The position numbers were made by a program, and so were the translations under genes. From positions 12,939 through 76,938 of the forward strand of contig CALRDH010000003.1 in the NCBI GenBank assembly GCA_943354835.1: 64,000 bases of DNA. The letters are read 5' to 3'. The notes beneath the pieces were generated by a model. It searched no databases. It saw only the letters and a list, made by a program, of their open reading frames with translations, and was not told the origin of the DNA. Shown here piece after piece: positions 1 to 64,000 of this stretch (position 1 is the stretch's first letter; every line of letters begins with the position of its first letter). This stretch comes from a candidate division WWE3 bacterium. Its GTDB lineage: Bacteria > Patescibacteriota > WWE3 > 2-01-FULL-39-13.

Positions 1-1
1 T

Positions 2-175
2 TTTTAGAGTTCAAATACGTTGAGAATGGCTACGAAGAATTAGATGAAGATAAGCTACCGGTACTTCTAAACTTTAAATATCAGGCCATAGCGGATGCTG
101 TAAGAATTCTTGAAGGTGCGGAACGCATTAGAGATACATTTTTAGGATTCCGGAAAATTTTATACTCAGTTTGAT
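2..175 (+). CDS. Hypothetical protein, 5'-truncated by the window edge (C-terminal 57 aa, ends at TGA 173-175)
   Basis: Open frame from position 2 to the TGA at 173-175 (FLEFKYVENGYEELDEDKLPVLLNFKYQAIADAVRILEGAERIRDTFLGFRKILYSV*). Not in the ORF track because it lacks a start. No recognisable motif. Confidence 0.3.
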
Positions 176-184
176 TAAAATTAT

Positions 185-904
185 ATGCGAGTAAGACCTA
201 TTTTTATTATTAGTTTATCGGGTTCTATAATACTACTTATTTCTGTTTGTATTTTGAACATGCAAATAGATTTTGGTGACAGGATACAGATATTAATGGT
301 TATAGCTACATTCTTAGCTGTTCTAATAGCATTGTTTCAAGAAAATATTAAAAGATATTTTGATATTGTTAGATTAACATTAGAAATAAATCTGACGCCA
401 CCAGATTGCCATCAAATAGACATAACGAATGAGATTAATGGACAATTTATATGTAAATGTATATACCTAAGAATTAGAGTGACAAATATAGGTGACATTA
501 CTGCAAGGAATATAGAAATACTGGCCTCCAATCTATGGAGGATAGAAAACAACACAAGAACTATTGTAAAAACATTTTTACCGATGAACCTTAGATGGAG
601 CCATACCCACCCAACTCAAGTAACCATGCCAACTAAATCATTTCGTTTTTGCGATCTTGGACCTGTAAGACTACTTAATAACAATGTAATCTTAAAGTTC
701 GATATGGAAACACAGCCGAATCCAGTATCTGGTGGTGTTTATCCAAATATAATATTTCCAGGAAAGTACATTCTCGAAATACTACTAAGCGGGGAAAATG
801 TATATCCAGAAATTACTCATTGGGAAATAGCAATACCTGATAAATGGTCCAATGATGAAGACACAATGCTGAAAGAAATTAAAATTAAAAAAAATAACAA
901 ATAA
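185..904 (+). CDS. Hypothetical membrane protein (two N-terminal TM helices, soluble C-terminal domain)
   Basis: 239-aa ORF with hydrophobic N-terminus (IFIISLSGSIILLISVCIL ... LMVIATFLAVLIALF). No recognisable catalytic motif. Confidence 0.4.
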   Translation: MRVRPIFIISLSGSIILLISVCILNMQIDFGDRIQILMVIATFLAVLIALFQENIKRYFDIVRLTLEINLTPPDCHQIDITNEINGQFICKCIYLRIRVTNIGDITARNIEILASNLWRIENNTRTIVKTFLPMNLRWSHTHPTQVTMPTKSFRFCDLGPVRLLNNNVILKFDMETQPNPVSGGVYPNIIFPGKYILEILLSGENVYPEITHWEIAIPDKWSNDEDTMLKEIKIKKNNK

Positions 905-1101
905 TTCAGTATCAATTAGGAATTATAAATAAACTAGAGTTTTAACTTTACACGCAATGGGTAGCTATGTGAAATGTATTATTAGTTCAATGGTTATAGA
1001 TATAAACAAAACGCGATTGAGGCGATATAAATAGCAAAATAGTTAACAATAGTTTGGATATGGTGGTCTTAGTTTTCTGGGGTTTTAGTTAGGTAGCCTC
1101 T

Positions 1102-1656
1102 ATGTATATCAAAAAAAACGAAGTTAATGAAGCCGAGAAATTTATTGATTCAGAGTTTGATCGTCTTATAAGTTGGTTAATTGGTGATATAAAGAGATGT
1201 TGTAGACTTACTGAGGATGGAACGTGTGATACAGGCGGGGCACTAGTAGACGCTTTTATTTTGTGGATAGTTGCAATTGACTTTTTCGGGGGTATATTTA
1301 CAAACTGCGTATTGCAGGGGGAAACCAAAAGGAGGTTCAAGGAATTTGTAACGAAATATATGCCTCAATATGATTATGAAAAATTATTAGATTTGCGTTG
1401 GTCATTGTTGCATTTTTATACCACAAGACACTACGCATTTCATCAAAACAATGATATAGGAATGTGCAGGAAGGTCCATTTATCAAGCTCTAGTAATGGA
1501 GTAGTTCTTGATTTAAGCTGTGCCATTTCTGATTTAGAAAATGCGACGGAGAAATATAAGGCGGACTTACATAACTCTGGTGAGCTTAAAGTTCGCTTGT
1601 TTAGATATTTTAAAGTTACAAATCCATTAGTCCCAATTAAGTTCGAATACAGATAA
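1102..1656 (+). CDS. Hypothetical protein with Cys-rich N-terminal segment
   Basis: 184-aa ORF with 'KRCCRLTEDGTCDTGG' and a hydrophobic stretch 'FILWIVAIDFFGG'. No family recognised. Confidence 0.35.
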   Translation: MYIKKNEVNEAEKFIDSEFDRLISWLIGDIKRCCRLTEDGTCDTGGALVDAFILWIVAIDFFGGIFTNCVLQGETKRRFKEFVTKYMPQYDYEKLLDLRWSLLHFYTTRHYAFHQNNDIGMCRKVHLSSSSNGVVLDLSCAISDLENATEKYKADLHNSGELKVRLFRYFKVTNPLVPIKFEYR

Positions 1657-1695
1657 CCTTAAAGCAATATAAAAACGAGGTTAATGAAATAGAGT

Positions 1696-3072
1696 TTAAT
1701 CTATAATTTTTGAGATGCTGTTGTTTGGTTTTCTGATTAGAGGCAAAGTGAACCAAAATGTACTACCTTTACCGATACCTTCAGAATTTGCACCAACTTC
1801 ACCACCCATAGCTTCTACTAAAAGTTTAACTATGTATAGGCCAAGACCTGTGCCTCCTGCTTCTGCAACTCCCTGAAGAGAGTTTTCTAATCTTTCAAAT
1901 TTGTGGAAAAGCTTTTTCAAGCTATCTTTCTCAATACCTTTCCCAGTATCAGATATAGAGATTTTTATATATTTATCATCTATATTTTCTGCTTTGACAG
2001 AAACTTCTCCGCTATCAGTATACTTGATCGAGTTTCCGACTAAATTAGTAATAATCTCACGAAGTTTATCAATATCGCCATATACAACATCGTTGGCATG
2101 GCATAAAGTTAGATTAAGTTTAAGACCTTTTTGGTCAACGGCTAGTTTAAAATCTGCAAGTATTTCGTTTATCAGATTACAAATTTTTATCTCCTCTTTT
2201 TTCAATTCTAACTTTTTACCGCTTTCAATCTTTGATACGTCTAACATCTCATTTACTAGCTTAAGCATTCTTTCAGTAGCTTGGCTGGATCTATTTATAT
2301 AATTTTTCTGATTCTCATTCAAATCGCCTGTTTTAGGATTTATAAGCATCCATAAATTGCTTTTAATAATACTCATTGGAGTTCTCAGCTCGTGTGAAGC
2401 AACCGATATAAAATCATCTTTAACTTTATTTAATTGAATTAGGTTTTTATTAGTTTGAGCTAGCTGTAATTTTTGTTCCTGTAAATCAGAATATAGCTTG
2501 GAATTTTTAACTGCCAAAGCCACTAGATCCGTAAAATGCTGTAATAATAATTTCTCTTCATCCGAAACTTCATCTTCTCTTTTTGTCATTGAAAATATCA
2601 TTACGCCGATTGGCTTTTCGCTTACATTTAAAGGGTAGACCATACTGGCTTTTATTCCTGCATTTTTTTGAGATTCTAAAGCATTCTCTGGAGTAACCGG
2701 AGGTGTTAGGATATCAGGAAAGTATGTAGTGATTTGAGGTTTGTTATCAATGATGGCTTTAACACAGAGATTTTCAGTTGCAGTCATTGGTGTAGCTATA
2801 TCTTCAAAACGAAGATTAGAGACTTCACGGGTTTTTCTTGCTTCTTCAGTTTGTGATAAGGCTGTTCTTCTTAAGACTTGTTTTTCTTCATCCAGTAAAA
2901 CCAAAACTACAACCTTATATCCACGTTCTAAATAGTTAAGTTCCGTCAGAATGCTGTCTACAACTTTTTGTATAACTTCTGTGTAATCCAAAGTATTGAG
3001 GATAGTCTTTTCTAGCTTCCAAAGTGATTCTAATGTCTTTACCTCTAATGCTATTTGTTCATTGCCTGACAT
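1696..3072 (-). CDS. Sensor histidine kinase (N-terminal GAF-like sensor, then HisKA and HATPase_c)
   Basis: H-box 'SHELRTPMSII' and N/G boxes 'LVGNSIKYT', 'DTGKGI', 'GGTGLGLYIV'. The roughly 200-aa N-terminal region resembles a GAF-like sensor. Confidence 0.85.
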   Translation of the reverse strand: MSGNEQIALEVKTLESLWKLEKTILNTLDYTEVIQKVVDSILTELNYLERGYKVVVLVLLDEEKQVLRRTALSQTEEARKTREVSNLRFEDIATPMTATENLCVKAIIDNKPQITTYFPDILTPPVTPENALESQKNAGIKASMVYPLNVSEKPIGVMIFSMTKREDEVSDEEKLLLQHFTDLVALAVKNSKLYSDLQEQKLQLAQTNKNLIQLNKVKDDFISVASHELRTPMSIIKSNLWMLINPKTGDLNENQKNYINRSSQATERMLKLVNEMLDVSKIESGKKLELKKEEIKICNLINEILADFKLAVDQKGLKLNLTLCHANDVVYGDIDKLREIITNLVGNSIKYTDSGEVSVKAENIDDKYIKISISDTGKGIEKDSLKKLFHKFERLENSLQGVAEAGGTGLGLYIVKLLVEAMGGEVGANSEGIGKGSTFWFTLPLIRKPNNSISKIID

Positions 3073-3084
3073 ATGTTGATGCTA

Positions 3085-3855
3085 TCATATTACCTCAAGG
3101 GTTTGATCAATCATATCTGCACCACTTCCGTGTCTGACTTTTCTAACGCCTTCAAGATCGAAATCATAGATGCTATAAGATCCACCACCACCACTTGTCT
3201 CCCTATTTACCTGGACAAATAGCTTACTTGTTGCAGAAAGGTTGTTAGCATCTTTTCGCTTAGTAATACTAGGCTTTCCACTTATATTGTAGCTTGTAAT
3301 CAGTATTTCTCCTCTTCCATCTGGATGTTTATCTTTTAATCTTTCACGAAGAGTTTTCTCAAATTTATAAGCAACTGGATCTCCATCAAAGGTAAAAGCT
3401 TGTAGTTTATGTCCTGGGCCGATCATTGTTGCGTCTAGTCCTACATTCTGCTTTACTGGAAACCTTAGAAAACCTTTATTCCCAAACAGATTATTAATTA
3501 ATTCCGGATTCTTAAAGAATTTGTGAAGATCTGGATGAATCTTATTCAAATCTGCAACTGCACACATGGATTCTGCTTCCATTAGAACCGCGAATGGCTT
3601 TTCTTCAGGTCGATGCTTAACATTTCTAGTAAGATGAATTGCATCTGTGTTACGAGCATCAGCAATTAGGGCATAAACCTCACCCATACACACTGCAACA
3701 GGTTTACCTTCTATCACTACTTGCCTTACTACAAATTCAATAGAAACATCATCCTTGACCATATCAAACTCTAAATAGCCAGGAAACTCGCCTATACTAT
3801 CCACCGGTATGAAGTTGCTTGGTTCTTGTGTAGAATTTTGATCCACAATCAACAC
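3085..3855 (-). CDS. Divergent YrdC/Sua5-family protein (candidate L-threonylcarbamoyladenylate synthase TsaC-like, with insertions)
   Basis: 'GEVYALIADARN' aligns with YrdC 'TEAVFGVGCDP', 'KHRPEEKPFAVLM' with 'KQRPVDKGLILIA', and 'ITSYNISGKPS' with 'VSTSANLSGLPP'. Spacing is longer than canonical YrdC. tsaE and tsaD are in the same window. Confidence 0.45.
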   Translation of the reverse strand: MLIVDQNSTQEPSNFIPVDSIGEFPGYLEFDMVKDDVSIEFVVRQVVIEGKPVAVCMGEVYALIADARNTDAIHLTRNVKHRPEEKPFAVLMEAESMCAVADLNKIHPDLHKFFKNPELINNLFGNKGFLRFPVKQNVGLDATMIGPGHKLQAFTFDGDPVAYKFEKTLRERLKDKHPDGRGEILITSYNISGKPSITKRKDANNLSATSKLFVQVNRETSGGGGSYSIYDFDLEGVRKVRHGSGADMIDQTLEVI

Positions 3856-3945
3856 TCCTATTAATGGGAAAACTTAACACTACTCTCAAGTAAATGAGTA
3901 TAACTTATCTAAAAATGCTAGGCAATCTTAATATCTAGCTTAGGT

Positions 3946-4344
3946 TTACAAAGCTTTTAAGGCGGCTTCAGCACAAGCAACGTCTTGGCTTACGTCATGT
4001 GAGCCACCAACGCCTACCCCTCCTACTAAATTTCCGTTTTCCATAATAGGTAAACCACCTGCAATAGTTGTAAATGCTCCAGCTGATAGGTCTGAAACGC
4101 CATAGTACGGTTTTCCGGGTTCTGCATATTGAGCAATGCCTGCTGTTGGAAGTCCGATTGTTCCTGATGTATAAGCTTTAGGCCATGCAAATAACGGGCT
4201 AACAGATAATGCCCCATCCATACGGCTAGCCACGATTAGTAATCCCTTGTCATCTACCACATAGGTTGTAACAGTAACGCCCAATTCTTTTGCTTTTGCT
4301 TCTGAAGCTTCGATCATTTTTCTTGCTTTTTCAAGTGTAATCAT
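3946..4344 (-). CDS. GlcG/HbpS-like heme-binding protein (DUF336 family)
   Basis: 132-aa protein with a Gly-rich C-terminus ([37 protein letters not shown]) typical of GlcG/PduO-C DUF336. Confidence 0.7.
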
Positions 4345-4611
4345 AATTTTAATTCACCACCTTTAAGTTCTTTTCAAAATTTCCACTTTTACTAACACAT
4401 CATTGTGTTTTTAAGCTTTATCTATAAAGATTATAGAATAAAGATGATTAGCTTACAAAGACTTATAATTCCGAAACATCATTTCGGTGGGTTCTAATTA
4501 AATTAGCCGGTTTTTTGGCGAGATCATCATTACTATGGGCCATATCATGTTATAATTCTATTAACGTTAATCAAGAGTTCGTATTAATTGAATGATTATT
4601 AGTTAATCAAT

Positions 4612-5781
4612 ATGCTTATTGAAAATTCACTTATTTCAGCTGACTCCATAAACAACTCACCTCCACTAGCCGAACCTACGCATTATTCATTAAATGGAGC
4701 CACACCCATACTAGAAATCATAGAACAGCAGGCTGTCAGACCACCTGGCGGTGATCACTATATCGGAGGTTTTTACTCCGCAATATCGGCATTAACAAGA
4801 GGAGGAAATAATCGGATTGTCGATCTTTTACAGCAAGTATACGAAATTAGACCAATGACTCCAGAACACCACACTAACCTATTATTTAGAGCAGTACAAT
4901 CAGTGTTTATGAAAGAACCTGGATACCCAAATAGATATACAACTTCTCAAAAATGGATACAGTCATTGATAGATTTGGTAAATGACGAAGAAATGTTCGA
5001 AGCTGTAAGAGAGGCCCTACTAACTAAAGACACTACTACAACAGTTTATCAGCGCTATGCAGGTGAAAGAGCTTTAATGACAGCAATAACCAGAGGGAAA
5101 CCTACTAAAGCCGTGGATTTAGGTTGTGGTGGGAATTATGGATTACCCGGAATGAGCATAGGAGAAGAATTTAAACCAATCAACGATAATACTCCCAACC
5201 ATATTCTGAATCGCTTACTATCTGATCCATTTTCATTAGAAGAAGGGCTTGCTATTGATAGAGAAGACCCATATAACTTAGACGCTATTAACTGGAGACA
5301 TTCATGTGGTTTCTATCCTACCGAGCTTGAGAGTGGAGGACTTCAAGAAGTTTTAGTATTAGAAGAAAGATTATCCGTAGATAAAGCAGTTAGGTTTTAC
5401 CAAGGTGATCTACTCGCATTACCAATAGGAAGTGAACTATCAGAGGCTTATTATGATTTTGTGTTAATAAATACAATGCTTTATCAATTACAATCGGAGC
5501 TTCAGGCTAAAGTTATCCAAAATGCACGTAAATTATTAAAACCAAATGGTAAGCTTTTCATACAAGACTTTGCATTCAAAGATACAAGCAGTACAACTAA
5601 ACTTTGCTTTGAAGGCGTTGAATGGGGAGTAAAAGGAAACTACAGATTATTTGCAACTGGTGCATCTAATGATGATGAAATGTTCGAGGTTTTTAAATGG
5701 AATAACGGTCGTTGCCGACAAGTTGCAGAAGGGGAAGATTTCCAACGATTTTTTAGTTCTATCGGATATAACCTCAACTAG
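4612..5781 (+). CDS. Hypothetical protein with class-I SAM-methyltransferase-like motifs
   Basis: 'KAVDLGCGGNYG' resembles motif I and 'LLKPNGKLFIQDF' resembles the post-I motif. Otherwise unrecognised, 389 aa. Confidence 0.35.
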   Translation: MLIENSLISADSINNSPPLAEPTHYSLNGATPILEIIEQQAVRPPGGDHYIGGFYSAISALTRGGNNRIVDLLQQVYEIRPMTPEHHTNLLFRAVQSVFMKEPGYPNRYTTSQKWIQSLIDLVNDEEMFEAVREALLTKDTTTTVYQRYAGERALMTAITRGKPTKAVDLGCGGNYGLPGMSIGEEFKPINDNTPNHILNRLLSDPFSLEEGLAIDREDPYNLDAINWRHSCGFYPTELESGGLQEVLVLEERLSVDKAVRFYQGDLLALPIGSELSEAYYDFVLINTMLYQLQSELQAKVIQNARKLLKPNGKLFIQDFAFKDTSSTTKLCFEGVEWGVKGNYRLFATGASNDDEMFEVFKWNNGRCRQVAEGEDFQRFFSSIGYNLN

Positions 5782-5845
5782 GTTAGTGTTTTACTGGCGT
5801 AATGCATAAGCATTTTTCCCTTGTTTCCATGATAAACTATCGCCA

Positions 5846-6352
5846 ATGAAATTCAGCACATACTTTGTCAAAGATAAGTATATAAGTGCAAAAACGGTTT
5901 TTGTACCGAGCAATTCGTTTCCGTTTGGAATTCCGATAACCACTCCATTCACTTTTCCTATTTATCAGCACAAGTACCTTTTAGCTCTAGACAAAAATAA
6001 CTGGTGGAATCCACTTGGCGGGCATATGAATGAAAGTGAAGACTGGATAAGTTGTGTAAAACGCGAAGCATTGGAAGAAGGCGGGGTGGTGATAGATAAC
6101 GTAGAAATGTTTGGTTATGTTCTATCTGAAATAATTTTTGACGAGTATAATAAATACCCAACAAAGGGCATTTTGCCAATTACGCATTCACGAGTAAAGA
6201 TGTATAAAGAAAATTGGCAAAAGTTTGAAACGAAAGACAGAAAACTTTTTACAGCTGACGAAGCAAAAGGTGCTTTGCTAAAAAGAGATGATAATAAACA
6301 AATGTATGAGGTTTTTGAATATTTAGAAAAATTATTAAAATTGTATGTATAA
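5846..6352 (+). CDS. Nudix hydrolase
   Basis: Nudix box 'GGHMNESEDWISCVKREALEEGGVV' (GX5EX7REUXEEXGU). Confidence 0.6.
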   Translation: MKFSTYFVKDKYISAKTVFVPSNSFPFGIPITTPFTFPIYQHKYLLALDKNNWWNPLGGHMNESEDWISCVKREALEEGGVVIDNVEMFGYVLSEIIFDEYNKYPTKGILPITHSRVKMYKENWQKFETKDRKLFTADEAKGALLKRDDNKQMYEVFEYLEKLLKLYV

Positions 6353-7919
6353 ATATTTTTGCAGAATTCCAAATAAAAAAGAGAGAATAAAAATCATTCG
6401 TGTTCTTTCTCTTGAGCTAGGGATACCGGAAATAAAAAGGAAGTTAAGTGTTTATGCTTATCATCCTAATGGAGATGAGGCACATATCTCTTTTGAAGAT
6501 AAGAACATATTTTTGAAATTTTCTTTAAAGAAGAATGAGAAAGAAGCAAAAAGCCCAAATGATAAAATTGAACTAAAAAACAAAAATGTTAAACTTATCT
6601 TTAAGTACATTGCTAGTTTAGGTTTTGAATCTGCGGTTATCGGGAAAATAATAAGGCTAAAGTTTACACATGAACAATATGGAAATACGACCTTTAGTTA
6701 CGATACTTTTATCGGAGATATATTAAATGTTGAAACTGTAGATAAAAACCTTTTTAAAAAGGTTGATAATCTTTTAAAGGCCCTTGGACATACGCTAATA
6801 AATAGTGAAGACAGGTCAACTTTAACGAAAGAAGTTGATAAAAGTTTAGAGCCGATAATAGATAAATACGGTGTGCTAAACTTCAAAATTACTGAATACG
6901 GTGATTCGGTTGCATTGGACTTAAAATCAAGTTCGGATTCGATTTCATCCAGAATCGGGAATTTTTCAAATGATTATTCATTTCATGAAAAGCCGTACTC
7001 GGATGTTGTAGACAAAGAATTACTTTCCACAGACAGCATCGCTGAGAAAAAACTTTTCACTCCGGTTTCCGTTGTTATTCCTTCTTATAACTCTGGCGAG
7101 ACTGTAGGGAAAACACTTCTATCTATAAACTCTCAAGATTTAACGGATGACCAGATGAAAATGGTAGATGTAATTGTCGTTGATGATGGATCTAAAGTAG
7201 CAGTCAAGGAATCGATCTCACATATTTTTGGAAAATTAAGATTTAAATGTACCGTGATTAGGTTAGAGCAAAATTTGGGGCTTTCTAGCGCTCGTAACAT
7301 AGGAATAAGTGCGTCGGCTGCTCAAAATATAATTTTTATTGATTCGGATGTATTACTTAGCAAAAACTATTTGCGGGAGCATGCTGTTAGGTTAAGTCTA
7401 ATACCGAATGCGGTGTTTGTAAGCTTTAAAAAAAATATTGAGAAAACTGATTCGATAGCAAAGGACTTAATTATTCAAAATGGGCTTGAGGTCCCTGATA
7501 CGTTTAATGATTTAAGGGTTCAGAGACTTATTAATAAGGATAGCCTTGGGTTAAAAGATGTTTTGGAGGATACGTATGTAGAGATATTATGTGATTCTGA
7601 CTATTTCAAAAAATTTGGATACGGAAGATTCATAGGGATATATGATCTTCCAGCCATGGTCATTGGACATAATTTTAGTTTGAGACGAAAAATAGTAGAA
7701 GATACTAATTATTTTTCAAAAAACTTTGTTGGATGGGGACTTGAAGATACATACTTTGGTGCACGTGTGATTGCAAATGGGAATTTTGTTATACCCATTA
7801 TATCAACTGGTGTTTATCATATAAATCATGCTCCACGTTCAGGTTCTGAAGAAAAAAAACACCAAGAACTTATCAAAAACTTATCCACGTATCAACATCT
7901 ATTAAAAAGAGAGTTATGA
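6345..7919 (+). CDS. Family 2 glycosyltransferase (GT-A fold) with a roughly 230-aa N-terminal extension
   Basis: 'VSVVIPSYNSGETVGKTLLSINSQ ... VDVIVVDDGS ... LGLSSARNIGI' gives GT2 DxD and substrate-binding motifs. Overlaps the upstream Nudix gene by 8 nt. Confidence 0.7.
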   Translation: MYKYFCRIPNKKERIKIIRVLSLELGIPEIKRKLSVYAYHPNGDEAHISFEDKNIFLKFSLKKNEKEAKSPNDKIELKNKNVKLIFKYIASLGFESAVIGKIIRLKFTHEQYGNTTFSYDTFIGDILNVETVDKNLFKKVDNLLKALGHTLINSEDRSTLTKEVDKSLEPIIDKYGVLNFKITEYGDSVALDLKSSSDSISSRIGNFSNDYSFHEKPYSDVVDKELLSTDSIAEKKLFTPVSVVIPSYNSGETVGKTLLSINSQDLTDDQMKMVDVIVVDDGSKVAVKESISHIFGKLRFKCTVIRLEQNLGLSSARNIGISASAAQNIIFIDSDVLLSKNYLREHAVRLSLIPNAVFVSFKKNIEKTDSIAKDLIIQNGLEVPDTFNDLRVQRLINKDSLGLKDVLEDTYVEILCDSDYFKKFGYGRFIGIYDLPAMVIGHNFSLRRKIVEDTNYFSKNFVGWGLEDTYFGARVIANGNFVIPIISTGVYHINHAPRSGSEEKKHQELIKNLSTYQHLLKREL

Positions 7920-7929
7920 GAAAAACACA

Positions 7930-9045
7930 ATGAAAATTGCAATTTATATACCAACGGCAAGCTTTTTTGTTGGCGGTGGGGAAGTAGTACCTTTGATGCA
8001 AGCCCAATATTTAAAGAATCTTGTAGACAGTGTAGATCTTATAACTCTTAAAACAGAAAAAAGAACCGATATATTTAATACATTTATAAAAAAGAATCCA
8101 GAAATAAACATTATATATGTTGACACACCTAGGAATTTTGAACAATTTGATAGAAAAGAGGTAACTCATAAACTAGGTCATGAAATGTATTTAGCCCTAT
8201 CAAGAGATCTTCAGGACATATTTTTCAAAAATAAATATGACTTTGTAATCACGCACTATGCACCTGCCGTGTTTTCGATTCCTGCAAATACGTACCAGGT
8301 TTTACTTCTTCATGGTGTACCAAAAGAAGCTGAGCAAATTAATCAAATAGCAGTAAATTCTGCAGACATGTTAATAGCCGTAAGTGAGTCAGTTAAGGAA
8401 GGATGGGAGAAACTTTTTACTATAAATAATGAAATAAATGTAATCCATAACGGTGTTGATACAAGAAGATTTGCTCCAGCTAACATTGAACAGGATATTG
8501 ATATTTTGTATGTTGGCAGACTAATTGAAATTAAAGGGGTACAGCATTTGATAAAAGCGATTCATTTGTTATCTAAAAAGCATAAGCTAAATATTTTAAT
8601 TGGTGGCGAGGGGCCTTATAAAGAATATCTGATGAGTGAAGTCAGGAACTTTGGGCTAGAAGATGCCGTTAAATTTGGGGGGTATATACCAGATGATGAA
8701 TTGTTAAATGTATATCAAAGAAGCAAGGTATGCATTTTCCCTTCGTATGAAAAGGAGGGCGTATTAACAACATTACTTGAAGCCTCATCTTGCGGAAAAG
8801 CTGTAATAACAAGTAACTGTTGTGGCATGATAGATTTAGTGAAAGATAATTATAATGGTCTTTTATTTGAGCCTAGAAATTATAAAGATTTGGCCGATAA
8901 GATAGAAAAAGTATATCTATCAAGTGAATTAAGAAACTTTCTAGGAAATAATGCTCGTAATGAGGTTGTTAAAAGCTGGAGCTGGGAAAAATCTGCATCT
9001 AGTCTACTGGATATAATTAATAAAAATTTCTATGCTACAAATTAA
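7930..9045 (+). CDS. Family 4 (GT-B) glycosyltransferase
   Basis: C-terminal 'KEGVLTTLLEASSCGKAVITSNCCGMIDLVKDNYNGLLFEP' matches the GT4 E-x7-E region. Rossmann-like N-terminal half. Confidence 0.75.
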   Translation: MKIAIYIPTASFFVGGGEVVPLMQAQYLKNLVDSVDLITLKTEKRTDIFNTFIKKNPEINIIYVDTPRNFEQFDRKEVTHKLGHEMYLALSRDLQDIFFKNKYDFVITHYAPAVFSIPANTYQVLLLHGVPKEAEQINQIAVNSADMLIAVSESVKEGWEKLFTINNEINVIHNGVDTRRFAPANIEQDIDILYVGRLIEIKGVQHLIKAIHLLSKKHKLNILIGGEGPYKEYLMSEVRNFGLEDAVKFGGYIPDDELLNVYQRSKVCIFPSYEKEGVLTTLLEASSCGKAVITSNCCGMIDLVKDNYNGLLFEPRNYKDLADKIEKVYLSSELRNFLGNNARNEVVKSWSWEKSASSLLDIINKNFYATN

Positions 9046-9895
9046 TTCAGCAAAACAAAAGATAATACTTGATGCGAGTGAACGTATCATTAACGATTTT
9101 GTTAAACTCGATTTTGTAAAAGAATATATACCATGTATAAGTTTTTCTGCTATCAACGATAATATTGGGAATGTATTTACCTTCAACTTAATAGATGATA
9201 AAGAGGTTGGGTTCATTTTTTCAGAAAAAGGTGCTGTACTAAAGTATCCGCATAAAGAACTGGGATTGATGAATGACTTGGTTACAGTAATTGATTATTG
9301 TTTTGAGTATATAAGGAACATCGAGGATATTCATTGTGTTCACGGAAGTTCCTCTGCATTTGGAAATAAAGGAGTTGTGCTTATTGGTGCAGCAAGTGGA
9401 ATTGGAAAAAGCACAGTAAATTATCATCTAATCAAAAATGGTTTTACTTTTGTGAGCGATGAAAAAACATTGATTGATGGTAAAAACATAATCGGGGGTA
9501 ACACAAAGATTTCCTTTAACAAAGATTTAATAAAGAAGAATCATGATCAGGAATTAATTAATACTTTAATAAAAAGGTCTAATTTTATTGCAGATATACC
9601 AATAAAGCTTTTTGTTCAACCAGTAACAAATAAAAACGGTGATTTATATATTGATAAATGGGAACCTTTAAAGGCAGAATTTCACGTCTATGAAGAGTTA
9701 AGTAGAAAGATTCGAGGGATATCAAGAAGAATCTATAAATTCACATATCCACTTAATTCTATAGATACTCAATCACTCGCTGATGCAAGATCGATTAAGG
9801 CGAAGAGGATTTCAACAGAGATCCCTTTTTATGCTATTTATGGAGATCCGGAAGATGTTGCTGGTGAAATAGTGAATATATTAAGGAACTTGTAA
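9032..9895 (+). CDS. HPr kinase C-terminal-domain-like P-loop protein (putative Ser kinase)
   Basis: 'VHGSSSAFGNKGVVLIGAASGIGKSTVNYHLIKNGFTFVSDEKTLID' parallels the HprK core 'hHGs...G.GvLl.G.SG.GKS...L...G..lvsDD'. Confidence 0.45.
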   Translation: MLQINSAKQKIILDASERIINDFVKLDFVKEYIPCISFSAINDNIGNVFTFNLIDDKEVGFIFSEKGAVLKYPHKELGLMNDLVTVIDYCFEYIRNIEDIHCVHGSSSAFGNKGVVLIGAASGIGKSTVNYHLIKNGFTFVSDEKTLIDGKNIIGGNTKISFNKDLIKKNHDQELINTLIKRSNFIADIPIKLFVQPVTNKNGDLYIDKWEPLKAEFHVYEELSRKIRGISRRIYKFTYPLNSIDTQSLADARSIKAKRISTEIPFYAIYGDPEDVAGEIVNILRNL

Positions 9896-9897
9896 CT

Positions 9898-10599
9898 ATG
9901 GATTACATTAATGAATATATAGAAAAAAATCCTAATATGCATCTTGAACATTCAAATGATAAAGTCATTCAGCTATTGGCTGTATTGCCAAAGAATAAGA
10001 GATATAACCGAATACTAGATGTAGCTTGTGGGGCAGGTGCTATAACACTTGCGTTTGCGAAATCACTTGTCCCTAAATATATAGAAGGTATAGATATATC
10101 TCCAACAATGATAAATAAAGCTATACAGCTTGATAAAGAAGAAAAGGTTATATGGAAAATAATGGATATATTTCAATACCCAACGATACCAGAAAGATAT
10201 GATTTGATAGTATGTGCAGATATTGTAGAGCATTTGCATGACGACGCAAAATTTTTTGAGAAATTAAAAATATTAGGGAAGGCAGTAGTGATAAAAGTGC
10301 CATTGGAGGATTCCATTGTAACTAAAATAATCAGATACACGAAGATTTCGGATCCTTGGAAAGATACCGAGATAAGGTATGGCCATATTCACCATTACAG
10401 TGTGGATACCCTAGATCGAGTAATTATAAATTCTGGGCTGGGGATTAAAAATGTTGGTTATGCATATATGCCAAAAAGAACGAAACTGTTGTGGGAATTT
10501 TTAAGAATATTTTGTTATCCACTGATTATTTTAGGAAAGAGAAATCTTGTCAGAATAGTAGGTGGATTTAAAATTTACTATTTAGAAAGCACTGATTAA
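9898..10599 (+). CDS. Class I SAM-dependent methyltransferase
   Basis: Motif I 'ILDVACGAGAITLAF'. Motif II/III 'DLIVCADIVEHL'. Confidence 0.7.
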   Translation: MDYINEYIEKNPNMHLEHSNDKVIQLLAVLPKNKRYNRILDVACGAGAITLAFAKSLVPKYIEGIDISPTMINKAIQLDKEEKVIWKIMDIFQYPTIPERYDLIVCADIVEHLHDDAKFFEKLKILGKAVVIKVPLEDSIVTKIIRYTKISDPWKDTEIRYGHIHHYSVDTLDRVIINSGLGIKNVGYAYMPKRTKLLWEFLRIFCYPLIILGKRNLVRIVGGFKIYYLESTD

Positions 10600-11114
10600 C
10601 TCAAAGTTAACATTTTTTTTATTTGATTAAAGTCACCCGAATCTTTGAACCAAATAACAGTACGTTCGGCATCTTTGATTGAAAAAAATCTTGCGTACTT
10701 AACTTTTTCAATCTGATCGTTTTTTTCGTGTGGTACAAGAAATGTATTATTTGATAATTCATTAATAAATAATACAAAACGTGCTTGAATACATGTTTCT
10801 ATATGCAGATGCGTTTTTTTATCTAAAACCTCAACTATATAATATCCAAGCATTTTTATTTTATCTCTACAAGTTGAAATGTCTAAACCTGCTTCTTCGT
10901 AAACTTCTCTGATAGCAGTTGCAGTAAGATCAGCATCATATATTTCTGTATGGCCAGCAGTAACAGTCCACTTAACATTATCTTTTGATACTAAGAGAAC
11001 TTTTTGGTCAGATGATATAACCCAACAACTAACTTGGGTTACCTTGAAATATAGGTGTTTTTTATTTATTTGTGTAGAAGATATCCATTTTAATTTGTAT
11101 TCTTTTTCAATCAT
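10596..11114 (-). CDS. Nudix hydrolase
   Basis: Nudix box 'AGHTEIYDADLTATAIREVYEEAGLD'. Confidence 0.65.
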   Translation of the reverse strand: MIEKEYKLKWISSTQINKKHLYFKVTQVSCWVISSDQKVLLVSKDNVKWTVTAGHTEIYDADLTATAIREVYEEAGLDISTCRDKIKMLGYYIVEVLDKKTHLHIETCIQARFVLFINELSNNTFLVPHEKNDQIEKVKYARFFSIKDAERTVIWFKDSGDFNQIKKMLTLS

Positions 11115-11206
11115 TAGTTATATTTTAGCATGGTAATTCATGGTACTAGCCAATTGTTATTATCTGGTAAGGATGTAAAAGTAAATAATCTTGTATAATA
11201 TCGCAG

Positions 11207-12097
11207 ATGAATAAAGCATTTTCGTTGGGAGCACAAGAGAACAGTCCTCTAGAAAAGACAGAATTAAATTATGGAATTTCGATGATTGTGATTAAACCAA
11301 GCGGGGAATGTAGTGACGTAGCATCGGTTATTTCTGATATTTTTGACAAAAGCGAAAATGGAGAGCCGTCTAAGCTTGCTATCAGTACCATAAATACAAT
11401 CGTAAAAGATAACGGTAGTGATGCAAAAGAACTTTTGGGTGTTATTGGTAAAACACATATAAGGGTATCCATTGACAGCAGGTTCAATAGACAAACTAGT
11501 AAAGACGAAACTAGTTTTTGGTTAGCCAACTATGGACACCACGTAGACAAGTACTATTTCAATAGTTTGATTAATTCTAACCAGGGACCATTTACTGCCT
11601 ACTTCATAGAATATGATGGACCTCAAGATGAACTAGATAGTGCGATTAATGTATTAAAGGGAAGAACAACTTTAACATCAGAAATTGGTGATGTTTTGTT
11701 CGCAGGTAGGGGAATAAGAGGATTATATCGTGCTGAAGCTATAACACTAAATCAAAGTTTGATAGATAGAATACGGAAAGAATATCCGGATGTTGCAAAA
11801 CAGCTAGATATCATAATGGTAAATTCTGGAAATATTTTGTTTACAAAAATCCCAGAAGAGTTACAACGATTTATCTTTGGTGTACTTACCGATAAGCAAA
11901 GAGAATCCTTGATGAGCAATACCATTCATTCTCCTGACAATAGAGATGTTGCCTTTAATAGTTTAAAGGCAATGTGCAATCAGTATTTAAATCCAACTAT
12001 TGTGAAACGGCTTTTAGAGATTGAACAAAAAAATCTGTCGCAAGCATCTTATTGGATGCTAAATGCATTAGAAGATGCACTTTCTACATACCTGTGA
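11207..12097 (+). CDS. Hypothetical protein
   Basis: 296-aa ORF with good coding periodicity. No motif recognised. Confidence 0.4.
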   Translation: MNKAFSLGAQENSPLEKTELNYGISMIVIKPSGECSDVASVISDIFDKSENGEPSKLAISTINTIVKDNGSDAKELLGVIGKTHIRVSIDSRFNRQTSKDETSFWLANYGHHVDKYYFNSLINSNQGPFTAYFIEYDGPQDELDSAINVLKGRTTLTSEIGDVLFAGRGIRGLYRAEAITLNQSLIDRIRKEYPDVAKQLDIIMVNSGNILFTKIPEELQRFIFGVLTDKQRESLMSNTIHSPDNRDVAFNSLKAMCNQYLNPTIVKRLLEIEQKNLSQASYWMLNALEDALSTYL

Positions 12098-12245
12098 TGT
12101 TTTAGGTGCATTGTGTAGATAGTAGAACTTCTCTTTCCGTCAGCGTATAGGATTTAGCTTTCGTTGAAATAAGTTCTAACTAGATCCACCGTCCCCAGCC
12201 AGAGAAATATTCATTTAAATCAATATGAGCTATTTTCTTTGAATT

Positions 12246-12720
12246 TTATTTAATAATCTTTGTATTTTTTGGCAGGTTTTGTATTATTTTATCTAAATCC
12301 ATTTGAGAGTATTTATTGCCTGATAGATCAAGTATTTGAAGGTTTTTAAGATTTCCTAGTTCATTTGGTAAACCTGTTAATTCATTGTTAGATAAATCCA
12401 AAACTTGAAGATTTGAAAGTTGACCGATTTCTGCAGGAACTCCTGTCATTTTATTATTGCTTGCATCAAGTACCACTAACTTTTTTAAATTTCCAATCTG
12501 TGAAGGCAATGCGCCAGTAATATTATTATTCGAAATTATTCAACCTTTCTGTATTCGTTTCACTTAGAACACTTTCAGGTAACTTCTCTAGACCCTGATT
12601 GCTCAAATCAATACTGTTATTGTCATTTTTTGTAACTTCTTGTGGCTTTTGCCTCATCAACATACTAAAAAGTACAACTGAAATGACAAAAAAAACTAAC
12701 AAAAGAATATTCTTAATCAT
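12246..12720 (-). pseudogene. Secreted leucine-rich-repeat protein gene disrupted by an apparent frameshift (signal peptide ORF 12526-12720, LRR ORF 12246-12509)
   Basis: The upstream ORF has a signal/TM segment and 'IDLSNQGLEKLPESV'. It stops at TAA, and the +1 frame continues 'IISNNNITGALPSQIGNLKKLVVLDASNNKMTGVPAEIGQLSNLQVLDLSNNELTGLPNELGNLKNLQILDLSGN' (LRRs, LxxLxLxxNxLTGxP). The break lies in an 'aataataata' run. Confidence 0.45.
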
Positions 12721-12775
12721 AAATCTATACTACCATTGTTTCAAAATTACTTTTGTCTTGTACAATTAGTTTATT

Positions 12776-13114
12776 ATGAAAAGTCTTGATTTACAGTCAT
12801 TGATATCTTTAGCTCTTCAGGTTCTTTTTGGCTTATATATTGTCTATCTTGGAATTAAAACGATATCAGAAAATAGGCCGATGAAATTCCTTAATATCAA
12901 ACCAAATAAGTTAGATTCTATAGCCGGCGGTTTGTTTTTTATTTCACTTGGAATTACATTACTTATTTTTCTAGCTCAAGCGTTTTTTCCTGAACTTTAT
13001 ACAATTCTAATGCTTTCCTTTCAATTATTCATTGTGCTTATGTACGTCAATATTGCACTTATTGCCTATTTGATCATTGTGAAAATAATTTCATACTTTA
13101 GAAAGCGGAATTAA
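12776..13114 (+). CDS. Small polytopic membrane protein (3 predicted TM)
   Basis: 112-aa hydrophobic ORF. Confidence 0.4.
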   Translation: MKSLDLQSLISLALQVLFGLYIVYLGIKTISENRPMKFLNIKPNKLDSIAGGLFFISLGITLLIFLAQAFFPELYTILMLSFQLFIVLMYVNIALIAYLIIVKIISYFRKRN

Positions 13115-13121
13115 TTTTATT

Positions 13122-13832
13122 TCACTCCCCTTTTGGCAAGAATGTTATGTCCATGTAGTATTTTTTAGGGTCGCTTGGATCGATAAATACAGTTATTGTT
13201 TGGCCGGTCATGTAGTTTGTTGGATCAAACATTAATTCTGAGCTTTCAAAGAAGTAGGTTTGTCCATTTGCCAGGTTTACCCATTTGCTAACGATTTTCC
13301 ATGGATTACGGCCATTAATAGTTACCTCCATAACCGGTCTTACTTCTACAAACGTAGAATCTATTCTTTGTCCATTTGCCTGCAACAATTTAGCTTCATC
13401 ATTTTTCTTCTTTGCTTTTAATAGACCAAAACCTCCGATAGCGGAAAAAATTAAGCCGAATGCGCCAAAAATAATCGGCAGAAAATACTTATCCATAAAT
13501 GAATCAATCATGATTTTCTTTGGCTCTTTTGGACTGTAATAAATTGCGACCGAATCGCCTATTTCATGACTCGGCGGATTGCTACTAATGCTAGTTTTTG
13601 TCTCAACCTTTTGGCCAGTACTTGTAGTAAAAGAAACAACTGGAGTATAAGTAGTACTTGTATCTCCATCACTATCTGTGTCTACATTTTTGATCAAATC
13701 AATTACGTTTCCGGAAGTCTTTGTCGCTGTCTGTAAAAATTGGAAATTGCTAATTGTAATAAAAATGGCGACAATGACAAAAACTGCGCCAATTGCGGAA
13801 AACAACAAACTTGCTTTTGTGAAAATAGACAT
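13122..13832 (-). CDS. Membrane-anchored hypothetical protein (DUF3592-like architecture)
   Basis: N-terminal TM (LLFSAIGAVFVIVAIFITI), soluble domain, second TM near residue 120, then a C-terminal beta-rich region. Confidence 0.35.
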   Translation of the reverse strand: MSIFTKASLLFSAIGAVFVIVAIFITISNFQFLQTATKTSGNVIDLIKNVDTDSDGDTSTTYTPVVSFTTSTGQKVETKTSISSNPPSHEIGDSVAIYYSPKEPKKIMIDSFMDKYFLPIIFGAFGLIFSAIGGFGLLKAKKKNDEAKLLQANGQRIDSTFVEVRPVMEVTINGRNPWKIVSKWVNLANGQTYFFESSELMFDPTNYMTGQTITVFIDPSDPKKYYMDITFLPKGE

Positions 13833-13861
13833 AAACGGAGTGTAGCAAAGATTTTTTTAAT

Positions 13862-14434
13862 TTACGAATTGGGAGGAAATACTCTGTAATGAGAATATTG
13901 TTGCATGGTAGAAGGCTTAATGAAACCAAGTCCAAATTGACCCTCGCGTTCTTGTTGCACACCATAAAAAACCGGTAATCCAAATGAATCAGCAACGGTT
14001 TGAACAATTGCTGTATGATACATTGATTCAAAAATATCATTGTCGCTAGTCATGCCGAAAGTGAATATTTCCTTACCTCCATAACGCCAATTTCTAGCCA
14101 GAATCGGCATAGCATAAAGCGTATTTGAACCAGAGTTATAAGTTGGCCAAGACTCTGGAGGAGTTATTTCAAACCTTACAAGATAAAGAGTTTCTTCAAT
14201 TTTGGGATCCCTTGGGCTTTCAATTCCAATTCCTAAATTTAGGAAACCAAAATTCAAAGGGGATTTGGGATCAAGGCCTTTTGGTCTGTAATTCAAGTGA
14301 TATGAAACGCCCCTGATATCGGAATCAAACCTCATAGGTTGAATAGGCCTAGTGTGTCTAAGCGCAGAACCGAAAAGATTTTCATACACATATTGATTCA
14401 CTTCAAAAGTTTCAATAGGATTTTGTGGTGTCAT
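13862..14434 (-). CDS. Hypothetical protein
   Basis: 190-aa ORF. No motif recognised. Confidence 0.35.
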   Translation of the reverse strand: MTPQNPIETFEVNQYVYENLFGSALRHTRPIQPMRFDSDIRGVSYHLNYRPKGLDPKSPLNFGFLNLGIGIESPRDPKIEETLYLVRFEITPPESWPTYNSGSNTLYAMPILARNWRYGGKEIFTFGMTSDNDIFESMYHTAIVQTVADSFGLPVFYGVQQEREGQFGLGFIKPSTMQQYSHYRVFPPNS

Positions 14435-14964
14435 ATTTTATTGCAGAAATTATACAACAAGTATCCTATAATTTACGAATCAAAAAAACCATCTTCTGCA
14501 GCCAGAACCCTATTTTTTATAGTAAGATTCTGTATATGAAGTTGAGGAATTATTCTTTTTTGTCTATATATATTGTCTTGATGGCTATACCTTCAATAAT
14601 ATTGTTGTTTTTTACATATAGTCTGATTGATTTGCATTCTTTAGTTATTCTAATTTTAATTTCGTTAATAGTTGGCGGAGTTTTAGAAATAATATCGGTT
14701 AAGCAAGGCAAGAAAGATAAATTCTTTATTTGGGAATATAATTCGAAAACTACTTTAGACAAGAAATTCTTTGGTGTTGCGATTGAAGATATGATTTTAT
14801 TCCTAGTTTTGACACCAATATTTTGCGTGACGGCTTGGGAAGCAATTAAAAAATATGTGATTATATATAATGAACCAATATGGATAACCTTACTCTTTGG
14901 ATGTGCACTAATACTCTTTATTTACTACATTACATACAAAATAACAAAACCGAAACACAAATGA
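14425..14964 (+). CDS. Hypothetical polytopic membrane protein
   Basis: 179-aa ORF with four hydrophobic segments. Confidence 0.4.
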   Translation: MVSYFIAEIIQQVSYNLRIKKTIFCSQNPIFYSKILYMKLRNYSFLSIYIVLMAIPSIILLFFTYSLIDLHSLVILILISLIVGGVLEIISVKQGKKDKFFIWEYNSKTTLDKKFFGVAIEDMILFLVLTPIFCVTAWEAIKKYVIIYNEPIWITLLFGCALILFIYYITYKITKPKHK

Positions 14965-15187
14965 GGGAGGTTTTGCGAGAGATTCTAACAATGAAAACTT
15001 CACTTGTGGAGTTTTATACTTTTGGGTTTCTATCTTTTTAATAATTTATTTGATCTTCTTTTCTTTAGATTATCCTGTTTTGGGAATGACAATCGTTTTG
15101 ATTATCATGACTGCAATTCTTGTACTAATAAAAAATAAAAAACGCTATAGGTTTACATGAATACAGCAATAATGTAAAATCATTCGC

Positions 15188-16291
15188 ATGTCAAATGGCC
15201 AAAATCCCTTTCGCCTCAATGAATTAGCATTATCAGGAGATATCGAAGTACAATTTCCACAACCAAGTCGAGACATAAAATCATTAATTGCTGAAAAGTG
15301 CGGAGATGTAAGTGAAGGTGAACTAACCCAAATCACAGACCTGGACTATAAAGGACTTGATACATCGGACGGAACTACATTTTATCGGCTATATAACTTA
15401 GAAACTGAACGTGAAGACTTAAGATGCGCCCAAGATGTAGGAGAACGTATATTATCAAAATATGAACGAGAAAACGTCATTAAATCAGCATTTATTGAAA
15501 CTCTTCGATTTATTTCAAAATATATTCCAATGGAAAGGATTTTGGCAACATGTCCAAATCTTGATCTGGAAAAAATTGACGAATATGACTTTAAAAAAGC
15601 ACTACTTTATATATTTATTCTGTCAGATGAAGCATTTAATCTTATAAAAATTTCAGATGAAACACCACATTCGGATTTATTAAATAAAAGTGGATATCAC
15701 ATTGGTACTCACAAACCAGATAAAGAGCCAAAAGAAGGTCCACTTGGTCCAACAAAGTATATAAATACATCTGGAAAAAACTTAATTGTAATTAAAGAAA
15801 GAGGAACGGTAACAAATCAGTTGTCTACCAATTATGGAAGAAGCATGTGGCCCGAAGAATATAAAGCCCAAATTGTTGAGCAAGTACGATCAGTATTAAT
15901 TCATGAACTATTACATGATCTACAGATAGGGATACAATTTAATGACGAGCTTGAAGAGGCGCTTGTTGAATTCACATCTATATTAATAAATCTACAATCA
16001 AGACCAGGGAAATCTTCTCAAACTGCATATTCTACTGGCGTTGCATTCATAGAGAAAATGCTGTTAATGGGTGAGTTTTCTCCTGATGAATTATTGAGAG
16101 TGTACGTTTCACTAAACGAAGAATCAAAGACAATCGGAAAAAGAATTGCACAAACCCTTGAACGAAAATACGGATTAGATGCGACAAAAAGAATACTTAA
16201 TTTTACCTTTACAAATATGAACGATGCATTTGATTATATTTCAAGGTTAGAATCACAAGATCAAATTCCGCAAGAAGATTACTCAATATAA
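15188..16291 (+). CDS. Hypothetical protein with HExxH zincin-like motif (putative metallopeptidase)
   Basis: 'VRSVLIHELLHDLQIG' contains HELLH. No signal peptide. No other domain recognised. Confidence 0.4.
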   Translation: MSNGQNPFRLNELALSGDIEVQFPQPSRDIKSLIAEKCGDVSEGELTQITDLDYKGLDTSDGTTFYRLYNLETEREDLRCAQDVGERILSKYERENVIKSAFIETLRFISKYIPMERILATCPNLDLEKIDEYDFKKALLYIFILSDEAFNLIKISDETPHSDLLNKSGYHIGTHKPDKEPKEGPLGPTKYINTSGKNLIVIKERGTVTNQLSTNYGRSMWPEEYKAQIVEQVRSVLIHELLHDLQIGIQFNDELEEALVEFTSILINLQSRPGKSSQTAYSTGVAFIEKMLLMGEFSPDELLRVYVSLNEESKTIGKRIAQTLERKYGLDATKRILNFTFTNMNDAFDYISRLESQDQIPQEDYSI

Positions 16292-16310
16292 ATATTGCTA
16301 TAATTCTTCC

Positions 16311-17438
16311 ATGGAACCTTTAGCTTCACGAATTCGTCCTCTTAATCTTTTAGATTATGTTGGCCAAAAGCATTTGGTTTCAGACGGCAAGCCGTTAAAG
16401 ATTGCGATTGAGTCAAAGCATTTGTTTTCTTTTTTGCTGTGGGGGCCTCCGGGCGTTGGTAAAACAACTTTAGCTCGTATTTATTCAAATAATTTTGACG
16501 CAAATTATCACGAACTTTCGGCAGTTTCCGCAAAGAAAGAAGAAATCAGGGATATTTTAAAACTCCACGATAAATCAGATAAACCAACAATTTTACTTTT
16601 AGATGAAATTCACAGATTTAATAAAGCTCAACAAGATTTTTTGCTTCCTTATGTCGAAACTGGAAAATTAATATTAATTGGAGCAACAACAGAAAATCCT
16701 AGTTTTGAAGTTATTCCAGCACTTTTATCAAGATGTCGCGTTTTCATTTTAAACGAACTAACAGATGAAGAAATGTCTGAAATAATTGATAAAACAAAAG
16801 CTCCACTTGATGAAAAAGCAAAAGAGTGGCTTGTTCAGATGGCAAATGGAGATGCAAGACAAGCAATCACAATGATAGAAAACACTTTGAGCATATACAA
16901 AGAAATCACAGTTGAAACATTAAAAGAGGCTTTGCAAAATAAATATTTAAGATACGACAAAAAAGGTGAAGAACACTACAACACAATTAGTGCATATATA
17001 AAGAGTATGCGGGCAAGCGACGCTAACGCGGCCTTATACTATTTAGCCCGCATGATTGATTCTGGTGAAGATCCTAAGTTTATTGCAAGAAGAATGGTAA
17101 TTTTCGCATCGGAAGATATTGGCGTTGCACAGCCTTCGGCACTTATTTATGCTAATGAGGTTTTTCGGGCAGTCGAAACAATAGGGCTTCCTGAATGCCA
17201 GATAAGCCTTGCTCACGGAACAGTTCTTTTGGCAAAAGCCCCGAAAAACCGGAGTGCGTGTGATGGTTTTTTTGAAGCTCTAAAAGATGTCAAAGCTCAT
17301 GGAAATCTTCCAATTCCAATGAGTTTGCGAAATGCTCCAACTAAATTTATGAAAGAAATTGGTTACGGCAAAGGATACGAAAAATACACAAAAGATGATT
17401 TGCTTCCTGACAAATTAAAAGGGAAAATATACATATGA
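16311..17438 (+). CDS. rarA: Replication-associated recombination protein A (RarA/MgsA AAA+ ATPase)
   Basis: 'PLNLLDYVGQKHLV', Walker A 'GPPGVGKTTLARI', Walker B 'ILLLDEIHRFNK', and a MgsA C-terminal helical region. Confidence 0.85.
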   Translation: MEPLASRIRPLNLLDYVGQKHLVSDGKPLKIAIESKHLFSFLLWGPPGVGKTTLARIYSNNFDANYHELSAVSAKKEEIRDILKLHDKSDKPTILLLDEIHRFNKAQQDFLLPYVETGKLILIGATTENPSFEVIPALLSRCRVFILNELTDEEMSEIIDKTKAPLDEKAKEWLVQMANGDARQAITMIENTLSIYKEITVETLKEALQNKYLRYDKKGEEHYNTISAYIKSMRASDANAALYYLARMIDSGEDPKFIARRMVIFASEDIGVAQPSALIYANEVFRAVETIGLPECQISLAHGTVLLAKAPKNRSACDGFFEALKDVKAHGNLPIPMSLRNAPTKFMKEIGYGKGYEKYTKDDLLPDKLKGKIYI

Positions 17439-17878
17439 ATCAAATAATTAAAAATATTGATGAGTATAAAAAAATATCTGAAAAACTTTTAGGAAATCGC
17501 GACGCTATTAAGGTTCCTCATGTTATAGCACTTGTCGGAGACTTGGGATCTGGAAAAACAACTTTTACAAAATCTATCGCAAAAGCAATTGGCGTAACTC
17601 AAGAAATTATTTCGCCTACATTTATAATCCATCGCGAATATTTGATTCCAAATTCAAAGTCATATTTGCATCACCTTGATTTGTATAGACTCGATCATGA
17701 ATTTGAACTGGATGAAATCGGAATCAAAAATTTAATGAAAAACCAAAACGTTATTGTTATCGAATGGGCCGATAAATTTCGAAAATATGTTGATCTATTT
17801 ACAAAAATTAATGATACAAAAATAACTTGGATAGAAATGGAATATATAGACGAAGGAACAAGGAGACTTATTATATGA
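17435..17878 (+). CDS. tsaE: tRNA threonylcarbamoyladenosine biosynthesis protein TsaE
   Basis: 'VIALVGDLGSGKTTFTKSIAKAIGV ... ISPTFII' is the YjeE/TsaE signature. 4-nt ATGA overlaps with both rarA and tsaD. Confidence 0.8.
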   Translation: MNQIIKNIDEYKKISEKLLGNRDAIKVPHVIALVGDLGSGKTTFTKSIAKAIGVTQEIISPTFIIHREYLIPNSKSYLHHLDLYRLDHEFELDEIGIKNLMKNQNVIVIEWADKFRKYVDLFTKINDTKITWIEMEYIDEGTRRLII

Positions 17879-18966
17879 AGATTCTAGCTATAGATACAAG
17901 TTGCGATGATACTTCAGTCGCGATATCTGAAAATTTAAACATCCACGCAAATGTTTCATGGTCAAAACTTAAGACTCACAATGATTTTGGAGGAGTTGTT
18001 CCATCAGAGGCAAAAAGACAGCATAAAGAATTTTTAGATCCAGTAATAGCAGAGGCGTTAAATGTCGCACATTTAGAAATCAATGACATTGATACCGTAG
18101 CAGTTACTTATGGCCCAGGTTTAGCAATTGCACTTGAAGCCGGCATAGATAAAGCAAAAGAAATCTGCAAAACACATAATAAAAAACTTATTGGAGTAAA
18201 TCATATGATTGGACACATTTATTCGTCATTGGCAAGAGATGAAGAAGGAAAAGCATATTCTGGAATCGACGATTTTGAATTTCCGCTTTTAGCACTTACT
18301 ATATCAGGTGGACACACAGACCTATATCTTATGTCAGGCCATATGCAATTTGAAAGGATTGGAGGAACACTTGATGACGCAGTCGGCGAAGCTTTTGATA
18401 AAGTTGGAAGAATGTTAGGACTTGGTTTTCCTGCTGGATATAAGCTTGAATCACTCGCAAAATCAGGCAATTCATCTACATATGATTTTCCAAGACCAAT
18501 GCATAATACAAATGATTATAATTGGAGTTTTTCAGGTCTCAAGACAGCTGTTTTGTATCAAATTAAAAAGATACAAAATGAATATAAAGGAAATCCTATA
18601 AAAGATGACTTTAGGATGAAAGATGAATCAAATAATTTAGATGAAGAAACTATAAATAACTTGGCGGCTTCCTTTCAGGAAGCCGCCCTAGAATCCTTAA
18701 TCATAAAACTCCGCAAAGCTATTTCACAATATAATCCTAAAATGCTAATAATCGGAGGCGGTGTAATCGCAAACCAAGCACTTCGTGAAAAACTTGTAGC
18801 ACTTTGCGAAAATTCAAAAACTCCCCTATTCTATCCAGTCCCCAGGTGGCTTTGCACAGACAACGCATCAATGATTGCAGTTGCTGCAAACTTCTATGCA
18901 AAAAATAACATGTACATCAAAGATATCGATACGCTCGACAGAGTCCCAGGACTTGAAATCTCATAA
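17875..18966 (+). CDS. tsaD: tRNA N6-adenosine threonylcarbamoyltransferase TsaD (Kae1/Qri7 family)
   Basis: 'MKILAIDTSCDDTSVAI', 'GVNHMIGHIY', 'LALTISGGHTDLY', 'IIGGGVIANQALRE'. Start set at ATG 17875 (ATGA overlap with tsaE), not the upstream in-frame ORF start. Confidence 0.85.
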   Translation: MKILAIDTSCDDTSVAISENLNIHANVSWSKLKTHNDFGGVVPSEAKRQHKEFLDPVIAEALNVAHLEINDIDTVAVTYGPGLAIALEAGIDKAKEICKTHNKKLIGVNHMIGHIYSSLARDEEGKAYSGIDDFEFPLLALTISGGHTDLYLMSGHMQFERIGGTLDDAVGEAFDKVGRMLGLGFPAGYKLESLAKSGNSSTYDFPRPMHNTNDYNWSFSGLKTAVLYQIKKIQNEYKGNPIKDDFRMKDESNNLDEETINNLAASFQEAALESLIIKLRKAISQYNPKMLIIGGGVIANQALREKLVALCENSKTPLFYPVPRWLCTDNASMIAVAANFYAKNNMYIKDIDTLDRVPGLEIS

Positions 18967-19102
18967 CCGATAGCAATCAACTCATCAATGACACTAAATA
19001 AAGCGATTTTACTCGTATCATCGCAAGTTCATAATCTGTTTAAAATTCGTTTAATCTTTCATTCTTGTTGAAATCTTTAGCTTGTAGTTTAATTTATTCA
19101 CT

Positions 19103-19390
19103 ATGATAAATTCAAAAATAAAAACTAAAAAACCTGATGACGATGAAATCGTAACAAAAGGTTTTTTTAGAAAAGAACTGAAAAGCGAGCTTGCACTTTA
19201 TGCAACAAAAAATGACCTATACGACCTAGAAAGTAGAATTGATTTAAAGTTTGACAACCTTCGAAACGACATAATGCAATTCAAAGATGACATGGTTTCA
19301 ATGTTTCTCGATCTCAAAACTGAAATAATCTCAATGAAAGCTTTATACGATAAACACGACGAAGAAATCAAAAACCTAACAATTAGGTAA
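19103..19390 (+). CDS. Small coiled-coil hypothetical protein
   Basis: 95-aa charged, helical-looking ORF directly upstream of tRNA-His. Confidence 0.3.
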   Translation: MINSKIKTKKPDDDEIVTKGFFRKELKSELALYATKNDLYDLESRIDLKFDNLRNDIMQFKDDMVSMFLDLKTEIISMKALYDKHDEEIKNLTIR

Positions 19391-19453
19391 AATTCCAGCA
19401 AATAAGTGCGTAAGCCTTAACTAGTTGATATAATATTCCCAGATATATTACGT

Positions 19454-19531
19454 GGTGGTCTTAGCTCAATTGGTTAGAGCGCCAACCTGTGGAGTTGGAG
19501 GTTATGGGTTCAATTCCCATAGACCACCCCA
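19454..19531 (+). tRNA. tRNA-His (anticodon GTG) with genomically encoded G-1 and 3'-CCA
   Basis: Manual fold: acceptor GTGGTCT/AGACCAC, D-stem GCTC/GAGC, anticodon stem CCAAC/GTTGG with loop CTGTGGA (U33, GTG at 34-36), T-arm ATGGG-TTCAATT-CCCAT, discriminator C then CCA. The extra 5' G (19454) pairs with C73, the tRNA-His identity feature. Confidence 0.9.
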
Positions 19532-19709
19532 AGAAGAATCGTTAGCCAATGTTTCTTCAAATTTCCCTTTGTTTACAGGCAATCCGAGAGGTTCAGAGCT
19601 TTTCATAAGTCACCCTACTTGTGAAGCTCCCTCTGTAATCTTATCGAATTGTTTTATAAAGTTTTATTGAATATATTGAGATTACATAATCCTAAATGCC
19701 ACAAGTAGC

Positions 19710-21029
19710 TCAAAGTTTACCCCTTAATAATTTTTCAATAATATATGGATTTTCTTTTATAAAAATTTGACTATTTATAGTCCAATGTCCTAATTGCAAT
19801 GTGGTTAATCCCTCAAGAACTCCTGCTATTTTGTCTATCTGTATTGATACTTTTGTAATGGCGAAAGTTTGTTTTGGTTTTAATACTGTATTTCCATCTG
19901 AATTAGCAACTATTTCAACATCAAATAAAATTTCTACATTAGCGATTAGTCCAAAACATTTTTTGAACGCACTAAAAATTTGTTTCTCAGCAAATTTAAA
20001 ATAATCTTGCAATGCAAATGGAACATTTCTTAGCTCCATTCCATCCGATCGCATTTGATTAAAACTGAGCCACTTTCCGGTATTTACCCTAAATTCATTC
20101 GTAGTTACCTTAAGTTCACCAGTAAAATTATTGCTAAATACTAACCCAGTACAGTAATGTGAATGCGACCTGATTATCTTCACTTTACTTAAATCGGCTA
20201 TTTTAAGGCCGAATTCTTCATAACTTTCCACAGCAATGCCATATCTAGGATGATATGGCGTTGGATTAAAACCTCCAGCAGTCGCCAAACCATACGATCC
20301 TTCTGATTGATACCAAGTTTCGCCAACCGCAATATCTCCAAATTCATTGATATGTAGAATGCCGAAATTATGTATTTTACTTTTGTCTAGGTTTGAGATG
20401 AATCTACCTAATGTGATTTTCTTTAGAGATATCCCTGAAATTGCGCGGTTTAAACTTATTAAATCATTTTTAATTTTTACACGTTTAACGAATTTCCTGT
20501 AATTTGGAAGACACAGATTAGAACAATAATTCGGTCCTAAGTTTAAATTGTATTCCCGACCTATTTCTATCTTGTAAAATGGCGAGAGATTTTTTTGAAC
20601 ATGATCGTTCGCAAAAACATCCTTATAAATTTTTTCTAAATATGCAGATTTGCAAATTGAATATATTTCATACGCAAGCAAGTTGGCTAAAACATCGTTA
20701 AGATCAGAGTAGTTACGATGGTATCTACTAATCTTATGTTTATCATTTTCAACGATATTGATTTCATCTACTCCTAGTTGAGCTGCATATCTCTCTTCGT
20801 TTAATCTTAGTATAAATTCTGAACCTGCTAAATTTAAAACCATAGAGTCCCGCCCTTCTAGTTCAGTGAAACCTAAGAGATAAGGTATTAGAGGTTTTAA
20901 TCCTCTGTGGACGAATTTAAGATTCCACTTAATTTCCGTGAAATTATATTTCACATCGACTGAATCACAGCGTGTTAGTAATTTACTAACGGCAATAAGA
21001 TTTTCCACTTTGGAAATTGGATTAATCAT
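19710..21029 (-). CDS. Hypothetical protein (439 aa), downstream partner of the palm-domain protein
   Basis: Overlaps the upstream gene by 8 nt, so it is co-transcribed. No recognisable family. Contains 'GETWYQSEGSYGLATAGGFNPTPYHPRYG'. Confidence 0.5.
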   Translation of the reverse strand: MINPISKVENLIAVSKLLTRCDSVDVKYNFTEIKWNLKFVHRGLKPLIPYLLGFTELEGRDSMVLNLAGSEFILRLNEERYAAQLGVDEINIVENDKHKISRYHRNYSDLNDVLANLLAYEIYSICKSAYLEKIYKDVFANDHVQKNLSPFYKIEIGREYNLNLGPNYCSNLCLPNYRKFVKRVKIKNDLISLNRAISGISLKKITLGRFISNLDKSKIHNFGILHINEFGDIAVGETWYQSEGSYGLATAGGFNPTPYHPRYGIAVESYEEFGLKIADLSKVKIIRSHSHYCTGLVFSNNFTGELKVTTNEFRVNTGKWLSFNQMRSDGMELRNVPFALQDYFKFAEKQIFSAFKKCFGLIANVEILFDVEIVANSDGNTVLKPKQTFAITKVSIQIDKIAGVLEGLTTLQLGHWTINSQIFIKENPYIIEKLLRGKL

Positions 21030-22482
21030 AAATTGAGTAAAAATTTAATTTACCACCTATGATTTTAGATGATATCTGCGTATTCGGTTCTATCTTAATA
21101 ATGTCAGAAATAATACGAACTCCATAATTTTCTTTATTTCTCGGATCAGAAATTTCTCCAATAAGTAAATTTGATTTAGTTGGAAATACATATTTGACTG
21201 GTATTTTGTTAATATAGTTAGTTATTTCAGCAATCATTTCATCTGACTTAGAAAGTAACAATTCTCCAAGAGTATGGCTTGGGACAACTATAACCCTTAA
21301 CACACCATAATCATTATAAAACCTACATCTGCTATACACTTCGCGATTAAATTGATAAATACCTTCAATGATATTTTTGTGGATCAGGTGTGAAAAGATT
21401 GCCAAAGACTCCTCACCGAAAGCCTCTGAAATCCCGGACCAATTTACCCAACGGTATGAAACAAGATGTAAATTCTTAAACGAATCTTGCCCCGACAAAA
21501 TGCTATATAATTCAAGATCTCTTGTATATTCAACGTTATTCTTCACAATCTCAAACGGAGATTCTTCTGAATTAAGAGTTTTATATATCATTAACATAGA
21601 TTTTTGATCTGATATTTTATGTACATTTTGATCAAGAAATATACTTTTTCTTATCAAATCGGGATATAGATAATTCATTGAGCCGACGTCTTCAGATATA
21701 CAATTATCTCGAATAATTCTAGAACCTTCATCTTTGTTAAATTTATCAAGAATTGCAAGATTTTTTAAATCAATTATATTCGGATCTATATTTTTACACG
21801 AAGTTTCAATCCAATATTTATCCCAATTGAATTCGATTTGGCGTGATTTGATACGGTCACATTGTTCTATTTGTACTTTTAAATAAACCCCGCCTTTTTT
21901 TTTGCTTTTACTATGCTTAAGGTGACTCAGATGTGTGTTAATCGCAAAATTATTAATGTTAAAGATTGAGACATCCAAACTTTTGACAATCCCATCAATG
22001 TCATTGGTTATAACAAAAAAACTAAATTCATCAATTCCATCACGAATTAAAAGCAATCCTTTATTTTCAACTCGTCCAAGTTTATTTTCAAGAATGTCTA
22101 ATACATATCGAATATATTCTATAAGAAACTTATCTGTCTTGTCATACCTATGCATTGCTAAAGATAAATTGTACATATTCCCAAAATCGATCGAAATTTT
22201 ATAAAAAACCTGATTGTTAGCTTCTGCAATAATATGAGATAAGTCTTCAAAAAATGCATAGTACTGTCCATCAATTGAATTTGATTGACGATCCACAAAT
22301 ACAAAACTCGAGATGAGTTGCTTTAATATTTGATAATCAGAAAGTGAGAAATTGTATTGCGATTGTATAGACTCCGCTAAAATCTCTTCGAAATCATTCA
22401 ATAAAAAATTTTTAGTTAGCACTATGCTCTCTACCAATCTTGGATTTATCCTAAGTTTTCCTAATAAAGTATTTAAATTCAC
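21022..22482 (-). CDS. Hypothetical protein (486 aa) with N-terminal palm-type nucleotidyltransferase/cyclase-like motifs (GGDEF/Thg1-like)
   Basis: 'FYKISIDFGNMYNLSLAMHRYDKTDKFLIEYIRYVLDIL' resembles GGDEF 'DiDhFK.iND.yGH..GD.vL' and Thg1 'VVVRLDGRNFHRF'. 52 residues later, 'LLLIRDGIDEFSFFV' resembles GGDEF 'aRyGGDEFvvll' and Thg1 'IAYGQSDEYSFVF'. Roughly 330-aa C-terminal region unrecognised. Confidence 0.5.
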   Translation of the reverse strand: MNLNTLLGKLRINPRLVESIVLTKNFLLNDFEEILAESIQSQYNFSLSDYQILKQLISSFVFVDRQSNSIDGQYYAFFEDLSHIIAEANNQVFYKISIDFGNMYNLSLAMHRYDKTDKFLIEYIRYVLDILENKLGRVENKGLLLIRDGIDEFSFFVITNDIDGIVKSLDVSIFNINNFAINTHLSHLKHSKSKKKGGVYLKVQIEQCDRIKSRQIEFNWDKYWIETSCKNIDPNIIDLKNLAILDKFNKDEGSRIIRDNCISEDVGSMNYLYPDLIRKSIFLDQNVHKISDQKSMLMIYKTLNSEESPFEIVKNNVEYTRDLELYSILSGQDSFKNLHLVSYRWVNWSGISEAFGEESLAIFSHLIHKNIIEGIYQFNREVYSRCRFYNDYGVLRVIVVPSHTLGELLLSKSDEMIAEITNYINKIPVKYVFPTKSNLLIGEISDPRNKENYGVRIISDIIKIEPNTQISSKIIGGKLNFYSIYD

Positions 22483-22616
22483 GTTTTCTTCAGATATGAA
22501 ATTTAAGTAGAATCTATGATTTTCGCCGTGAGTATAGCATAATCATTAGCGCGACTAGCAGGAAATTCCTAACTTCATTTATCCTACCCACCCCCAGATT
22601 CACGTATAATACAGAC

Positions 22617-23159
22617 ATGAATCAAGACCTCATTCAAAAATTATCACTCGAGATTATTAACATGGCCAAAGAAGATCAATCAGCAAGAATTGGCAAGAAT
22701 CTAGATTGGGCTAAAATCCAGTTGATTGATGATAAAAATAGACCAAGGATGAAGGAAATTATTGAAAAATATGGCTATATTTCTCCTTCAGTATATGGAA
22801 AGGATGCCGCAAAGAGTGCTTGGTTACTGATACAGCATTTTCCACCGACAGATTTTCAAACTATGGAATTGTACCTAAACTTCATCAAACAAAATCCCGA
22901 AGGATTTGATACAGAATCTCTTGCACTTTTCGAAGATAGAATAAATGTTTATAACAACAAGCCTCAAGTTTATGGCTCACAAGCCTACTGTCCTACAAAT
23001 TCAAAAACTTGGTGCTTCCGAGAGATTGTTGACATAAAGAACGTTGATAAAAGAAGAAAACAAATCGGACTTGTGTCATTGAAAGAGTATGCAAAGGTCA
23101 TGGAAAAATATTACCAATACAAACTCGAATTACCAAAAGGATATATAGAGCAATCGTAA
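22617..23159 (+). CDS. Hypothetical protein
   Basis: 180-aa ORF with TATAAT at 22605-22610, only 6 nt before the ATG (probably leaderless). Confidence 0.4.
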   Translation: MNQDLIQKLSLEIINMAKEDQSARIGKNLDWAKIQLIDDKNRPRMKEIIEKYGYISPSVYGKDAAKSAWLLIQHFPPTDFQTMELYLNFIKQNPEGFDTESLALFEDRINVYNNKPQVYGSQAYCPTNSKTWCFREIVDIKNVDKRRKQIGLVSLKEYAKVMEKYYQYKLELPKGYIEQS

Positions 23160-23272
23160 AGATTTATCCTCCCATCAATTTTTGTTGATTTGACAATATT
23201 TTTTAAGGGTATACATTATACCTATAGTTTTATTTATTATCCTTTAATACATTATTGGATTGAAAGAAGTAC

Positions 23273-23572
23273 ATGGCAAGAAAAAATAACGACGTTTCAG
23301 AATTAAAGGCTAGACTTTCTGAAATTTTAACTGAAGTAGAAGAATTAGGTTCAGATGAAGTTAGTATTGTGCGTGATACACTCGATGAATATAGCAGAAA
23401 GCTTTCTGACAAAGCTAACGAGATAAAGGAAGACGTACAAGACAAAGCTATGGATATGAAAAAGCAAACAGATGAATATGTAGGCGAACATCCATGGCAT
23501 CTTGCAGCATATTCAGTAGCTATAGGTATTTTAATGGGGCTACTTCTAACCAAGTCTACATCTAAAAAATAA
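23273..23572 (+). CDS. DUF883 family membrane-anchored protein (ElaB/YqjD-like ribosome-associated)
   Basis: Helical charged N-terminus and C-terminal 'EHPWHLAAYSVAIGILMGLLLTK' (ENPWxAvGxAxGxGxLlG TM anchor). Confidence 0.65.
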   Translation: MARKNNDVSELKARLSEILTEVEELGSDEVSIVRDTLDEYSRKLSDKANEIKEDVQDKAMDMKKQTDEYVGEHPWHLAAYSVAIGILMGLLLTKSTSKK

Positions 23573-23872
23573 ATGAGAATTCCGAAAGCTATCTTAGCTT
23601 CTATATTAGGGATAGCACTAAATAAATACGTTCCACTTAAACAAATAGTTAAAAGGATTGGATTTGGGATTTTGTTTATTGCATTCTCTATCTTATCGAT
23701 CTCTCTAACATTAGTTTTTGCTGCAATTACTTTTTTCTTTAGCCTTGCAAATCAAGCAATATATACAACCGCCGGTTTATGGACAACCGGCACTCTCGCA
23801 ATAATTTCAATATTACTTTTTGCCAGTGGGATTAGATTTATTTCCACTCGTAAAAATGAAATTCACCAATAA
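23573..23872 (+). CDS. Small membrane protein, YqjE/Holin-X (DUF1469)-like
   Basis: 99 aa with two long TM segments. Immediately follows the DUF883 gene (stop and start adjacent), matching the yqjD-yqjE gene order. Confidence 0.45.
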   Translation: MRIPKAILASILGIALNKYVPLKQIVKRIGFGILFIAFSILSISLTLVFAAITFFFSLANQAIYTTAGLWTTGTLAIISILLFASGIRFISTRKNEIHQ

Positions 23873-25166
23873 TTAACTTTGGCTCCCAGTCACTATCAGT
23901 TAAGGGCCCTCTATTTACTAAATAAAATTCCTGTTTATTCTCATCAAGATTAAAAAGATCGCTTTGTTTTATTATTCCCCAGTCACTCCAATCACCTTGC
24001 TGCAATTTAATATCATCTGAATAATATTTAGCATTAATAAAGTCCGTTGCACTTGTCATAACAATTGGTCTATTTGATTTGAAATTTCCAAGCTCCTTGT
24101 ATCCAATATTAACCAGTTGTTGATTATAAATTGTAAATACTGACAATATCAAATAAATAAAAACAAGTAGATTCGCTTTTTTTGGCAATACAGAAATAAA
24201 ATAAATAATTAATAATGCTGCATATCCAATTAAATATCTTTCAACATACAAGTTGAAGTTAAAGATTTTGCCGACTAAGGAAGTAAGAAAAACAGGAATC
24301 AATGCGAATGCCAATAATAAATAATGGTCAGTTGATTTTTTCGGCACTAATATTAAGCCTAATGCAATAATAAATGTAATTATTGCTGTAATAGTTGCGC
24401 TAAATGGAAATGGATTTATAGGCGGAGGTAATTGAGGATCATATGTATCAACACCAAAAATAAATGCCTGAAAACTCTGTGGCACCCGAGATAAAGAAAA
24501 TTCAGGAATCCATGATAGACCACTACTGCGTGAATTATTAAGCATCATAGGTATCCAAATTGTGATTACTAAAATTACAGGCAACATCCACTTAAAAGCT
24601 CTTTTGTCATTGATTACTAAAACTATGACGAAGATACCGATTATGAATATAGTTATGTAATGAGTCAAAAATAGTATCGGTAAAAATATAGTAATAGCTA
24701 TATATTTCTTGTCTTTATATGCTTTTATAAAAAGAAAAAATCCCAATACTATTAGAAATGCGAGCATTGAATTTGACCTTGCTTCTTTCGAATAAGTAAC
24801 CAAAAACGGATTTACAGCTATAACGAGTGCAACTAAATTTGCTTTATTAATACTTTTGGAAATATATAAAACTAAATAGTATGCAAGTGGTATTAATCCG
24901 ATGCCAAAAATAATAGATGGCAACCGTAACATCAACTCTGAATCTACATCATAAGTCCAAGCTTTTAATACAAAATAAAATAGCGGCGGATGCACATCTA
25001 TTTTTGAAAGCTTAAAAACTTCGGAATACGAATTCCTAATAATATCGGCTGAAAAAGCTTCGTCGTACCACAATTCTTTTGCTGAAATATTATGAAGTCT
25101 TACAACAAGCCCTATTAAAATAATAAAAGCAAGAACACATAGCTCTAAATACTTGGGTCTAATCAC
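23838..25166 (-). CDS. Polytopic membrane glycosyltransferase, GT39/GT83 (PMT/ArnT)-like
   Basis: 'LWYDEAFSADII ... DVHPPLFYFVLKAW' with the N-terminal DE motif typical of PMT_2/ArnT-like GT-C enzymes, followed by many TM helices. Confidence 0.55.
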   Translation of the reverse strand: MIRPKYLELCVLAFIILIGLVVRLHNISAKELWYDEAFSADIIRNSYSEVFKLSKIDVHPPLFYFVLKAWTYDVDSELMLRLPSIIFGIGLIPLAYYLVLYISKSINKANLVALVIAVNPFLVTYSKEARSNSMLAFLIVLGFFLFIKAYKDKKYIAITIFLPILFLTHYITIFIIGIFVIVLVINDKRAFKWMLPVILVITIWIPMMLNNSRSSGLSWIPEFSLSRVPQSFQAFIFGVDTYDPQLPPPINPFPFSATITAIITFIIALGLILVPKKSTDHYLLLAFALIPVFLTSLVGKIFNFNLYVERYLIGYAALLIIYFISVLPKKANLLVFIYLILSVFTIYNQQLVNIGYKELGNFKSNRPIVMTSATDFINAKYYSDDIKLQQGDWSDWGIIKQSDLFNLDENKQEFYLVNRGPLTDSDWEPKLIIGEFHFYEWK

Positions 25167-25207
25167 TTGAAGCCATACATTGTTACTGAAGTATATATGG
25201 TTTTAGC

Positions 25208-26182
25208 TTATTGCGTCGCTTCAAATTCTTGTATTAATGGTATAAGCGATAAATAATTCTGATACATATCAACGTATTTATCATCATATATAAGATCTCT
25301 GTTTCCGTATCCGCCAGTTTCATCAATCTTATATTTCCCATTTTCATCGATTGGCTCAACTTGGTATTCATATGCCGGAGTTCCTAAAGATCCCATGCTT
25401 ACCCATCTTTTTCTAATCCCTAAGATTGTGACTTCACTGTCGTTGTCTATTCCGCCAATCCAGGCTCTTTTCAAAGCATCGGTCAAAAACAGATATGAAT
25501 ATTTCCCATTCATTGATTTAAAAACTCTTGATGTAATTTTTCCATAAATATCAGATTCAGATTCCCAGGTTAAGACTAGATTATTAAAATCAGGTTTTTC
25601 ATTTTGCTCTATATAAATAGTTTCAGGAGCTGTTTTAATTTTAGTTTTATCAGCTGTGTAAATATCTCCAGAAATTTTTAAAGGGTCCTCAATAATCAAC
25701 TTAGAGTACATGGTATCAGTACCACTTTCCAAAGCTGTACCGTAAAATATTTGAATTCCTTCCATTTTATCAGCGATTTTAATTATGTCTTTATTTTGAG
25801 TAGAAATGAAGTACTGCAATTCAAATGGAAGCATTATGCTTTCTTCACTATAGCCTTTATCGTTCCAACTAGGTTGTTCATTACCTTCTTCATCAATCCT
25901 GTATTTATACGCTCTTAACAAACGATACAAACCCTGAGACTTACTCAAAAAGAAAGAGGAAACCAAATATTTTCCATCATCGCCTGCAATGTAAGCGATT
26001 AATCTTGGAACCTCATTACTTGCAATCTGAAATTTATCCGACAAATAAATGCTTCTACCTCCTATTGATATATGGTGTTTAGGAGAAAGCTTATATCTAA
26101 CTAAATCATCAATGGTTAACACTTTTTTATTAAAAGGACGCGAAAGGAAATAGGAATTGCTTAAAATATAATCAAATATCAT
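25208..26182 (-). CDS. Hypothetical protein
   Basis: 324-aa soluble ORF. No motif recognised. Confidence 0.4.
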   Translation of the reverse strand: MIFDYILSNSYFLSRPFNKKVLTIDDLVRYKLSPKHHISIGGRSIYLSDKFQIASNEVPRLIAYIAGDDGKYLVSSFFLSKSQGLYRLLRAYKYRIDEEGNEQPSWNDKGYSEESIMLPFELQYFISTQNKDIIKIADKMEGIQIFYGTALESGTDTMYSKLIIEDPLKISGDIYTADKTKIKTAPETIYIEQNEKPDFNNLVLTWESESDIYGKITSRVFKSMNGKYSYLFLTDALKRAWIGGIDNDSEVTILGIRKRWVSMGSLGTPAYEYQVEPIDENGKYKIDETGGYGNRDLIYDDKYVDMYQNYLSLIPLIQEFEATQ

Positions 26183-26212
26183 ATTATATTTTTATAATTG
26201 AGATTAAACACA

Positions 26213-28753
26213 TCAATAATCCGAAATTACAAGCTCATCCCCTGCTTTTACTTCTTCGTTTATGATTTTGTCGGCAATTAGGGTTTCAATTTTATCCTCG
26301 ATTAATCGATTTAAAGGCCTTGCTCCCCATTCTCTTGAAAAACCTTCTTTGCTTAATTTTTCTATTAAATCTTGTCCATATATAATTTTGATTTTGTTCT
26401 TTTCCATCATTTTTTGACTTAGACCATTAAGTTTTATTTCTGTGATTTGCTTTACTTGATCCAAGGTCAATGGCGTAAATGGAACTAAAGCTGTGAATCT
26501 ATTTAAAAATTCTGGTGCAAAGTAGTCTTTAAGACCTTCGATTGTAATTTTTGTGATCTCATCTGGTGATTTATTTTCATCAATTGTTTTTATAACATCC
26601 TTTGTTCCAGCGTTTGTCGTCATTATTATAAAAGTATTAGTAAAATCAACGACCTCTCCAGTTGCGTCGCTTAATCGTCCATCATCTAAAATTTGAAGGA
26701 AAATATTTAATACATCTTTATTAGCCTTTTCAACTTCGTCTAAAAATAGCAATGAATATGGGTGCATCTTCACTTTCGACGTCAAAATTCCAACATTGCC
26801 ATTTGTGTCACCAATTAACCTGCTTAAACTTGAAGCGTCTTTAAATTCACTCATGTCGATTCGAGTAACAAGGTCTTCACGACCAAAATAATTTTTCGCC
26901 AAAGCCTTGGCCGTTTCGGTTTTACCAACTCCAGTTGGCCCAGAGAACAAGAAGCTTGCTATAGGTTTTTTATCATCTCTTACACCTGTTCTTGACCTTT
27001 TTAGAGCATTTACAATTAAAGTGATGGCCATATCCTGACCAATTACACTTTTGTGCAAAATTTCACCAAGAGTTTTTAAGATTTGTTTTTCATCTATATT
27101 TAAGGCAGAAACTGGAATATCAGCAGTTTGAGAAAAAACCTTTTTTAAAGTCGCTCGGTCTAGAATATTGCTTGAATTACCTTTTGAATTTGACACAGCT
27201 TCTATAAAAAGCTCAACAGCCTTGTCTGGCATTACACTTCTATGCAGATATTTTTTAGAAAGTGCTACAGATGTAAGAATTGCTGGAAAAGTCACAATCG
27301 GATAACCTTTAGTTCCACGACTTTTTTTGATTAATTGTTGGATTATTTCTATTGTTTCTGAATCTGTGGCTTCAGGCATATTTATATTATCAAAATCACG
27401 AGCAAACGAAGCTACTCCCGCAATATATTTTTCATAATCTTTCGCCGTTGTAGCACCAACAAATTGAAATTCGGCAGATGATAAATGAGGCTCAAATGCA
27501 TTAAATAGGTTTGTTTCTTTCGACTGGGCAAGTGTATGGATTTCATCTACGAATAAGATTATATTTCCAGCACCTAAGACCTCTTTTATTATATTTGTGA
27601 TTCTTGCATTAACTTCTCCAGGTGTTCCAGACTGAAGGGCCGTTGTATCAAGTTGAATTATTCTTTTGAATCTTAATGCCTGAATCTTAGTGCCTACAGC
27701 AATTTCACGAGCCATAGCGTGTACAAATGTCGTTTTTCCACAACCAGGTTGACCAACAAGCATTATATTGTTTCTCGAAGATTTACTTAATATATTGATA
27801 AATTCTTCTTTAACGATTTCTCTACCGACAAGTTTTGGCATTAAACCTTTTAGAGCAAGTTTAGTTAAATCTGTTCCGTATTTATTTAAATTGCTTGTAT
27901 ATCCAACGGCCCAAGATTTATCGATTCCACCTGCTGGTGGCAAGTTATATTCATCGCTCCAAATTGTTACTGGTTTTAATTTAAGGAAATTAGCAAAGTC
28001 TAATGAACCAATTATGTCTTGGCTGTTAATTTCAAATTTGTTTAAGAATTCATCGGAATCGACAAAATGTAGTAAATAACTCACAAATAATAATTCGTAT
28101 GTTAAATATGAGTGATTTTTGATTTGCGAATTTACTAAAAGGACTTTTTCGATAAAAAGTTTTGGATTTGCAGAGTTTTTATTTGCATCTAGATACTGAA
28201 AAACTGTTTCTGGTACAAGTTCTGCTATTTTTACAAACGTGATTATGCTTGCGTTCTTTTTGAAGGAATCAACAATGCTTTCGAACTTTCCTTTACTTAA
28301 ATTTTTAAATAGCAGTCGTAATGTGTGATCGCCAGCGCCTCCATATTCCTGAATTGATGCAGTATTTTTAATTTTGGAAATTGGAAAAAACAGAAAAAAG
28401 CAGATTCTATATGTGATTAAGAAAAGTACGAAACTTATACCAATCCAAAAATAATTGATCAAAAGATAAGGAATGCCTGCCAGAAGTCCTGCGTATACGA
28501 CAAGTCCGATGATAACACCACCTATCACAATTATTGTTGAAAGAACAATTGAAATTGTTCGAATAACAAAACCGTTAATTCTTGAGAAAATACCTGGAAG
28601 ACCAAACAAAGGCTTAAACAAACTTTTAATCATAGCCACCAAACCAAACTGATGGCTTAAAATAGCGGAAAGCCTATACAAAGAGCGGAAATACTTGCGA
28701 TGAAAATCGTATAAATAAAATCTAACGAGATATAAAAATAAATTAGAAATCAC
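26213..28753 (-). CDS. Membrane-anchored Clp/Hsp100-family AAA+ ATPase (two AAA modules) with N-terminal polytopic domain
   Basis: Four N-terminal hydrophobic helices over the first ~130 aa. Then D1 Walker A 'LVGQPGCGKTTFVHAMA' and Walker B 'ILFVDEIHTL'. Then D2 'FLFSGPTGVGKTETAKALA' with 'LLFLDEVEKA' and the sensor-2 'REWGARPLNRLIE'. Confidence 0.8.
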   Translation of the reverse strand: MISNLFLYLVRFYLYDFHRKYFRSLYRLSAILSHQFGLVAMIKSLFKPLFGLPGIFSRINGFVIRTISIVLSTIIVIGGVIIGLVVYAGLLAGIPYLLINYFWIGISFVLFLITYRICFFLFFPISKIKNTASIQEYGGAGDHTLRLLFKNLSKGKFESIVDSFKKNASIITFVKIAELVPETVFQYLDANKNSANPKLFIEKVLLVNSQIKNHSYLTYELLFVSYLLHFVDSDEFLNKFEINSQDIIGSLDFANFLKLKPVTIWSDEYNLPPAGGIDKSWAVGYTSNLNKYGTDLTKLALKGLMPKLVGREIVKEEFINILSKSSRNNIMLVGQPGCGKTTFVHAMAREIAVGTKIQALRFKRIIQLDTTALQSGTPGEVNARITNIIKEVLGAGNIILFVDEIHTLAQSKETNLFNAFEPHLSSAEFQFVGATTAKDYEKYIAGVASFARDFDNINMPEATDSETIEIIQQLIKKSRGTKGYPIVTFPAILTSVALSKKYLHRSVMPDKAVELFIEAVSNSKGNSSNILDRATLKKVFSQTADIPVSALNIDEKQILKTLGEILHKSVIGQDMAITLIVNALKRSRTGVRDDKKPIASFLFSGPTGVGKTETAKALAKNYFGREDLVTRIDMSEFKDASSLSRLIGDTNGNVGILTSKVKMHPYSLLFLDEVEKANKDVLNIFLQILDDGRLSDATGEVVDFTNTFIIMTTNAGTKDVIKTIDENKSPDEITKITIEGLKDYFAPEFLNRFTALVPFTPLTLDQVKQITEIKLNGLSQKMMEKNKIKIIYGQDLIEKLSKEGFSREWGARPLNRLIEDKIETLIADKIINEEVKAGDELVISDY

Positions 28754-28788
28754 ACAAATATAGTAGCAAAATACTGTGTCAAATGCAT

Positions 28789-29304
28789 TTAAATAATTCC
28801 AAATTCTAAAAGAGCCCTTTGAGCAATTTCAAATTGATTTGGGAAGATTAAATAATCTTTTAAATCTGAAGGATTGATCCAATTATGGTCCTTGATTTCA
28901 CTTGCTTGAAATACCAAGTCTTCTTTATTACCTAAAAACTTAACTAAAAATTGTACCTTCTCTTGTCCCCTATACCACTTATTTCGTTTTGCAAATCCGC
29001 TTATAATATTGTCTTCTGACCACTCATACCTATTAATATATTGGCTTTGAGAAATAATTTCGAAATTAATATCGCCAAGTTCTTCTTTTAGCTCCCTAGT
29101 AATTCCCTCTGTTGGAGATTCATCATTTTCGAAACCTCCTCCGGGCAGATCCCATTCATTATCTTTATAAGAACACTTTTGAACAATCAAGATTTCATTT
29201 GAAGAATTAATCAAAAAAGCATTTGCGCCCATTCGATAAGGCATTTCGGAAATTGAAGGCATAGACATAATAGTAAATATAGCATTAAAGATGTTAAAAT
29301 CCAT
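28789..29304 (-). CDS. Nudix hydrolase
   Basis: Nudix box 'GGGFENDESPTEGITRELKEELG'. Confidence 0.65.
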   Translation of the reverse strand: MDFNIFNAIFTIMSMPSISEMPYRMGANAFLINSSNEILIVQKCSYKDNEWDLPGGGFENDESPTEGITRELKEELGDINFEIISQSQYINRYEWSEDNIISGFAKRNKWYRGQEKVQFLVKFLGNKEDLVFQASEIKDHNWINPSDLKDYLIFPNQFEIAQRALLEFGII

Positions 29305-30526
29305 TCAAAAGATGCTTTTTATTATTTTATCTAACCAACAGTTTGATTCGACTTTTAAGACTAATAAGTGGCATGTTGCAAATCAGCTTGTTGCGAAGGG
29401 CCATAAGGTTATTTTTGTAGATCCACCGTTACGTTTTAAGGCGATAAAGAATTTTTCAAGGGTTATTGACCAAAAGTCAGAGAATTTGATTGTTTATAAG
29501 CCAATTAATTTGTTGAATTTCAAGCCAGTTTCTAAGTTAAATACAATCTCACAGGTTAATATTATTGAAAGCGCAATTAAAATTTTAAAAGCAGAGAATG
29601 AAAAAAGAATTTTGTATATTTATCACTTTGATTTTCCTGATTTAAGAGATTTTATAAAAGATTTTAAACACGACGTTAAAGTCTATGATTGCGTTGATAT
29701 TTATTCAGAATTCCCGGAATATGCAACGGGGGCAAAGGTAAATCCTTCGATTATTTCTTTGATTCAACATTTAGATGATGCGTTGAAAATCAAATTCAAT
29801 CAAAACGGCTTAAGTCTAAAAGCATGGGTTGATAATCAAGAAGAATGGCTATGCCAGACTTGCGATTTAGTTTTTGCAAGCGCTCCAGGAATCGTTAAAC
29901 ACTTAAATAAATGGAGAAAAGACGTTGAATATCTTCCAAATGCTGTGATATTTGAAAAATATGATCACAAAGGCAAACTGACAGAACCAAACGACATAAG
30001 GAGTCTTACTCACCCAAGAATTGGATTTATAGGAGCAATTGATAGCTACAAAAACAACATTAAACTAATCGAGGAATCTGCAAAAACATATCCAAACTAT
30101 CAATTTGTAATGATTGGACCAGAAAAGGTTTCGGATCCAGACTTGGACCTATCTGTACTCAAAAGTTTAGAGAACGTGCATTTCCTAGGCGAAAAGCCAT
30201 GGGATGAAACACCTGCATACTTTGACCATTTTGATGCACACTTCATTCCATACAATATAAATGACTATACAATCGGCTGCCATCCAATTAAATATTTTGA
30301 AGGAATGGCAGCCGGACTTCCTACAATAACAACACTTTCGTCAATCAAAGAATTTGATATCGACGGATACTCTACTGAAAATTCAAAACAATTCATAAAA
30401 AACATAAAAATCGCAATAGAAGAAGACAACGCTGAAAAAAGAAAAGCACGAAAAGAATTAGCAAAAAAACACAGCTGGAGTAGTAAAGTGGATAAGCAGG
30501 TAGAATTGATTAACAGTAAATTATAG
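29291..30526 (+). CDS. Glycosyltransferase (GT-B, family 1/4-like)
   Basis: C-terminal 'HPIKYFEGMAAGLPTITT' (nucleotide-sugar binding E/G-rich helix). Two-Rossmann-domain organisation. Confidence 0.55.
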   Translation: MLKSIQKMLFIILSNQQFDSTFKTNKWHVANQLVAKGHKVIFVDPPLRFKAIKNFSRVIDQKSENLIVYKPINLLNFKPVSKLNTISQVNIIESAIKILKAENEKRILYIYHFDFPDLRDFIKDFKHDVKVYDCVDIYSEFPEYATGAKVNPSIISLIQHLDDALKIKFNQNGLSLKAWVDNQEEWLCQTCDLVFASAPGIVKHLNKWRKDVEYLPNAVIFEKYDHKGKLTEPNDIRSLTHPRIGFIGAIDSYKNNIKLIEESAKTYPNYQFVMIGPEKVSDPDLDLSVLKSLENVHFLGEKPWDETPAYFDHFDAHFIPYNINDYTIGCHPIKYFEGMAAGLPTITTLSSIKEFDIDGYSTENSKQFIKNIKIAIEEDNAEKRKARKELAKKHSWSSKVDKQVELINSKL

Positions 30527-31363
30527 TCTCCGCGCAACAACCCAAATAGTATCGAAGATGTTTATTCCAAGGATTTTGTTTACGAGGTTGCATATAAAGT
30601 AGTAAATCTGAAGGCGCATTAGTTTTAATCCTTCGTTTGCGTAGTATGGATCTGGACCAAGCTCAATGATTTCAAAGTCTTTTGATTCCAAGAAAGCTCC
30701 AAGAACTTGAGGTGTGAAGTGCGAAAGATGAATTTCATCAATACTTCCGTCTAGTTTGATTTTTTTTAAGTAAGGCTTCCCTATTATTTTTTTGACTATC
30801 GTCTTTAAACTATAAATATCGTTTGGAACTGCGATTGTTAGAATTCCGCCTGGATTCAGGAGTTCATAGACGTTTGCAATTGTGCCATTTACGTCATTAA
30901 CATGCTCCAAAAGATGAAACATTGAGATATTGTCGAATTTCTTGTTTTTGAAATCTATATCGTCTAAAGTGCCGTGAAATATATCTATATTGTATTTTTC
31001 CTTCGCAATTTTTACAGCGGAATCAGATACTTCAGTTCCAAAAACTTCTGTATAGAAGGGTTTTGCAATATCAAGGAATTGTGCAATTCCGCACCCAACG
31101 TCAAGAAGAGTTCCTTTTTTTATGTTTTTTCGCATCTTTTTAACGCGTCTTTGCCATAAAACTTTACGTGGAGCCAAATTTGAAAGCCAACCATCGTACT
31201 TTGAACCTTTTGAATAATAATTGATAATTTCCTTTAAAGTTGGGCGCGGATTGTCGAATATATATCGACAATCCGCGCATCTATACAGCCCAACTCTATC
31301 ATCAAACATTTCAATATTTTTGCTTTTACAAAGGTTGCACTCATTAATAAATTCCGTTTCCAT
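30521..31363 (-). CDS. Class I SAM-dependent methyltransferase with N-terminal Cys4 zinc ribbon
   Basis: 'CNLCKSKNIEMFDDRVGLYRCADCRY' then motif I 'LLDVGCGIAQF' and 'LNPGGILTIAVPN'. Confidence 0.7.
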   Translation of the reverse strand: METEFINECNLCKSKNIEMFDDRVGLYRCADCRYIFDNPRPTLKEIINYYSKGSKYDGWLSNLAPRKVLWQRRVKKMRKNIKKGTLLDVGCGIAQFLDIAKPFYTEVFGTEVSDSAVKIAKEKYNIDIFHGTLDDIDFKNKKFDNISMFHLLEHVNDVNGTIANVYELLNPGGILTIAVPNDIYSLKTIVKKIIGKPYLKKIKLDGSIDEIHLSHFTPQVLGAFLESKDFEIIELGPDPYYANEGLKLMRLQIYYFICNLVNKILGINIFDTIWVVARRL

Positions 31364-31404
31364 TGAAGAATAATACCAAATAATTCATGTGTTAGAATTT
31401 CAGC

Positions 31405-32529
31405 ATGCGAATAGGCATAAATGGCCAAGTATTGTTTATAGATGAAATCGAAAAAACAGGCCCCGTAACATATCTTAAAAATCTTTTAATAGGAATTTCA
31501 AAAATTGATAATAAAAGTTCATATTCAGTTTATTTATCAAGCAAAATAAACAAGGATTCCTTTGAGGAATTTAAATCACAATTTCCTGACAATTTTAATT
31601 TCAAAGTTCTTGAAGTTAAGCCTTCCTGGATGCAAGTTTCACTGGCAAAAGAGCTTTTTCAAAACCCAGTTGATATTTTTTTCACTTCAACACATTCAAT
31701 TCCTTTTCTTTTAAATCCAAAGGTAAAAGTTGTCTCAATGATTCATGGACTAGAATACAAAACAAACAAACAGTATATAAATTCGCCGATTATGGCTTTA
31801 ATTCACCCATTAATAATTTCGTGGGTTCTAAAATTTTCAAAAAAAATCATAACACCATCAAATGCTACCAAAGATGCAATTTTGAAATCATTCAACATCC
31901 AAGAAGAAAAAATAAATGTTATTCACGAAGGCGTAAGTAGCGATTTTTATAAAAGGACAATAAGCGAAATCACAGCAGTTAGGAAAAAATATAAACTCGA
32001 AGATTTTAAATATTTGCTATTTGTGTCAACAATTCAGCCAAGAAAGAATATTCCAAAAATGATTGAAGCATTTGCAAAAGCTTTAAAGGAAAATCCAAAA
32101 CTTAAAAATATTAAACTCGTTATTGCTGGAAAAAACGGCTGGATGTACGAAGAATCATTAAATTCACCAAGCAAATTCGGTGTTTCTGAAAACGTTATAT
32201 TTACAGGACCAATCTCAAGCGAAGATCTCCCCGTATTGTTTTCTGGAGCAATTGCATTTGTGTCTTGTTCACTAGAAGAAGGCTTTGGTTTACCACTTTT
32301 GGAAAGCTTGGCGTGCGAAACTCCTGCAATGGTTTCAGATATACCATCATTTCGCGAAATAGGAGAAGATAAAGTAATATACATCGATCCAAATAACACA
32401 GAAAGCATAAAAAACGGGTTTTTAGAAATCGTTTCAAACCCATTAACAAAAAATTTAGAGGGCCTGGCCCGAAAATATACGTGGGAAAAAACGGCTAAGG
32501 AAACGCTTCAGATAATGAAAGATCTTTGA
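31405..32529 (+). CDS. Family 4 glycosyltransferase
   Basis: 'EGFGLPLLESLACETPAMVSDIPSFREI' is a GT4 signature. Confidence 0.8.
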   Translation: MRIGINGQVLFIDEIEKTGPVTYLKNLLIGISKIDNKSSYSVYLSSKINKDSFEEFKSQFPDNFNFKVLEVKPSWMQVSLAKELFQNPVDIFFTSTHSIPFLLNPKVKVVSMIHGLEYKTNKQYINSPIMALIHPLIISWVLKFSKKIITPSNATKDAILKSFNIQEEKINVIHEGVSSDFYKRTISEITAVRKKYKLEDFKYLLFVSTIQPRKNIPKMIEAFAKALKENPKLKNIKLVIAGKNGWMYEESLNSPSKFGVSENVIFTGPISSEDLPVLFSGAIAFVSCSLEEGFGLPLLESLACETPAMVSDIPSFREIGEDKVIYIDPNNTESIKNGFLEIVSNPLTKNLEGLARKYTWEKTAKETLQIMKDL

Positions 32530-33633
32530 TTCAGTAATTCCAGCAACACTAACCATAACAATGCCAAATAAACTTGGCAAAATATATCTTAAATATCTTT
32601 TATCCGAAACATTAACAAATAACATATACGTAATGAAAATAATAAATATTGATAATAAATATTTTTTCTTTTCTTTACTTTTTATATAAAAAGCTAGCAA
32701 TCCTCCAAACACAAAAACCGTCCAGAATATTAAAGTAAAATTTCCTCCTGCTAATTCGAAATAATATAAAACTCCGTTGTAATACCTTATGTGAAACGGA
32801 ACTAGACCGACAAGGTCATCAGTGATCCCACGCGAGGAAATTAATATATATTTAATTGTCTGTATTGGTGCAACCCACATAGGTGGATAAACGGCTATAA
32901 AGGTTAAAATCGAGATTAATAAAAATTTAAAGAAATTTAAGAATCCGTTTAGAAATCCTTTATACATAATAAATACAAATAAAATTGCGGGTAAAAATAA
33001 AACTCCCATAAATCTTGTCAAAAGCGCAAACCCGAAAAAAACAGCTGGCAGAACAAAAAAACGTCGTTTAGATCTTAAATAATCCAAAAGTCCGACTACT
33101 GCAGAAATCGTAAACATAAAAAATATAAAATCTAGGTGTAAATCCTTTGATAAATCAACGGATATTGGTTCAAATAATATTAAAAGCGACCATATAACAG
33201 AAGGAATAATTCCAAAAACACCGGCAAATAAAAAAACAGTATATCCAAAAAGTAATCCAGAGACTAAAACAAGCGGAAATTTTGCCCAATAAAGTTCATA
33301 ATTCAAATATGGACATTGATAATCCATATAGGCACATTCTTCATAATTTTTATCAGTCATAAATTTAATTTTTTTTGCAATTTTGTTAGAAAAGCCAGAA
33401 AAAGTCATTATGGTAACACCTGGATGATATGAAATATAGCCTGCATACCCTAAATCTTTACCTTCAATGTATCCACCTTTTAAATTTGTACTTACTATCC
33501 AAGGATAATAATTAATTCGATATAACCAACTAAAATTGTCTTCAAATGGAGGATTCGAGTTAAGACTTGTTAATCTAGTTATAAAAAATATAGCAACTAC
33601 AACAATTGCTAAGACTAACCTATAATTTTTCAT
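32455..33633 (-). CDS. Polytopic membrane protein, GT-C (PMT/ArnT)-like glycosyltransferase candidate
   Basis: 392 aa with about 10 TM segments and loop motifs similar to PMT-like proteins. Confidence 0.4.
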   Translation of the reverse strand: MKNYRLVLAIVVVAIFFITRLTSLNSNPPFEDNFSWLYRINYYPWIVSTNLKGGYIEGKDLGYAGYISYHPGVTIMTFSGFSNKIAKKIKFMTDKNYEECAYMDYQCPYLNYELYWAKFPLVLVSGLLFGYTVFLFAGVFGIIPSVIWSLLILFEPISVDLSKDLHLDFIFFMFTISAVVGLLDYLRSKRRFFVLPAVFFGFALLTRFMGVLFLPAILFVFIMYKGFLNGFLNFFKFLLISILTFIAVYPPMWVAPIQTIKYILISSRGITDDLVGLVPFHIRYYNGVLYYFELAGGNFTLIFWTVFVFGGLLAFYIKSKEKKKYLLSIFIIFITYMLFVNVSDKRYLRYILPSLFGIVMVSVAGITESKIFHYLKRFLSRFFPRIFSGQAL

Positions 33634-35104
33634 TCTTTATTAGAACTATTTTCGACTTTGTTAAAAATTTACCGCTTTGAAATGGTCCCATTATTGGATT
33701 TTTGCATGAAGCACAATTCTCATCGTCAAATCTAATTTCATACCTATAGTCGCTTAAGTTGACGTTATATAAGCTATTCCATGCGTGATCTGCTCGGATT
33801 AATTTCTTTTCTATTCCAAAACTTTCGGAAGTCGTATTTCCCAACTCCCATATTATATTTTGTCTCGAAATAAATTCCGATGAAAAATCTAAAGAAATAA
33901 ACCCCTCAAGGACGATGAATATTATTAAAATTTTGGAATTTATTTTGTAATCTGAAAGCTTCAATAACAAAAACATTGCAATTGGTATCAAGATTAAAAT
34001 ATACCTATCAAAAACAAAAGGATTAACAATTATTAAAAAAATACCAAATAATAATGAATAAAATTCAAACGAAATAGTAAAATTTTTAATTGACTTTAAA
34101 TTCATATTTAAAAAAGCAAATATCACCATTATAAAAAGCGAAAAAGAAGATATTAAATTAAAAATCGATGAATAGTTATATCCAGTCGGAGCTCCAGTAA
34201 GTCCCTGATAAAAAAATCCCATCGAAGTAAATACGTTTGGATAGTAAGGAAATATTTTCCATGGAAAATTTGTATTGATAAATAACAAATATAAGGCATA
34301 ACTAACAAGTAAAGTTGCTACTAAAACTAAAACATTTTTTAACTTATATAGCGTTGCCGTGAGTGTAATTGGCAATAAAAATATTGATATATATATTAAA
34401 CTCGCGAATATATTTGAATAGACATGTTTTATGCTATTTAGATTTTCAAATTTTATGCTTTTTTGACCAGTCATCTCTGATGTCATTGGAAATATAAAAA
34501 AGTAGAATGCTAAAACCATTATCAAAATCAAAAGGTTAATCATCGCAGGCCTATACTTTTTAGAAACTACTTGAGCTATAACAACACCTACTGGTATTAC
34601 TATTGCAGACTGTTTTGCGAGAAATCCTAATATCCAAGAAACACTAAGCTTAATATTTGAGCTCTTATTTGCAAAATATATAGACATTAAAATAAAAAAC
34701 AAAAGATAGATTTCAGTCATAAAGCCCCAAACTGAATATATAAAGATAGGGTTCAAAAATATTAGTAATCCAAGCAACGCACTATTTATTTTAGTTTGTT
34801 TGTAAAATTTATACGAAATTAAGGTCGTGACATAGAAACACGAGACCGCGACAAACAATGTCACCACAGGCAACAAGTTCAATGGAAATACAGATGCGAA
34901 TATCATACCCAAAACACCTTGTGTATAAAAAGTCGTCGCTGTAACAGAAAGTAGCTCAAAATTGCCAGTCAAAAACCTTGCAACACTAACATATCTATTC
35001 CAATCATCATTTTGCATGAATCTAATTGATATCGAAACAGGAAGAATCAATATAAAAAGAGCTAAAGCTACAAAGCCAATTTTAGAATACGATAAAAAGC
35101 GCAT
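33620..35104 (-). CDS. Polytopic membrane protein (GT-C/O-antigen-polymerase-like)
   Basis: 494 aa with more than 10 TM segments. Overlaps the downstream membrane protein gene by 14 nt. Confidence 0.4.
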   Translation of the reverse strand: MRFLSYSKIGFVALALFILILPVSISIRFMQNDDWNRYVSVARFLTGNFELLSVTATTFYTQGVLGMIFASVFPLNLLPVVTLFVAVSCFYVTTLISYKFYKQTKINSALLGLLIFLNPIFIYSVWGFMTEIYLLFFILMSIYFANKSSNIKLSVSWILGFLAKQSAIVIPVGVVIAQVVSKKYRPAMINLLILIMVLAFYFFIFPMTSEMTGQKSIKFENLNSIKHVYSNIFASLIYISIFLLPITLTATLYKLKNVLVLVATLLVSYALYLLFINTNFPWKIFPYYPNVFTSMGFFYQGLTGAPTGYNYSSIFNLISSFSLFIMVIFAFLNMNLKSIKNFTISFEFYSLLFGIFLIIVNPFVFDRYILILIPIAMFLLLKLSDYKINSKILIIFIVLEGFISLDFSSEFISRQNIIWELGNTTSESFGIEKKLIRADHAWNSLYNVNLSDYRYEIRFDDENCASCKNPIMGPFQSGKFLTKSKIVLIKNEKL

Positions 35105-36410
35105 ATATTAATAAAAAGATACCAGATAATATTGGAGATATTTCGGCAAGTTTTTCAAACCTCCCATACGTTTTGTTTTTTAATTTTGAAATAATAAAAA
35201 CAGTAAGTGCCAAAGCTGAAAATATTCCAAGTCCAAAAAACAAAATAACAGGAACCAAGTTCCACATTTTACCTGTCGATACAACCAGCATAAATATGGA
35301 CCATCCGAATAAACAAGGAGCAATTCCTGTAATAAAACCTAAGAATAGTTGTTCTTTAAAGCTAATATTTGTATCAAGTTCGTGTGTGTGAGTGTGTTCA
35401 CCATGTTCATGATCATGATGTTTGTGTTTCAAATTATGTCTGAAATCCAATAAATTTTTAATCAATATATAGACGGCAGTAATTAAAAGTACGTACCCAG
35501 CATATGTCCCAAGTTGTGTAAATTTCGAATAAAATTGGAAAAAGTTGTTTGCAACTGCAAATATAATTCCCATTATAATTATGTCTCCAATGTGTGTCGC
35601 CGTAAAAACTGCCGCGTATGCTAGGCCTCTTTTTAAGCTCATTTTTTTATGAAGCATTGCTGAAGCTAATATTGCCTTGCTATGACCAGCTTCGAGTGTA
35701 TGTAAGGCTCCTAATGCAAAAACTAAGATCACCATAACCAAAAGGGATTCATTTTTAATTTGGTCGGATTTCAAAAATACAACATCACCAAGTTTAGATA
35801 AAAAACTTGTCTTTTTAATCTCCTGCGTTTGTTGATTTGCCGTTGCTCCAGGATTTTTATTGTCTGTAATCGAAAAACTGTATTCTGTTTTGTTTTTATT
35901 TAATTCGGTTTCAAATAGTGTTTCATCACCTTTTGAAACGTCCATAAAATTAATTCCAGCATCGAAATCATCAACAAAAAGTGTGTTTATTAATTTAACA
36001 TTATCTATTTGATCTTCGCATTTATGGGTCATAACCGTGCGTGTTCCTAATGAAAGTGAAATCTGCTCTTCAGTAACTGGGGATTCGTCGACAATTTTCT
36101 TGCATTCTTTTTCATTGTTATAAATTGTTAAATGATTTTTAACATAATCGTTATAAACATTTTGATATTTGAGAAGTTCTTGTATATCTTGAGCCTTTGT
36201 CCCATCAAATTTTTCAACCAAAAGCGCGGATTGAAACCAATTTATGTACGTGTAAGATTTAATGACGTCATCATTTAAGCGAGCACCGTCAACCTCATCA
36301 AAAATATATAGATAAGAATCAGTATTATCAGGAGGATCAGCATACGAAACCCCACGAAATAAAAATGAAAAAATAAATAGGAAAATAAAAAAAACTGGGA
36401 TGGATTTCAC
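35082..36410 (-). CDS. Membrane protein with secreted N-terminal domain and His-rich loop (putative Ni/Co/divalent-metal transporter, NicO/HoxN-like)
   Basis: Signal peptide, ~200-aa extracytoplasmic domain, then TM helices with 'LHTLEAGHSKA' and a loop 'HNLKHKHHDHEHGEHTHTHE'. Confidence 0.35.
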   Translation of the reverse strand: MKSIPVFFIFLFIFSFLFRGVSYADPPDNTDSYLYIFDEVDGARLNDDVIKSYTYINWFQSALLVEKFDGTKAQDIQELLKYQNVYNDYVKNHLTIYNNEKECKKIVDESPVTEEQISLSLGTRTVMTHKCEDQIDNVKLINTLFVDDFDAGINFMDVSKGDETLFETELNKNKTEYSFSITDNKNPGATANQQTQEIKKTSFLSKLGDVVFLKSDQIKNESLLVMVILVFALGALHTLEAGHSKAILASAMLHKKMSLKRGLAYAAVFTATHIGDIIIMGIIFAVANNFFQFYSKFTQLGTYAGYVLLITAVYILIKNLLDFRHNLKHKHHDHEHGEHTHTHELDTNISFKEQLFLGFITGIAPCLFGWSIFMLVVSTGKMWNLVPVILFFGLGIFSALALTVFIISKLKNKTYGRFEKLAEISPILSGIFLLIYALFIVF

Positions 36411-36535
36411 TTGAATATTATACCGTACAAAAATTCTGATAAACAGAATTGATTAATCTACAAAAACAACCTAAAATCACGATTAGATGGAAAAAACAAA
36501 AGTCAAAGATTTTCTAAAAGTGCTGAAATGGGTGA

Positions 36536-38293
36536 TTGTCCTTTATTTTCAAAATCTCTCCGTTTAGAACGGGATTTTTAATAATTGCGAAAATAATCGA
36601 TGCTGTTGGCGGATTAGCCTGGGCATTTATATTCGGTAAATTGATAGACCAAATTGGCAAACAAATGACATCACAAAATCCGTCAATTGAAAGTCTATAT
36701 CCATTTTTAGGTTACATATTTATCTACTACTTGTTTTTTGAAGGTGTGTTTTCTGAATTATATTGGTACTGTCGAAGATCATTGCGATATATAAGCAAAT
36801 CAAAAATAGAAATTATATTTTATACAAAATTAAATGAGCTAGGTATTCAAACGCTCGAAGAACCAGAAATGCAAAACAGAATAAAAAGAGCAGATGAATG
36901 GTTGGGTGATTCGTTGTACGTTCTTGATTCAATCGTAGACACAATTTCAAATATTTTTCTAACAATATCAACAGCTTTTATATTATATAAATATATTCCA
37001 ACGATGATACCTATATTGGCAATATATTCAGTAATAAGATTTCTTCCAAACAGATACTTTTCAAAACAAGATTTTAAATGGCGAGTTGATAATACAGAAA
37101 AATCGAGGGTAATCGGAAGTCTTATTAGGATCTTGCGAAACACAAACGAACTCCTTGAAATTAAAATAAATAATTCATATAAATTTCTAGATTCAAAAGT
37201 AAAACTATTTTATGAATGGTACAACAATGGATTTATTAAGATTGTAAGAAACACTCATTTAGCAAGTTTTGGCCTTGGGCTTGGACAAAATGTATTTGGG
37301 ATCGTCGGATATTTTATAATCATTAAAAAGACAATTATTAGTCATCTATCAGTTGGAGATATGCTTTTTCAATTTAGGGCACTAGATAATTTTACTAACG
37401 CACTATCGTCTGTTCTTGAAAACATAACAGGACTCTACGACGTCGCGATTAAAATGGTTGATGTTGTGTACGTTTTTGAGGCAAAACCTTTAAATATGGA
37501 AGGCAAGAAAAAGCTTCCAAAATCTACAAAACCTCCAGAGATTGAATTTCAAAATGTAACATTTAGGTATCCAAATTCCACAATTAATGTATTTGAAAAT
37601 TTAAATTTAAAATTTGTCTCCGGTGAAAATGCAGCACTTGTTGGACATAACGGAGCTGGCAAAACAACTATCGTAAAACTTTTGGCAAGAATTTATCAAG
37701 TCACAAGTGGAAAAATTTTAATAAACGGCATCGACATAAATGAACTGGATATTGAAGATTGGTACAAACAAGTCGGAATTTTATTTCAAGAATATGCATT
37801 TTATCCAAGTCTTACAGCTCGTGAAAATATAATAATGGGAAATCCTACAAGCAAATTTTCAGAAAGTGATGTAATTAAAGCTTCTGTAAATGCTGAAGCC
37901 CACGAATTTATTACTGAATATAAGTATGGCTACAACCAAATAATGAGCGAGCAATTCGAAGGTGGCACAAGACCAAGCACTGGTCAAAAACAAAAAATCG
38001 CGATTGCAAGATTCTTCTTTAGAAATCCATCCCTAGCAATTTTTGACGAGCCAACATCCGCAATCGACGCCGTTTCCGAATATCGAATCTTCAACAAGAT
38101 TTATACATTCTTTAAAAAGAAAACAGTGCTTATAATCTCACACCGATTCTCAACAGTAAGAAATGCGGACAGAATATTCGTAATAAATAAAGGCAAACTA
38201 ATCGAAGAAGGATCACACAAAGAGCTAATGAGAAAAAATGGTTACTATGCAAAAGCTTTTAATCTTCAAGCCGAAGGTTATAAGGAAAACTGA
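36536..38293 (+). CDS. ABC transporter, fused permease/ATP-binding protein (type I exporter, MsbA-like)
   Basis: Six-TM N-terminal domain. Walker A 'GHNGAGKTT', signature 'STGQKQKIAIAR', Walker B 'IFDEPTSAID', H-loop 'ISHR'. Confidence 0.9.
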   Translation: MSFIFKISPFRTGFLIIAKIIDAVGGLAWAFIFGKLIDQIGKQMTSQNPSIESLYPFLGYIFIYYLFFEGVFSELYWYCRRSLRYISKSKIEIIFYTKLNELGIQTLEEPEMQNRIKRADEWLGDSLYVLDSIVDTISNIFLTISTAFILYKYIPTMIPILAIYSVIRFLPNRYFSKQDFKWRVDNTEKSRVIGSLIRILRNTNELLEIKINNSYKFLDSKVKLFYEWYNNGFIKIVRNTHLASFGLGLGQNVFGIVGYFIIIKKTIISHLSVGDMLFQFRALDNFTNALSSVLENITGLYDVAIKMVDVVYVFEAKPLNMEGKKKLPKSTKPPEIEFQNVTFRYPNSTINVFENLNLKFVSGENAALVGHNGAGKTTIVKLLARIYQVTSGKILINGIDINELDIEDWYKQVGILFQEYAFYPSLTARENIIMGNPTSKFSESDVIKASVNAEAHEFITEYKYGYNQIMSEQFEGGTRPSTGQKQKIAIARFFFRNPSLAIFDEPTSAIDAVSEYRIFNKIYTFFKKKTVLIISHRFSTVRNADRIFVINKGKLIEEGSHKELMRKNGYYAKAFNLQAEGYKEN

Positions 38294-38634
38294 TCCAGTT
38301 TGACCAAAGAATTATTCTTTGCATCAACAAGAACAGAAATTGCATCAATTCTATATGCCATATCCAAAAACCCCCTTCCTTCGTGGGTTAGAAAGTAGTT
38401 TATTGTTCTTTTCAGGGATTTTATTTTGTACGGAGTTATTGCGTCGAGTGGATCTCCGTAATTGTTGTTTGTTCGCGTTTTCACTTCAACAAAAACTATT
38501 TCATTTTTGTCTAGTGCAATTATATCGATTTCACCCCAACGAGGCATCGAATAATTCCTGTATAAAATTTTATATGATTTGGAAATTAAAAAGTTGGTTG
38601 CAAAAGATTCACCCAAAACGCCAACATCACGCAC
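38278..38634 (-). CDS. yraN: UPF0102 family endonuclease YraN
   Basis: '[47 protein letters not shown]' is the YraN/UPF0102 signature. Confidence 0.7.
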
Positions 38635-38950
38635 GTTTTTCTTTTACTTTCATAGCAAGTTTACCAATACGATCTCTCATATAGTAAAGTTTTGCTCTTC
38701 TAACGCTACCAGGAGTTTTTACAACTACAGATTCAATATTTGGTGAAAATTCTGGGAAAATTCTTTCAAGACCAAGTCCACCGTTTGCGATTCTTCTTAC
38801 TGTAAAAGTTTTTGATAAACCAGTACCCTTTTTAGCTATAACTAAACCTTCAAATGGCTGTATACGAGATTTCTCTCCTTCTTTAATTTTGTAGTTTACA
38901 ACAACCTTATCGCCTACATTGAAAGTTTTTGGTTTGTCTTGATTTTCCAT
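38627..38950 (-). CDS. rplS: 50S ribosomal protein L19
   Basis: '[68 protein letters not shown]'. Confidence 0.9.
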
Positions 38951-38968
38951 AACGTCCGCAATTTTAAC

Positions 38969-41128
38969 TTATTTAGTACTTCCTAGCAAGACGTCTGATT
39001 TAGAAGATCCGTCTACTGTCACAAAAAAGCCAGAATCATCATAATCAACAACTATCTTGCTACCTTTTTTAGCAATATCATCAATAATTGCTTCTGAAAT
39101 CTTATTTTCTACACTTTTTTGAATCAGACGCTTTAATGGCCTTGCTCCCATATCCAAACTATAACCATCTTTCACCAAAGAATCTTTAGCCTTTTTTGTA
39201 ACTGAAACCTCAATATCACTTTCTGAAAGCAATTTAGCGACAGAATTTATCTCAATATCAACAATTTCTTTAACTTCAGACTCGCTTAACGGCTTGAATA
39301 TAATAATATCGTCAATACGATTCAAAAATTCAGGTTTAAACCTATTTTTTAGAGAATCTTGCAGACTATGCTTTATTCTTTTGTAAGCATCCTCAACTTT
39401 ATCGTCACTTTCAACATTCATGCTTAATTCTGAAAAACCAATCTTTGCGTGGTTTAAAAATTCAGAACCAACATTTGAAGTCAAAATAATTATTGTATTT
39501 TTGAAATCTACAAGACGACCATGCCCGTCTGTAAGCCTGCCATCATCCATAATTTGCAAAAGTGAATTGAAAATATCTGGATGCGCTTTTTCTACTTCAT
39601 CAAATAAAATAACGCTAAAAGGTTTTCGTCTAACCTTTTCTGTTAATTGACCGCCTTCATCGTATCCGACATAACCAGGAGGCGATCCAATAAGTCTTGC
39701 AACATTATGTCTTTCGTTATATTCACTCATATCAACACGAATAAGATAATCTTCAGATCCATATAAAACTGTTGCTAAAGCCTTTGCCATTTGCGTTTTA
39801 CCAACCCCAGTTGGGCCTAAAAACATAAAAACACCAATTGGTCTATTAAGTGGCTTAACACCAGCTCTTGCTCTTCTTATCGACTGTGAAACTATCTCTA
39901 CGGCCTCTTTTTGACCAACAACCATTTTCCCCATTTCGGATTCAAGATTTTTGAGCTTCTTTTTTTCATCTAGCGATAATTCACTAAGAGGAATTCCGGT
40001 TGCAGTAGAAACTACAGCTGCAACATGTTCAACTTTCAAAATTGGGACATTTTCAAGCTTAGTTTGGACCCATAAAGCTGTAAGTTCGTTTTTGACTTGG
40101 CTTAATAATGTAATTTTATCCTCGATCACTTGTCTTTTAACATCGTCTATTTCTTTTCTTGATTGATCTTCTAAACTTTCAATCTGCGTTAAAACTTCCC
40201 TTAAATTTTCAGGCTCTTTTAACGAAAGTTGAAGTCTTAAACCTGCGCCTGCTTCATCTATTAGATCAATTGCTTTATCAGGTTGAAATCTATCTGAAAC
40301 ATATCTTGAAGAAAGCTTTACAGCTGCCTCTAAAGCTTCATCGCTGATTATTATCTTATGATGTTCCTCATATCTTTTTCTTAAACCCTCAAGGATTTTA
40401 AATGTGTGTTCAGGTGAAGGTTCTTCTACCAAGATTTGTTGAAACCTTCTTTCTAAGGCTGCGTCTTTTTCTATAATTCTATATTCCTTTAGCGTTGTTG
40501 CACCAATCAATTGCAGTTCACCACGTGCCAAATAGGGCTTTAAAATATTAGATGCATCCATTGAACCTTGTGCACTTCCAGCACCGACCAATGAATGAAC
40601 CTCATCTATAAATAAAATTACCTGACCTTTTGTTTTTATAACTTCTTCAATAACTTCTTTTAACCTTTTTTCAAAAGATCCACGGTGAACAGTTCCTGCA
40701 AGCATTGCTGCTAAATCAAGTGCTACTAAGCGCTTTTTTCGCAAAGGCTCTGGAACCATATTTTGAACTAACTTTTGAGCAAGGCCTTCTACAATTGCTG
40801 TTTTTCCAACACCAGGCTCACCAATTAAAACTGGATTATTCTTTTTACGTCTTGATAAGATATGAATAACACGATCAATTTCTGCTTCACGTCCAATAAC
40901 AGGATCAAGATTTCCTTCTCTTGCATATTCTGTTAAATCTTTGCTGAATTGATTTAATGATTCTGTACCTTCTGATTCTTTTTGAAGCTCCGAAAAACAC
41001 TGATCACACAATGGCATATAGACAAGTCGCCCATTAATATTCATTGCTGTTTGTTGTTTTGCTTCCCTCTTTCTACAGTTGGAACACACGACCATAATTT
41101 TACCTTTCCCCAAAATATTATCACTCAA
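38969..41128 (-). CDS. ClpC/ClpB-like Hsp100 AAA+ chaperone with N-terminal C4 zinc ribbon (no Clp_N repeats)
   Basis: 'CSNCRKREAKQQ ... MPLCDQCF'. D1 'LIGEPGVGKTAIVEGLA' and 'ILFIDEVHSLVGAG'. A coiled-coil middle region. D2 'FMFLGPTGVGKTQMAKALA' and 'ILFDEVEKAH'. Confidence 0.85.
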   Translation of the reverse strand: MSDNILGKGKIMVVCSNCRKREAKQQTAMNINGRLVYMPLCDQCFSELQKESEGTESLNQFSKDLTEYAREGNLDPVIGREAEIDRVIHILSRRKKNNPVLIGEPGVGKTAIVEGLAQKLVQNMVPEPLRKKRLVALDLAAMLAGTVHRGSFEKRLKEVIEEVIKTKGQVILFIDEVHSLVGAGSAQGSMDASNILKPYLARGELQLIGATTLKEYRIIEKDAALERRFQQILVEEPSPEHTFKILEGLRKRYEEHHKIIISDEALEAAVKLSSRYVSDRFQPDKAIDLIDEAGAGLRLQLSLKEPENLREVLTQIESLEDQSRKEIDDVKRQVIEDKITLLSQVKNELTALWVQTKLENVPILKVEHVAAVVSTATGIPLSELSLDEKKKLKNLESEMGKMVVGQKEAVEIVSQSIRRARAGVKPLNRPIGVFMFLGPTGVGKTQMAKALATVLYGSEDYLIRVDMSEYNERHNVARLIGSPPGYVGYDEGGQLTEKVRRKPFSVILFDEVEKAHPDIFNSLLQIMDDGRLTDGHGRLVDFKNTIIILTSNVGSEFLNHAKIGFSELSMNVESDDKVEDAYKRIKHSLQDSLKNRFKPEFLNRIDDIIIFKPLSESEVKEIVDIEINSVAKLLSESDIEVSVTKKAKDSLVKDGYSLDMGARPLKRLIQKSVENKISEAIIDDIAKKGSKIVVDYDDSGFFVTVDGSSKSDVLLGSTK

Positions 41129-41151
41129 AGGCGATCATTGCCAGAATCAAT

Positions 41152-44100
41152 TTACCCCCAATTTATACTAACTACAAGAGGCATTTTTGAAACCATATCC
41201 AAAAGAATTTCCTTCTTAACGTTCTTTTTCATTTTAAATTTTCTTATCTTCCCACCACTTGGAATATTTAATACTACTTCTATATTTCCCGGATTTTCAA
41301 AAAGCAAATCTCGAAGCTGCTCAAGATCGCTTGAAGTCGCGTGCTCAATAATTTCTAATGTTGCGACTTCTGTTTTTGACATTTTTGGCATTTCAAATTC
41401 CGAAACATCAGTATTTTCTGAATCATCTGCAATAACCCTAACCATATTAACTATTAATGTCATTTCTCCATTTCGCATATTACATTTTCCACGAACCAAA
41501 GCAACATCGCCTGCTTTTATAATATCTTTGTATTTTATATAATCCCTTGGAAACAAAACCGCCTCAATTGTTTTGTAAGTGTCTTCAAGTGTCAAAAACG
41601 CCATTGCGTCACCACTTTTAGTCGATATCTTTTTGATACTTGAGATTAAACATCCTACAGCAACGTCTTGAGCATCCTTTAGATCGACTTTACCAAGAAC
41701 GGAAATATTCAATTTCGCAAGCTTTGAAGCAATATTTTGCATAGGATGAGAAGTAAAATAGATTCCGAGCAAATCTTTTTCCCAACTTAAACGATCAGAA
41801 AGTTTAGCTTTTGGAACATCAGGCAATATAGTTGCTTTTACAATTTTTACAGCACCATCTGAACCTCCAAACATACCAAGCTGACCTGCTTTGTTTTTTT
41901 GAATTTCTTTTGAGCTTGAGGATAAAATTCCAGGGTACGCAGAAAGCATTGAAGCAATATCGCCAAAAGAATCCATTGCTCCTACTTTAATTAGTGACTC
42001 AAGCGTCCTTGAGTTTGCGGTTGAAACTCGCATGCAAACTTCATCTAGGCTTTTAAATTCACCGTTTTCGTTGCGTTCTTTAATAATTTCAGAAACAACG
42101 TTGGCCCCAACATTTTTAATTCCATCAAGTCCATACCTAATTCCAGAATCACCTTCTGGAACAAATTCAGCATGACTTTTATTAATATCAGGAGGCAAAA
42201 TCGCAAGTCCGATGTGTTTTGCTTCTTCTAAAGCCACAATAAGTTTATCTGGATGGCTCATGTCGGCTGTTAATCTTGCACACATAAATTCAACAGGAAA
42301 ATGTGCTTTCAAATAGGCAGTCCAATAACCAATAACTCCATATGCCGCAGAGTGGGCTTTATTAAATCCATAGTTTGCAAATTCGACCATATACTCAAAA
42401 AGCTTCTTTCCAATTTCTTCTGTGTAACCATTTTTTATACAACCATCAACGAATGTTTTTTCTTGTGCATTCATTATTGCCATGACTTTTTTACCCATAG
42501 CTCTTCGCAAAATATCGGCTTGACCCATTGAATAGCCTGCAATATCCACTGCAATTCTAATAACTTGCTCTTGATAAATTAAATATCCATATGTATTTCC
42601 TAAAATTGGCTTTAGTTCTGGTATTAAGTATTCCTGATCTTTTTTACCGTGCTTGCAATCAATATATGGTTGTATAAATTGCATTGGGCCTGGCCTATAG
42701 GCGGCGGCCATAAAACAAAGATCTTCCAAATTTTCAGGATGGAGTTCTTTTAGATATCTTTTCATTCCAGCTGATTCAAATTGGAAAACTGCAGTTGTGT
42801 TTCCTTCTTGAAATAACTTGAAAGTTTTTTCATCATCTTCAGGAATTGTGTAAATATCAATTTCTTGACCTGTACGTTTTTTTATTAACTTTAAGGCATA
42901 ATCAATAATCGATAAGTTTGAAAGTCCAAGAAAATCAAATTTCATGAGGCCTAAATATTCAAGCGGAGCAAATTCGATTTGAGTTATAACTTTTTCGCTT
43001 GTTCCAGTTTCTGTTTGAAGCGGAACATACTCAACATTTGGCTTTGGAGTTATTAAATGACCACAAGCATGAGTTGAAACATGCCTACAAAGTCCATCTA
43101 TCTTCGAAACAACTCGGGCCATTTCAGAAAGTCTTGGACTTGACTCAACAATACCTTTAAATTCGTGATTATGCTCAATCATCCAATCAATTGCTTTTGG
43201 CTTTCCATAAACTACTTCAACAAGTTTTGATAATGTATCTGCAGTTGAAAGATCAATTCCCATAACACGAGAAACATCACGTATAGCATTTCGAGTTTTA
43301 AGTCTTCCAAAAGCAGCGACTCCGCAAAGATTTTCTTTACCATATTTTTCTTCGACATAAGAAATAAGCTCGGAACGACGATTATCTTGAATATCCATAT
43401 CAATATCAGGAGGACTTTCGCGCTCTGGATTTAAAAACCTTTCAAAATATAACTCCCATTTAATTGGTTCTATATTTATAATTTCTAAACAATATGCAAC
43501 AACGCTTCCGCCAACAGAACCCCTTGCCCCTACAATAATTCCTTTGCTTCTTGCCCATTTCATCATGTCAGAAACGACTAAAAAGTAATCATCATAACCT
43601 TTGTCATGTATAACAGTAAGTTCTTCTTCCAAACGAGATTTTAATTCTTCAGTGATTTCGCCATATTTAATTTCTGCACCAGAATAAGCCATCTCTCTTA
43701 GAACATCTCCTGCAGTTTTTCCTTTTGGAATATCTGGAAATGATGGCTGAACGCGATCATATGTAATATCGTAATCCTCAACAGAATCAGCTAGTCTTTG
43801 TGTGTTTATTATTACCTCTGGTAGATCAGAAAAAATTTCAGACATCTCTTCTGTGGTTTTTATATATGTGTGTTTATATGGAAGCCTTCTTGTCGGATCT
43901 TCCAAAGTTTTTCCATCTTTGATTGCAAATAAGACTTCTTGCGTAAATTCATCTGAATCATCAAGATAATGTGCATCTGTTGTAGCGATTAGTGGGAGAT
44001 TATATTCTTTTGACCACTTTATTAATTCTGTGTTGATTGCTGATTGCTCCTTCATAAAATCAGTTGCATCTTTTGGCAATACGTCAGAACCAGAAAGCCC

Positions 44101-44646
44101 GTGTCTTTGAAGTTCCAAATAAAAATTGTCTTTATAAACTTTCGATAAATATTCAAGCCATTCTTTTGCTTTATTATTTTGTCCTGCAAGAATATGGCGA
44201 CCTAAAGGGCCTGCTGGGCAAGCCGACGTGCAAATTAAGCCTTCAGAATATTTTTCAAGAATTTCTTTATCCACTCTTGGCCTATAATAAAAACCTTCGA
44301 GATGACCAATTGAAACAAGCTTTATAAGGTTGTGATATCCGACTAGGTTTTTTGCTAACAAAACCAAGTGATAATATCTAATACCATCAACATCTTGGCG
44401 AAGCGTTCTTTCAGTTGGCGCAACATAAATCTCACAGCCTATAATTGGCTTAACTCCGCCTTCGTGACAAGCTTTCCAAAATTCAAACATTCCATACATA
44501 ACACCGTGATCAGTTAAAGCAACTGCGTTCATTCCTGAATTTTTTACCTTTTCAACAAGCTTTGGAATTTTATTTAATCCATCAAGCATTGAATATTCAG
44601 TATGTACATGCAAATGAACAAATGAAGGTTTAATTTCTTCGGACAT
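41152..44646 (-). CDS. dnaE: DNA polymerase III subunit alpha (DnaE-type)
   Basis: N-terminal PHP domain 'FVHLHVHTEYSMLDG'. 1164 aa with polymerase core, OB fold and C-terminal tail. Confidence 0.95.
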   Translation of the reverse strand: MSEEIKPSFVHLHVHTEYSMLDGLNKIPKLVEKVKNSGMNAVALTDHGVMYGMFEFWKACHEGGVKPIIGCEIYVAPTERTLRQDVDGIRYYHLVLLAKNLVGYHNLIKLVSIGHLEGFYYRPRVDKEILEKYSEGLICTSACPAGPLGRHILAGQNNKAKEWLEYLSKVYKDNFYLELQRHGLSGSDVLPKDATDFMKEQSAINTELIKWSKEYNLPLIATTDAHYLDDSDEFTQEVLFAIKDGKTLEDPTRRLPYKHTYIKTTEEMSEIFSDLPEVIINTQRLADSVEDYDITYDRVQPSFPDIPKGKTAGDVLREMAYSGAEIKYGEITEELKSRLEEELTVIHDKGYDDYFLVVSDMMKWARSKGIIVGARGSVGGSVVAYCLEIINIEPIKWELYFERFLNPERESPPDIDMDIQDNRRSELISYVEEKYGKENLCGVAAFGRLKTRNAIRDVSRVMGIDLSTADTLSKLVEVVYGKPKAIDWMIEHNHEFKGIVESSPRLSEMARVVSKIDGLCRHVSTHACGHLITPKPNVEYVPLQTETGTSEKVITQIEFAPLEYLGLMKFDFLGLSNLSIIDYALKLIKKRTGQEIDIYTIPEDDEKTFKLFQEGNTTAVFQFESAGMKRYLKELHPENLEDLCFMAAAYRPGPMQFIQPYIDCKHGKKDQEYLIPELKPILGNTYGYLIYQEQVIRIAVDIAGYSMGQADILRRAMGKKVMAIMNAQEKTFVDGCIKNGYTEEIGKKLFEYMVEFANYGFNKAHSAAYGVIGYWTAYLKAHFPVEFMCARLTADMSHPDKLIVALEEAKHIGLAILPPDINKSHAEFVPEGDSGIRYGLDGIKNVGANVVSEIIKERNENGEFKSLDEVCMRVSTANSRTLESLIKVGAMDSFGDIASMLSAYPGILSSSSKEIQKNKAGQLGMFGGSDGAVKIVKATILPDVPKAKLSDRLSWEKDLLGIYFTSHPMQNIASKLAKLNISVLGKVDLKDAQDVAVGCLISSIKKISTKSGDAMAFLTLEDTYKTIEAVLFPRDYIKYKDIIKAGDVALVRGKCNMRNGEMTLIVNMVRVIADDSENTDVSEFEMPKMSKTEVATLEIIEHATSSDLEQLRDLLFENPGNIEVVLNIPSGGKIRKFKMKKNVKKEILLDMVSKMPLVVSINWG

Positions 44647-44651
44647 AAAAA

Positions 44652-46313
44652 CTATTTTAGCAGAGAGGCTTTTATAAACTCTATAAAAAGCGGATGTGGA
44701 TCTAAAGGCCTTGATTTATATTCAGGATGGCCTTGTGTTGCAATAAAAAACGGATGCTTTTCTTTTGGAAGCTCAATAAATTCTACAAAAAAATTATCAG
44801 GAGATGTTCCAGAAACAACAAGACCTGCTTTTTCTAATTTTTCTCTATATGCATTGTTAAATTCATACCTATGACGATGTCTTTCACGTACTAGACCATC
44901 TTTACCTTTTTCAAACTTATTATGTTCTTTATAAATTTCATAGGCTAATGAATCTTTTTTCAAAATACAATCAAAAGTTCCAAGCCTCATCGAACATCCG
45001 TCTCCTTTTATAGTTTGATATTTCGCATCAAAAGGAATTTCATAAATTATTGGATTATCTGTATCTGGATTTACTTCTACTGTATTCGCATCGGATAAAC
45101 CCAAAACATCCCTGGCAAATTCAACGCAAGCAAGTTGCATACCATAGCAAAGACCCAAATATGGAATTTTATTTTCGCGTGCAAATTTAATCGCCTCTAT
45201 TTTGCCATCAACTCCGCGTGAACCCCAACCTATAGGGACTATAATTCCATCTGCATCCTTTAATGCCACATCCATGTTTCCGGCTTCTAGTTCTGAATTT
45301 ACAAATAAAAGCTCAACTTGCGTGTCATTAAAAACACTTGCGTGCTCGATAGATTTAACAAGAGCATAATATGAATCAATCAATTGAGAATTTCCAGTCG
45401 AAAAATACTTTCCAACGATTGCAATCTTTACTTTATTCTTCATTTTAGACTTAAGCGTATTTACATAATTTTCCCAGCTACTTAAATCAATTTCTGGTTT
45501 TTCTTTCATATCAAAGAATTTTAAAATCCTTGAATCTAGGCCTTGTTCATGAAGCCTTAATGGAACTCTGTCAGCTGTATCAAGATTTTCGTTTGAAAAA
45601 ATATCCTCTTTTAATATGTCAAATTTATGTGAAAACTTATATTTTCTTTGATCATCAATAGGAATTTCACTTCGAATAACTAAGAAATCAGGATAAATTC
45701 CCATTGTCATTAAAGCTTTTATTCCAAATTGTGCTGGTTTTGTTTTCGGTTCTCCTACATGAACAGGAACTGGAACATATGTAACATGAACATGCGCAAC
45801 AGGAGCCTTTTTGGCAAGTCTTCTTGCGGCCTCATAATATAGACCATTATTGTTTTCGTATTCGCCAACGGTTCCACCAAGCTCGATGACTATAAAATCG
45901 GCCTTACTATTTTCGGCCGCAACCATATATCTTCTAATAATTTCATTAACGACATCTGGATTTGGCTCGACATCTTCGCCGTTATATTTCATCTGGCGCT
46001 CATCATTAATTACCTTAAGATAAAGCTGTCCCATAGTTATAAAATTATCGTACCCGACTTCTTGCTCGAGGAATCTTTCATAGTTTCCCAAATCTATGTC
46101 AGACTCACATCCATCAAAACACAAAAATGGATCACCGTGTTCAATAGGGTTAATTGTTCCGAAATCAACGTTTAAATTATTCTCGCATTTAATTGGACAA
46201 ACAGTGTATCCGTGCTTTTTTAGAAGCATTGAAATTGATGCAGAAGTTACTCCTTTTCCTAAAGCGCTCATAACACCACCAGAAACAAATATAAATTTTG
46301 GAGAAGTACTCAT
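44652..46313 (-). CDS. pyrG: CTP synthase
   Basis: 'KFIFVSGGVMSALGKGVTSASI' synthetase domain and C-terminal GATase 'LGLCYGMQLACVEFAR' with catalytic Cys. Confidence 0.95.
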   Translation of the reverse strand: MSTSPKFIFVSGGVMSALGKGVTSASISMLLKKHGYTVCPIKCENNLNVDFGTINPIEHGDPFLCFDGCESDIDLGNYERFLEQEVGYDNFITMGQLYLKVINDERQMKYNGEDVEPNPDVVNEIIRRYMVAAENSKADFIVIELGGTVGEYENNNGLYYEAARRLAKKAPVAHVHVTYVPVPVHVGEPKTKPAQFGIKALMTMGIYPDFLVIRSEIPIDDQRKYKFSHKFDILKEDIFSNENLDTADRVPLRLHEQGLDSRILKFFDMKEKPEIDLSSWENYVNTLKSKMKNKVKIAIVGKYFSTGNSQLIDSYYALVKSIEHASVFNDTQVELLFVNSELEAGNMDVALKDADGIIVPIGWGSRGVDGKIEAIKFARENKIPYLGLCYGMQLACVEFARDVLGLSDANTVEVNPDTDNPIIYEIPFDAKYQTIKGDGCSMRLGTFDCILKKDSLAYEIYKEHNKFEKGKDGLVRERHRHRYEFNNAYREKLEKAGLVVSGTSPDNFFVEFIELPKEKHPFFIATQGHPEYKSRPLDPHPLFIEFIKASLLK

Positions 46314-46342
46314 TTAGTGATTCTATCAGAAAGATCACAGAA

Positions 46343-47623
46343 TCAAGCTAGGAGTTTATTCAATATTGAAGCGACAATTTGAGCATCAGCCTTACCTTGA
46401 GTAGACTTCATAACTTGACCAATTAAAAATTGCATTGCAGAAGCATTTCCCGACTTAAAATCAGAAACAACTTTTGAGTTTTCATTTATAACTGTTTCCA
46501 CTATAGGGGAAAGAATAGCTTCGTCTGTTATTTTCGATGTTTTCTTTAACTTTTCTATTTTGTCGATTTCTAAAGGCGACTTTTCTTTGTATTCAGATAT
46601 ATTTACGACAAAGTTCGCGGACTCTGAAGGGGAATAACCTAAATCCATAACAGCCAAATACTTTTCATACAAAGAAAAGTCGCCAACTAGTCTTAAAATA
46701 TATTGGTCATTCAAACCTTTTTCTTTTAATTTCAATCTTAATTCTGAAGGAAGCAAAACGTCTCGCGTCGTAATTTCGGACATCCATTTATCATCGACCT
46801 CTATTTCTGGAATATCTGGTTCAGGGAAATATCTATAATCATTTGCTTCTTCTTTGCTTCTTTGCGAAAAAGTTTTGCCTGTAACTTCATTAAATCCACG
46901 CGTTTCTTGAACAAGCACTTCGCCATTAACTAAAGTTTCAGCCTGACGTCGCAATTCATGCTGCAATGCTTTTTTCATAAACGAAAATGAATTAATATTT
47001 TTCATTTCAACTCTATAATTTGGAAGTTCAACTTGTCCCGGCTTTCTAACTGAAATGTTTGCCTCAAGCCTCATATTGCCTTTTTCCATATCCGCTTCGC
47101 TTACACCAAGATATCTTGCTATTAATTGGATTTCTTTGCAGAATTCAACAGCTTGATCAATATCAGTAAAATCTGGCTCCGTTACAATTTCTAAAAGCGG
47201 AACTCCGGACTTATTAAAATCGATTAATGTTAAATCGTCTGTATGTATTGATTTTGCAGTGTCTTCTTCTAAATGAATTTCCCTAAAATTTATGCCGTTT
47301 AAACTTCCACCAACTGCGATTGGATTATGTGGACATGTTAATTGAAATCCTTTTGGCAAATCAGGATAAAAATAATTTTTTCTTTCATATATTATTTTTG
47401 TTTGAAGTTTTGCGCCAACTGAATGTGCGAATAATTGAGCATTTTTTAAAGCATTAAGATTTGGAACCGGCATAGCCCCAGGAAGCCCCAAACAAACTGG
47501 ACAAACATTCGTATTGGCATCACTTTCAAATGGGTCATTCTTACATCCACAAAACATTTTAGAATCCGTGTTAAGTTGCATGTGAATCTCAAGACCTAAT
47601 ACCATTGAATAATCTTGTGTCAT
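46343..47623 (-). CDS. gatB: Asp/Glu-tRNA amidotransferase subunit B
   Basis: 'VLGLEIHMQLNTDSKMFCGC ... NTNVCPVCLGLPGAMP'. C-terminal GatB/YqeY tail 'GNASAMQFLIGQVMK'. Confidence 0.9.
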   Translation of the reverse strand: MTQDYSMVLGLEIHMQLNTDSKMFCGCKNDPFESDANTNVCPVCLGLPGAMPVPNLNALKNAQLFAHSVGAKLQTKIIYERKNYFYPDLPKGFQLTCPHNPIAVGGSLNGINFREIHLEEDTAKSIHTDDLTLIDFNKSGVPLLEIVTEPDFTDIDQAVEFCKEIQLIARYLGVSEADMEKGNMRLEANISVRKPGQVELPNYRVEMKNINSFSFMKKALQHELRRQAETLVNGEVLVQETRGFNEVTGKTFSQRSKEEANDYRYFPEPDIPEIEVDDKWMSEITTRDVLLPSELRLKLKEKGLNDQYILRLVGDFSLYEKYLAVMDLGYSPSESANFVVNISEYKEKSPLEIDKIEKLKKTSKITDEAILSPIVETVINENSKVVSDFKSGNASAMQFLIGQVMKSTQGKADAQIVASILNKLLA

Positions 47624-49011
47624 TTTGAGATCCTTTCAAAATTATATCCAAGATTGTATAAATTCTTTTCAGAAAAATGGTCACCTATAAGTTGAATTCC
47701 AACTGGCAAACCTTTGCTACTAAAGCCACATGGAAGTGATAAGGCTGGAAGACCTGCAAGATTTACTGGGACCGTCAAAATATCCATTAAATAATTTTTC
47801 ATAGGGTCATCTACAACTTCACCAATTTTAGGAGGCATTACAGGTGAAACAGGCGCCAAAATAGCATCAACTTTTTCAAATGCTTTTTTGAAATCTTGAA
47901 TAATCAGTGTTCTAACTTTTTGAGCTTTTACATAAAACTCGTCATAAAACCCTGCAGAAAGTGCATATGTTCCAATCATTATTCGCCTTTTTGCTTCATC
48001 ACCAAATTTATCTCTATCAAAACCAAATCTGATTCCATCAAATCGAGCAAGATTTGATGAAACTTCTGACAAAGTGATTACATAATACGACGCCAATGCG
48101 TATTCGCTATTTGGCAGACTTATATCAATAATTTCGGCTCCTAATTTTTCATAAATGTTAATTGCAGATTTTGTTTTTTCTAAAATTTCAGAATCAATTT
48201 CATCAGATAAATATTCTTTAACAATTCCGATTTTCTTGCCTTTGATATCAGCACCTATATTTTCTAAATAATTCTCAACTGGATGTTTTGATGTTGTTGC
48301 ATCAAATGGATCAAAACCTGCTGTTTGTGAAAGTACAAGCGCCGAGTCCTCGGCTGATGTCGTAATGTGCCCAATAGAATCAAGAGACGACGACATTGCA
48401 AATATTCCGTATCTTGAAACTCTTCCATATGTTGGTTTTATGGCAACAGTATTTGTAAACGATGCTGGATTTCGTAAAGATCCACCTGTATCTGTTCCTG
48501 TTGCAAATACAACCATTTCAGATGCTACGGCGGCCCCCGTCCCACTTGAAGAACCCCCTGCCACCCTACTTTTATCATATGGATTTTTTGTGGGTCCAAA
48601 ATCACTATTTTCACCAGTTGCTCCATGAGCAAAAGCATCACAATTTAATTTTCCTAAAGAAATTCCTCCAGAACTTTTTAATTTGGAAACAACAGTCGCA
48701 TCATAAACGGGAATGTAATCTTCTAATATCTTTGAAGCTGCGGTAGTTTTTACGTCTTTTGTAGAAAAAATATCCTTATGCGCAAGTGGAATTCCAAGCA
48801 AAGGCATTTTAGAAAAAAGTTCATCAAGATTTTCTGACTTTGAAATAAGATCGTCAACATTTGAAGCTTCTTTTATAGCCGAATCATTTGTAACAGTAAT
48901 AAATGCATTTATGTCGGGGTTTTCGGATTCAATTTTGTTCAAGTATGATTTTGTCAATTCCAAAGCACTAATCTCTTTGTTTTTTAATTTGGAAATTATA
49001 TCTGCAATCAT
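47620..49011 (-). CDS. gatA: Asp/Glu-tRNA amidotransferase subunit A (amidase)
   Basis: Amidase signature 'GGSSSGTGAAVASEMVVFATGTDTGGSLRNPASF'. 4-nt overlaps with gatB and gatC. Confidence 0.9.
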   Translation of the reverse strand: MIADIISKLKNKEISALELTKSYLNKIESENPDINAFITVTNDSAIKEASNVDDLISKSENLDELFSKMPLLGIPLAHKDIFSTKDVKTTAASKILEDYIPVYDATVVSKLKSSGGISLGKLNCDAFAHGATGENSDFGPTKNPYDKSRVAGGSSSGTGAAVASEMVVFATGTDTGGSLRNPASFTNTVAIKPTYGRVSRYGIFAMSSSLDSIGHITTSAEDSALVLSQTAGFDPFDATTSKHPVENYLENIGADIKGKKIGIVKEYLSDEIDSEILEKTKSAINIYEKLGAEIIDISLPNSEYALASYYVITLSEVSSNLARFDGIRFGFDRDKFGDEAKRRIMIGTYALSAGFYDEFYVKAQKVRTLIIQDFKKAFEKVDAILAPVSPVMPPKIGEVVDDPMKNYLMDILTVPVNLAGLPALSLPCGFSSKGLPVGIQLIGDHFSEKNLYNLGYNFERISK

Positions 49012-49295
49012 TTAAATACCCCTTTCGTTGCGACATGATTATTCTTCGTGTTTTTTGCATTTTTTAATACATCCTCTAATTTAAAAGTTCGTGAAGAATC
49101 GTCAACTTGGAATCTATTTTTTGTATCTGAAATTGGATGAAAAGTTGGAATTACGTTTGAAGTATCGACTTCATCAAGCTTTTTTACATATGAAAGAATC
49201 GACTTGATTTGTGAAAAAAACTTTTCGACTTCATTTTCATTTAATTGAAGTTTAGCTAGCTTCGCGATCTTTAATATTTCTTCTTTACTTATCAT
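49008..49295 (-). CDS. gatC: Asp/Glu-tRNA amidotransferase subunit C
   Basis: 95-aa 'ISKEEILKIAKLAKLQLNENEVEKFFSQIKSILSYVKKLDEVDT'. Sits in the gatCAB operon. Confidence 0.8.
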   Translation of the reverse strand: MISKEEILKIAKLAKLQLNENEVEKFFSQIKSILSYVKKLDEVDTSNVIPTFHPISDTKNRFQVDDSSRTFKLEDVLKNAKNTKNNHVATKGVFK

Positions 49296-49302
49296 AATAA
49301 TT

Positions 49303-50202
49303 TTACATTGATCTCAAACGACGTATACGTTCAGAAACAGGAGGATGTGTTTCAAATAAGTTTGCAAATTTGCTCGAGTTTTGACCTTTTCTTAAAGGAT
49401 TTGAAATATACATATGAGCAGTTGCTTCATTTGCGACCTCTAAGGCTTCGGTATCGGCAGAAATCTTTTCTAAAGCGAGTGCAAGACCTTCAGGGTCACG
49501 AGTTAGAAGGGCAGCTGATGCATCTGCTAAATATTCTCTGTTTCTAGAAACAGCAAGTTTAATAAGTTGTGCAATTATAGGACTTAAAATAAGAAGAACA
49601 ATTCCAATAATCATAACTATTCCACCTATGTTTTTATTTCTATCATTGCCACGAAATCCTCCTCTTAGAAAAATATTTGCCATCATTGAAATTGAACCAA
49701 CAAGAACAACAACAATTGTCATGAGTCTAATATCATAATTTTTAATATGAGAAAGTTCGTGAGCTATAACGGCTTCAATTTCACGCTTATTTAGTTTTTC
49801 GACCAAGCCTTTCGTAATAGCTACAACTGCATGATCAGGATCGCGCCCTGTAGCAAATGCATTTGTTGCTGTGTCATTAATAAGATATAAATCTGGAATT
49901 TTTTTAAGTCCTGAACCTATGCAGAGATTATCTAGAATGCCATAGACTTGGGGTAATGTTTCACGCGAGACTTTTTTTGCGCCGGCTATCCCGAGAACTA
50001 ATTTGTCAGAAAAATAGTAACTAGAAACCGACGACAACGAAGAAAACATGACCGCAATTAACATGACGGGATAGCCGGCGCCCTCTCCCACAAAAACTTC
50101 ACCAAAGAAAAATCCAAGTATAGTAACAACAATTACAAACACAAACATTATAATTACAGTTTCTCTTTTATTCGATGAAATCTGATCGTAAATCGTCGTC
50201 AT
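49303..50202 (-). CDS. htpX: Zinc metalloprotease HtpX (M48)
   Basis: N-terminal TM helices, 'HELSHIKNYD' HExxH motif, C-terminal 'HPPVSERI'. Confidence 0.9.
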   Translation of the reverse strand: MTTIYDQISSNKRETVIIMFVFVIVVTILGFFFGEVFVGEGAGYPVMLIAVMFSSLSSVSSYYFSDKLVLGIAGAKKVSRETLPQVYGILDNLCIGSGLKKIPDLYLINDTATNAFATGRDPDHAVVAITKGLVEKLNKREIEAVIAHELSHIKNYDIRLMTIVVVLVGSISMMANIFLRGGFRGNDRNKNIGGIVMIIGIVLLILSPIIAQLIKLAVSRNREYLADASAALLTRDPEGLALALEKISADTEALEVANEATAHMYISNPLRKGQNSSKFANLFETHPPVSERIRRLRSM

Positions 50203-50205
50203 ATT

Positions 50206-50769
50206 TTAGAATGAGACTTTTATATCCGCTTTTTCGCTTTCTTCTGCTTCAAAGAATATTTCTTCGTTAAAGCCAAGAGGTCCAGCAATTAAAACGTTTG
50301 GAAATACTTTGATCTTTGTATTATATGACATTACATTTCCATTATAAAATCTTCTTGAATAAGCAATTTTTTCCTCAATCTCTGTAACTTTTTCCATTAA
50401 GTTATTAAGTTCTGTGTGAGATTTGAGTTCAGGATATGCTTCGACTTGAACACGAAGACCACTTAATGCATTTGATATTTGTGATTCAACTTGACCTCTT
50501 GCTTTTGGATCTAATCCTTTTGATGCATCTTCCATAGCCCTTGTTCGAAGTTCAGTAACTTTGGTCAATATGTCTTCATCAACTTTTGTGGCTTTTCTTA
50601 CTGTTTCAATTAAGTCTGGCAAAAGATCGTATCTTTTTTTGAGTTGCACATCTATATCTGACCATGCTTCCTTTACTCTCATTTTTAAAGTAACAAGTCC
50701 ATTATATGTAACCCAAACAAAAGCTATAACTAAAACTGGTAACGTAGCTAAAAATATTGTTTCGTACAT
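50206..50769 (-). CDS. lemA: LemA family protein
   Basis: N-terminal TM then 'NGLVTLKMRVKEAWSDIDVQLKKRYDLLPDLIETV ... RRFYNGNVMSYNTKIKVFPNVLIA'. Confidence 0.85.
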   Translation of the reverse strand: MYETIFLATLPVLVIAFVWVTYNGLVTLKMRVKEAWSDIDVQLKKRYDLLPDLIETVRKATKVDEDILTKVTELRTRAMEDASKGLDPKARGQVESQISNALSGLRVQVEAYPELKSHTELNNLMEKVTEIEEKIAYSRRFYNGNVMSYNTKIKVFPNVLIAGPLGFNEEIFFEAEESEKADIKVSF

Positions 50770-50772
50770 TTT

Positions 50773-50958
50773 TTATTTCCTTTTTGATAACAAAATTACT
50801 CCGAACACTACAAATAAAAGTGGCCAAAGTTTCCACATGGTTTCCCATACGCCATATTCTATGATTCCAAAATTATTTAGGATCATTATAACCCCTAGGA
50901 TTATTAATATAACCGCGGCCCAAAAACCTGAGTTTAGTTTGTTTTCTTTTGTTTCCAT
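50773..50958 (-). CDS. Small two-TM membrane protein
   Basis: 61-aa hydrophobic ORF. Its start region overlaps the 3' end of the ThyA-like gene by 25 nt. Confidence 0.35.
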   Translation of the reverse strand: METKENKLNSGFWAAVILIILGVIMILNNFGIIEYGVWETMWKLWPLLFVVFGVILLSKRK

Positions 50959-52502
50959 GACTTGATTGTATCAAATTCTAACGGATTATCTTGTGTAAAT
51001 TTAAGACCTAATTTTATTGCCGTTTCGGCTCTTTCTAATTGCCTGCCAATATATAGTGCATTTCCTAAAGTTGATATGGCAAGTCCATTATCGATTTCAA
51101 ATGAAAGTAGTCGTGATGCATACTTTTTGTTTCCATCAATCCGCCATTCTTTTATTTCTTCGTTTCCCCTCGGTGTCATCCATCTAACAACGATTTCGTC
51201 ACCTTCGACCATTACGCTTAAATTTCCTCTAGGATCCCATTCGCAGTATCCTTTGTCATTTTTTTCGTATAGTTCTTTTGCATCCTGATAATTATGCTCA
51301 TAAATATGTGCCATGTTAGAAATTGTTATTAACGAGCCCATTTCGACACCAAGTTCACTTGCAATTTTTGATTGGAGTTTTCTTAGTGCAAAAGCGTTTA
51401 ATGGCCATGCGTTGTACATATCGTTGCTTCTGAAATATGCCGTTTGTGTTAATTTCCCTTCGTATATTTGGCATTGAATCAAAAATAAACATGGAGTTTT
51501 TGTAGGCGGCCTTTTTGGAAAAACATCTGTAAATGGATTTGCTAAAAGCGCGATTGCTCCTTTATCGTATTTGAAACCTTTTAATTTTCTAACGATTGAA
51601 ATAGCAACTTGATCAAATCCTCCGTTTGTAAAAAATTCATCGAATCTTTCAAGTTTTAACCATGGATAAATTTCTTTAAGGGCATCGATTTCCAAGTGTG
51701 CAAAGTTAAATAACCTTTCACCATATGTGTAATCCTCTGTATGCGGATCTGGATCAAAAAATCCTTTAAAATATTTTTCTAAATCTTCTTTTGAGAATGG
51801 CAGATATTCTGGAACATGCCAATTTTCTGGGTCTTCGTCTGTAACAACTGCAGTCAGATTTAGCATTTCTTTCATTGTTTTTGATGTATCAGAAACGTAA
51901 TTTATAACGGCTTCAGATTCTAAACCAAACATGCTTATGTGTTTTAGTATTGAAATATAGGCTTCAGCAATTGTAGGACGCCTTATTTTTGTGGAATCAA
52001 TTTCGCTTGGATAATTTTGTACATCGGCCTTTGGCGGATCGGGGAAAATCTCGGGCTCACGCCATTTTATAGGGGCTACCCTTTTTATCAGTATGTCATT
52101 AAGTTTCTCAACGCCTATCATGTCTATAACTTCTACGTTTTTGCGAAATGCCTCAAGTGCTTCACGTGGTATTTCCTTTTCGATTTTCGCAATGTCATCG
52201 CCGATTACTTTGTAATCGGCATCGACGCCATTTTTCATAAAACGCAAAAACGCTTCACCGCTTCCCATTAAATCACTTCCAACAAGATATAATTTTGTAA
52301 TAACTGGATTTGCAAGAATATTTCGTAATATGTAATTTATGCCTTTTTTTGTATAAAGCTGGCCGGCGATATAAAAATCATCGGGGTCAACCATTTTCTC
52401 TAAAGTTTCCTTTGGAGTCCACAAAGTCGCAATCGCAACACCTGAATCGGGATTTGATAAAGTCAAACGGTCCTTAAAATAAATCGGCCAAGACATAAAC
52501 AA
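50934..52502 (-). CDS. Thymidylate synthase (ThyA) family protein with long N-terminal (~300 aa) and C-terminal (~100 aa) extensions
   Basis: Catalytic core 'TPCLFLIQCQIYEGKLTQTAYFRSNDMYNAWPLNAFALRKLQSKIASELGVEMGSLITISNMAHIYEHNY' aligns with ThyA '[41 protein letters not shown] ... GDTHLYSNH' (Cys nucleophile, RS-D, N..AS, H-Y-NH). Confidence 0.6.
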   Translation of the reverse strand: MFMSWPIYFKDRLTLSNPDSGVAIATLWTPKETLEKMVDPDDFYIAGQLYTKKGINYILRNILANPVITKLYLVGSDLMGSGEAFLRFMKNGVDADYKVIGDDIAKIEKEIPREALEAFRKNVEVIDMIGVEKLNDILIKRVAPIKWREPEIFPDPPKADVQNYPSEIDSTKIRRPTIAEAYISILKHISMFGLESEAVINYVSDTSKTMKEMLNLTAVVTDEDPENWHVPEYLPFSKEDLEKYFKGFFDPDPHTEDYTYGERLFNFAHLEIDALKEIYPWLKLERFDEFFTNGGFDQVAISIVRKLKGFKYDKGAIALLANPFTDVFPKRPPTKTPCLFLIQCQIYEGKLTQTAYFRSNDMYNAWPLNAFALRKLQSKIASELGVEMGSLITISNMAHIYEHNYQDAKELYEKNDKGYCEWDPRGNLSVMVEGDEIVVRWMTPRGNEEIKEWRIDGNKKYASRLLSFEIDNGLAISTLGNALYIGRQLERAETAIKLGLKFTQDNPLEFDTIKSWKQKKTN

Positions 52503-52536
52503 ACAATACGGGAGATCACTAAAGGAGGCAAGGGCG

Positions 52537-52818
52537 TTAAGTCTTACTCTGAGTTCTTGAATTAAGCTCGGCTTCTATAGCTGATCCGTAACTTCCTGGA
52601 GGTAGTTTCTTTAGATCTTCTAGCTTGAAACTAACTAAAAGGTTATTTACAAATGTTGCGGCCTCTTCAGCAGTCATGCCTATTTCATCTGAAACTGCCT
52701 TGGACATAATAGCAATATTCGCAAGATTTGATCCATGGCCGTATTCTCCACCATCACCAGTTGAAGACATCGTATAACTATCTTCAATTGTTTCCATTTC
52801 GAGAGGTGAAATATTCAT
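52537..52818 (-). CDS. Small acidic hypothetical protein (93 aa), paralog of the upstream 73-aa protein
   Basis: Shares 'SDEIGMTAEEAATFVNNLLVS' with the upstream 'IDEIGCEYEPGEFDAIIDAIVN' (D-E-I-G...E-E...F motif). Local GC is higher than the surroundings. Confidence 0.35.
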   Translation of the reverse strand: MNISPLEMETIEDSYTMSSTGDGGEYGHGSNLANIAIMSKAVSDEIGMTAEEAATFVNNLLVSFKLEDLKKLPPGSYGSAIEAELNSRTQSKT

Positions 52819-52842
52819 GTGGGAGATTATACGTAAATATTT

Positions 52843-53064
52843 TTAGGTAACAAGGGCAAGCCTAGCACGAATTGCTAGTTGATAATCTTCAGGGAACACA
52901 GCTATACACCCTGGATTAGAAGCAAGTATCTTGCGATTTTGGTTTACAATAGCATCTATAATCGCGTCAAACTCACCCGGCTCATATTCACAACCTATTT
53001 CATCAATTTCACGAGCTGATGTAGCCGCCTGATCTAGATTATTTCTTTCATCCCCATGTTGCAT
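52843..53064 (-). CDS. Small acidic hypothetical protein (73 aa)
   Basis: Acidic ORF with two Cys. Begins 16 nt after the PIG-L deacetylase stop and lies 24 nt before the paralogous 93-aa gene. Confidence 0.35.
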   Translation of the reverse strand: MQHGDERNNLDQAATSAREIDEIGCEYEPGEFDAIIDAIVNQNRKILASNPGCIAVFPEDYQLAIRARLALVT

Positions 53065-53079
53065 CCATTTTTAATTCTC

Positions 53080-53823
53080 CTATATCTTCACGTGTTTTAG
53101 TCTTTCAAAATTCCTTCCAGGTTCAAGGTTTGTTTCTTCTAGGAATTCTTCTTTTATGTCTTCGGGAGATAGTGCATTTTCGTGTACCAATAGTGCTTTT
53201 TCTTTTATGTCCATGTATTTTGTGATTTCAAAGTATTTAACATCTGGATACGAATATGAGTCAGAAAATAGTAATTCTCTGACGATGTGAGGTTTTAATC
53301 CGATTTTTGAGAAGTGTTCAGGAAAAAATCCACGATCTCTTGAATATGGATATGTTGCATCGAGTACAATTGATGCAGTGTTTCTATGATCACGATGATT
53401 AACCCAGCGAGTTTCTTCATTGAATGTGTTAATCGGATCAAATGGATTATGTGTAATTATGATATCTGGCCTAAATTGCCTGATATGAAAAACGATTTTT
53501 TCAATATTTGGCATTGTATTTTCAACTTCACCATCTGGAATTCCTAAATTAAAATTTTCGGATTCTGGAATACCTAGTGCAAGACCTGCCAATATTTGCT
53601 CTTTAACACGGAGTTTTGCAAATTCTGCTTCAACAATATCATCTCTGTCTTGAAATCCCTTTCCACCGTTTGTAGTAACAATAAGCCTTACTTGTTTACC
53701 TTCGGCAATAAGTCTTGCGACAATTCCTCCACAAATAATCTCATTATCATCTGGATGAGCAGTGACAATCAAAACCCTACTCTTATCGCCAAAAACCTCG
53801 TTAAAAGAATCTTTAATTGACAT
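53080..53823 (-). CDS. PIG-L/LmbE family N-acetylglucosaminyl deacetylase
   Basis: 'VLIVTAHPDDNEIICGGIVARL' (AHPDDE motif), 'HRDHRN', and a Zn-ligand pattern of the LmbE fold. Confidence 0.8.
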   Translation of the reverse strand: MSIKDSFNEVFGDKSRVLIVTAHPDDNEIICGGIVARLIAEGKQVRLIVTTNGGKGFQDRDDIVEAEFAKLRVKEQILAGLALGIPESENFNLGIPDGEVENTMPNIEKIVFHIRQFRPDIIITHNPFDPINTFNEETRWVNHRDHRNTASIVLDATYPYSRDRGFFPEHFSKIGLKPHIVRELLFSDSYSYPDVKYFEITKYMDIKEKALLVHENALSPEDIKEEFLEETNLEPGRNFERLKHVKI

Positions 53824-53839
53824 GGTGAATTTATAACAC
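53794..53839. repeat. Direct repeat copy 1 (46 bp): promoter-proximal region plus first 12 codons of the PIG-L deacetylase gene
   Basis: aacctcgttaaaaGaatctttaattGacatggtGaatttataacac. Identical at 43 of 46 positions to 54669-54714. Confidence 0.85.
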
Positions 53840-53858
53840 TCTACATAACAAAAAGCTA

Positions 53859-54122
53859 TTAGAATCTAAATATTATTGGTAAAACTTGAATTATTGCAAG
53901 AATAACCCCAACAATAGATAGAATAGTTGTAACCTTAGTTAATTTGCTATTTTGAGTATTTAAATCAAGAATAGTCTTTCTCAATAGTGACATCTCCTTC
54001 AGAAGATCAATATTAATTTTTGCTAAAGTCGCAGTAACAGAAATGTGCTCTTGCTGTCCAGCATTGCCTGTTTGAGGATTTTTCTCTATTTTATTTAAAG
54101 TTTTTACTATCTCTTCGTGCAT
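53859..54122 (-). CDS. Small protein with C-terminal TM anchor
   Basis: 87 aa, helical, with C-terminal 'ILSIVGVILAIIQVLPIIF'. Ends 1 nt before the DHFR-like gene. Confidence 0.35.
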   Translation of the reverse strand: MHEEIVKTLNKIEKNPQTGNAGQQEHISVTATLAKINIDLLKEMSLLRKTILDLNTQNSKLTKVTTILSIVGVILAIIQVLPIIFRF

Positions 54123-54123
54123 A

Positions 54124-54648
54124 TTAGATCTCCACGTTTTTTTTAACTTTATATTTCAAATGGATTAGGTCTTCATCGTATTTATCTATGCTAATAAGCT
54201 CTAGTGCTAAATCAGCATCTACAGGTTTAAACAAATTGATTCCTCTACCCAAAATTAGCGGATGTACGCTTAAGATTACCTCATCAATCACGCCAGCTTT
54301 TAAAAATGATGCATTTATTATTCCACCACCGATTAGTAGCACAGAATTCAGTCCCCTTTTTTCAAGTTCTTCTAGTAGCTCGTTTGGAGCTAGATCAGTA
54401 ATAAATTTGGTTGGAGAGTCAACGTGTAAAGACTTATTCGTAGTAAGCACAACATTTAACTTATTATTGCCATATGGGAAATCATCTCCACTTACCTCCA
54501 TTGTTTTTCTTCCCATTACAATAGCATCTGAATTTTCTACATACCTCTCTAATTGGGCCCAATCGGTATCACACACCCAATCAGTACCATGATTCTGTGT
54601 TGCAATATAACCATTGGCTGTTATAGCCATGTATAAAGTTAACTTCAT
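54124..54648 (-). CDS. Dihydrofolate reductase family protein (RibD C-terminal domain-like)
   Basis: 'MKLTLYMAITANGYIA ... AIVMGRKTME ... LLIGGGIINASFLKAGVIDEVILSVHPLILGRG' is the RibD_C/DHFR-like signature. Confidence 0.7.
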   Translation of the reverse strand: MKLTLYMAITANGYIATQNHGTDWVCDTDWAQLERYVENSDAIVMGRKTMEVSGDDFPYGNNKLNVVLTTNKSLHVDSPTKFITDLAPNELLEELEKRGLNSVLLIGGGIINASFLKAGVIDEVILSVHPLILGRGINLFKPVDADLALELISIDKYDEDLIHLKYKVKKNVEI

Positions 54649-54668
54649 AAAATTATTATGCCATAAAT

Positions 54669-54714
54669 AACCTCGTTAAAAAAATCTTTAATTAACATGG
54701 TAAATTTATAACAC
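54669..54714. repeat. Direct repeat copy 2 (46 bp), forming a 17-codon uORF whose TGA overlaps the DHFR-like start (ATGA)
   Basis: aacctcgttaaaaAaatctttaattAacatggtAaatttataacac. Minus-strand translation MLIKDFFNEVIYGIIIL* terminates at 54645-54647, overlapping ATG 54646-54648 of the DHFR-like gene. Confidence 0.85.
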
Positions 54715-54771
54715 GAACTTACAAAACGAATTATCCTAAAATGAAAAATGTGGTAAAAATGTAAATCCAGT

Positions 54772-55989
54772 TTAATAATTCTTGTCTTGTACTCTCAAAA
54801 TATATTTCTCCAATAATGGAACTGCAAAAGAATAATTTCCGTTACTATCACGATACAATAATCCTGCAGCAATTAACCTTTTGAACATTTGGCTAACCTG
54901 AGATCTACCAAAGCTTTTCACTTTACCTCCCTCAGATAAAGATACAATTTCATGCACTTTAAATTTTGTTTTTCCTGAATTTGCTATTAAAGTTAATAAA
55001 TCCCTTTCCCTCTCTGTTGCTTTTGCCCACCTTCCCGAGAAAAAATCACTATCTAGTTTTTGAATAATTGCATCCATAGGGATAGAGAGTTCTTGCCCCG
55101 CACTTAATTGTTGTAGAAATACATCAAATACTTCACGACAGATATACTGTATAAAAAATGGATAGCCACCTGATTGTTGAGCAATTTCTTCAACTGCATT
55201 TTCGTTAAATCTTAAAGGGTGTTGTGACATTTCTACAGGTTTGAGTATCGCCATTTTACTCTCTTCTTTAGTGAGTTTCTCTAACATAACAACATGGAAC
55301 AATCTTTCAGAGTAAGTCCTTGTTTCCACCAAGTTAGCAAGTAACATAGGTAATCCTGTAAGGACAAGAATGAATGGTATGTTTTTCTTCTGAATATATG
55401 TAAAAACATCCAAAAGTAATGAAAGTGGATATTGCTTATCTTCTGAATGATCACTTAGAGTTTGTGCCTCGTCATACGCAAATACAAAACCCTTTATAGT
55501 CTGTAATGTTTCTAAATGTTGCCAGACCATTTCCAAAGTTGCTTTTAACTTATCGCTTATAAACCCAGGAATTTCAGCAAAATAAGCCACCAAGTAAGAA
55601 TAATTTAAGTAAACATCGCTTGTCTTTTTATCGTCACCAAACCCGATTTCGTTTTTTGCTATTGTACCGATCTTTATGTTTGATGTTATCAAAGCAATAT
55701 CTGTTAAAATCCTCATAGCCATAGTCTCTTCGCTAACGCTTACACTTTCAGCACAATCAGTACCTGCCCACAACCAATTATCTTTTCGCGCAACTGGTTT
55801 TAAGCTTTCCAATAAAACTGTTTTACCAATACCGCGCAATCCTGAAATTATCAAATTTTTTAAGATTGTATTTTGCTTGAGCAATTTTTCGAATTCTTGT
55901 ATTTCTAGGTTGCGTCCGGCTAAATATGGCGGCGTATGCCCAGCACCAGGTTTAAAAGGGTTTTCAAATGTTGAAATATAATTACTCAT
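54772..55989 (-). CDS. Orphan AAA ATPase (archaeal-ATPase/PF01637-like P-loop with C-terminal winged-helix region)
   Basis: Walker A 'ISGLRGIGKTVLLESL', Walker B-like 'FVFAYDEAQTL', and a C-terminal helical/wHTH-like tail. Confidence 0.55.
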   Translation of the reverse strand: MSNYISTFENPFKPGAGHTPPYLAGRNLEIQEFEKLLKQNTILKNLIISGLRGIGKTVLLESLKPVARKDNWLWAGTDCAESVSVSEETMAMRILTDIALITSNIKIGTIAKNEIGFGDDKKTSDVYLNYSYLVAYFAEIPGFISDKLKATLEMVWQHLETLQTIKGFVFAYDEAQTLSDHSEDKQYPLSLLLDVFTYIQKKNIPFILVLTGLPMLLANLVETRTYSERLFHVVMLEKLTKEESKMAILKPVEMSQHPLRFNENAVEEIAQQSGGYPFFIQYICREVFDVFLQQLSAGQELSIPMDAIIQKLDSDFFSGRWAKATERERDLLTLIANSGKTKFKVHEIVSLSEGGKVKSFGRSQVSQMFKRLIAAGLLYRDSNGNYSFAVPLLEKYILRVQDKNY

Positions 55990-55995
55990 ACAAAC

Positions 55996-56019
55996 AACGT
56001 TACAATGCTACGTAACGTT
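55996..56019. promoter_or_regulatory. Perfect 8-bp inverted repeat AACGTTAC-N8-GTAACGTT (candidate operator)
   Basis: aacgttac aatgctac gtaacgtt, directly upstream of the AAA ATPase start (55989). Confidence 0.4.
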
Positions 56020-56067
56020 AATCAACAGGCTAATACAGACCACACTACGTTCGTATTTTATTCGGGG

Positions 56068-56107
56068 CGTTACAAAGTGTTACCCCATGGGCTAACGCTT
56101 TGTAACG
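56068..56107. promoter_or_regulatory. 40-bp imperfect palindrome (18/20 arms) CGTTACAAAGTGTTACCCCA|TGGGCTAACGCTTTGTAACG
   Basis: The reverse complement of the right arm is cgttacaaagCgttaGccca, against the left arm cgttacaaagTgttaCccca. Contains the nested palindrome CCCATGGG and shares the CGTTAC half-site with the upstream inverted repeat. Confidence 0.45.
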
Positions 56108-56157
56108 TTTAAGATAAAATGTTGATATCACTTGCATTTTAACAATATGCCAATCGT

Positions 56158-56679
56158 CTATCCAACTGCACAAATTTCTAAATCTCTTAGTTTTGCCGTT
56201 TCAGTTTTGCAGTCGGTGTAAATAAATGAAGCGAATGCGGTTCCTTGGTTTTCATCAACGATGTATTTGATTAATGCTTTTACAGATGGAAATAAGTTAT
56301 CACAATTAGTTAGCTCTTCTTTTGTTAACCAAACAAACTCACCTTCTAAAGTTTGTTTAATTTCACCGGACTCATAGTCTCCAGAATAGTGAAAAATTAG
56401 CCAGTTTTCATTCGGTTTATGAGGTTCAATTTCTGTAACAACGGCTTCAAGACGAATATTTTTTACAGTCAGACCTGTTTCTTCCATTAATTCACGCTTG
56501 GAAGCCCTTAAAGGCTCTTCGTTTTGATCAACCTTTCCACCTGCAGGATGAAAAAAACCTGGAGCAATCTTTTTTTGCTCGGACCTTTTCAAAACCAAAA
56601 TCTTTCCATCCTTACGGACAAACATATTCGCACACATGACGATATTATGAGTATTTATCGCGGAATTAATCGATTGCAT
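56158..56679 (-). CDS. Nudix hydrolase
   Basis: Nudix box 'AGGKVDQNEEPLRASKRELMEETGL'. Confidence 0.65.
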   Translation of the reverse strand: MQSINSAINTHNIVMCANMFVRKDGKILVLKRSEQKKIAPGFFHPAGGKVDQNEEPLRASKRELMEETGLTVKNIRLEAVVTEIEPHKPNENWLIFHYSGDYESGEIKQTLEGEFVWLTKEELTNCDNLFPSVKALIKYIVDENQGTAFASFIYTDCKTETAKLRDLEICAVG

Positions 56680-56743
56680 AAAGGGATTGTATCGTAAAAC
56701 AGACCTAATTAACTACACAGACAGCATCTGGTAGAATAATTTT

Positions 56744-57190
56744 ATGTATCAAGATGTTTTAAATCAAAAGGCAAGGGATATTATTAAGGAGAATATTTAT
56801 TTATCACTTGGTACTGCCGATGTAAATCCTTGGGTTTCACCGCTTTTCTACTGCGTTGATCCGCAATATAACTTCTATTTTATTTCACAACTTGATAGCT
56901 TACATACTAGAAATATGACGAAAAAACCAAATGTTGCATTTGCTATATTTGATTCTCATCAAAAAGAAGGTGAAGGAAATGGAATTCAAGGAAACGGAAC
57001 AGTAAAGTTATTAGAAGGAAACGATTTAACTGAAGGACTAAAACACTACTCAACTACGTTCATTGAATTAGGAGCTGACCAACTATCGGGAAACGCACCT
57101 TATCGCCTTTTTAAACTCTCAACTGACAAATTTTACGTCCTGGATACAGAAGCAGAAACTGATAAAAGAGTAGAAGTATTTACAAATTAA
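56744..57190 (+). CDS. Pyridoxamine 5'-phosphate oxidase-like FMN-binding split-barrel protein
   Basis: 'ARDIIKENIYLSLGTADVNPWVSPLFYCVD ... FYFISQLDSLHTRNMTKKPNVAFAIFDS' is the PNPOx-like/general stress protein 26 pattern. Confidence 0.55.
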   Translation: MYQDVLNQKARDIIKENIYLSLGTADVNPWVSPLFYCVDPQYNFYFISQLDSLHTRNMTKKPNVAFAIFDSHQKEGEGNGIQGNGTVKLLEGNDLTEGLKHYSTTFIELGADQLSGNAPYRLFKLSTDKFYVLDTEAETDKRVEVFTN

Positions 57191-58088
57191 TAGAAAACCC
57201 ACGAATTTCATTAACATCTAAATATCTTGATAAAATAGCCAGATCTTTATTTGTAATTCGTACGCTCCAACCCAAATTATTAAAAATGCCTGATTGTCGG
57301 CCACCAATCGTAAAAGGCACGTAATTTAACACCAATAGCCCATCTTTATATACGAGTTGCTCAAAATATAAGGTAACCTTTATCCCTTCCTCTAGCCCTA
57401 TACCACTAGATACAATGGAACTCAATATTTTTGGCTGAAAGCCTTGTATTTGGATACCTCTAAGGTCATCTTTATCGAAATATTTAAATCCCATCTCAGT
57501 GATGTCTATAAATAAGCATTTTTTTGTTTTCTTAATATTCATAACCCCCATAGCACCACCAAATTGTTCAACGCTATCTAATAATTTACTTTTGACGATT
57601 GTTTCTATCGTAGATGCATTATTAGATCGAACTTTCTTACATTCCACTAGACATTCCTCAGATGGAAGATAAAAATCACATATCCTTCTACTAGCTTTAT
57701 TAAAGTTAGGATTAGATTTCAAGTCCAACACTTTGAAACCCTTAAGCCATAAGCCAGATTGAATTGCAATATTAAATAACCATCCAGGCATACCATTACT
57801 GAAATCAGAATCGCCTTTACTAAAATAATCTCCCATCTTACCCAAGTAATGCCTATCTTGAAATTCGAAATTCTGAATAGTGCTACCGGTTGCGGCAGAT
57901 AAAAAACCCGAATATAAAACATATTGTAAAAGCTGTATCCGATCATCAATAGTCCATTTATTTAATGATTTTTCTTCTAGTTCGGTAAGAAAATTTATAA
58001 GCTTAGTTAAATCCCCAGATGTACTGGCTAAACTAGGGTTTCCGCACGCATCTAACCATATTTTTTTTAATCTATCAAAAGGAACCAT
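57180..58088 (-). CDS. Hypothetical protein
   Basis: 302-aa ORF. No motif recognised. Confidence 0.4.
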   Translation of the reverse strand: MVPFDRLKKIWLDACGNPSLASTSGDLTKLINFLTELEEKSLNKWTIDDRIQLLQYVLYSGFLSAATGSTIQNFEFQDRHYLGKMGDYFSKGDSDFSNGMPGWLFNIAIQSGLWLKGFKVLDLKSNPNFNKASRRICDFYLPSEECLVECKKVRSNNASTIETIVKSKLLDSVEQFGGAMGVMNIKKTKKCLFIDITEMGFKYFDKDDLRGIQIQGFQPKILSSIVSSGIGLEEGIKVTLYFEQLVYKDGLLVLNYVPFTIGGRQSGIFNNLGWSVRITNKDLAILSRYLDVNEIRGFSINL

Positions 58089-58827
58089 TTGATTTGCTAC
58101 ATTTATTCTTAAACACTAAGTATTGATTCATCTCCCCATTTTTTCCGTCTGATTTGAATTTTTTTATTTGTTTTAGACCTGCGGATGTCAGTATCCCCCC
58201 GATGTCGGAGATTTCCGCTTCACTGTATTTGTGAAAGTATCTTTTTGCATTTTTGTTATCTGCCCAACCTATAAAGTAGTCGCCTTCTTCTAAATCAAAG
58301 CCGGAGTCAGAAGCTCCAACCGATTCGAATCTTTCGTCCATTTGATAGTTCCAAATCGTGAATATTAAAAGTCCGTTTTTTGAAACTAGTTTTGAAAGTT
58401 GCGAAAACCATTTTTTACGGAGTTCGCTTGACGGAATGTGGTGCGTTATTCCAAATGCGACAACTACGTCAAATGTAGCGGGAGATAGTTTCTCCAAATC
58501 ATTTATGGCGTCCAATTTCATAAACTTAATACGATCATTTTCCAAGGTTTTTGCTTTAGATAAAAGGAAATCGTTCGAATCGACTCCAAGATACTGAAAT
58601 AAGGGTAGCCCTTCTTTTTCAAGGGCTGCCCCGATAAACCTTCCGTTCCCACATGCCACATCTAAAACCGAAAAGTCTTTGTCGCCAAACTCCTCATTTA
58701 TGATTTCTTTTACTCTCCCCCACCCTTTCCATGCACTTTGCCTTGTTTTATCAAAGTCTGGTCCTATTTTGTCGTAAAATTCTTTGTTTACACGTATAAT
58801 ATTGTCAATCGTTGTTTTATCCATCAT
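58075..58827 (-). CDS. Class I SAM-dependent methyltransferase
   Basis: Motif I 'VLDVACGNGRF' and 'FDVVVAFGITHHI'. Start set at 'MMDKTT' (58827). The upstream in-frame extension begins with TTG. Confidence 0.7.
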   Translation of the reverse strand: MMDKTTIDNIIRVNKEFYDKIGPDFDKTRQSAWKGWGRVKEIINEEFGDKDFSVLDVACGNGRFIGAALEKEGLPLFQYLGVDSNDFLLSKAKTLENDRIKFMKLDAINDLEKLSPATFDVVVAFGITHHIPSSELRKKWFSQLSKLVSKNGLLIFTIWNYQMDERFESVGASDSGFDLEEGDYFIGWADNKNAKRYFHKYSEAEISDIGGILTSAGLKQIKKFKSDGKNGEMNQYLVFKNKCSKSNGSF

Positions 58828-60534
58828 ATGAAAAAAAATACATTGCAAATAATTATAGACGCACTTTCGAAATTAGATAATACATCCGAAAAAGAGATAC
58901 TTAAAATACTGCGCGAAAACACAAAAGTAGGTGGCGGATTGTACTCAAAAAGCGAAATCTTAGCAGAAATTGAAAAGCTAAATAATCCACTTTATAAAAA
59001 GCTTGTACCTATAATAAAAATGAAATCCACTCGAACAATTTCTGGAGTTACTCCTGTTACCGTTTTAACAAAGCCTTTTCCTTGCCCTGGAAAATGCATT
59101 TTTTGCCCAAACGATGTTCGAATGCCAAAAAGCTACCTTTCAGACGAACCCGGCGCTCAACGTGCAGAAAAAAATCACTTTGATCCATATGCTCAAACTT
59201 TTAACCGACTTTTAGCTTACAAAAATATTGGACACCCAACAGATAAAGTTGAACTCATAATATTAGGCGGAACGTGGACATCTTATCCCGAAACTTATCA
59301 AATTTGGTACATAAAAAGATGCTTTGATGCTATGAATGATTTCAAAAACGCTGATGATACAACTTATAAATCAAAGCTCGAAATTCCATATGAAGAAAAA
59401 TCAATTCACGAAATAAACGGCGAAAAAATTACTGATTCATATAATAAAATCGTTTCGCAAGCAATAATCCCGATGCAATCTCAAGCCAAAACCGAAAGTG
59501 CAACATGGAAAGAACTCTTTGCTGTTCAAATTCAAAATGAAAATGAAAAAACTCGTTGCATTGGACTTGTAATAGAAACTAGACCTGATGAAATCACAGA
59601 ATCAGAAGTTATCAGAATTAGAAAACTTGGCGCAACAAAAGTTCAAATTGGTTTTCAAAGTCTAAACGATGAAGTTTTAAAGTTGAATCATCGCGGACAC
59701 GATGTTGCCACAACAAGAAACGCAGTAAAACTTTTACGCCTTGCTGGTTTTAAAATCCATGCACACTGGATGCCAAATCTGTATGGTTCTGATCCAAAAT
59801 CAGATGTAGAAGATTTCAAAAAAATGTTTAGTGATCCTGATTTTATGCCAGATGAATTAAAAATTTATCCGTGCTCGCTAATTCAAAGTGCTGAACTTAT
59901 GCAATATTACAAAAAAGGTTTATGGAAACCTTATACATTCGAAGAATTATCTTATGTTTTGGAAGAATGCTATAAATTAACTCCTGAATATTGCAGAATA
60001 ACAAGAATGATAAGAGATATCGGATCTCAAGACATTGTTGCTGGAAATAAAAAAACAAACTTTAGACAAATTATTGAACTAAATCTTAAAAAGCAAAAAG
60101 CTGAAATAAAAGAAATCAGATATAGAGAAATCAGAGGCGACGTTGTTGAGGCAGATGAATTAAACATAAAACAAACAAAATATGAGACTTCTGTCTCGAC
60201 AGAATACTTTCTGGAATACATTACCGACAAAAATAAAATCGCAGGATTTCTAAGGCTCTCAATTCCAAAAGTCGAAAACTATATTAGTGATCTAAAAAAC
60301 GCAGCCATAATTCGCGAAGTTCACATTTATGGACAAAGCATAAAAATCGGACAAAAAGACGAAGGCAAAGCCCAACACCTAGGACTTGGAAAAAAATTAA
60401 TCTTGCTTTCCAAAGAACTTACAAAACAAAATGGATTTGATAAACTAGCTGTAATATCATCAATTGGAACGCGTGAATACTACAAAAAACAAGGCTTCGA
60501 GATGAAAGAAGTATACCAAATAGCTGAAATTTAA
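58828..60534 (+). CDS. elp3: Elp3-family radical SAM/GNAT protein (tRNA wobble-uridine modification acetyltransferase homolog)
   Basis: Radical SAM 'CPGKCIFCPND' and a C-terminal GNAT 'IREVHIYGQSI ... GLGKKLILLSKE ... YYKKQGFE'. Start at ATG 58828 (MKKNTLQ), directly abutting the minus-strand methyltransferase start. Confidence 0.85.
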   Translation: MKKNTLQIIIDALSKLDNTSEKEILKILRENTKVGGGLYSKSEILAEIEKLNNPLYKKLVPIIKMKSTRTISGVTPVTVLTKPFPCPGKCIFCPNDVRMPKSYLSDEPGAQRAEKNHFDPYAQTFNRLLAYKNIGHPTDKVELIILGGTWTSYPETYQIWYIKRCFDAMNDFKNADDTTYKSKLEIPYEEKSIHEINGEKITDSYNKIVSQAIIPMQSQAKTESATWKELFAVQIQNENEKTRCIGLVIETRPDEITESEVIRIRKLGATKVQIGFQSLNDEVLKLNHRGHDVATTRNAVKLLRLAGFKIHAHWMPNLYGSDPKSDVEDFKKMFSDPDFMPDELKIYPCSLIQSAELMQYYKKGLWKPYTFEELSYVLEECYKLTPEYCRITRMIRDIGSQDIVAGNKKTNFRQIIELNLKKQKAEIKEIRYREIRGDVVEADELNIKQTKYETSVSTEYFLEYITDKNKIAGFLRLSIPKVENYISDLKNAAIIREVHIYGQSIKIGQKDEGKAQHLGLGKKLILLSKELTKQNGFDKLAVISSIGTREYYKKQGFEMKEVYQIAEI

Positions 60535-60536
60535 AA

Positions 60537-62279
60537 ATGCAAATTTCTGATCCAACACTGGGAAACAACGAACAGATAGCAACAATTTTACCAACAAATA
60601 CAGAACCACGATCAGAACGTTTTCAAAGATTCTTTCGTGAAAATGTTACAGGAGCATTCACAGAAAAAGAGCGGTTACAAAACGAAACTCACGTTGCAAG
60701 ATTTTGCGATACTTTTTTAAGACACCTTTCACCTTTCGAAAGAGTAGAAAAAGCAGAAGACATAAATAGTACAATGGTAAGTTTTGTAAATTGGGAAAAA
60801 CAGCAAGGAAGAGGACAGGTTGGTAGATGGATCGGTGGACAGGTCATGCAAATTGATAGAACTGATAATGTATATGACGTTATTGCACATGAAAGCATGC
60901 ATGTTCTACAAAATAACGGCACGTTACCACCAAACCATCCAATCACATATTCAATAAACGAACTTTTATTAGCGCAAAGAGGATCGATTCCAGTGTATCC
61001 ATCTGAAAGTAGTGAATTTGCAGCTATTAAATCAGAATATAAATCAAAATCAGCAAATGATTATTTTAACGAGGTTCTATCTGGAGGAAAAAATCTTCCA
61101 AAATGGTTTTGGGGCGGATGGAGACTAGACTTATCTGATGAAAGATACCAAAATATAGACCCACGAGACACAAGTTTACGAGATTTCAAAAGATTTTTAG
61201 AAATAGAAAAAGAAATAGAACCTGAAATACTAGCATGGGGCGAGGTTTCTCTTGACATTATGGGAGTAAAAGACGTCTATACAACCATAGCGAATATTGG
61301 AACATCAAGAGGCCTTCGTGCGTTTGGAGTCGGACATTTCACAGGTGATCCAAAAAATGCATGGACAGTTTTATGGCTTAACGCAACAGGGATGAAATTT
61401 GAAGATGCAGAAAGACTAGTTGTACAAAAATATCTTGATGGAACATTATCAGATTTTGATATAAAAAACCCAATAGAAGGAAAAGACTTCAAAAGGATAA
61501 AAACAGGAGAGGAAATATATAAAACGAGAAAATTAGATCAATCACCGATTGAAAGAACAGCTAACAAATATAAATTTCAAATTGAACAATATTTAAGGTT
61601 AGTAAAAAGGTCATTTAGGCAATTGCCACAAGAAGAGCTAGACAATAGGTATTCCTTATTTAGTGAATGGATATCATCAAACAAAGTAAAAGACACCGAA
61701 ACATCAGAGGTTTTTTTGGTAATGGATGAAATAACAAATCAAATGGATTTTGAGTTAAAAGAATCAGTAGAAGATAAAGTCGAGAAATCTGGAAAAATTT
61801 TTGCGTCTCATGACAGAAGTGGCACACGCAGAAAATTATCAATACCAAAAGTGATCCCTGGGAAAGAGTTTTCGACCAATCCCCCAGAATTCGAAACCGT
61901 TCTAACGGAAGAAGTCGGTATTTTCCACACACATATTTATCATGGATCCCCTCCTTCGATAATTGATTTACTAAATTTTATAGACGCTCCGGATAAATTT
62001 ATTTCTGTAATGGCCACACCTGAAAAAGATTACGTCTTTGTAAAGACTGACAAAGAATGTATTGATCGGAACAACAATAATAATAAAGGAAGCAAATTTA
62101 GAAATAGGGTTGGCCTTGCAAAATCATATATGCAGAGACTTTATAAAGGTGAAGACTCAGAAAAAGTAATCATAGAAATGGCAAAACTTGAAGGAATGGA
62201 AGTATTTATTAAAAATAAACCAAGTATTTCACGTCTAAGACAATCCAATCTAGGAATAATTCAATTCAAGAAGGTCTAA
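60537..62279 (+). CDS. Hypothetical protein (580 aa) with HExxH zincin-like motif
   Basis: 'NVYDVIAHESMHVLQNNG' contains HESMH. Begins 3 nt after the elp3 stop. No signal peptide. Confidence 0.4.
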   Translation: MQISDPTLGNNEQIATILPTNTEPRSERFQRFFRENVTGAFTEKERLQNETHVARFCDTFLRHLSPFERVEKAEDINSTMVSFVNWEKQQGRGQVGRWIGGQVMQIDRTDNVYDVIAHESMHVLQNNGTLPPNHPITYSINELLLAQRGSIPVYPSESSEFAAIKSEYKSKSANDYFNEVLSGGKNLPKWFWGGWRLDLSDERYQNIDPRDTSLRDFKRFLEIEKEIEPEILAWGEVSLDIMGVKDVYTTIANIGTSRGLRAFGVGHFTGDPKNAWTVLWLNATGMKFEDAERLVVQKYLDGTLSDFDIKNPIEGKDFKRIKTGEEIYKTRKLDQSPIERTANKYKFQIEQYLRLVKRSFRQLPQEELDNRYSLFSEWISSNKVKDTETSEVFLVMDEITNQMDFELKESVEDKVEKSGKIFASHDRSGTRRKLSIPKVIPGKEFSTNPPEFETVLTEEVGIFHTHIYHGSPPSIIDLLNFIDAPDKFISVMATPEKDYVFVKTDKECIDRNNNNNKGSKFRNRVGLAKSYMQRLYKGEDSEKVIIEMAKLEGMEVFIKNKPSISRLRQSNLGIIQFKKV

Positions 62280-62756
62280 TTTAACTCCATTCTTTTCTAA
62301 AAACTCAATCCCACTTTCATCTGTGTGTTTTGATATGTAGTAGATTTTTTTGATGCCGGCTTGGATTATGGTTTTTGCGCATATGTAGCATGGTGAGTTT
62401 GTTAGGAATATTGTCATTTCTGATGTTTCAATTCCGTATTTTGCACATTTGGCAATTAGGTTTGCTTCAGCATGTATGGAACAAACTTTTTGGAATTCCC
62501 TACCCTTTAGGTTTTCAGTTTGCCTTATGCAGCTTCCGTTTTGGCAGAAAATTTCGCCTTTTAGAGTTTCGTTCCAGGTTTTTAAATAAATGAAGCCATC
62601 TTTTCTTCTAAATTGCGGGTCTTTGGGGGCATCTGGCGAAATTTTCTGCCCTTCGTCTTTTACGACTCCAACACATCCAATTTTATATCCACATGTAGAA
62701 TTCCCCGCAATAAAAGCAGCCTTTTTCAAAAAATCATTTATTTGAGTTGCATTCAT
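62250..62756 (-). CDS. dCMP/cytidine deaminase family protein (zinc-dependent, ComEB-like)
   Basis: 'CSIHAEANLIAKCAKYG' (H-A-E) and 'SPCYICAKTI' (PCxxC). Start taken at the internal Met (MNATQINDF) to avoid a long overlap with the HIT gene. Confidence 0.75.
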   Translation of the reverse strand: MNATQINDFLKKAAFIAGNSTCGYKIGCVGVVKDEGQKISPDAPKDPQFRRKDGFIYLKTWNETLKGEIFCQNGSCIRQTENLKGREFQKVCSIHAEANLIAKCAKYGIETSEMTIFLTNSPCYICAKTIIQAGIKKIYYISKHTDESGIEFLEKNGVKLDLLELNYS

Positions 62757-63201
62757 TACGAAGCCTTTCAGCAAGTTCAATTGGAGGAATAGTGAGATCC
62801 TGATAATTCCAATTAACAATCTCCTTTTTGTAAGGTAAAACCAACATGTGACAATGTGGAACCGTCTTTTGAGCTTTAAAGCCATTAGGAGCTCTGAACA
62901 AAAGCCAAATTTCTTCTATACCAAGTTCTTTTCTTAATAATTTAATTCCAAGCTCGGCTAAATCTCTCATATCGGCCCAAACTTTAGGATCAACTTCTAA
63001 AAAATCCTCGACATGATTAATTGGAATTACAAGCAAATGTCCATCAATATAAGGAAACAGATTAACTGTTAAAACTGCACTCGCGTTTTTTGCGACTATG
63101 TATTTATCCTTTAGATCGCAAAAAACGCACTTCCCTGTATTCGTCCAAATATCTTTATATCTTCCAGTCTTTCTTGCATTAAAATCCGAATAATCTGGCA
63201 T
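62734..63201 (-). CDS. HIT family hydrolase
   Basis: 'TVPHCHMLVLP' histidine triad HxHxHxx. 'CVFCDL' N-terminal. Confidence 0.75.
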   Translation of the reverse strand: MPDYSDFNARKTGRYKDIWTNTGKCVFCDLKDKYIVAKNASAVLTVNLFPYIDGHLLVIPINHVEDFLEVDPKVWADMRDLAELGIKLLRKELGIEEIWLLFRAPNGFKAQKTVPHCHMLVLPYKKEIVNWNYQDLTIPPIELAERLRNECNSNK

Positions 63202-63247
63202 AATTAAAATATAACATGTAACCGAAATGTAGTATTATTCGTTATGT

Positions 63248-63502
63248 ATGACAAAAAAGGCCCAAGAAGAACTACTTGAAAACTTCAAACAAAAACGTAT
63301 CAAAGCATTTTTCATAATATTAGGCGTAACCGTCTCTGTAATTTTACTTTCAATACTCATCGGATACGTAATAGATACAATCTTTCACACAGAATATTAT
63401 GGAATTATTATCGCATTGATAGTATCATTTCCTCTTGTTCAATTAATTTTATTTAAAACGCTAAAAGGATTATGCAAGAAATCTCCCTCGTCCCAGAAGT
63501 AA
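63248..63502 (+). CDS. Small two-TM protein, AtpI/AtpZ-like, preceding ATP synthase subunit a
   Basis: 84 aa with two hydrophobic helices. Overlaps the start of atpB by 39 nt in another frame. Confidence 0.45.
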   Translation: MTKKAQEELLENFKQKRIKAFFIILGVTVSVILLSILIGYVIDTIFHTEYYGIIIALIVSFPLVQLILFKTLKGLCKKSPSSQK

Positions 63503-64000
63503 TTTTCAAAATCGGAAACTTCGACGTTAATAACGCTGTATTTGCAACGCTATTTGTTACGATCATAATTCTCACAATCGCTTTTCTAACTACTAGAAAA
63601 TTGAGCTTGATTCCAAGCTACTTCCAAATCGCTATCGAAGGCATGGTTTCATTTTTCTACACAATGCTACTCGACACATACGGAAACAAAAAACTTGCAA
63701 AAAGCCACACAGCATTAATCGTCAGTCTTTTTCTTTTTGTTTTAATTTCAAATCAATTTAGCTTTATTCCTCTTGTACAAAGTATCACCATAAATGGAAT
63801 TATTGGATTTAAGCCTCCAACCGCGCATCTTTCACAAACCGTAGCATTAGCAATCATTGTTGTTGGATTCTCTCACTATCTAGGATTTAAATTATCTCCA
63901 CTTAAACATATTGGACATTACATAAAATTAGAATCAGTACTTAAAATTCGAAAACCTGGCGATATTGGAATGGCATTTCTTGATATTTTCCTTGGAATTC
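63464..64000 (+). CDS. atpB: F0F1 ATP synthase subunit a (3'-truncated by the window edge)
   Basis: ATG at 63464 opens a frame to the window end: MQEISLVPEVIFKIGNFDVNNAVFATLFVTIIILTIAFLTTRKLSLIPSYFQIAIEGMVSFFYTML... (a-subunit N-terminal pattern). Not in the ORF track because there is no stop codon. Confidence 0.75.

Follow-up and report, generated by a model that had tools for sequence, protein, structure and literature searches.

A predicted membrane-anchored Clp/Hsp100-like double-AAA+ ATPase with degenerate pore loops, a putative fused form of a two-component module in CPR bacteria

Clp/Hsp100 ATPases are textbook soluble threading machines, and in ClpA, ClpB and ClpC it is the aromatic residues of the pore-1 loops that drive substrate threading. 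The protein described here has two AAA+ modules of this kind (D1 and D2), carries an N-terminal membrane module and lacks the aromatic pore-1 residue in both rings. The reading that we somewhat favour is that it is a ClpP-independent membrane remodelling ATPase driven by D2, not a processive unfoldase, and that it represents the fused form of a two-component module. The gene lies in a 64-kb stretch of DNA, which was analysed as a whole and is referred to as the window. Its features are as follows.

26213 to 28753, minus strand: the whole gene, a predicted membrane-anchored Clp/Hsp100-like double-AAA+ ATPase of 846 aa, with a GTG start and the stop codon at 26213-26215 (open reading frame listing).
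28358 to 28753, minus strand: N-terminal membrane module, aa 1-132, homologous to a stand-alone CPR family of ~120 aa (profile search).
28559 to 28753, minus strand: aa 1-65, amphipathic basic helices (2-36 and 38-43) and the conserved loop SLFKPLFGLPGIFSRINGFVIR (AF2 model, charge, insertion energy, family columns).
28457 to 28558, minus strand: predicted transmembrane segment 1, aa ~66-99 (Kyte-Doolittle profile, family-wide hydropathy and charge, insertion energy).
28388 to 28444, minus strand: predicted transmembrane segment 2, aa ~104-122 (Kyte-Doolittle profile, family hydropathy and charge, insertion energy).
27980 to 28354, minus strand: divergent Clp N-domain, aa 134-258, nine short helices.
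27884 to 27979, minus strand: family-specific connector, aa 259-290, with a conserved W265 and the motif LPPxGGxDKxWA, in which G276 is invariant (family alignment).
27164 to 27883, minus strand: D1 AAA+ module, aa ~291-530 (Pfam, family alignment, ClpB alignment).
27611 to 27634, minus strand: position of the D1 pore-1 loop, aa 374-381, QSGTPGEV (HMMER alignment to ClpB structures, family columns).
26216 to 27163, minus strand: D2 AAA+ module and D2-small domain, aa ~531-846 (Pfam, family alignment).
26786 to 26812, minus strand: position of the D2 pore-1 loop, aa 648-656, GDTNGNVGI (HMMER alignment to ClpB, family columns).

The reading frame runs through all 846 codons without interruption, and Pfam finds AAA (330-437), AAA_2 (596-754) and ClpB_D2-small (762-842) in the translation. 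Exact look-up gave no identical database record. The AF2 model (pLDDT 85.5, with low confidence in the connector) matches the structures of ClpC, ClpB and ClpA at E values of 1e-46 to 1e-38; the PDB entries of these proteins are matched both by sequence and by fold. As regards the traits of class I Clp/Hsp100 proteins, the tandem AAA+ modules with Walker A and Walker B, the C-terminal D2-small domain and, in a divergent form, the N-terminal Clp_N domain are present; the aromatic pore-1 residues (KYR in D1, GYVG in D2) are not. A preliminary description of this DNA, made from the letters alone, was accurate on the length of the protein and on the completeness of both AAA+ modules, each with its Walker A and B motifs, and its GARPLNR motif is found at residues 810-816. 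The same description held that the usual Clp_N start is lacking. It is true that no Clp_N match is obtained with Pfam, but a divergent Clp N-domain follows the membrane module and occupies the region that had been called a linker.

The fused architecture, earlier considered unusual, is conserved in a family of 26 protein clusters from CPR/Patescibacteria genomes: 25 clusters besides that of the window protein share it at 33-93% identity over at least 94% of the length, and they too give no Pfam match to Clp_N. The query of the genome survey was an N-terminal alignment of 7 closer sequences, i.e. its reach is the close subfamily. The reading frame of the WWE3 orthologue that is 84% identical (locus L013) likewise encodes 846 aa, starts with GTG and yields the same N-terminus. 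Some database entries (P0003, P0013 and P0014) begin at Met41. This start was rejected for three reasons: protein-level conservation of the first helix extends back to residue ~3, the stand-alone proteins have a homologue of this helix (FPxWWY), and the coding sequence of the helix is present upstream of the truncated gene calls.

The Kyte-Doolittle profile bears out that the N-terminal region is hydrophobic. The four hydrophobic helices proposed for it are an over-count, however, since family-wide hydropathy and charge and a simple insertion-energy sum leave two transmembrane segments only. The first is free of charged residues throughout the family, and the insertion-energy optimum of the window protein is the window 67-85. 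Both segments are agreed on by the hydropathy scales, the charge distribution and the AF2 helices, and as two charge-free hydrophobic stretches they support the proposed membrane tethering. Residues 1-65 carry nine K/R against one D/E, and their insertion-energy sums are strongly unfavourable; this part is probably cytoplasmic or located at the membrane surface, not transmembrane. The second segment, which is absent from the stand-alone small proteins, would bring the chain back to the cytoplasm. The predicted topology is thus a two-helix hairpin with both ends cytoplasmic (N-in/C-in). The AF2 models of the membrane module are helical and confident. No Pfam or NCBIfam model matches the module, and a Foldseek search of the N-terminal model against the PDB gave no significant match.

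A profile of the N-terminal region retrieves stand-alone proteins of 105-134 aa, i.e. a family of ~120 aa with 826 representative clusters at E<=1e-3. Fused and stand-alone members have in common the motif (F/L)xP(L/M)(F/Y)G...R...F..R followed by a long charge-free hydrophobic stretch; F46, P48 and R65 are invariant among them, and R58 and F62 nearly so. Of the metagenomic loci, 53 have 1400 nt or more of downstream sequence, and in 50 of these the small gene is immediately followed by a co-directional Clp-like ATPase gene. At three loci (L010, L011 and L012) it abuts or overlaps a Clp-like gene of 875-923 aa. The ATPase partners of these split systems all have hydrophobic N-terminal segments, i.e. 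a membrane anchor of their own. Judged by these homologies, a small membrane protein that is encoded separately upstream in most CPR/Patescibacteria is present in the window protein as a fused copy, namely the membrane module. It follows that a conserved two-component module exists here in its fused form. The module, a small membrane protein plus a membrane Clp-like ATPase, is defined in this analysis and is not a curated family. The window protein has both of its characteristics, i.e. the motif with the hydrophobic stretch and the linkage to a double-AAA+ ATPase with degenerate pore loops. The two-gene module is widespread in CPR and undescribed: full-text literature searches for membrane-anchored Clp proteins in CPR found no description of the system. 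Within the 64-kb window there is neither a second, stand-alone copy of the module nor a ClpP-like motif. One apparent further fusion of the module (P0226, 414 aa) was discarded as an artefact because its contig is full of frameshifts and has the same gene order.

In the alignment to ClpB structures the window protein reads SG--TPGE in D1 and GDTNGN-----VGI in D2. The D1 loop has lost its aromatic residue and is two residues shorter than the AGAKYRGEFE of ClpB; the D2 loop has lost the GYVG tyrosine through a 5-residue deletion relative to GAPPGYVGYEEGG. The same pattern runs through the family. The D1 aromatic residue is missing in all 26 fused family members, and in a single alignment that includes the window protein it is missing in 40/40 split partners and 10/10 fused sequences. 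The D2 tyrosine is missing in nearly all family members, in most of those examined by a deletion of 4-6 residues, and PPGY is kept in only ~5 of 40 split-system partners. We note that the preliminary description made no mention of the absence of the pore-loop tyrosines in the two rings.

Two further elements of the known machines are absent. The M-domain is needed by ClpB for its cooperation with Hsp70 (DnaK). Its insertion is missing from D1: the ClpA model aligns in one stretch, the lysines of the two Walker A motifs are 271 residues apart and the alignment contains no insertion. The [ILV]G[FL] tripeptide for ClpP docking is found in none of the 26 fused members between sensor-1 (TTNAGT) and PEFLNRF, as had been suspected of the IGF/LGF loops. 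Hence the ClpP-docking loop that marks the ClpP-dependent unfoldases (ClpA, ClpC, ClpE) is lacking. Of the D1 motifs, GQPGCGKT (Walker A), ILFVDEIH (Walker B) and T435 (sensor-1) are retained. The D1 Arg-finger position varies across the family (the window protein has ARDF), and three split partners have a degenerate D1 Walker B (ED, KD and EN). The catalytic motifs of D2 are invariant family-wide, i.e. Walker A K611, Walker B D672/E673, sensor-1 N714, the Arg finger R752 and sensor-2 R812.

Since neither pore-1 loop has an aromatic residue, the D2 loop is short and both the ClpP loop and the M-domain are missing, processive threading, delivery to a protease and cooperation with Hsp70 are all improbable for this protein; in other words, it is probably not an ordinary unfoldase. 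This non-threading reading is drawn solely from the missing motifs. The favoured mechanism can be put as follows. The polypeptide consists of five parts, i.e. the membrane module (~130 aa), the divergent Clp N-domain, D1 without an M-domain, D2 and the D2-small domain. From what is generally known of other Hsp100s it may be expected to form a hexamer, here on the cytoplasmic face of the membrane, and because of the domain order the entry face formed by the N-domain and D1 would be directed at the bilayer. D2 would be the hydrolytic motor, D1 serving chiefly for nucleotide binding and ring cohesion. Acting through the N-domain and the membrane module, the ATP-driven conformational change would then serve to remodel, release or assemble a partner or client embedded in the membrane. 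Conventional unfolding and degradation would be left to a paralog encoded in the same window.

38969 to 41128, minus strand: conventional paralog, a ClpE/ClpC-like ATPase of 719 aa (Pfam, translation, alignment).

An N-terminal CxxC...CxxC motif and a short M-domain are present in the paralog, together with GYVGYDEGG as the D2 loop and KIGF as the ClpP-docking motif; we read these by reference to the described features of ClpE (PMC13125188).

The proposed mode of action would resemble that of Torsin with its transmembrane cofactors. Torsin, of the eukaryotic ER and nuclear envelope, is a Clp-related ATPase that is membrane-associated through an N-terminal hydrophobic domain, is devoid of aromatic pore loops, depends on the transmembrane cofactors LAP1 and LULL1 and is thought to remodel, not to thread (PMC5425593). 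The likeness is an analogy in a possible mode of action and not a claim of membership. Torsin has a single AAA+ module, resides in the ER lumen and receives its Arg finger from an AAA-like cofactor, whereas the window protein has two modules and, in D2, an Arg finger of its own (R752). Moreover, the partner module of CPR is a membrane protein of ~120 aa, which is too small for an AAA-like fold.

An unlikely, though serious, alternative is the one that the preliminary description put forward, namely a canonical processive unfoldase or disaggregase that is tethered to the membrane and uses its axial pore to extract and unfold membrane or secretory proteins, in the manner of an FtsH without its protease or of Msp1. 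The complete Hsp100 fold of the AF2 model speaks for it, as do the intact Walker A and B motifs of both rings and the preservation of every catalytic residue of D2. The Clp N-domain could bind substrates or adaptors, and the domain order turns the entry face to the membrane. The few split relatives that keep the D2 PPGY point in the same direction, i.e. threading may be ancestral in this group and only partly lost. In addition, the ClpE of E. faecalis is a working unfoldase despite a non-aromatic D1 pore residue, Ile194 (PMC13125188), and the tyrosines could be replaced functionally by other channel-lining residues. What weighs against a canonical unfoldase is that the D1 aromatic is missing without exception in the fused members and in the partners examined, that the D2 tyrosine is deleted in most, that there is neither an M-domain for coupling to Hsp70 nor a ClpP loop, and that many members have a degenerate Walker B or Arg finger in D1. 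As it was stated, the unfoldase or disaggregase function is not supported, given the loss of the pore-1 aromatics in both rings and of the M-domain.

The comparison with the individual Hsp100 groups gives a similar picture. ClpA is resembled in the two AAA+ modules with ClpA-like spacing, in the lack of a coiled-coil M-domain and in the Clp N-domain that precedes D1; TIGR02639 (ClpA) aligns to residues 283-843 in a single stretch and the PDB ClpA to 273-840. However, the score of 437 bits is far below the TIGR02639 equivalog cutoff of 993, the IGL/IGF ClpP-docking loop and the KYR and GYVG tyrosines are absent, and ClpA has no counterpart of the 130-aa membrane module. ClpB/Hsp104 gives the best overall sequence match (TIGR03346, 455 bits; PDB 1qvr, E 4e-110), and shares the lack of a ClpP-docking loop and the presence of a D2-small domain. 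Here too the score is below the equivalog cutoff (1232 bits) and the match falls into two stretches, and the window protein differs from ClpB/Hsp104 in having no M-domain, neither of the pore-loop tyrosines, and a predicted membrane anchor. ClpE and ClpC belong to the same superfamily and have the same domain order, but they are soluble and have the D2 tyrosine, the VGF/IGF ClpP motif and the M-domain, none of which applies to the window protein. FtsH, Msp1/ATAD1 and Bcs1 have an N-terminal transmembrane anchor that turns the entry face of the ring to the bilayer, as is predicted for the window protein. These are single-ring classical AAA proteins outside the Clp/Hsp100 lineage, without a Clp N-domain or a D2-small domain, and the pore loops of FtsH and Msp1 are functional.

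Another reading, which we regard as improbable, concerns the identity of the client and would be compatible with remodelling as well as with threading. According to it the protein is a dedicated factor of polyprenyl-phosphate-linked envelope glycosylation that, with its membrane subunit, assembles, regulates or recycles GT4 enzymes (WecA/MraY-type), GT-C enzymes (PMT-like) or lipid-linked intermediates. The ATPase gene described here has a PMT-like GT-C gene downstream of it in the window and, upstream, GT1/GT4 genes, a methyltransferase gene and the genes of two polytopic membrane proteins. A Glycos_transf_4 gene (MraY/WecA-family) comes next after the ATPase in about 20 of 42 split loci, co-directional with it and either overlapping it or separated from it by a tiny gap, and a GT2+GtrA gene is found ~6 kb downstream in three loci (L001, L003 and L008). 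Against this, the 2.2 kb of downstream sequence available in the 84% identical orthologue contain no homologue of the PMT-like gene or of a 324-aa gene (25208..26182) that lies downstream of the ATPase gene in the window, and the fused relatives at 35-65% identity are flanked by the SUF operon and by prfB-ftsE-ftsX-M23. In the split loci the GT4 gene is accompanied by TGT and QueH, which are queuosine genes, and what is seen may therefore reflect an inherited gene order and not a functional operon. On the whole, the gene neighbourhoods do not converge on a single client. The surface-glycosylation neighbours of the preliminary description (PMT-like, GT1/GT4 and methyltransferase genes) are thus present, but they are not conserved in other fused relatives. 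The tie of the window protein to surface glycosylation is weak, and a polyprenyl-phosphate glycosylation enzyme is a correspondingly weak candidate client.

Two other suggestions were dropped. The 324-aa gene has no family matches and is not homologous to the protein of 361-366 aa that is encoded upstream in the relatives, so it was rejected as a conserved partner. A role in anti-phage defence was rejected as well: the PADLOC matches (DolB and PDC-M37B, E ~1e-33) are partial, generic matches to the D2 region (~535-725), the small protein matches no PADLOC model, and the context consists of housekeeping genes.

It is very improbable that the protein is a decayed, catalytically irrelevant paralog, i.e. 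a pseudo-enzyme that serves only as a membrane scaffold. The degenerate pore loops, the variable D1 Arg finger and the degenerate D1 Walker B of split relatives would fit such decay. However, sequences that are just 33% identical overall show no variation in the Walker A, Walker B, sensor-1, Arg-finger and sensor-2 motifs of D2, and hundreds of reduced CPR genomes have kept the module; both facts argue for selection on ATP hydrolysis. Finally, the chance that the fusion is an annotation or assembly artefact, with the hydrophobic N-terminus as a separate upstream gene joined through a frameshift or sequencing error, is practically negligible: the homologous module is indeed a separate gene in most CPR genomes, and chimeras made by frameshifts were seen on one noisy contig (L102), but neither the window nor any of 25 independent clusters, which come from different samples and lineages, shows a break in the frame, the WWE3 orthologue shares the architecture, and the fused proteins have an extra second predicted transmembrane segment that the stand-alone proteins lack and the topology requires.

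The occurrence of fused and split forms predicts that the small protein interacts with the ATPase. One lineage here combines a predicted membrane anchor, a dedicated small membrane subunit, the loss of the pore aromatics, the ClpP loop and the M-domain, and a strictly kept D2 site, a combination which points to an Hsp100 with a task different from unfolding. We tentatively advance the further possibility that this is a new, CPR/Patescibacteria-specific class of Hsp100, i.e. a membrane-embedded, non-threading two-component complex, made up of a small transmembrane subunit and a Clp-like ATPase devoid of pore-loop aromatics, that would be a bacterial counterpart of Torsin and its transmembrane cofactors with a task in envelope or membrane biogenesis. 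If so, the task might be the handling of polyprenyl-phosphate glycosylation enzymes or of other polytopic membrane proteins, and it would be peculiar to these ultra-small, mostly host-dependent bacteria. The fact that their heavily reduced genomes keep the module in hundreds of clusters makes it likely that it matters for their membrane or envelope biology. Beyond that, the family is a natural system for finding out what an Hsp100 ring is capable of without its pore-loop tyrosines.

The window protein is encoded by an unbroken ORF of 846 aa with a GTG start (26213..28753, minus strand). Pfam assigns AAA to residues 330-437, AAA_2 to 596-754 and ClpB_D2-small to 762-842, with no match to Clp_N. 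The nearest NCBIfam models are ClpB, ClpA and ClpV, all with scores far under the curated cutoffs (ClpB, 455 bits vs 1232; ClpA, 437 bits vs 993, with residues 283-843 aligned as one stretch). The closest relatives come from genomes of candidate division WWE3 and of other Patescibacteria (CPR). A database search recovered the same architecture in 25 further clusters (P0001-P0026 without P0019), which span 94% or more of the query including the N-terminus, are 33-93% identical to it, measure 804-873 aa and have no Pfam Clp_N match. A second WWE3 genome contains an 84%-identical ORF that is likewise 846 aa long and has a GTG start and identical first residues. Pattern scanning of GTDB, with one genome for each species, found the close subfamily at nine loci, which are from WWE3, from MAGs labelled "Ca. 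Saccharibacteria" and from "Patescibacteria group". The preliminary description had proposed a membrane domain fused to an ATPase, with a missed frameshift as one way in which this could be wrong; the recurrence of the fused ORF in the 25 clusters and in the second WWE3 genome speaks against the frameshift, and the fusion is real.

Three public gene calls, P0014 (L003:6902-7001), P0003 and P0013, begin at the equivalent of Met41 and give 804-807 aa. We rejected this start, as the protein sequence of the first helix is conserved and is encoded in frame upstream of those calls; the entries are probably N-terminally truncated.

The distribution of hydrophobicity along the N-terminus was investigated with the Kyte-Doolittle scale, and strong values are limited to residues 59-128. 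In the fused family as a whole, residues 66-99 and 104-122 are free of charge, with a short polar turn between them; residues 1-65 carry basic residues at regular spacing, the window protein having 9 K/R vs 1 D/E there. Insertion energies, summed simply on the scale of Hessa et al. 2005, are favourable only near 67-85 and 97-121. AF2 models of the full-length protein (pLDDT 85.5, pTM 0.77) and of residues 1-290 (pLDDT 87.3) place helices at 2-36, 38-43, 55-100 and 102-122. Four helices had been described as hydrophobic and membrane-embedded; the models agree with their number, but by hydropathy, charge and insertion energy only two are plausible as transmembrane segments. The predicted arrangement is a transmembrane hairpin whose two ends plausibly lie on the cytoplasmic side, as they must if the AAA+ domains are cytoplasmic.

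Residues 134-258, previously taken for a linker region, form nine short helices in the model (pLDDT >90) and match the canonical Clp N-domain alignment in a profile-profile comparison (probability 92.7%, E 4.3e-7). The Foldseek search was not significant, yet Clp N-domains recur in its match list. This segment is thus a divergent Clp N-domain, and the domain order is therefore membrane module, Clp_N-like domain, connector, D1, D2 and D2-small. The connector (W265, LPPxGGxDKxWA) is specific to the fused family.

The catalytic site of D2 is conserved, i.e. Walker A K611, Walker B D672/E673, sensor-1 N714, Arg finger R752 and sensor-2 R812 (within GARPLNR) are unvarying in the fused family. D1 retains Walker A, Walker B and sensor-1, and the alignment agrees with the Walker motifs and GARPLNR of the preliminary description; the D1 Arg-finger position (ClpB ERRFQ) is R, K, S or N, with ARDF in the window protein. 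The pore-loop aromatics, the ClpP loop and the M-domain are lost. Aligned by HMMER to ClpB structures, the D1 pore-1 loop reads SG--TPGE vs AGAKYRGE in ClpB, and the D2 loop GDTNGN-----VGI vs GAPPGYVGYEEGG. At the D1 position an aromatic residue is missing from every fused-family member, and only two, P0014 and P0015, have a tyrosine near the D2 position. The ClpP-docking tripeptide [ILV]G[FL] occurs in no member, as had been suspected from the sequence. The window protein has no M-domain, its Walker A lysines being 271 residues apart and the alignment free of insertions.

A profile of residues 1-132 retrieves proteins of 105-134 aa without Pfam annotation, the named ones from Patescibacteria. 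They share an FPxWWY helix, the motif KNLFVPMYGxYD..GRIISFxxR (F46, P48 and R65 unvarying, window numbering) as well as a single long hydrophobic stretch, and are without the second transmembrane segment of the fused proteins. Searched exhaustively against 1.84 billion representatives, the module HMM gave 826 matches at E<=1e-3, of which 469 reach E<=1e-10, and the best 150 are nearly all 105-190 aa in length. The small gene touches or overlaps a Clp-like gene of 875-923 aa in three genomes. Scanning of metagenomes confirmed 544 relatives, and 80 loci were kept; where at least 1400 nt lie downstream of the small gene, a Clp-like double-AAA+ ORF (855-999 aa) follows directly on the same strand at 50 of 53 loci, always with hydrophobic segments within its first ~150 residues. 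The small protein is normally separate, beside a Clp-like ATPase. The window protein is thus a "Rosetta-stone" fusion of a two-gene module that is widespread.

By alignment, the partner ATPases are degenerate in the same way as the fused proteins: the M-domain is missing, a D1 aromatic residue is found in 0 of 40 examined, and D2 PPGY is kept in only ~5 of these 40, the remainder having 4-6 residue deletions. D1 Walker B is degenerate (ED, KD, EN) in all three partners examined for it. One partner (L011:6408-9179) starts with a DnaJ-type CxxCxGxG / CxxC zinc-finger-like motif, which precedes its own transmembrane segments, and its N-domain matches Pfam Clp_N. A 414-aa "fusion" (P0226; L102, contig_6296) was rejected as a real architecture, the genes there being fragmented, apparently by frameshift errors; the gene order TGT, module, Clp, GT4, DUF192 is as elsewhere.

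The genes that bear on the neighbourhood are the following.

25208..26182, minus strand: 324-aa ORF, 30 nt downstream of the Clp-like gene
38969..41128, minus strand: Clp ATPase paralog of 719 aa, 10 kb from the window protein gene
L008:8919-10004, L001:5888-6979 and L003:5726-6826 (loci of fused relatives): conserved HGHAQ-motif protein of 361-366 aa, directly upstream of the ATPase gene

The paralog has an N-terminal zinc-finger-like CxxC...CxxC motif in place of Clp_N, AAA_lid_9, a short M-domain, the loops VHRG (D1) and GYVGYDEGG (D2) and the ClpP-docking motif KIGF. ClpE is described with a Zn-binding NTD, a VGF motif and the pore residues Ile194 and Tyr526 (PMC13125188). By these motifs the paralog is a ClpE/ClpC-type ClpP partner, and a standard unfoldase is therefore already present in the genome. 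A related WWE3 contig carries its equivalent; no ClpP-like motif was found within the 64-kb window.

The window is AT-rich (~33% GC) and elsewhere encodes housekeeping proteins, namely DnaE, CTP synthase, GatA/GatB, TsaD, MgsA and ribosomal protein L19. Upstream of the window gene are a NUDIX gene, then GT1, methyltransferase, GT4/GT1 and two polytopic membrane protein genes; downstream are the orphan 324-aa gene and a PMT-like GT-C gene. The 324-aa ORF has no Pfam, NCBIfam or PADLOC match, no hydrophobic segments and no homologue at the examined loci of other fused relatives. The two polytopic proteins (32455..35104, minus strand; 392 and 494 aa, ~7-8 hydrophobic segments each) have no Pfam match and, because they adjoin GT1/GT4 and methyltransferase genes, may be uncharacterised GT-C, polymerase or flippase-like parts of a surface-glycan cluster. 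Two large overlapping ORFs (19710..22482, minus strand; 439 and 486 aa) have neither Pfam matches nor hydrophobic segments. A 522-aa ORF (50934..52502, minus strand), near a RibD_C/DHFR-like gene (54124..54648), is an unusual thymidylate synthase-related fusion of MtrA-like (PF04208), thymidylate synthase (PF00303) and pterin-binding DUF4346 domains.

The glycosylation neighbourhood noted in the preliminary description is present in the window (PMT-like, GT1, GT4) but is not conserved in the more distant fused relatives. The 84%-identical orthologue keeps the upstream GT and methyltransferase genes, and no homologues of the downstream genes of the window protein's gene were found in the 2.2 kb of available sequence downstream of it. 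Fused relatives at 44-65% identity have a SUF operon, the HGHAQ-motif protein and then the ATPase, followed by a release-factor gene (prfB), an uncharacterised gene, ftsE, ftsX and an M23 peptidase. In the relative at 35% identity the gene comes after a ribosomal-protein cluster and radC, with a release-factor gene two genes on. The HGHAQ-motif protein is absent from the window and has no Pfam or NCBIfam match; its gene overlaps the ATPase gene by 4 nt in L008, and its motif recalls HxHxQ of HIT/GalT-like nucleotidyl transferases.

At the split loci a Glycos_transf_4 (MraY/WecA family) gene comes next after the ATPase in ~20 of 42, often with QueH or DUF192, and TGT lies upstream in 17, so that queuosine genes bracket the module. 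Downstream of three split-locus ATPases Glycos_transf_4 is fused to the epoxyqueuosine reductase QueH (L074:8074-9636, L047:7189-8760, L032:8006-10237), the last with additional TSP3 repeats and a YkuD L,D-transpeptidase domain. That polyprenyl-phosphate glycosylation genes recur is suggestive, but inherited gene order could account for it.

From what is known of the family, the window protein would assemble as a hexamer with the entry face of the ring directed at the membrane, D2 would be the motor, and the mode of action may be non-processive remodelling. The nearest functional analogy is Torsin, which is Clp/Hsp100-related and membrane-associated, is without aromatic pore loops, needs transmembrane cofactors and is thought to remodel, not thread (PMC5425593). 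ClpE works although its D1 pore residue is non-aromatic (PMC13125188), and residual threading by the family of the window protein is conceivable, because a minority of split-locus partners keep the D2 tyrosine.

The membrane module has no model in Pfam or NCBIfam, PADLOC gave only generic D2 similarity, and full-text searches of the literature did not turn up a membrane-anchored Clp described from CPR. The window protein belongs to Clp/Hsp100 as a variant form. There is a fair, though less than even, chance that it stands for a membrane machine of two components that is specific to CPR and distinct in mechanism.

What the first reader, a model, noticed from the sequence alone, without database searches (positions are those of the whole stretch)
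50934..52502. Thymidylate-synthase-fold enzyme with large N- and C-terminal extensions, near DHFR-like and dCMP deaminase genes
The ThyA catalytic core is clear (Pro-Cys nucleophile, GKL, RS-D, N..A, HIYEHNY). It is preceded by ~300 aa and followed by ~100 aa of unassigned sequence, so the protein is twice the size of bacterial ThyA. Such divergent ThyA-family members can be hydroxymethylases or modify other pyrimidine nucleotides (dCMP/dUMP hydroxymethylases) rather than make dTMP. The window also holds a RibD-C/DHFR-like protein and a dCMP deaminase. These may form a pyrimidine-modification or salvage route suited to a reduced genome.
Basis: partly seen in the sequence, partly recalled or inferred. 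Interest (0 to 1): 0.5.

Follow-up and report, generated by a model that had tools for sequence, protein, structure and literature searches.

The report
Three-domain thymidylate synthase of CPR/DPANN
This gene encodes a thymidylate synthase (the enzyme that makes the DNA building block dTMP) whose archaeal-type catalytic core sits between two extra domains of unknown role; the layout is shared by hundreds of ultra-small bacteria and archaea, and I found no published study of it.

Summary
The anatomy is different from what was described. It has three domains: an MtrA-like Rossmann domain (aa 4-155), a short methanogen/archaeal-type ThyA core (aa 173-417), and a PterinBD-DUF4346 domain (aa 418-510). 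The N-extension is therefore about 170 aa, not 300, and both extensions match known Pfam families.

Across 79 relatives from CPR bacteria and DPANN archaea, Cys146, Arg166, Asp169, Asn177 and the Tyr94 equivalent are invariant. That is the dUMP/thymidylate signature. It is not the dCMP (N177D), hydroxymethylase (L143D/E) or flavin 5-hydroxylase (D169N) signature.

A dCMP deaminase gene lies directly upstream in 41 of 80 related loci and is fused to the protein in one relative. Thymidylate kinase lies directly downstream in nine loci. The DHFR-like gene sits on a 3.6-kb strain-specific indel and is linked in 0 of 80 loci.

The MtrA-like domain lacks the cobalamin ligand (His84 is Ser/Thr, Glu54 is Lys). 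DUF4346 has no informative structural relative.

Most likely this is the dTMP synthase of these lineages. Its accessory module and its C1 donor are uncharacterised. It is a new variant of a known kind, of moderate interest.

The parts
50934..52502 (-). Whole ORF: three-domain thymidylate-synthase fusion. 522 aa from the TTG at 52502; more likely 520 aa from the ATG at 52496.
   Evidence: the exact 520-aa product is on 5 public contigs; hundreds of full-length homologues
52038..52493 (-). N-terminal MtrA-like Rossmann-type domain (aa 4-155). It lacks the corrinoid ligands.
52260..52262 (-). Ser81 codon, the position of MtrA's cobalt ligand His84.
   Evidence: Ser 70, Thr 6, His 0 of 79 relatives; coordinates checked
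51987..52037 (-). Low-confidence linker (aa 156-172).
   Evidence: pLDDT dips to about 62; least conserved stretch
51252..51986 (-). Short archaeal/methanogen-type ThyA core (aa 173-417), with a lineage-specific insert of about 30 aa at aa 266-295.
51489..51491 (-). Catalytic nucleophile Cys338 (E. coli Cys146), within an invariant Pro-Cys.
   Evidence: 79/79; alignments; coordinates
51396..51431 (-). R358-S-N-D361...W-P-L-N369 block, equivalent to E. coli Arg166, Ser167, Asp169 and Asn177 (dUMP binding and uracil specificity).
   Evidence: Arg, Asp and Asn each 79/79; alignments
51723..51725 (-). Tyr260, equivalent to E. coli Tyr94 (YGxR motif).
   Evidence: 79/79; aligned by hmmsearch and hhalign
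50973..51251 (-). C-terminal PterinBD-DUF4346 domain (aa 418-510; three strands then two helices; conserved DPRGN and QD motifs).
62250..62885 (-). dCMP deaminase-like gene, the conserved functional partner. Here it is about 9.7 kb upstream; in most relatives it is adjacent.
   Evidence: Pfam PF00383; present in 43/80 loci, 29 with a gap under 300 nt; clusters of 30 + 11 loci; fused in P0219
54124..54648 (-). It is not a conserved partner and lies inside the strain-specific indel at about 52533-56168.
   Evidence: Pfam PF01872 83.8 bits and PF00186 31.9 bits; 0/80 loci; indel relative to L001

Best explanation
The gene encodes the thymidylate synthase (dUMP to dTMP) of a candidate-division WWE3 (CPR/Patescibacteria) bacterium.

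Catalytic core. The core (aa 173-417) is a short ThyA of the archaeal/methanogen type. Inferred from classical ThyA chemistry, Cys338 attacks C6 of dUMP. dUMP is held by Arg358/Ser359, by Lys314 (the Arg126 equivalent, Arg in most relatives) and by Asn369. A methylene-pterin C1 donor bound against Asp361 is then transferred and reduced to the methyl group, with Tyr260 helping proton abstraction.

Pathway. dUMP comes from the dCMP deaminase that is this protein's conserved operon or fusion partner. dTMP goes on to thymidylate kinase.

Accessory module. The core is inserted between the two halves of an MtrA-like + DUF4346 module. That module occurs contiguously in other proteins. The MtrA-like half has lost the His-on cobalamin site but keeps a conserved ligand pocket. 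The short core lacks the C-terminal strands and folate-closing tail of classical ThyA, so I infer that the module supplies cofactor-binding or active-site-closing surface, or binds a regulatory ligand.

Shown: the architecture, the residue conservation, the gene context and the taxonomic spread.
Inferred: the reaction, the C1 donor and the role of the module.
For: TS identity:
- Pfam PF00303 and TIGR03283 hits.

Active site:
- Cys146, Arg166, Asp169, Asn177 and the Tyr94 equivalent are 79/79 in bacterial and archaeal relatives. Tyr209 is 75/79. The Arg126 equivalent is Arg or Lys in 78/79.
- Asn177 and Asp169 are the published markers of dUMP-methylating enzymes, as against dCMP enzymes and flavin hydroxylases (PMC13326640).

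Context:
- dCMP deaminase (PF00383) abuts the gene upstream on the same strand in 41 loci, with a median gap of 3 nt for the short form.
- P0219 fuses MtrA-like, TS, DUF4346 and dCMP deaminase in one chain.
- Thymidylate kinase is directly downstream in 9 loci.
- No ThyX motif and no other TS was found in the parts of the window that were annotated.

Module:
- NCBIfam NF002128 matches both the N-domain (model 128-269) and the C-domain (model 312-369), so the two are contiguous elsewhere.
- The AF2 model is confident: pLDDT 89.5.

Spread:
- More than 400 homologues. 125 genomic loci in CPR and DPANN. 550 representatives at E <= 1e-10 for the N-domain.
Against: - No member of this family has been assayed. 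According to PMC9931769, archaeal-type ThyA has not been followed up experimentally.
- The TIGR03283 score (about 135 bits) is below that model's cut-off of 174.55.
- The residue equivalent to E. coli Leu143, thought to exclude water and so favour methyl over hydroxymethyl, is polar here: K29, R15, N14, H7, D5 of 79. The preceding loop is variable, so this alignment is uncertain.
- Arg127 is Gly in this protein and in 51 of 79 relatives.
- Arg21, Glu58 and Trp80 could not be mapped. hhalign covers only E. coli residues 90-217.
- The classical C-terminal folate-closing tail is absent.
- The role of the accessory module is pure inference. I had no access to model coordinates or PAE.
- Catalytically dead relatives keep both accessory domains, so the module cannot be only a helper of TS catalysis.
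- I could not check whole genomes for a second TS (ThyX or ThyA).
Confidence: 0.72

Rival explanations
1. One reading: it is a pyrimidine-modifying enzyme, such as a dUMP hydroxymethylase or an enzyme acting on another nucleotide, rather than a dTMP synthase.
For: - The Leu143 equivalent is not hydrophobic, so the proposed water-exclusion feature is missing.
- The archaeal-type core has never been shown to complete the dTMP reaction.
Against: - N177 and D169 are invariant, so the dCMP/CMP and 5-hydroxylase signatures are absent. The L143 equivalent is acidic in only 5 of 79.
- The family is spread through cellular CPR and DPANN genomes, not phages.
- It sits between dCMP deaminase and thymidylate kinase. 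I noticed no glycosyltransferase or hypermodification genes recurring with it.
- No alternative TS was seen in the annotated parts of the window.
Confidence: 0.08
2. A mechanistically new thymidylate synthase. The MtrA-like domain carries the C1 unit, for example as methyl-cobamide bound without a histidine ligand or as a protein-held pterin, and hands it to the Cys-activated dUMP. No dihydrofolate would be produced.
For: - Residues of MtrA's nucleotide-tail pocket are kept: D17 = D11, T53 = T/S51, G57 = G54, N64 = N61, V61 = I58.
- The loops that hold the corrin ring in MtrA are the most conserved part of the N-domain.
- DUF4346 also occurs at the C-terminus of the dihydropteroate synthase-like family TIGR00284.
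- The core lacks the classical folate-closing tail.
- No DHFR gene is conserved nearby.
Against: - The cobalt ligand His84, its partner Glu54, Asn55, the DMB-stacking Tyr18 and the GAIPF-x-EN motif are all replaced across the family.
- The core keeps Asp169 and the Tyr94 equivalent, which serve the methylene-folate mechanism.
- From general knowledge, CPR and DPANN organisms usually lack cobamide synthesis.
- There is no direct evidence for any bound cofactor.
Confidence: 0.07
3. The accessory module is a cofactor-recycling (reductase) unit. The protein would then be a functional analogue of protozoan DHFR-TS and would regenerate the tetrahydro-pterin itself.
For: - There is precedent for TS fused to its recycling enzyme (DHFR-TS chains appear among the PDB hits).
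- No DHFR gene is linked in 80 loci.
- The N-domain has a Rossmann-type fold.
Against: - No match to any DHFR, NAD(P)- or flavin-binding family in Pfam or NCBIfam.
- This genome carries its own DHFR-like gene.
Confidence: 0.05
4. The accessory module is regulatory or structural only, for example in oligomerisation or allosteric ligand sensing, and the TS core works like any ThyA.
For: - Degenerate relatives have lost the TS active site yet keep both accessory domains (P0159, P0186, P0195, P0175). The module therefore has a role that does not need TS catalysis.
- The DUF4346 fold resembles small binding or adaptor proteins.
Against: - The N-domain has many invariant polar residues in its loop positions, which is typical of a specific ligand site.
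- The short core lacks elements that classical ThyA needs to bind folate, so something probably compensates.
- This reading overlaps with the best explanation rather than excluding it.
Confidence: 0.08

Closest known systems
Methanogen/archaeal-type thymidylate synthase (NCBIfam TIGR03283, thy_syn_methano)
   Same: The best-matching TS model. It aligns end to end (model 3-200 of 201) with aa 173-407. It is the same short core, which ends before the C-terminal strands and tail of classical ThyA.
   Different: The score of about 135 bits is below the 174.55 cut-off. TIGR03283 is a model of only 201 positions, whereas this core is embedded between an MtrA-like and a DUF4346 domain. The host is a CPR bacterium, not a methanogen.
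Classical ThyA (E. coli / L. casei; Pfam PF00303)
   Different: Only about 20% identity. His147 is Leu, Arg127 is Gly, Leu143 is Lys, Gln165 is Phe. The Arg21 loop seems to be missing (judged by eye; not aligned by any tool). There is no C-terminal folate-closing tail. Two extra domains are present.
Cytoplasmic MtrA homologue / MtrA corrinoid subunit of the Mtr complex (PDB 5laa, 5l8x; PMC4915002)
   Different: His84, Glu54, Asn55, Tyr18 and the GAIPF-x-EN motif are all replaced. There is no membrane anchor, and no mtr genes were seen in the annotated parts of the window. The domain is fused to a TS.
NCBIfam NF002128 (PRK00964.1-6), a 390-aa family annotated 'MtrA'
   Same: It contains both an MtrA-like region and a DUF4346-like region. 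These match the N-domain (model 128-269) and the C-domain (model 312-369) of this protein.
   Different: In that family the two regions are contiguous, with no TS between them, and there is an extra N-terminal stretch of about 105 aa. This protein scores 85 bits against a cut-off of 568.
Bifunctional DHFR-TS of protozoa and plants
   Same: A TS fused to another folate-related domain in one chain of about 520 aa.
   Different: There is no DHFR domain here. The fused domains are MtrA-like and DUF4346, and the TS is the middle domain, not the C-terminal one.
Phage TS-fold hydroxylases and hydroxymethylases (9iqc 5-hydroxy-dCMP synthase, T4 dCMP hydroxymethylase, MilA)
   Different: Their diagnostic substitutions (N177D, D169N, L143D/E) are absent here.

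Membership tests
ThyA-type thymidylate synthase (PF00303, EC 2.1.1.45) | TS fold and a profile score above the curated threshold | tested here: met
ThyA-type thymidylate synthase (PF00303, EC 2.1.1.45) | Catalytic Cys in a Pro-Cys motif (E. coli Cys146) | tested here: met
   Pro337-Cys338, 79/79
ThyA-type thymidylate synthase (PF00303, EC 2.1.1.45) | dUMP-binding and uracil-specifying residues Arg166, Ser167, Asp169, Asn177 | tested here: met
   Arg, Asp and Asn are each 79/79. Position 167 is Ser 59, Asn 19, Ala 1
ThyA-type thymidylate synthase (PF00303, EC 2.1.1.45) | Tyr94 general base and Tyr209 | tested here: met
   Tyr260 79/79; Tyr401 75/79
ThyA-type thymidylate synthase (PF00303, EC 2.1.1.45) | Arg126'/Arg127' phosphate clamp contributed by the partner subunit | tested here: inconclusive
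   The Arg126 equivalent is Arg 58 / Lys 20 (Lys here). The Arg127 equivalent is Gly 51 / Arg 23 (Gly here)
ThyA-type thymidylate synthase (PF00303, EC 2.1.1.45) | Arg21, Glu58 and Trp80 in the N-terminal half | tested here: inconclusive
   Profile alignments cover only E. coli residues 90-217. Candidates are E212 or E223.
ThyA-type thymidylate synthase (PF00303, EC 2.1.1.45) | Bulky hydrophobic residue at Leu143 (favours the methyl product) | tested here: not met
   The residue at Cys-3 is K29, R15, N14, H7, D5, Q3, S3, T2, V1. The flanking loop is variable, so the equivalence is uncertain.
ThyA-type thymidylate synthase (PF00303, EC 2.1.1.45) | C-terminal strands and terminal carboxylate that close over the folate | tested here: not met
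   The core ends at about aa 417, where TIGR03283 also ends, and runs straight into DUF4346
ThyA-type thymidylate synthase (PF00303, EC 2.1.1.45) | dTMP formation or thyA complementation | not testable with these tools
   Needs an experiment
Methanogen-type TS (TIGR03283 equivalog) | Score at or above the curated cut-off of 174.55 bits | tested here: not met
   133.6 bits for the full protein, 135.7 for the core alone, although the model is covered end to end
MtrA corrinoid protein (PF04208 / TIGR01111) | MtrA fold and a Pfam score above threshold | tested here: met
MtrA corrinoid protein (PF04208 / TIGR01111) | Cobalt ligand His84 with its Glu54 partner | tested here: not met
   The His84 position is Ser 70 / Thr 6 / His 0. 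The Glu54 position is Lys 60 of 79; feature defined in PMC4915002
MtrA corrinoid protein (PF04208 / TIGR01111) | Conserved 109-GAIPF/Y-x-EN meander motif | tested here: not met
   The query has IA-KIEKE, and the columns are variable across the family
MtrA corrinoid protein (PF04208 / TIGR01111) | TIGR01111 equivalog score and mtr operon context | tested here: not met
   49-52 bits against a cut-off of 249. No Mtr subunits among the annotated genes of the window
PterinBD-DUF4346 (PF14251) | Pfam score above the gathering threshold | tested here: met
   32.1 bits against 29.6. Relatives score up to 66 bits
dCMP/CMP hydroxymethylases (T4 gp42, MilA) | Asp at the Asn177 position and an acidic residue at Leu143 | tested here: not met
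   Asn 79/79; Asp at the Leu143 equivalent in 5/79; markers
Flavin-dependent 5-hydroxy-dCMP synthases (9iqc type) | D169N together with N177D | tested here: not met
   Asp169 79/79 and Asn177 79/79; marker from PMC13326640
Bifunctional DHFR-TS | A DHFR domain in the same chain | tested here: not met
   No DHFR_1 or RibD_C hit in the protein
NCBIfam NF002128 (390-aa 'MtrA' with DUF4346) | Score at or above 568 bits, with the MtrA-like and DUF4346 regions contiguous | tested here: not met
   85 bits. Both regions match but are separated by the 245-aa TS core

The most novel reading that the evidence does not exclude
This fusion could be a third mechanistic solution to thymidylate synthesis, used by CPR bacteria and DPANN archaea. 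A ThyA-like core would activate dUMP through Cys338. The C1 unit would be delivered by the attached MtrA-like/DUF4346 module, for example as a methyl-cobamide held without a histidine ligand or as a tightly held non-folate pterin, rather than by freely diffusing methylene-tetrahydrofolate. That would explain the missing folate-closing tail and the lack of a linked DHFR.
Probability: 0.08. Interest if true: 0.9.

Novelty: new variant of a known kind. Interest (0 to 1): 0.5.

Why it matters
Thymidylate synthesis is essential for every DNA-based cell, and two enzyme classes (ThyA and ThyX) are thought to cover it. Two things follow from this analysis.

- In this sampling, the TS homologue carried by many CPR bacteria and DPANN archaea is a conserved three-domain protein. 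These are two very large, mostly uncultured radiations with reduced metabolism.
- The catalytic core belongs to the archaeal type, which has not been followed up experimentally. Its two flanking domains have no known role in nucleotide metabolism.

From general knowledge, not tested here, these organisms usually cannot make folate. The C1 donor they use, and how the oxidised cofactor is recycled, are therefore open questions. A soluble bacterial member such as this one would make them directly testable.

For annotation, the practical points are:
- The 'MtrA' hit does not indicate methanogenesis-type or corrinoid chemistry.
- Truncated 395-aa relatives are not thymidylate synthases.
- The neighbouring DHFR-like gene is not part of a conserved unit.

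Tried and rejected
I rebuilt the alignment from slices of eligible proteins.
4. Profile search of DUF4346 against PDB sequences found nothing (best E = 0.75).
5. Literature searches for DUF4346, for 'MtrA-like' with thymidylate, for CPR/DPANN with ThyA, and for methanogen TS found no description of the fusion. Two CPR papers mention only ordinary thyA and folA.
6. The exhaustive N-domain profile search was meant to find non-fusion relatives. Its top 150 were saturated by fusions and fragments, so the NF002128-type proteins were not retrieved. It did reveal the four-domain and the degenerate variants.
7. The first single-linkage clustering of neighbours merged unrelated families through multidomain proteins. 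I redid it with reciprocal coverage.
8. Rejected: a conserved DHFR-TS gene pair (0/80 loci); a His-on corrinoid site; dCMP or 5-hydroxylase specificity.
9. Not possible: a genome-wide search for ThyX, ThyA or FolA in the complete genomes that carry the fusion.
10. The promoter and terminator scan around the gene found fewer sites than in shuffled sequence, so it was uninformative.
Full report

The ORF listing gives one 522-aa ORF on the minus strand at 50934..52502, starting at a TTG. An ATG lies two codons in, at 52496. The 520-aa product from that ATG is recorded verbatim on five public contigs with the same gene order, so 50934..52496 is the likelier gene.

They are far beyond chance:
- Pfam Thymidylat_synt scores 47.5 bits against a cut-off of 24.3.
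- A profile of the family's TS region matches solved ThyA chains at E = 4e-19.
- hhalign against E. coli ThyA gives 98% probability.

**2. The anatomy differs from the description.**

The protein has three domains.

| Region (aa) | Identity | Evidence |
|---|---|---|
| 173-407 | TIGR03283, methanogen-type TS | aligns with model positions 3-200 of 201; 133.6-135.7 bits, below the 174.55 cut-off |
| 423-505 | Pfam PterinBD-DUF4346 | 32.1 bits, cut-off 29.6 |

The N-terminal extension is therefore about 170 aa, not about 300. Neither extension is unassigned.

**3. This is a large family, not a one-off.**

- A search of 5.8 billion proteins returned 402 hits. The best 120 are nearly all full-length, 36-91% identical, and carry the same three Pfam domains. 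A few are annotated 'thymidylate synthase' or 'hypothetical protein' from Patescibacteria.
- A scan of one genome per species found 125 loci. The nearest is a candidate division WWE3 MAG at 91% identity, with conserved synteny, so the window is from a WWE3 (CPR) bacterium.
- Full-length members occur in many CPR groups: WWE3, Dojkabacteria, Shapirobacteria, Collierbacteria, Kerfeldbacteria, Paceibacterota and Microgenomates.
- They also occur in DPANN archaea (Woese-, Pace-, Aenigmat-, Micrarchaeota, Nanobdellota) and in a few Clostridia and Chloroflexota MAGs.
- A rough neighbour-joining tree without support values separates a mainly CPR clade, which contains the query, from a mainly DPANN clade. 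Some CPR and Chloroflexota sequences nest inside the DPANN clade. This suggests exchange between the two domains.

**4. What the TS core says about substrate and product.**

In 79 bacterial and archaeal relatives:
- The equivalents of E. coli Cys146, Arg166, Asp169, Asn177 and Tyr94 are invariant.
- Tyr209 is 75/79.
- The Arg126 equivalent is Arg or Lys in 78/79.
- His147 is Leu, Met, Ile or Phe throughout (Leu 62).
- The Arg127 equivalent is Gly in 51 and Arg in 23.

- N177D marks dCMP or CMP as substrate.
- L143D/E marks hydroxymethylases.
- D169N marks flavin-dependent 5-hydroxy-dCMP synthases.

This family has Asn177 and Asp169 without exception, so it does not carry the dCMP or the hydroxylase signature. 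The Leu143 equivalent is polar and mostly basic (K29, R15, N14, H7, D5). It is neither the hydrophobic residue of classical ThyA nor the acidic residue of hydroxymethylases. The loop before the Pro-Cys is variable, so I treat this feature as failed but uncertain. It is the main sequence argument still open for a hydroxymethylase.

Arg21, Glu58 and Trp80 could not be mapped, because the profile alignments stop at E. coli residue 90. The core ends where TIGR03283 ends. It therefore lacks the last strands and the folate-closing C-terminus of classical ThyA.

**5. Gene context.**

I compared the window's neighbours with 80 related loci (plus or minus 6 kb).
- A dCMP deaminase homologue is present in 43 loci. 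In 39 it is upstream on the same strand, and in 29 the gap is under 300 nt.
- Reciprocal-coverage clustering resolves a short form directly upstream in 30 loci (median gap 3 nt) and a 321-aa long form in 11 more. Both are confirmed as PF00383.
- One relative, P0219 (733 aa), carries MtrA-like, TS, DUF4346 and dCMP deaminase in a single chain.
- Thymidylate kinase (PF02223) lies directly downstream in nine loci, for example the Pacearchaeota locus L059; median gap 73 nt.

This is the ordinary de novo route: dCMP to dUMP to dTMP to dTDP. In the window itself the deaminase (62250-62885) has drifted about 9.7 kb away.

The DHFR-like gene (RibD_C 83.8 bits, DHFR_1 31.9 bits) is found in none of the 80 loci. 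Against the 91%-identical relative L001, window positions of about 52533-56168 are an indel. That segment carries two small ORFs, a PIG-L deacetylase, an 87-aa ORF, the DHFR-like gene and an AAA ATPase. The DHFR-like gene may well recycle dihydrofolate in this strain, but it is not part of a conserved unit.

No ThyX motif and no second TS turned up in the parts of the window that I annotated. ORFs between about 32.5 and 38.9 kb were not scanned against Pfam.

**6. The MtrA-like domain.**

Wagner et al. (PMC4915002) define cobalamin binding in MtrA by these features:
- the cobalt ligand His84 and its partner Glu54;
- Asn55 and the backbone NH of Asn82, which contact the corrin side chains;
- a nucleotide-tail pocket (Asp17, Lys52, Thr53, Gly57, Asn64), with the base stacked between Tyr18 and Val61;
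- the motif 109-GAIPF/Y-x-EN.

The 5laa chain numbering equals the paper's numbering. On that basis the query has:
- His84 to Ser81, followed by a two-residue deletion;
- Glu54 to Lys52;
- Asn55 to Lys53;
- Tyr18 to Arg12;
- no GAIPxxEN motif.

Across the family, the His84 position is Ser 70 / Thr 6 / His 0 and the Glu54 position is Lys 60 of 79. Several tail-pocket residues do persist: Asp11, Thr/Ser51, Gly54, Ile58 and Asn61. The loops that carry the corrin in MtrA are the best-conserved part of the domain, for example G-Q-L-Y-T/S-K-R/K-G-I-N and R-N-x-L-A-N-P.

My reading is that a specific ligand pocket survives but it is not a His-on corrinoid site. The 'MtrA' label must not be taken as evidence of methanogenesis-type chemistry.

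**7. The DUF4346 domain and the module as a whole.**

NCBIfam NF002128 is a 390-aa family annotated 'MtrA'. It matches both the N-domain (model 128-269) and the C-domain (model 312-369). The DHPS-like family TIGR00284 matches the DUF4346 tail. MtrA-like plus DUF4346 is therefore a module that occurs contiguously elsewhere, and here the TS core sits between its halves.

An exhaustive profile search with the N-domain found 1085 representatives at E <= 1e-3 and 550 at E <= 1e-10. Among them are proteins of about 395 aa (P0159, P0186, P0195) in which the centre of the TS core has been deleted, including the Pro-Cys and YGxR motifs. In another (P0175) the nucleophile is Asn. All keep the MtrA-like domain, and P0159, P0186 and P0195 also keep DUF4346 (P0175 ends just inside it). 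P0159 is encoded in an archaeal MAG with no nucleotide-metabolism neighbours. The module therefore has some role that does not depend on TS catalysis.

**8. Most likely mechanism.**

I commit to a dUMP-methylating thymidylate synthase (confidence about 0.7).
- Shown: the architecture, the invariant catalytic set, the deaminase and kinase context, and the fusion with deaminase.
- Inferred from classical ThyA chemistry: Cys338 adds to C6 of dUMP; a methylene-pterin bound against Asp361 donates the carbon and the hydride; Tyr260 assists deprotonation.
- Inferred with low confidence: the MtrA-like/DUF4346 module replaces the missing C-terminal cofactor-closing elements, or binds a ligand that controls the enzyme.

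The rivals are:
- a hydroxymethylase or other modifying enzyme (about 0.08);
- a C1-carrier or cobamide-type new mechanism (about 0.07);
- a built-in reductase (about 0.05);
- a purely regulatory or structural module (about 0.08, and compatible with the main reading).

**9. Comparison with known families, and novelty.**

It works like ThyA, and by fold and active site it belongs to the ThyA superfamily. It is closest to the methanogen-type clade but falls below that model's cut-off. It fails two classical ThyA features: the Leu143 residue and the C-terminal tail.

It is not a functional member of the MtrA corrinoid family, because the ligand residues were tested and are not met. It is not a DHFR-TS.

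Eight full-text searches found no description of the fusion. 'DUF4346' occurs in no searchable paper. Filée et al. (PMC9931769) note that archaeal thymidylate synthases have not been followed up experimentally. Databases already hold hundreds of members, some annotated 'thymidylate synthase'.

I rate it a new variant of a known kind, with interest about 0.5. The gene is very probably ordinary in function. What is unusual is a conserved, unexplained architecture that appears to be a common way of making dTMP in two very large, poorly understood radiations, together with an open question about the C1 donor.

Noticed in passing
window 52533-56168: A 3.6-kb segment is absent from the 91%-identical WWE3 relative L001. 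It holds two small ORFs, a PIG-L deacetylase, an 87-aa ORF, the RibD_C/DHFR-like gene and an AAA_16 ATPase. In L001 the NUDIX gene lies only about 650 nt from the TS gene. It looks like a strain-specific insertion or deletion.
   Followed up: partly
proteins P0159, P0186, P0195 (about 395 aa) and P0175 (409 aa); P0159 at L082:8001-9188: These relatives keep the MtrA-like domain, and the three ~395-aa ones also DUF4346, but have a gutted TS core. The Pro-Cys nucleophile and YGxR region are deleted, or the Cys is replaced by Asn. They are probable pseudo-enzymes. P0159 is in an archaeal MAG without nucleotide-metabolism neighbours.
   Followed up: partly
protein P0219 (733 aa): A four-domain chain: MtrA-like, TS, DUF4346 and dCMP deaminase (PF00383 at aa 568-675). 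P0205 (862 aa) and P0211 (625 aa) carry long N-terminal extensions before the MtrA-like domain.
   Followed up: partly
L049:4993-5955 and ten other loci: A long form of dCMP deaminase (321 aa) sits directly upstream of the fusion. Its deaminase domain is at aa 185-297, and it is preceded by about 180 residues with no Pfam match.
   Followed up: no
L059:6785-8137: A 451-aa protein lies directly downstream of the fusion in the Pacearchaeota locus L059 (similar genes in eight other loci). It has two thymidylate-kinase stretches, so it looks like a tandem-duplicated Tmk.
   Followed up: no
L013:4008-4949, L024:2293-2799 and about 20-25 other CPR loci: A cytidylyltransferase-like gene (PF01467) and a HIT-family gene (PF01230) recur upstream of the deaminase and TS pair. 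An APH-type kinase gene recurs convergently downstream in 20 loci. This may be a larger conserved nucleotide-related cluster.
   Followed up: no
window 5846-6352, 10596-11114, 28789-29304, 56158-56679: There are four separate NUDIX hydrolase genes within 64 kb. That is many for a small genome, and it may relate to nucleotide-pool sanitation.
   Followed up: no
window 50773-50958: A 61-aa LiaF/LiaI-like transmembrane ORF overlaps the 3' end of the TS gene by 25 nt. It was found only in the closest relative, L001.
   Followed up: no
window 19710-22482 and 60537-62279: Three large ORFs (439, 486 and 580 aa) have no Pfam match. The 580-aa ORF region did not align to L001 by blastn.
   Followed up: no
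loci L050, L055, L065, L077, L080, L079: In a rough NJ tree these CPR and Chloroflexota sequences group inside the DPANN-dominated clade rather than with the main CPR clade. This hints at inter-domain transfer of the fusion gene. No support values were computed.
   Followed up: partly
protein P0195 aa 266-392 against TIGR00284 model 363-496: The match to the archaeal DHPS-like family extends about 50 residues upstream of the Pfam DUF4346 boundary, into what is a TS remnant here. The true domain boundary of DUF4346 may be wider than the Pfam model.
   Followed up: no

Follow-up and report, generated by a model that had tools for sequence, protein, structure and literature searches.

Direct repeats of some tens of base pairs that duplicate the end of a gene are typical of integrated elements. 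Transposons generate target-site duplications of about 2-15 bp, and integron cassettes carry at their 3′ end an attC site, an imperfect inverted repeat of about 57-141 bp. As regards expression, leaderless mRNAs with short upstream ORFs are described in mycobacteria. Displaced gene fragments found beside newly inserted modules also have an established model, that of homology-facilitated illegitimate recombination (HFIR), as discussed for the orphan fragments of Rhs, CDI and T6SS effector-immunity arrays (PMC5361080, and references cited therein: de Vries & Wackernagel 2002; Prudhomme et al. 2002; Meier & Wackernagel 2003). Finally, in class 1 integrons, the short reading frames ORF-11 and ORF-18 at attI1 boost the expression of cassettes that come without a translation initiation region (Hanau-Bercot et al. 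2002, reviewed in PMC8876359).

The locus considered here is set in a hypervariable chromosomal spot of a candidate-division WWE3 (Patescibacteria) bacterium. It is close to the Rhs, CDI and T6SS cases of HFIR in that a segment of a conserved gene would have been the homologous anchor while the other end was joined illegitimately, in that a displaced fragment of the resident gene lies beside the new module, and in that the spot is a hotspot whose contents differ between close relatives. It departs from them on several counts. The fragment left behind is a 5′ one, comprising promoter, ATG and 10 codons, whereas those systems displace the 3′ tip of a toxin gene or an immunity gene; a single round of displacement is seen in place of an array; and the host is an uncultured CPR bacterium.

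A gene start present twice

Coordinates are those of the window, by which we mean the whole 64-kb stretch of DNA analysed. Within the window, 49 nt found at 53791-53839 recur as a direct repeat at 54666-54714, identical at 45 of 49 positions and with a spacing of 875 bp. The elements of this duplication are the following.

53080-53823, minus strand: gene for a PIG-L/LmbE-family deacetylase (247 aa), conserved and the anchor of the locus
53791-53839, minus strand: repeat copy 1, native to the PIG-L deacetylase gene as its expression module
54666-54714, minus strand: repeat copy 2, in which the promoter and 5′ end of the deacetylase gene recur as an orphan

A sequence-only reading of this DNA had noticed a core of 46 nt with 43 identical positions, and this core is indeed contained in the slightly longer repeat of 49 nt. 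On the minus (coding) strand the repeat covers 16 nt upstream of the deacetylase ATG, the ATG itself and 10 further codons, hence 11 codons and not the 12 that had been counted. The same reading took all differences between the copies to be G-to-A. This holds for the three differences in the core (G>A on the plus strand, C>T on the coding strand), while the fourth, located in the 3-nt extension, is a T>A on the coding strand. Similarity between the copies ends abruptly on both sides. With the base composition of the window, about 1e-11 such same-strand pairs would be expected by chance, and all other repeats of at least 25 nt in its 64 kb are at most 82% identical, which rules out a chance repeat. 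Neither the island to which the locus belongs nor that of the related lineage L005 holds a third or degenerate copy.

The source is a metagenome-assembled genome, which lends some substance to the idea that the repeat is a chimera or an assembly artefact, the latter already raised in the sequence-only reading. Against this, both copies and the same gene order are present in the independent assemblies ERR5863117, ERR3719140 and ERZ27280197, the arrangement being identical in contigs from three samples/assemblers, including a 49-kb contig. The ERZ27280197 contig (k=141) covers both copies and, because these differ at four positions, an assembler cannot collapse or confuse them. We reject the artefact as hardly conceivable. 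All sampled strains are identical across the region.

The repeated sequence is the start of the deacetylase gene. Copy 1 is made of an extended -10 box, TGTTATAAA (53838-53830), a 6-nt spacer (TTCACC), the ATG (53823-53821) and 10 codons. Since the orthologues of L005 and L013 share this layout, with TGTTATAAA / TATAAAT placed 6-7 nt ahead of the ATG, copy 1 is the native deacetylase start. The deacetylase gene as a whole, compared with that of L013, displays a dN of 0.033 for a dS of 0.61. Copy 2 is the derived copy. At three of the four sites where the copies differ, L013, used as outgroup, matches copy 1. In copy 2 the extended -10 box (54713-54705) and the ATG (54698-54696) are intact, and in the deacetylase frame its substitutions, three C>T and one T>A, bring about the changes S2L, S6F and F11I. 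All three coding changes are nonsynonymous, and they fall on residues conserved in the orthologues, within a D-S-F...[IV]-F motif. After 11 deacetylase codons copy 2 runs into unrelated sequence, as expected of a displaced, non-functional gene fragment.

The inserted segment and the island around it

Between the two copies, and further upstream of the deacetylase gene, lie the following features.

53840-54665, minus strand: segment between the repeat copies, 826 bp of inserted DNA, missing at the orthologous position in L013 and L005-L007
53859-54122, minus strand: 87-aa gene, with a GGAG Shine-Dalgarno site, starting 1 nt past the stop of the DHFR-like gene
54124-54648, minus strand: DHFR-like gene (174 aa), RibD_C / DHFR_1 family
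54772-55989, minus strand: AAA_16/STAND-like ATPase gene (phrog_6841, E=8.8e-53, full length), part of the same variable island
56158-56679, minus strand: NUDIX gene, the 3′ end of which marks the loss of colinearity with L013

The best solved relative of the DHFR-like protein is the dihydrofolate reductase of Thermotoga maritima (1cz3, E=1.7e-14); its homologues, at most 58% identical, are found in unrelated contexts. A gene for a ThyA-type fusion lies 1.6 kb downstream. The 87-aa protein matches no family and has only three non-identical relatives (69-73% identity), none of them encoded next to a DHFR-like gene. Inspected by eye, it seems to have a hydrophobic stretch at its C-terminus. A conserved cassette made of these two genes was considered and rejected, as each is found alone, in unrelated contexts, elsewhere. 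Within the island, the NUDIX protein alone matches a candidate defence family (PDC-S07). No known RNA family was found within 52000-57500.

Two related WWE3 lineages have the same flanking genes without the DHFR-like, 87-aa and ATPase genes at this place. In L013 (about 88% nucleotide identity) the 3′ end of the NUDIX gene abuts the repeat sequence, present there in single copy, colinearity with the window ending on the NUDIX side at a GTG (56171-56169) and resuming at the GTG of copy 1 (53839-53837). In L005-L007 the flanks are conserved, with radical-SAM and methyltransferase genes on one side and MtrA-ThyA, LemA, M48 and GatCAB on the other, and Bro-N and HicA/B occupy instead the interval between methyltransferase and deacetylase. 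In both relatives similarity to the window starts within 1-3 nt of the upstream edge of the repeat. This shared edge would follow automatically if two variants of the island had been joined on their common deacetylase anchor.

The proposal that the DHFR-like and 87-aa genes form an inserted cassette, missing from this place elsewhere, can be judged from this comparison. The insert is missing in two relatives, as proposed; the ATPase gene is missing there as well, the two genes do not make a conserved unit, and no genome was found with the ATPase gene and without the cassette. No duplicate of the deacetylase 5′ region turned up in L005-L013, L025 or L026 (ten loci, seven distinct sites). The repeat core had no match in the genome-representative collection, where the deacetylase protein appeared only at two non-syntenic loci; among metagenome contigs the core appeared once, as the single copy of L013; and viral contigs yielded neither the core nor a close relative of the DHFR-like or ATPase genes. 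A donor having the DHFR-like or 87-aa gene directly upstream of a deacetylase gene was not found among homologues or in scans of the collection.

How the repeat may have arisen

The insert is missing in relatives and L013 has a single copy of the repeated sequence; we therefore take the repeat to be the footprint of a recombination. One edge lies in homology to the resident gene, while the other is a non-homologous joint, as expected of a one-ended scar. Our favoured account, which we consider probable, is that the locus holds an orphan 5′ gene fragment, the scar of a one-off event that combined one-ended homologous recombination with illegitimate recombination. The DHFR-like and 87-aa genes would have been spliced in immediately upstream of the deacetylase gene in a single step that relied on homology at the deacetylase end and on illegitimate joining at the opposite end, possibly via HFIR or via the repair of a break with related-strain DNA as template. 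As an outcome, the deacetylase module's first 49 bp would have come to flank the insert; of the two copies, the downstream one would have stayed the working start of the gene, and the upstream copy, now an orphan fragment, would have drifted since. The copies differ by 0.086, whereas the split from L013 lies about 0.3 neutral substitutions back on each lineage, which makes the event later than that split. The state seen in L013 could itself stem from a secondary deletion at a microhomology (GTG). As for the exact mechanism, we infer it from the present layout: HFIR, templated break repair and the Campbell-type integration of a small circle through 49 bp of homology all fit the data.

Site-specific recombination, suggested by the sequence-only reading as an equally good explanation, calls for a different scenario. 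In it, a recombinase supplied in trans would act on the 49 bp as its core site, with the copies as attL and attR of a small mobile cassette, and a circle, once integrated, could excise again. Like such elements, the locus has some tens of base pairs of a gene end duplicated around an insert, with the target gene left intact, so that the direct repeats recall an att core, a resemblance of form only. Moreover, insertions upstream of the deacetylase gene make this region a hotspot in three lineages, and their boundaries fall on the same nucleotides; the ATPase encoded next door is a member of a phage protein family. On the other side of the balance, neither the 826 bp nor the island nor the flanks out to about 6 kb each way contain a transposase, integrase or recombinase gene according to precomputed Pfam matches. 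At L005 and the other orthologous loci the islands have no second deacetylase 5′ end, and the site recurs at none of the ten loci. The metagenomic and viral contigs, with the core present once and in single copy in the former and missing from the latter, speak in the same direction. The insert, of 826 bp only, consists of two small unrelated genes that do not travel together elsewhere, and the longest perfect identity that the copies now share is 13 bp. We find an att-based origin improbable.

Even less can be said for a target-site duplication of the transposon type or for an integron cassette, despite the direct repeats that bracket a short gene-bearing segment. A repeat of 49 bp exceeds target-site duplications by far in length, no transposase was found, and terminal inverted repeats are missing, since the inner 60-nt ends share an inverted match of 6 nt at most. 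As to an integron, only 19 nt separate the stop of the 87-aa gene (53859) from copy 1 (53839), too short a stretch for an attC site; there is no inverted repeat at this place, and neither IntI nor attI was found, with no match to the Phage_integrase family within about 6 kb on either side. Both explanations are very improbable indeed.

Expression of the DHFR-like gene

As to what the orphan copy may do today, the start signals of this genome are relevant. Shine-Dalgarno-like sites precede 7 of 62 genes, whereas a -10 box stands 4-10 nt before the ATG in 19 of 62 (31%), against 6.2% of background ATGs (p=3e-9), so that starts of the leaderless type, adjacent to a -10 box, are the dominant recognisable signal. 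Both copies of the repeat are of this type, with TGTTATAAA, 6 nt and ATG, and no Shine-Dalgarno site. A simple scan for sigma-70 promoters and terminators, which misses promoters without a -35 box, gave sites no commoner than in shuffled sequence. Two further features matter at the junction.

54645-54698, minus strand: 17-codon uORF (MLIKDFFNEVIYGIIIL*), opened by the copied ATG at 54698
54655-54663, minus strand: the DHFR-like gene's own candidate extended -10 box (TGgCATAAT), predicted, 6 nt before the ATG

As its -10 box and ATG are intact, copy 2 probably still fires, with a predicted transcript starting at or near the ATG of the 17-codon ORF. This ORF ends as first reported: its TGA (54647-54645) overlaps the ATG of the DHFR-like gene (54648-54646) as ATGA, the overlap of stop and start that termination-reinitiation requires. 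The uORF could by this route deliver ribosomes to the DHFR-like gene. Such an overlap does arise in one junction frame of three, and a -10-like element belonging to the DHFR-like gene itself precedes its ATG, comparable to the TGGTAGAATAATTTT-ATG found before the PNPOx gene at 56744; coupling of the uORF to the gene is for these reasons plausible and nothing stronger. For the same reasons, and given the chance-level spread of the substitutions in copy 2 and the uniqueness of the arrangement in the window (see below), the proposal that the inserted genes captured the deacetylase 5′ region to make a leader peptide lacks support. The orphan copy may nevertheless help, incidentally, to express the inserted genes.

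A stronger version would have copy 2 kept by selection as an expression adaptor, for its promoter and its leaderless 17-codon ORF, with reinitiation at the ATGA as the main route to the DHFR-like protein. This concerns function, and is compatible with a scar origin. It can call on copy 2 having kept its -10 box and ATG, on the uORF stop overlapping the DHFR-like ATG, on the fact that the DHFR-like gene has no Shine-Dalgarno site in a genome poor in such sites and dominated, among recognisable signals, by leaderless-type starts, and on the tight coupling that ATGA overlaps generally give (PMC6728339). It also has a close precedent in ORF-11 and ORF-18, which lie across the attI1 junction of class 1 integrons (PMC8876359). 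There, as here, a short ORF begins in resident DNA, crosses the junction and ends at a stop codon of the inserted DNA; it can in this way supply ribosomes to an inserted gene deprived of a ribosome-binding site of its own. The difference is that ORF-11 has a Shine-Dalgarno site and belongs to a dedicated attI used by an integrase (PMC8876359), while the present case involves a copied gene start with a leaderless-type promoter, neither integrase nor attC, and a coupling that is predicted. Similarly, the locus shares with ATGA termination-reinitiation (PMC6728339) and with mycobacterial leaderless mRNAs the overlap of stop and start and an ATG placed 6-7 nt past a -10 box, features that are here predicted from the DNA letters alone.

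Several observations weigh against such an adaptor. The overlap, as said, is what chance gives in one junction frame of three. Selection has left no sign, for four random substitutions would miss the 13 positions of promoter and ATG with a probability of about 0.28 (our estimate), so that their avoidance is within chance. TGgCATAAT, 6 nt and ATG give the DHFR-like gene a candidate start element of its own, and mRNA structure masking its start is not significant (z=-1.4). Read-through from the ATPase gene is possible as well, since no terminator-like site was detected between the start of that gene and the deacetylase gene. Finally, the uORF is the sole short ORF of the window to combine a -10-adjacent ATG with an ATGA overlap onto a gene start, and no further case was seen there that would make this a general strategy. 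We deem a selected adaptor unlikely at this locus. The broader idea, that a duplicated -10 box, ATG and short ORF make a portable expression adaptor, a selected route to expression for foreign genes in minimal CPR genomes poor in Shine-Dalgarno sites and dominated by leaderless starts, is more doubtful still. If it were true, an inserted gene that copies the start of the resident gene behind it would gain promoter and ribosome entry at once, through a leaderless uORF and reinitiation at ATGA, in an integrase-free counterpart of the attI1/ORF-11 system.

Concluding remarks

With the orphan-fragment account as the one we favour, the locus is a tidy and fairly ordinary instance of genome-island turnover, an instructive scar and not a new type of system. 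To our knowledge, mechanisms of gene gain are hardly documented in CPR bacteria, and we have here a clean case, resolved to the nucleotide, of accessory genes swapped beside a conserved gene in an uncultured member of this group with a reduced genome. The case also shows that the smallest unit of expression in this genome consists of a -10 box set right against an ATG. Should the orphan copy be active, a by-product of recombination would immediately supply a new gene with both transcription and ribosome loading.

Gene order and the direct repeat

Every gene of the region is encoded on the minus strand, and the two copies of a direct repeat lie on either side of a DHFR-like gene and its small neighbour.

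Genes and repeat copies in order of transcription (window coordinates)
56679-56158, minus: NUDIX gene, first in transcription order
55989-54772, minus: AAA_16/STAND-like ATPase gene, second, after the NUDIX gene
54714-54666, minus: repeat copy 2, between the ATPase and DHFR-like genes
54648-54124, minus: DHFR-like gene, after copy 2
54122-53859, minus: 87-aa gene, after the DHFR-like gene
53839-53791, minus: repeat copy 1, overlapping the start of the PIG-L deacetylase gene
53823-53080, minus: PIG-L deacetylase gene, followed by two small genes
52502-50934, minus: MtrA-ThyA-pterin-binding fusion, after the two small genes

The direct repeat and the short upstream ORF (uORF) described in the sequence-only reading are both confirmed, the repeat reaching 3 bases beyond the 46-nt core noted there: the repeat finder returned 49 nt, identical at 45/49 positions, with a spacing of 875. 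No other repeat of 25 nt or more in the 64 kb exceeds 82% identity, and the base composition of the window predicts about 1e-11 chance pairs like the 49-nt one. On its coding strand copy 1 reads GTGTTATAAATTCACC-ATG-TCAATTAAAGATTCTTTTAACGAGGTTTTT, that is, 16 nt of upstream sequence, the ATG and 10 more codons; from copy 1 to copy 2 the differences are three C>T and one T>A. The uORF runs for 17 codons from the copied ATG at 54698, and its TGA (54647-54645) overlaps the ATG of the DHFR-like gene (54648-54646). An assembly artefact is ruled out, as the region is matched at 100% identity by contigs from ERR5863117 (L001/L003, 49 kb), ERR3719140 (L002) and ERZ27280197 (L004, a k=141 contig), each of which carries both copies; contigs from several samples also encode exactly the same deacetylase and DHFR-like proteins.

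The DHFR-like protein passes the thresholds of both RibD_C and DHFR_1, and its closest solved structure is the Thermotoga maritima DHFR (1cz3). With a ThyA-type thymidylate synthase fusion 1.6 kb downstream, a true DHFR would be metabolically sensible, should the protein have that activity. The ATPase matches phage family phrog_6841 (function unknown) over its full length (E=8.8e-53) and had no match in a PADLOC search, in which the NUDIX protein hit the candidate defence family PDC-S07 (E=1.2e-15). Family searches gave no match for the 87-aa protein. Palindromic CGTTAC/GTAACG motifs crowd the spacer that separates the NUDIX stop from the ATPase start (55990-56157), 4 of the 11 occurrences in the window falling within these 170 nt (for example AACGTTAC-N8-GTAACGTT at 55996-56019), and an inverted repeat with 33-nt arms lies at 56055-56120; the spacer may be an operator or terminator of the ATPase module.

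The locus in related genomes

WWE3 RIFCSPHIGHO2_01_FULL_35_17 and its relatives (L005-L007), whose deacetylase is 80% identical, share the frame of the locus with the window: radical-SAM and methyltransferase genes on one side, MtrA-ThyA, LemA, peptidase M48 and GatCAB on the other. Between methyltransferase and deacetylase they have Bro-N and a HicA/B pair, where the window has the 302-aa, PNPOx, NUDIX, ATPase, DHFR-like and 87-aa genes, and nucleotide similarity to the window restarts at 53838, 1 base from the repeat edge. A scan of metagenome contigs for the repeat core yielded a closer relative, L013 (deacetylase identity 88.5% in nucleotides and 93.9% in amino acids, dS 0.61). There the 3' end of the NUDIX gene directly joins the deacetylase promoter (...GAAATTTGTG|ATATAAATTAACCATGTCA...), the -10 box of which forms the last three NUDIX codons; the repeat sequence is present once, and the ATPase, DHFR-like and 87-aa genes are all missing. 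Colinearity with the window stops at a GTG in the NUDIX gene (56171-56169) and restarts at the GTG that opens copy 1. These differing contents mark the DNA immediately before the deacetylase promoter as a hotspot of gene turnover. More distant deacetylase orthologues (70-74% identical) show no synteny. The idea of an inserted cassette, or recombination footprint, is thus supported, since the DHFR-like/87-aa segment is missing from the two syntenic relatives; the state looked for in the earlier proposal, with the ATPase in place and only these two genes absent, was not seen, as both relatives lack the ATPase too.

Several smaller differences were seen in passing. The 73-aa gene (52843-53064, minus), which in the window separates the deacetylase gene from a 93-aa gene, is missing in L013, where the promoter of the 93-aa gene directly follows the deacetylase stop, so that a second small indel adjoins the conserved deacetylase gene. 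The 522-aa fusion (50934-52502, minus) combines an MtrA-like domain, a methanogen-type thymidylate synthase (TIGR03283) and a DUF4346 pterin-binding domain; it is also present in L005-L007 (gene calls and Pfam), and L013 shows its N-terminus. A contig labelled 'uncultured Gammaproteobacteria' (L026, 8001-8720) encodes a deacetylase N-terminus, VKIKDSFNEVFGDK, almost identical to the WWE3 one, and is probably a mis-binned Patescibacteria contig. A SpoU methylase that is intact in L016 (3639-4370, 243 aa) is called as two ORFs (170 and 67 aa) in the otherwise colinear L018 (3662-4370), which suggests a frameshift or sequencing error.

Origin and age of the duplication

L013 shares its base with copy 1 at three of the four variable sites and has a third base at the fourth. 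Read in the deacetylase frame, copy 2 carries S2L, S6F and F11I, within the D-S/A-F-x-x-[IV]-F motif common to orthologues. Copy 2 is thus an orphan fragment, no longer constrained as a deacetylase N-terminus and drifting AT-ward. The divergence between copies, 0.086 substitutions per site (a rough value, from four substitutions only), compared with a neutral divergence of about 0.3 per lineage since the L013 split, roughly places the duplication after that split, a date that fits L013 never having carried the cassette. Perfect identity between the copies now extends over no more than 13 bp, a length that probably does not allow efficient homologous excision.

Site-specific recombination, the other origin proposed from sequence, is disfavoured, the tests for hallmarks of mobile elements being negative. 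No transposase or integrase was found in the insert, the island (the variable segment from methyltransferase to deacetylase) or about 6 kb of flanks; terminal inverted repeats are likewise missing, no inverted match being longer than 6 nt. Only 19 nt separate the 87-aa stop from copy 1, which leaves no space for an attC site. The window has no third copy and the L005 island no duplicate; the deacetylase 5' end is not duplicated at any of ten loci representing seven distinct orthologous sites, and the repeat core was not found on viral contigs. Homologues of the DHFR-like protein are at most 58% identical and lie in unrelated contexts; for the 87-aa gene, a search of 5.8 billion clustered sequences found just three non-identical relatives, each standing alone, one with its own -10-adjacent start. 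Judged by these contexts, the two genes are not a travelling pair.

The best-fitting model is a single event that used homology at the deacetylase end and an illegitimate joint at the opposite end. DNA of a related strain, either incoming or serving as template and with the order DHFR-like, 87-aa, deacetylase, would have paired with the resident deacetylase gene, while its far end would have been joined within that gene after codon 11. The resident promoter and 11 codons would then remain upstream of the insert as copy 2, and the intact incoming start downstream as copy 1. Under this model, the coincidence of the upstream repeat edge with the edge of the conserved block in L005 and L013 needs no further assumption, as two different island variants would share sequence only from the deacetylase promoter on. 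Displaced gene fragments are a documented product of homology-facilitated illegitimate recombination, a process put forward for Rhs and T6SS arrays (PMC5361080); the displaced deacetylase start of the model would be the counterpart of the fragments in those arrays. Templated break repair and Campbell-type integration of a small circle are alternative routes, not separable on these data from homology-facilitated illegitimate recombination. No donor genome was found among homologues of the DHFR-like or 87-aa proteins or in collection scans. The feature is best read as belonging to a known type, gene fragments orphaned by illegitimate or one-ended recombination at an island hotspot.

Gene starts and the possible role of copy 2

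Deacetylase homologues assign the window to candidate division WWE3 (Patescibacteria/CPR). Among 62 non-overlapping ORFs extracted from it, only 7 have a Shine-Dalgarno-like motif. In 19 of the 62 (31%), a -10-like hexamer ends at a distance of 4-10 nt from the ATG, most often 6-7 nt upstream; hexamers so placed precede 6.2% of 2,087 other ATGs in the window (binomial p=3e-9). From the known spacing between -10 box and start site, we infer that such starts are the signature of leaderless or near-leaderless transcripts. The deacetylase gene starts in this way, with an extended -10 box (TGTTATAAA), a 6-nt spacer and the ATG; its orthologues in L005 (TGTTATAAAA + 6 nt + ATG) and L013 (TGATATAAAT + 6 nt + ATG) keep the layout, so that copy 1 is the native expression module of the gene.

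Copy 2 has kept both -10 box and ATG. It thus has every element that marks real gene starts here, and transcript initiation at or near the uORF ATG is predicted as likely. ATGA overlaps generally confer tight termination-reinitiation coupling (PMC6728339). A close precedent for the junction is ORF-11/ORF-18 of integron attI1, where a short ORF runs across the site of recombination, is closed by a stop codon of the insert and boosts an inserted gene that has no initiation region of its own (PMC8876359). The DHFR-like gene has a candidate start of its own, TGgCATAAT + 6 nt + ATG, resembling that of the PNPOx gene (TGGTAGAAT + 6 nt + ATG). There is no unusual mRNA structure around the junction (z=-1.4), a scan from the ATPase start to the deacetylase gene picked up nothing resembling a terminator, and no second gene of the window has this arrangement of a -10-adjacent short uORF with an ATGA overlap.

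As for a captured leader peptide, the overlapping uORF exists; its capture, though possible, is unsupported, as one junction frame in three gives the ATGA overlap (another third gives a short uORF ending upstream, the last an in-frame fusion). By our calculation, four random substitutions would spare the 13 promoter and ATG positions with a probability of about 28%. Taken together, these observations leave the case for selection at the scar weak, and coupling as a by-product of the scar is a reasonable if unproven reading. The sole unusual point is that the duplicated piece is a complete leaderless-type expression module. More broadly, the predicted start signals suggest that leaderless mRNAs are widespread in this WWE3 bacterium.
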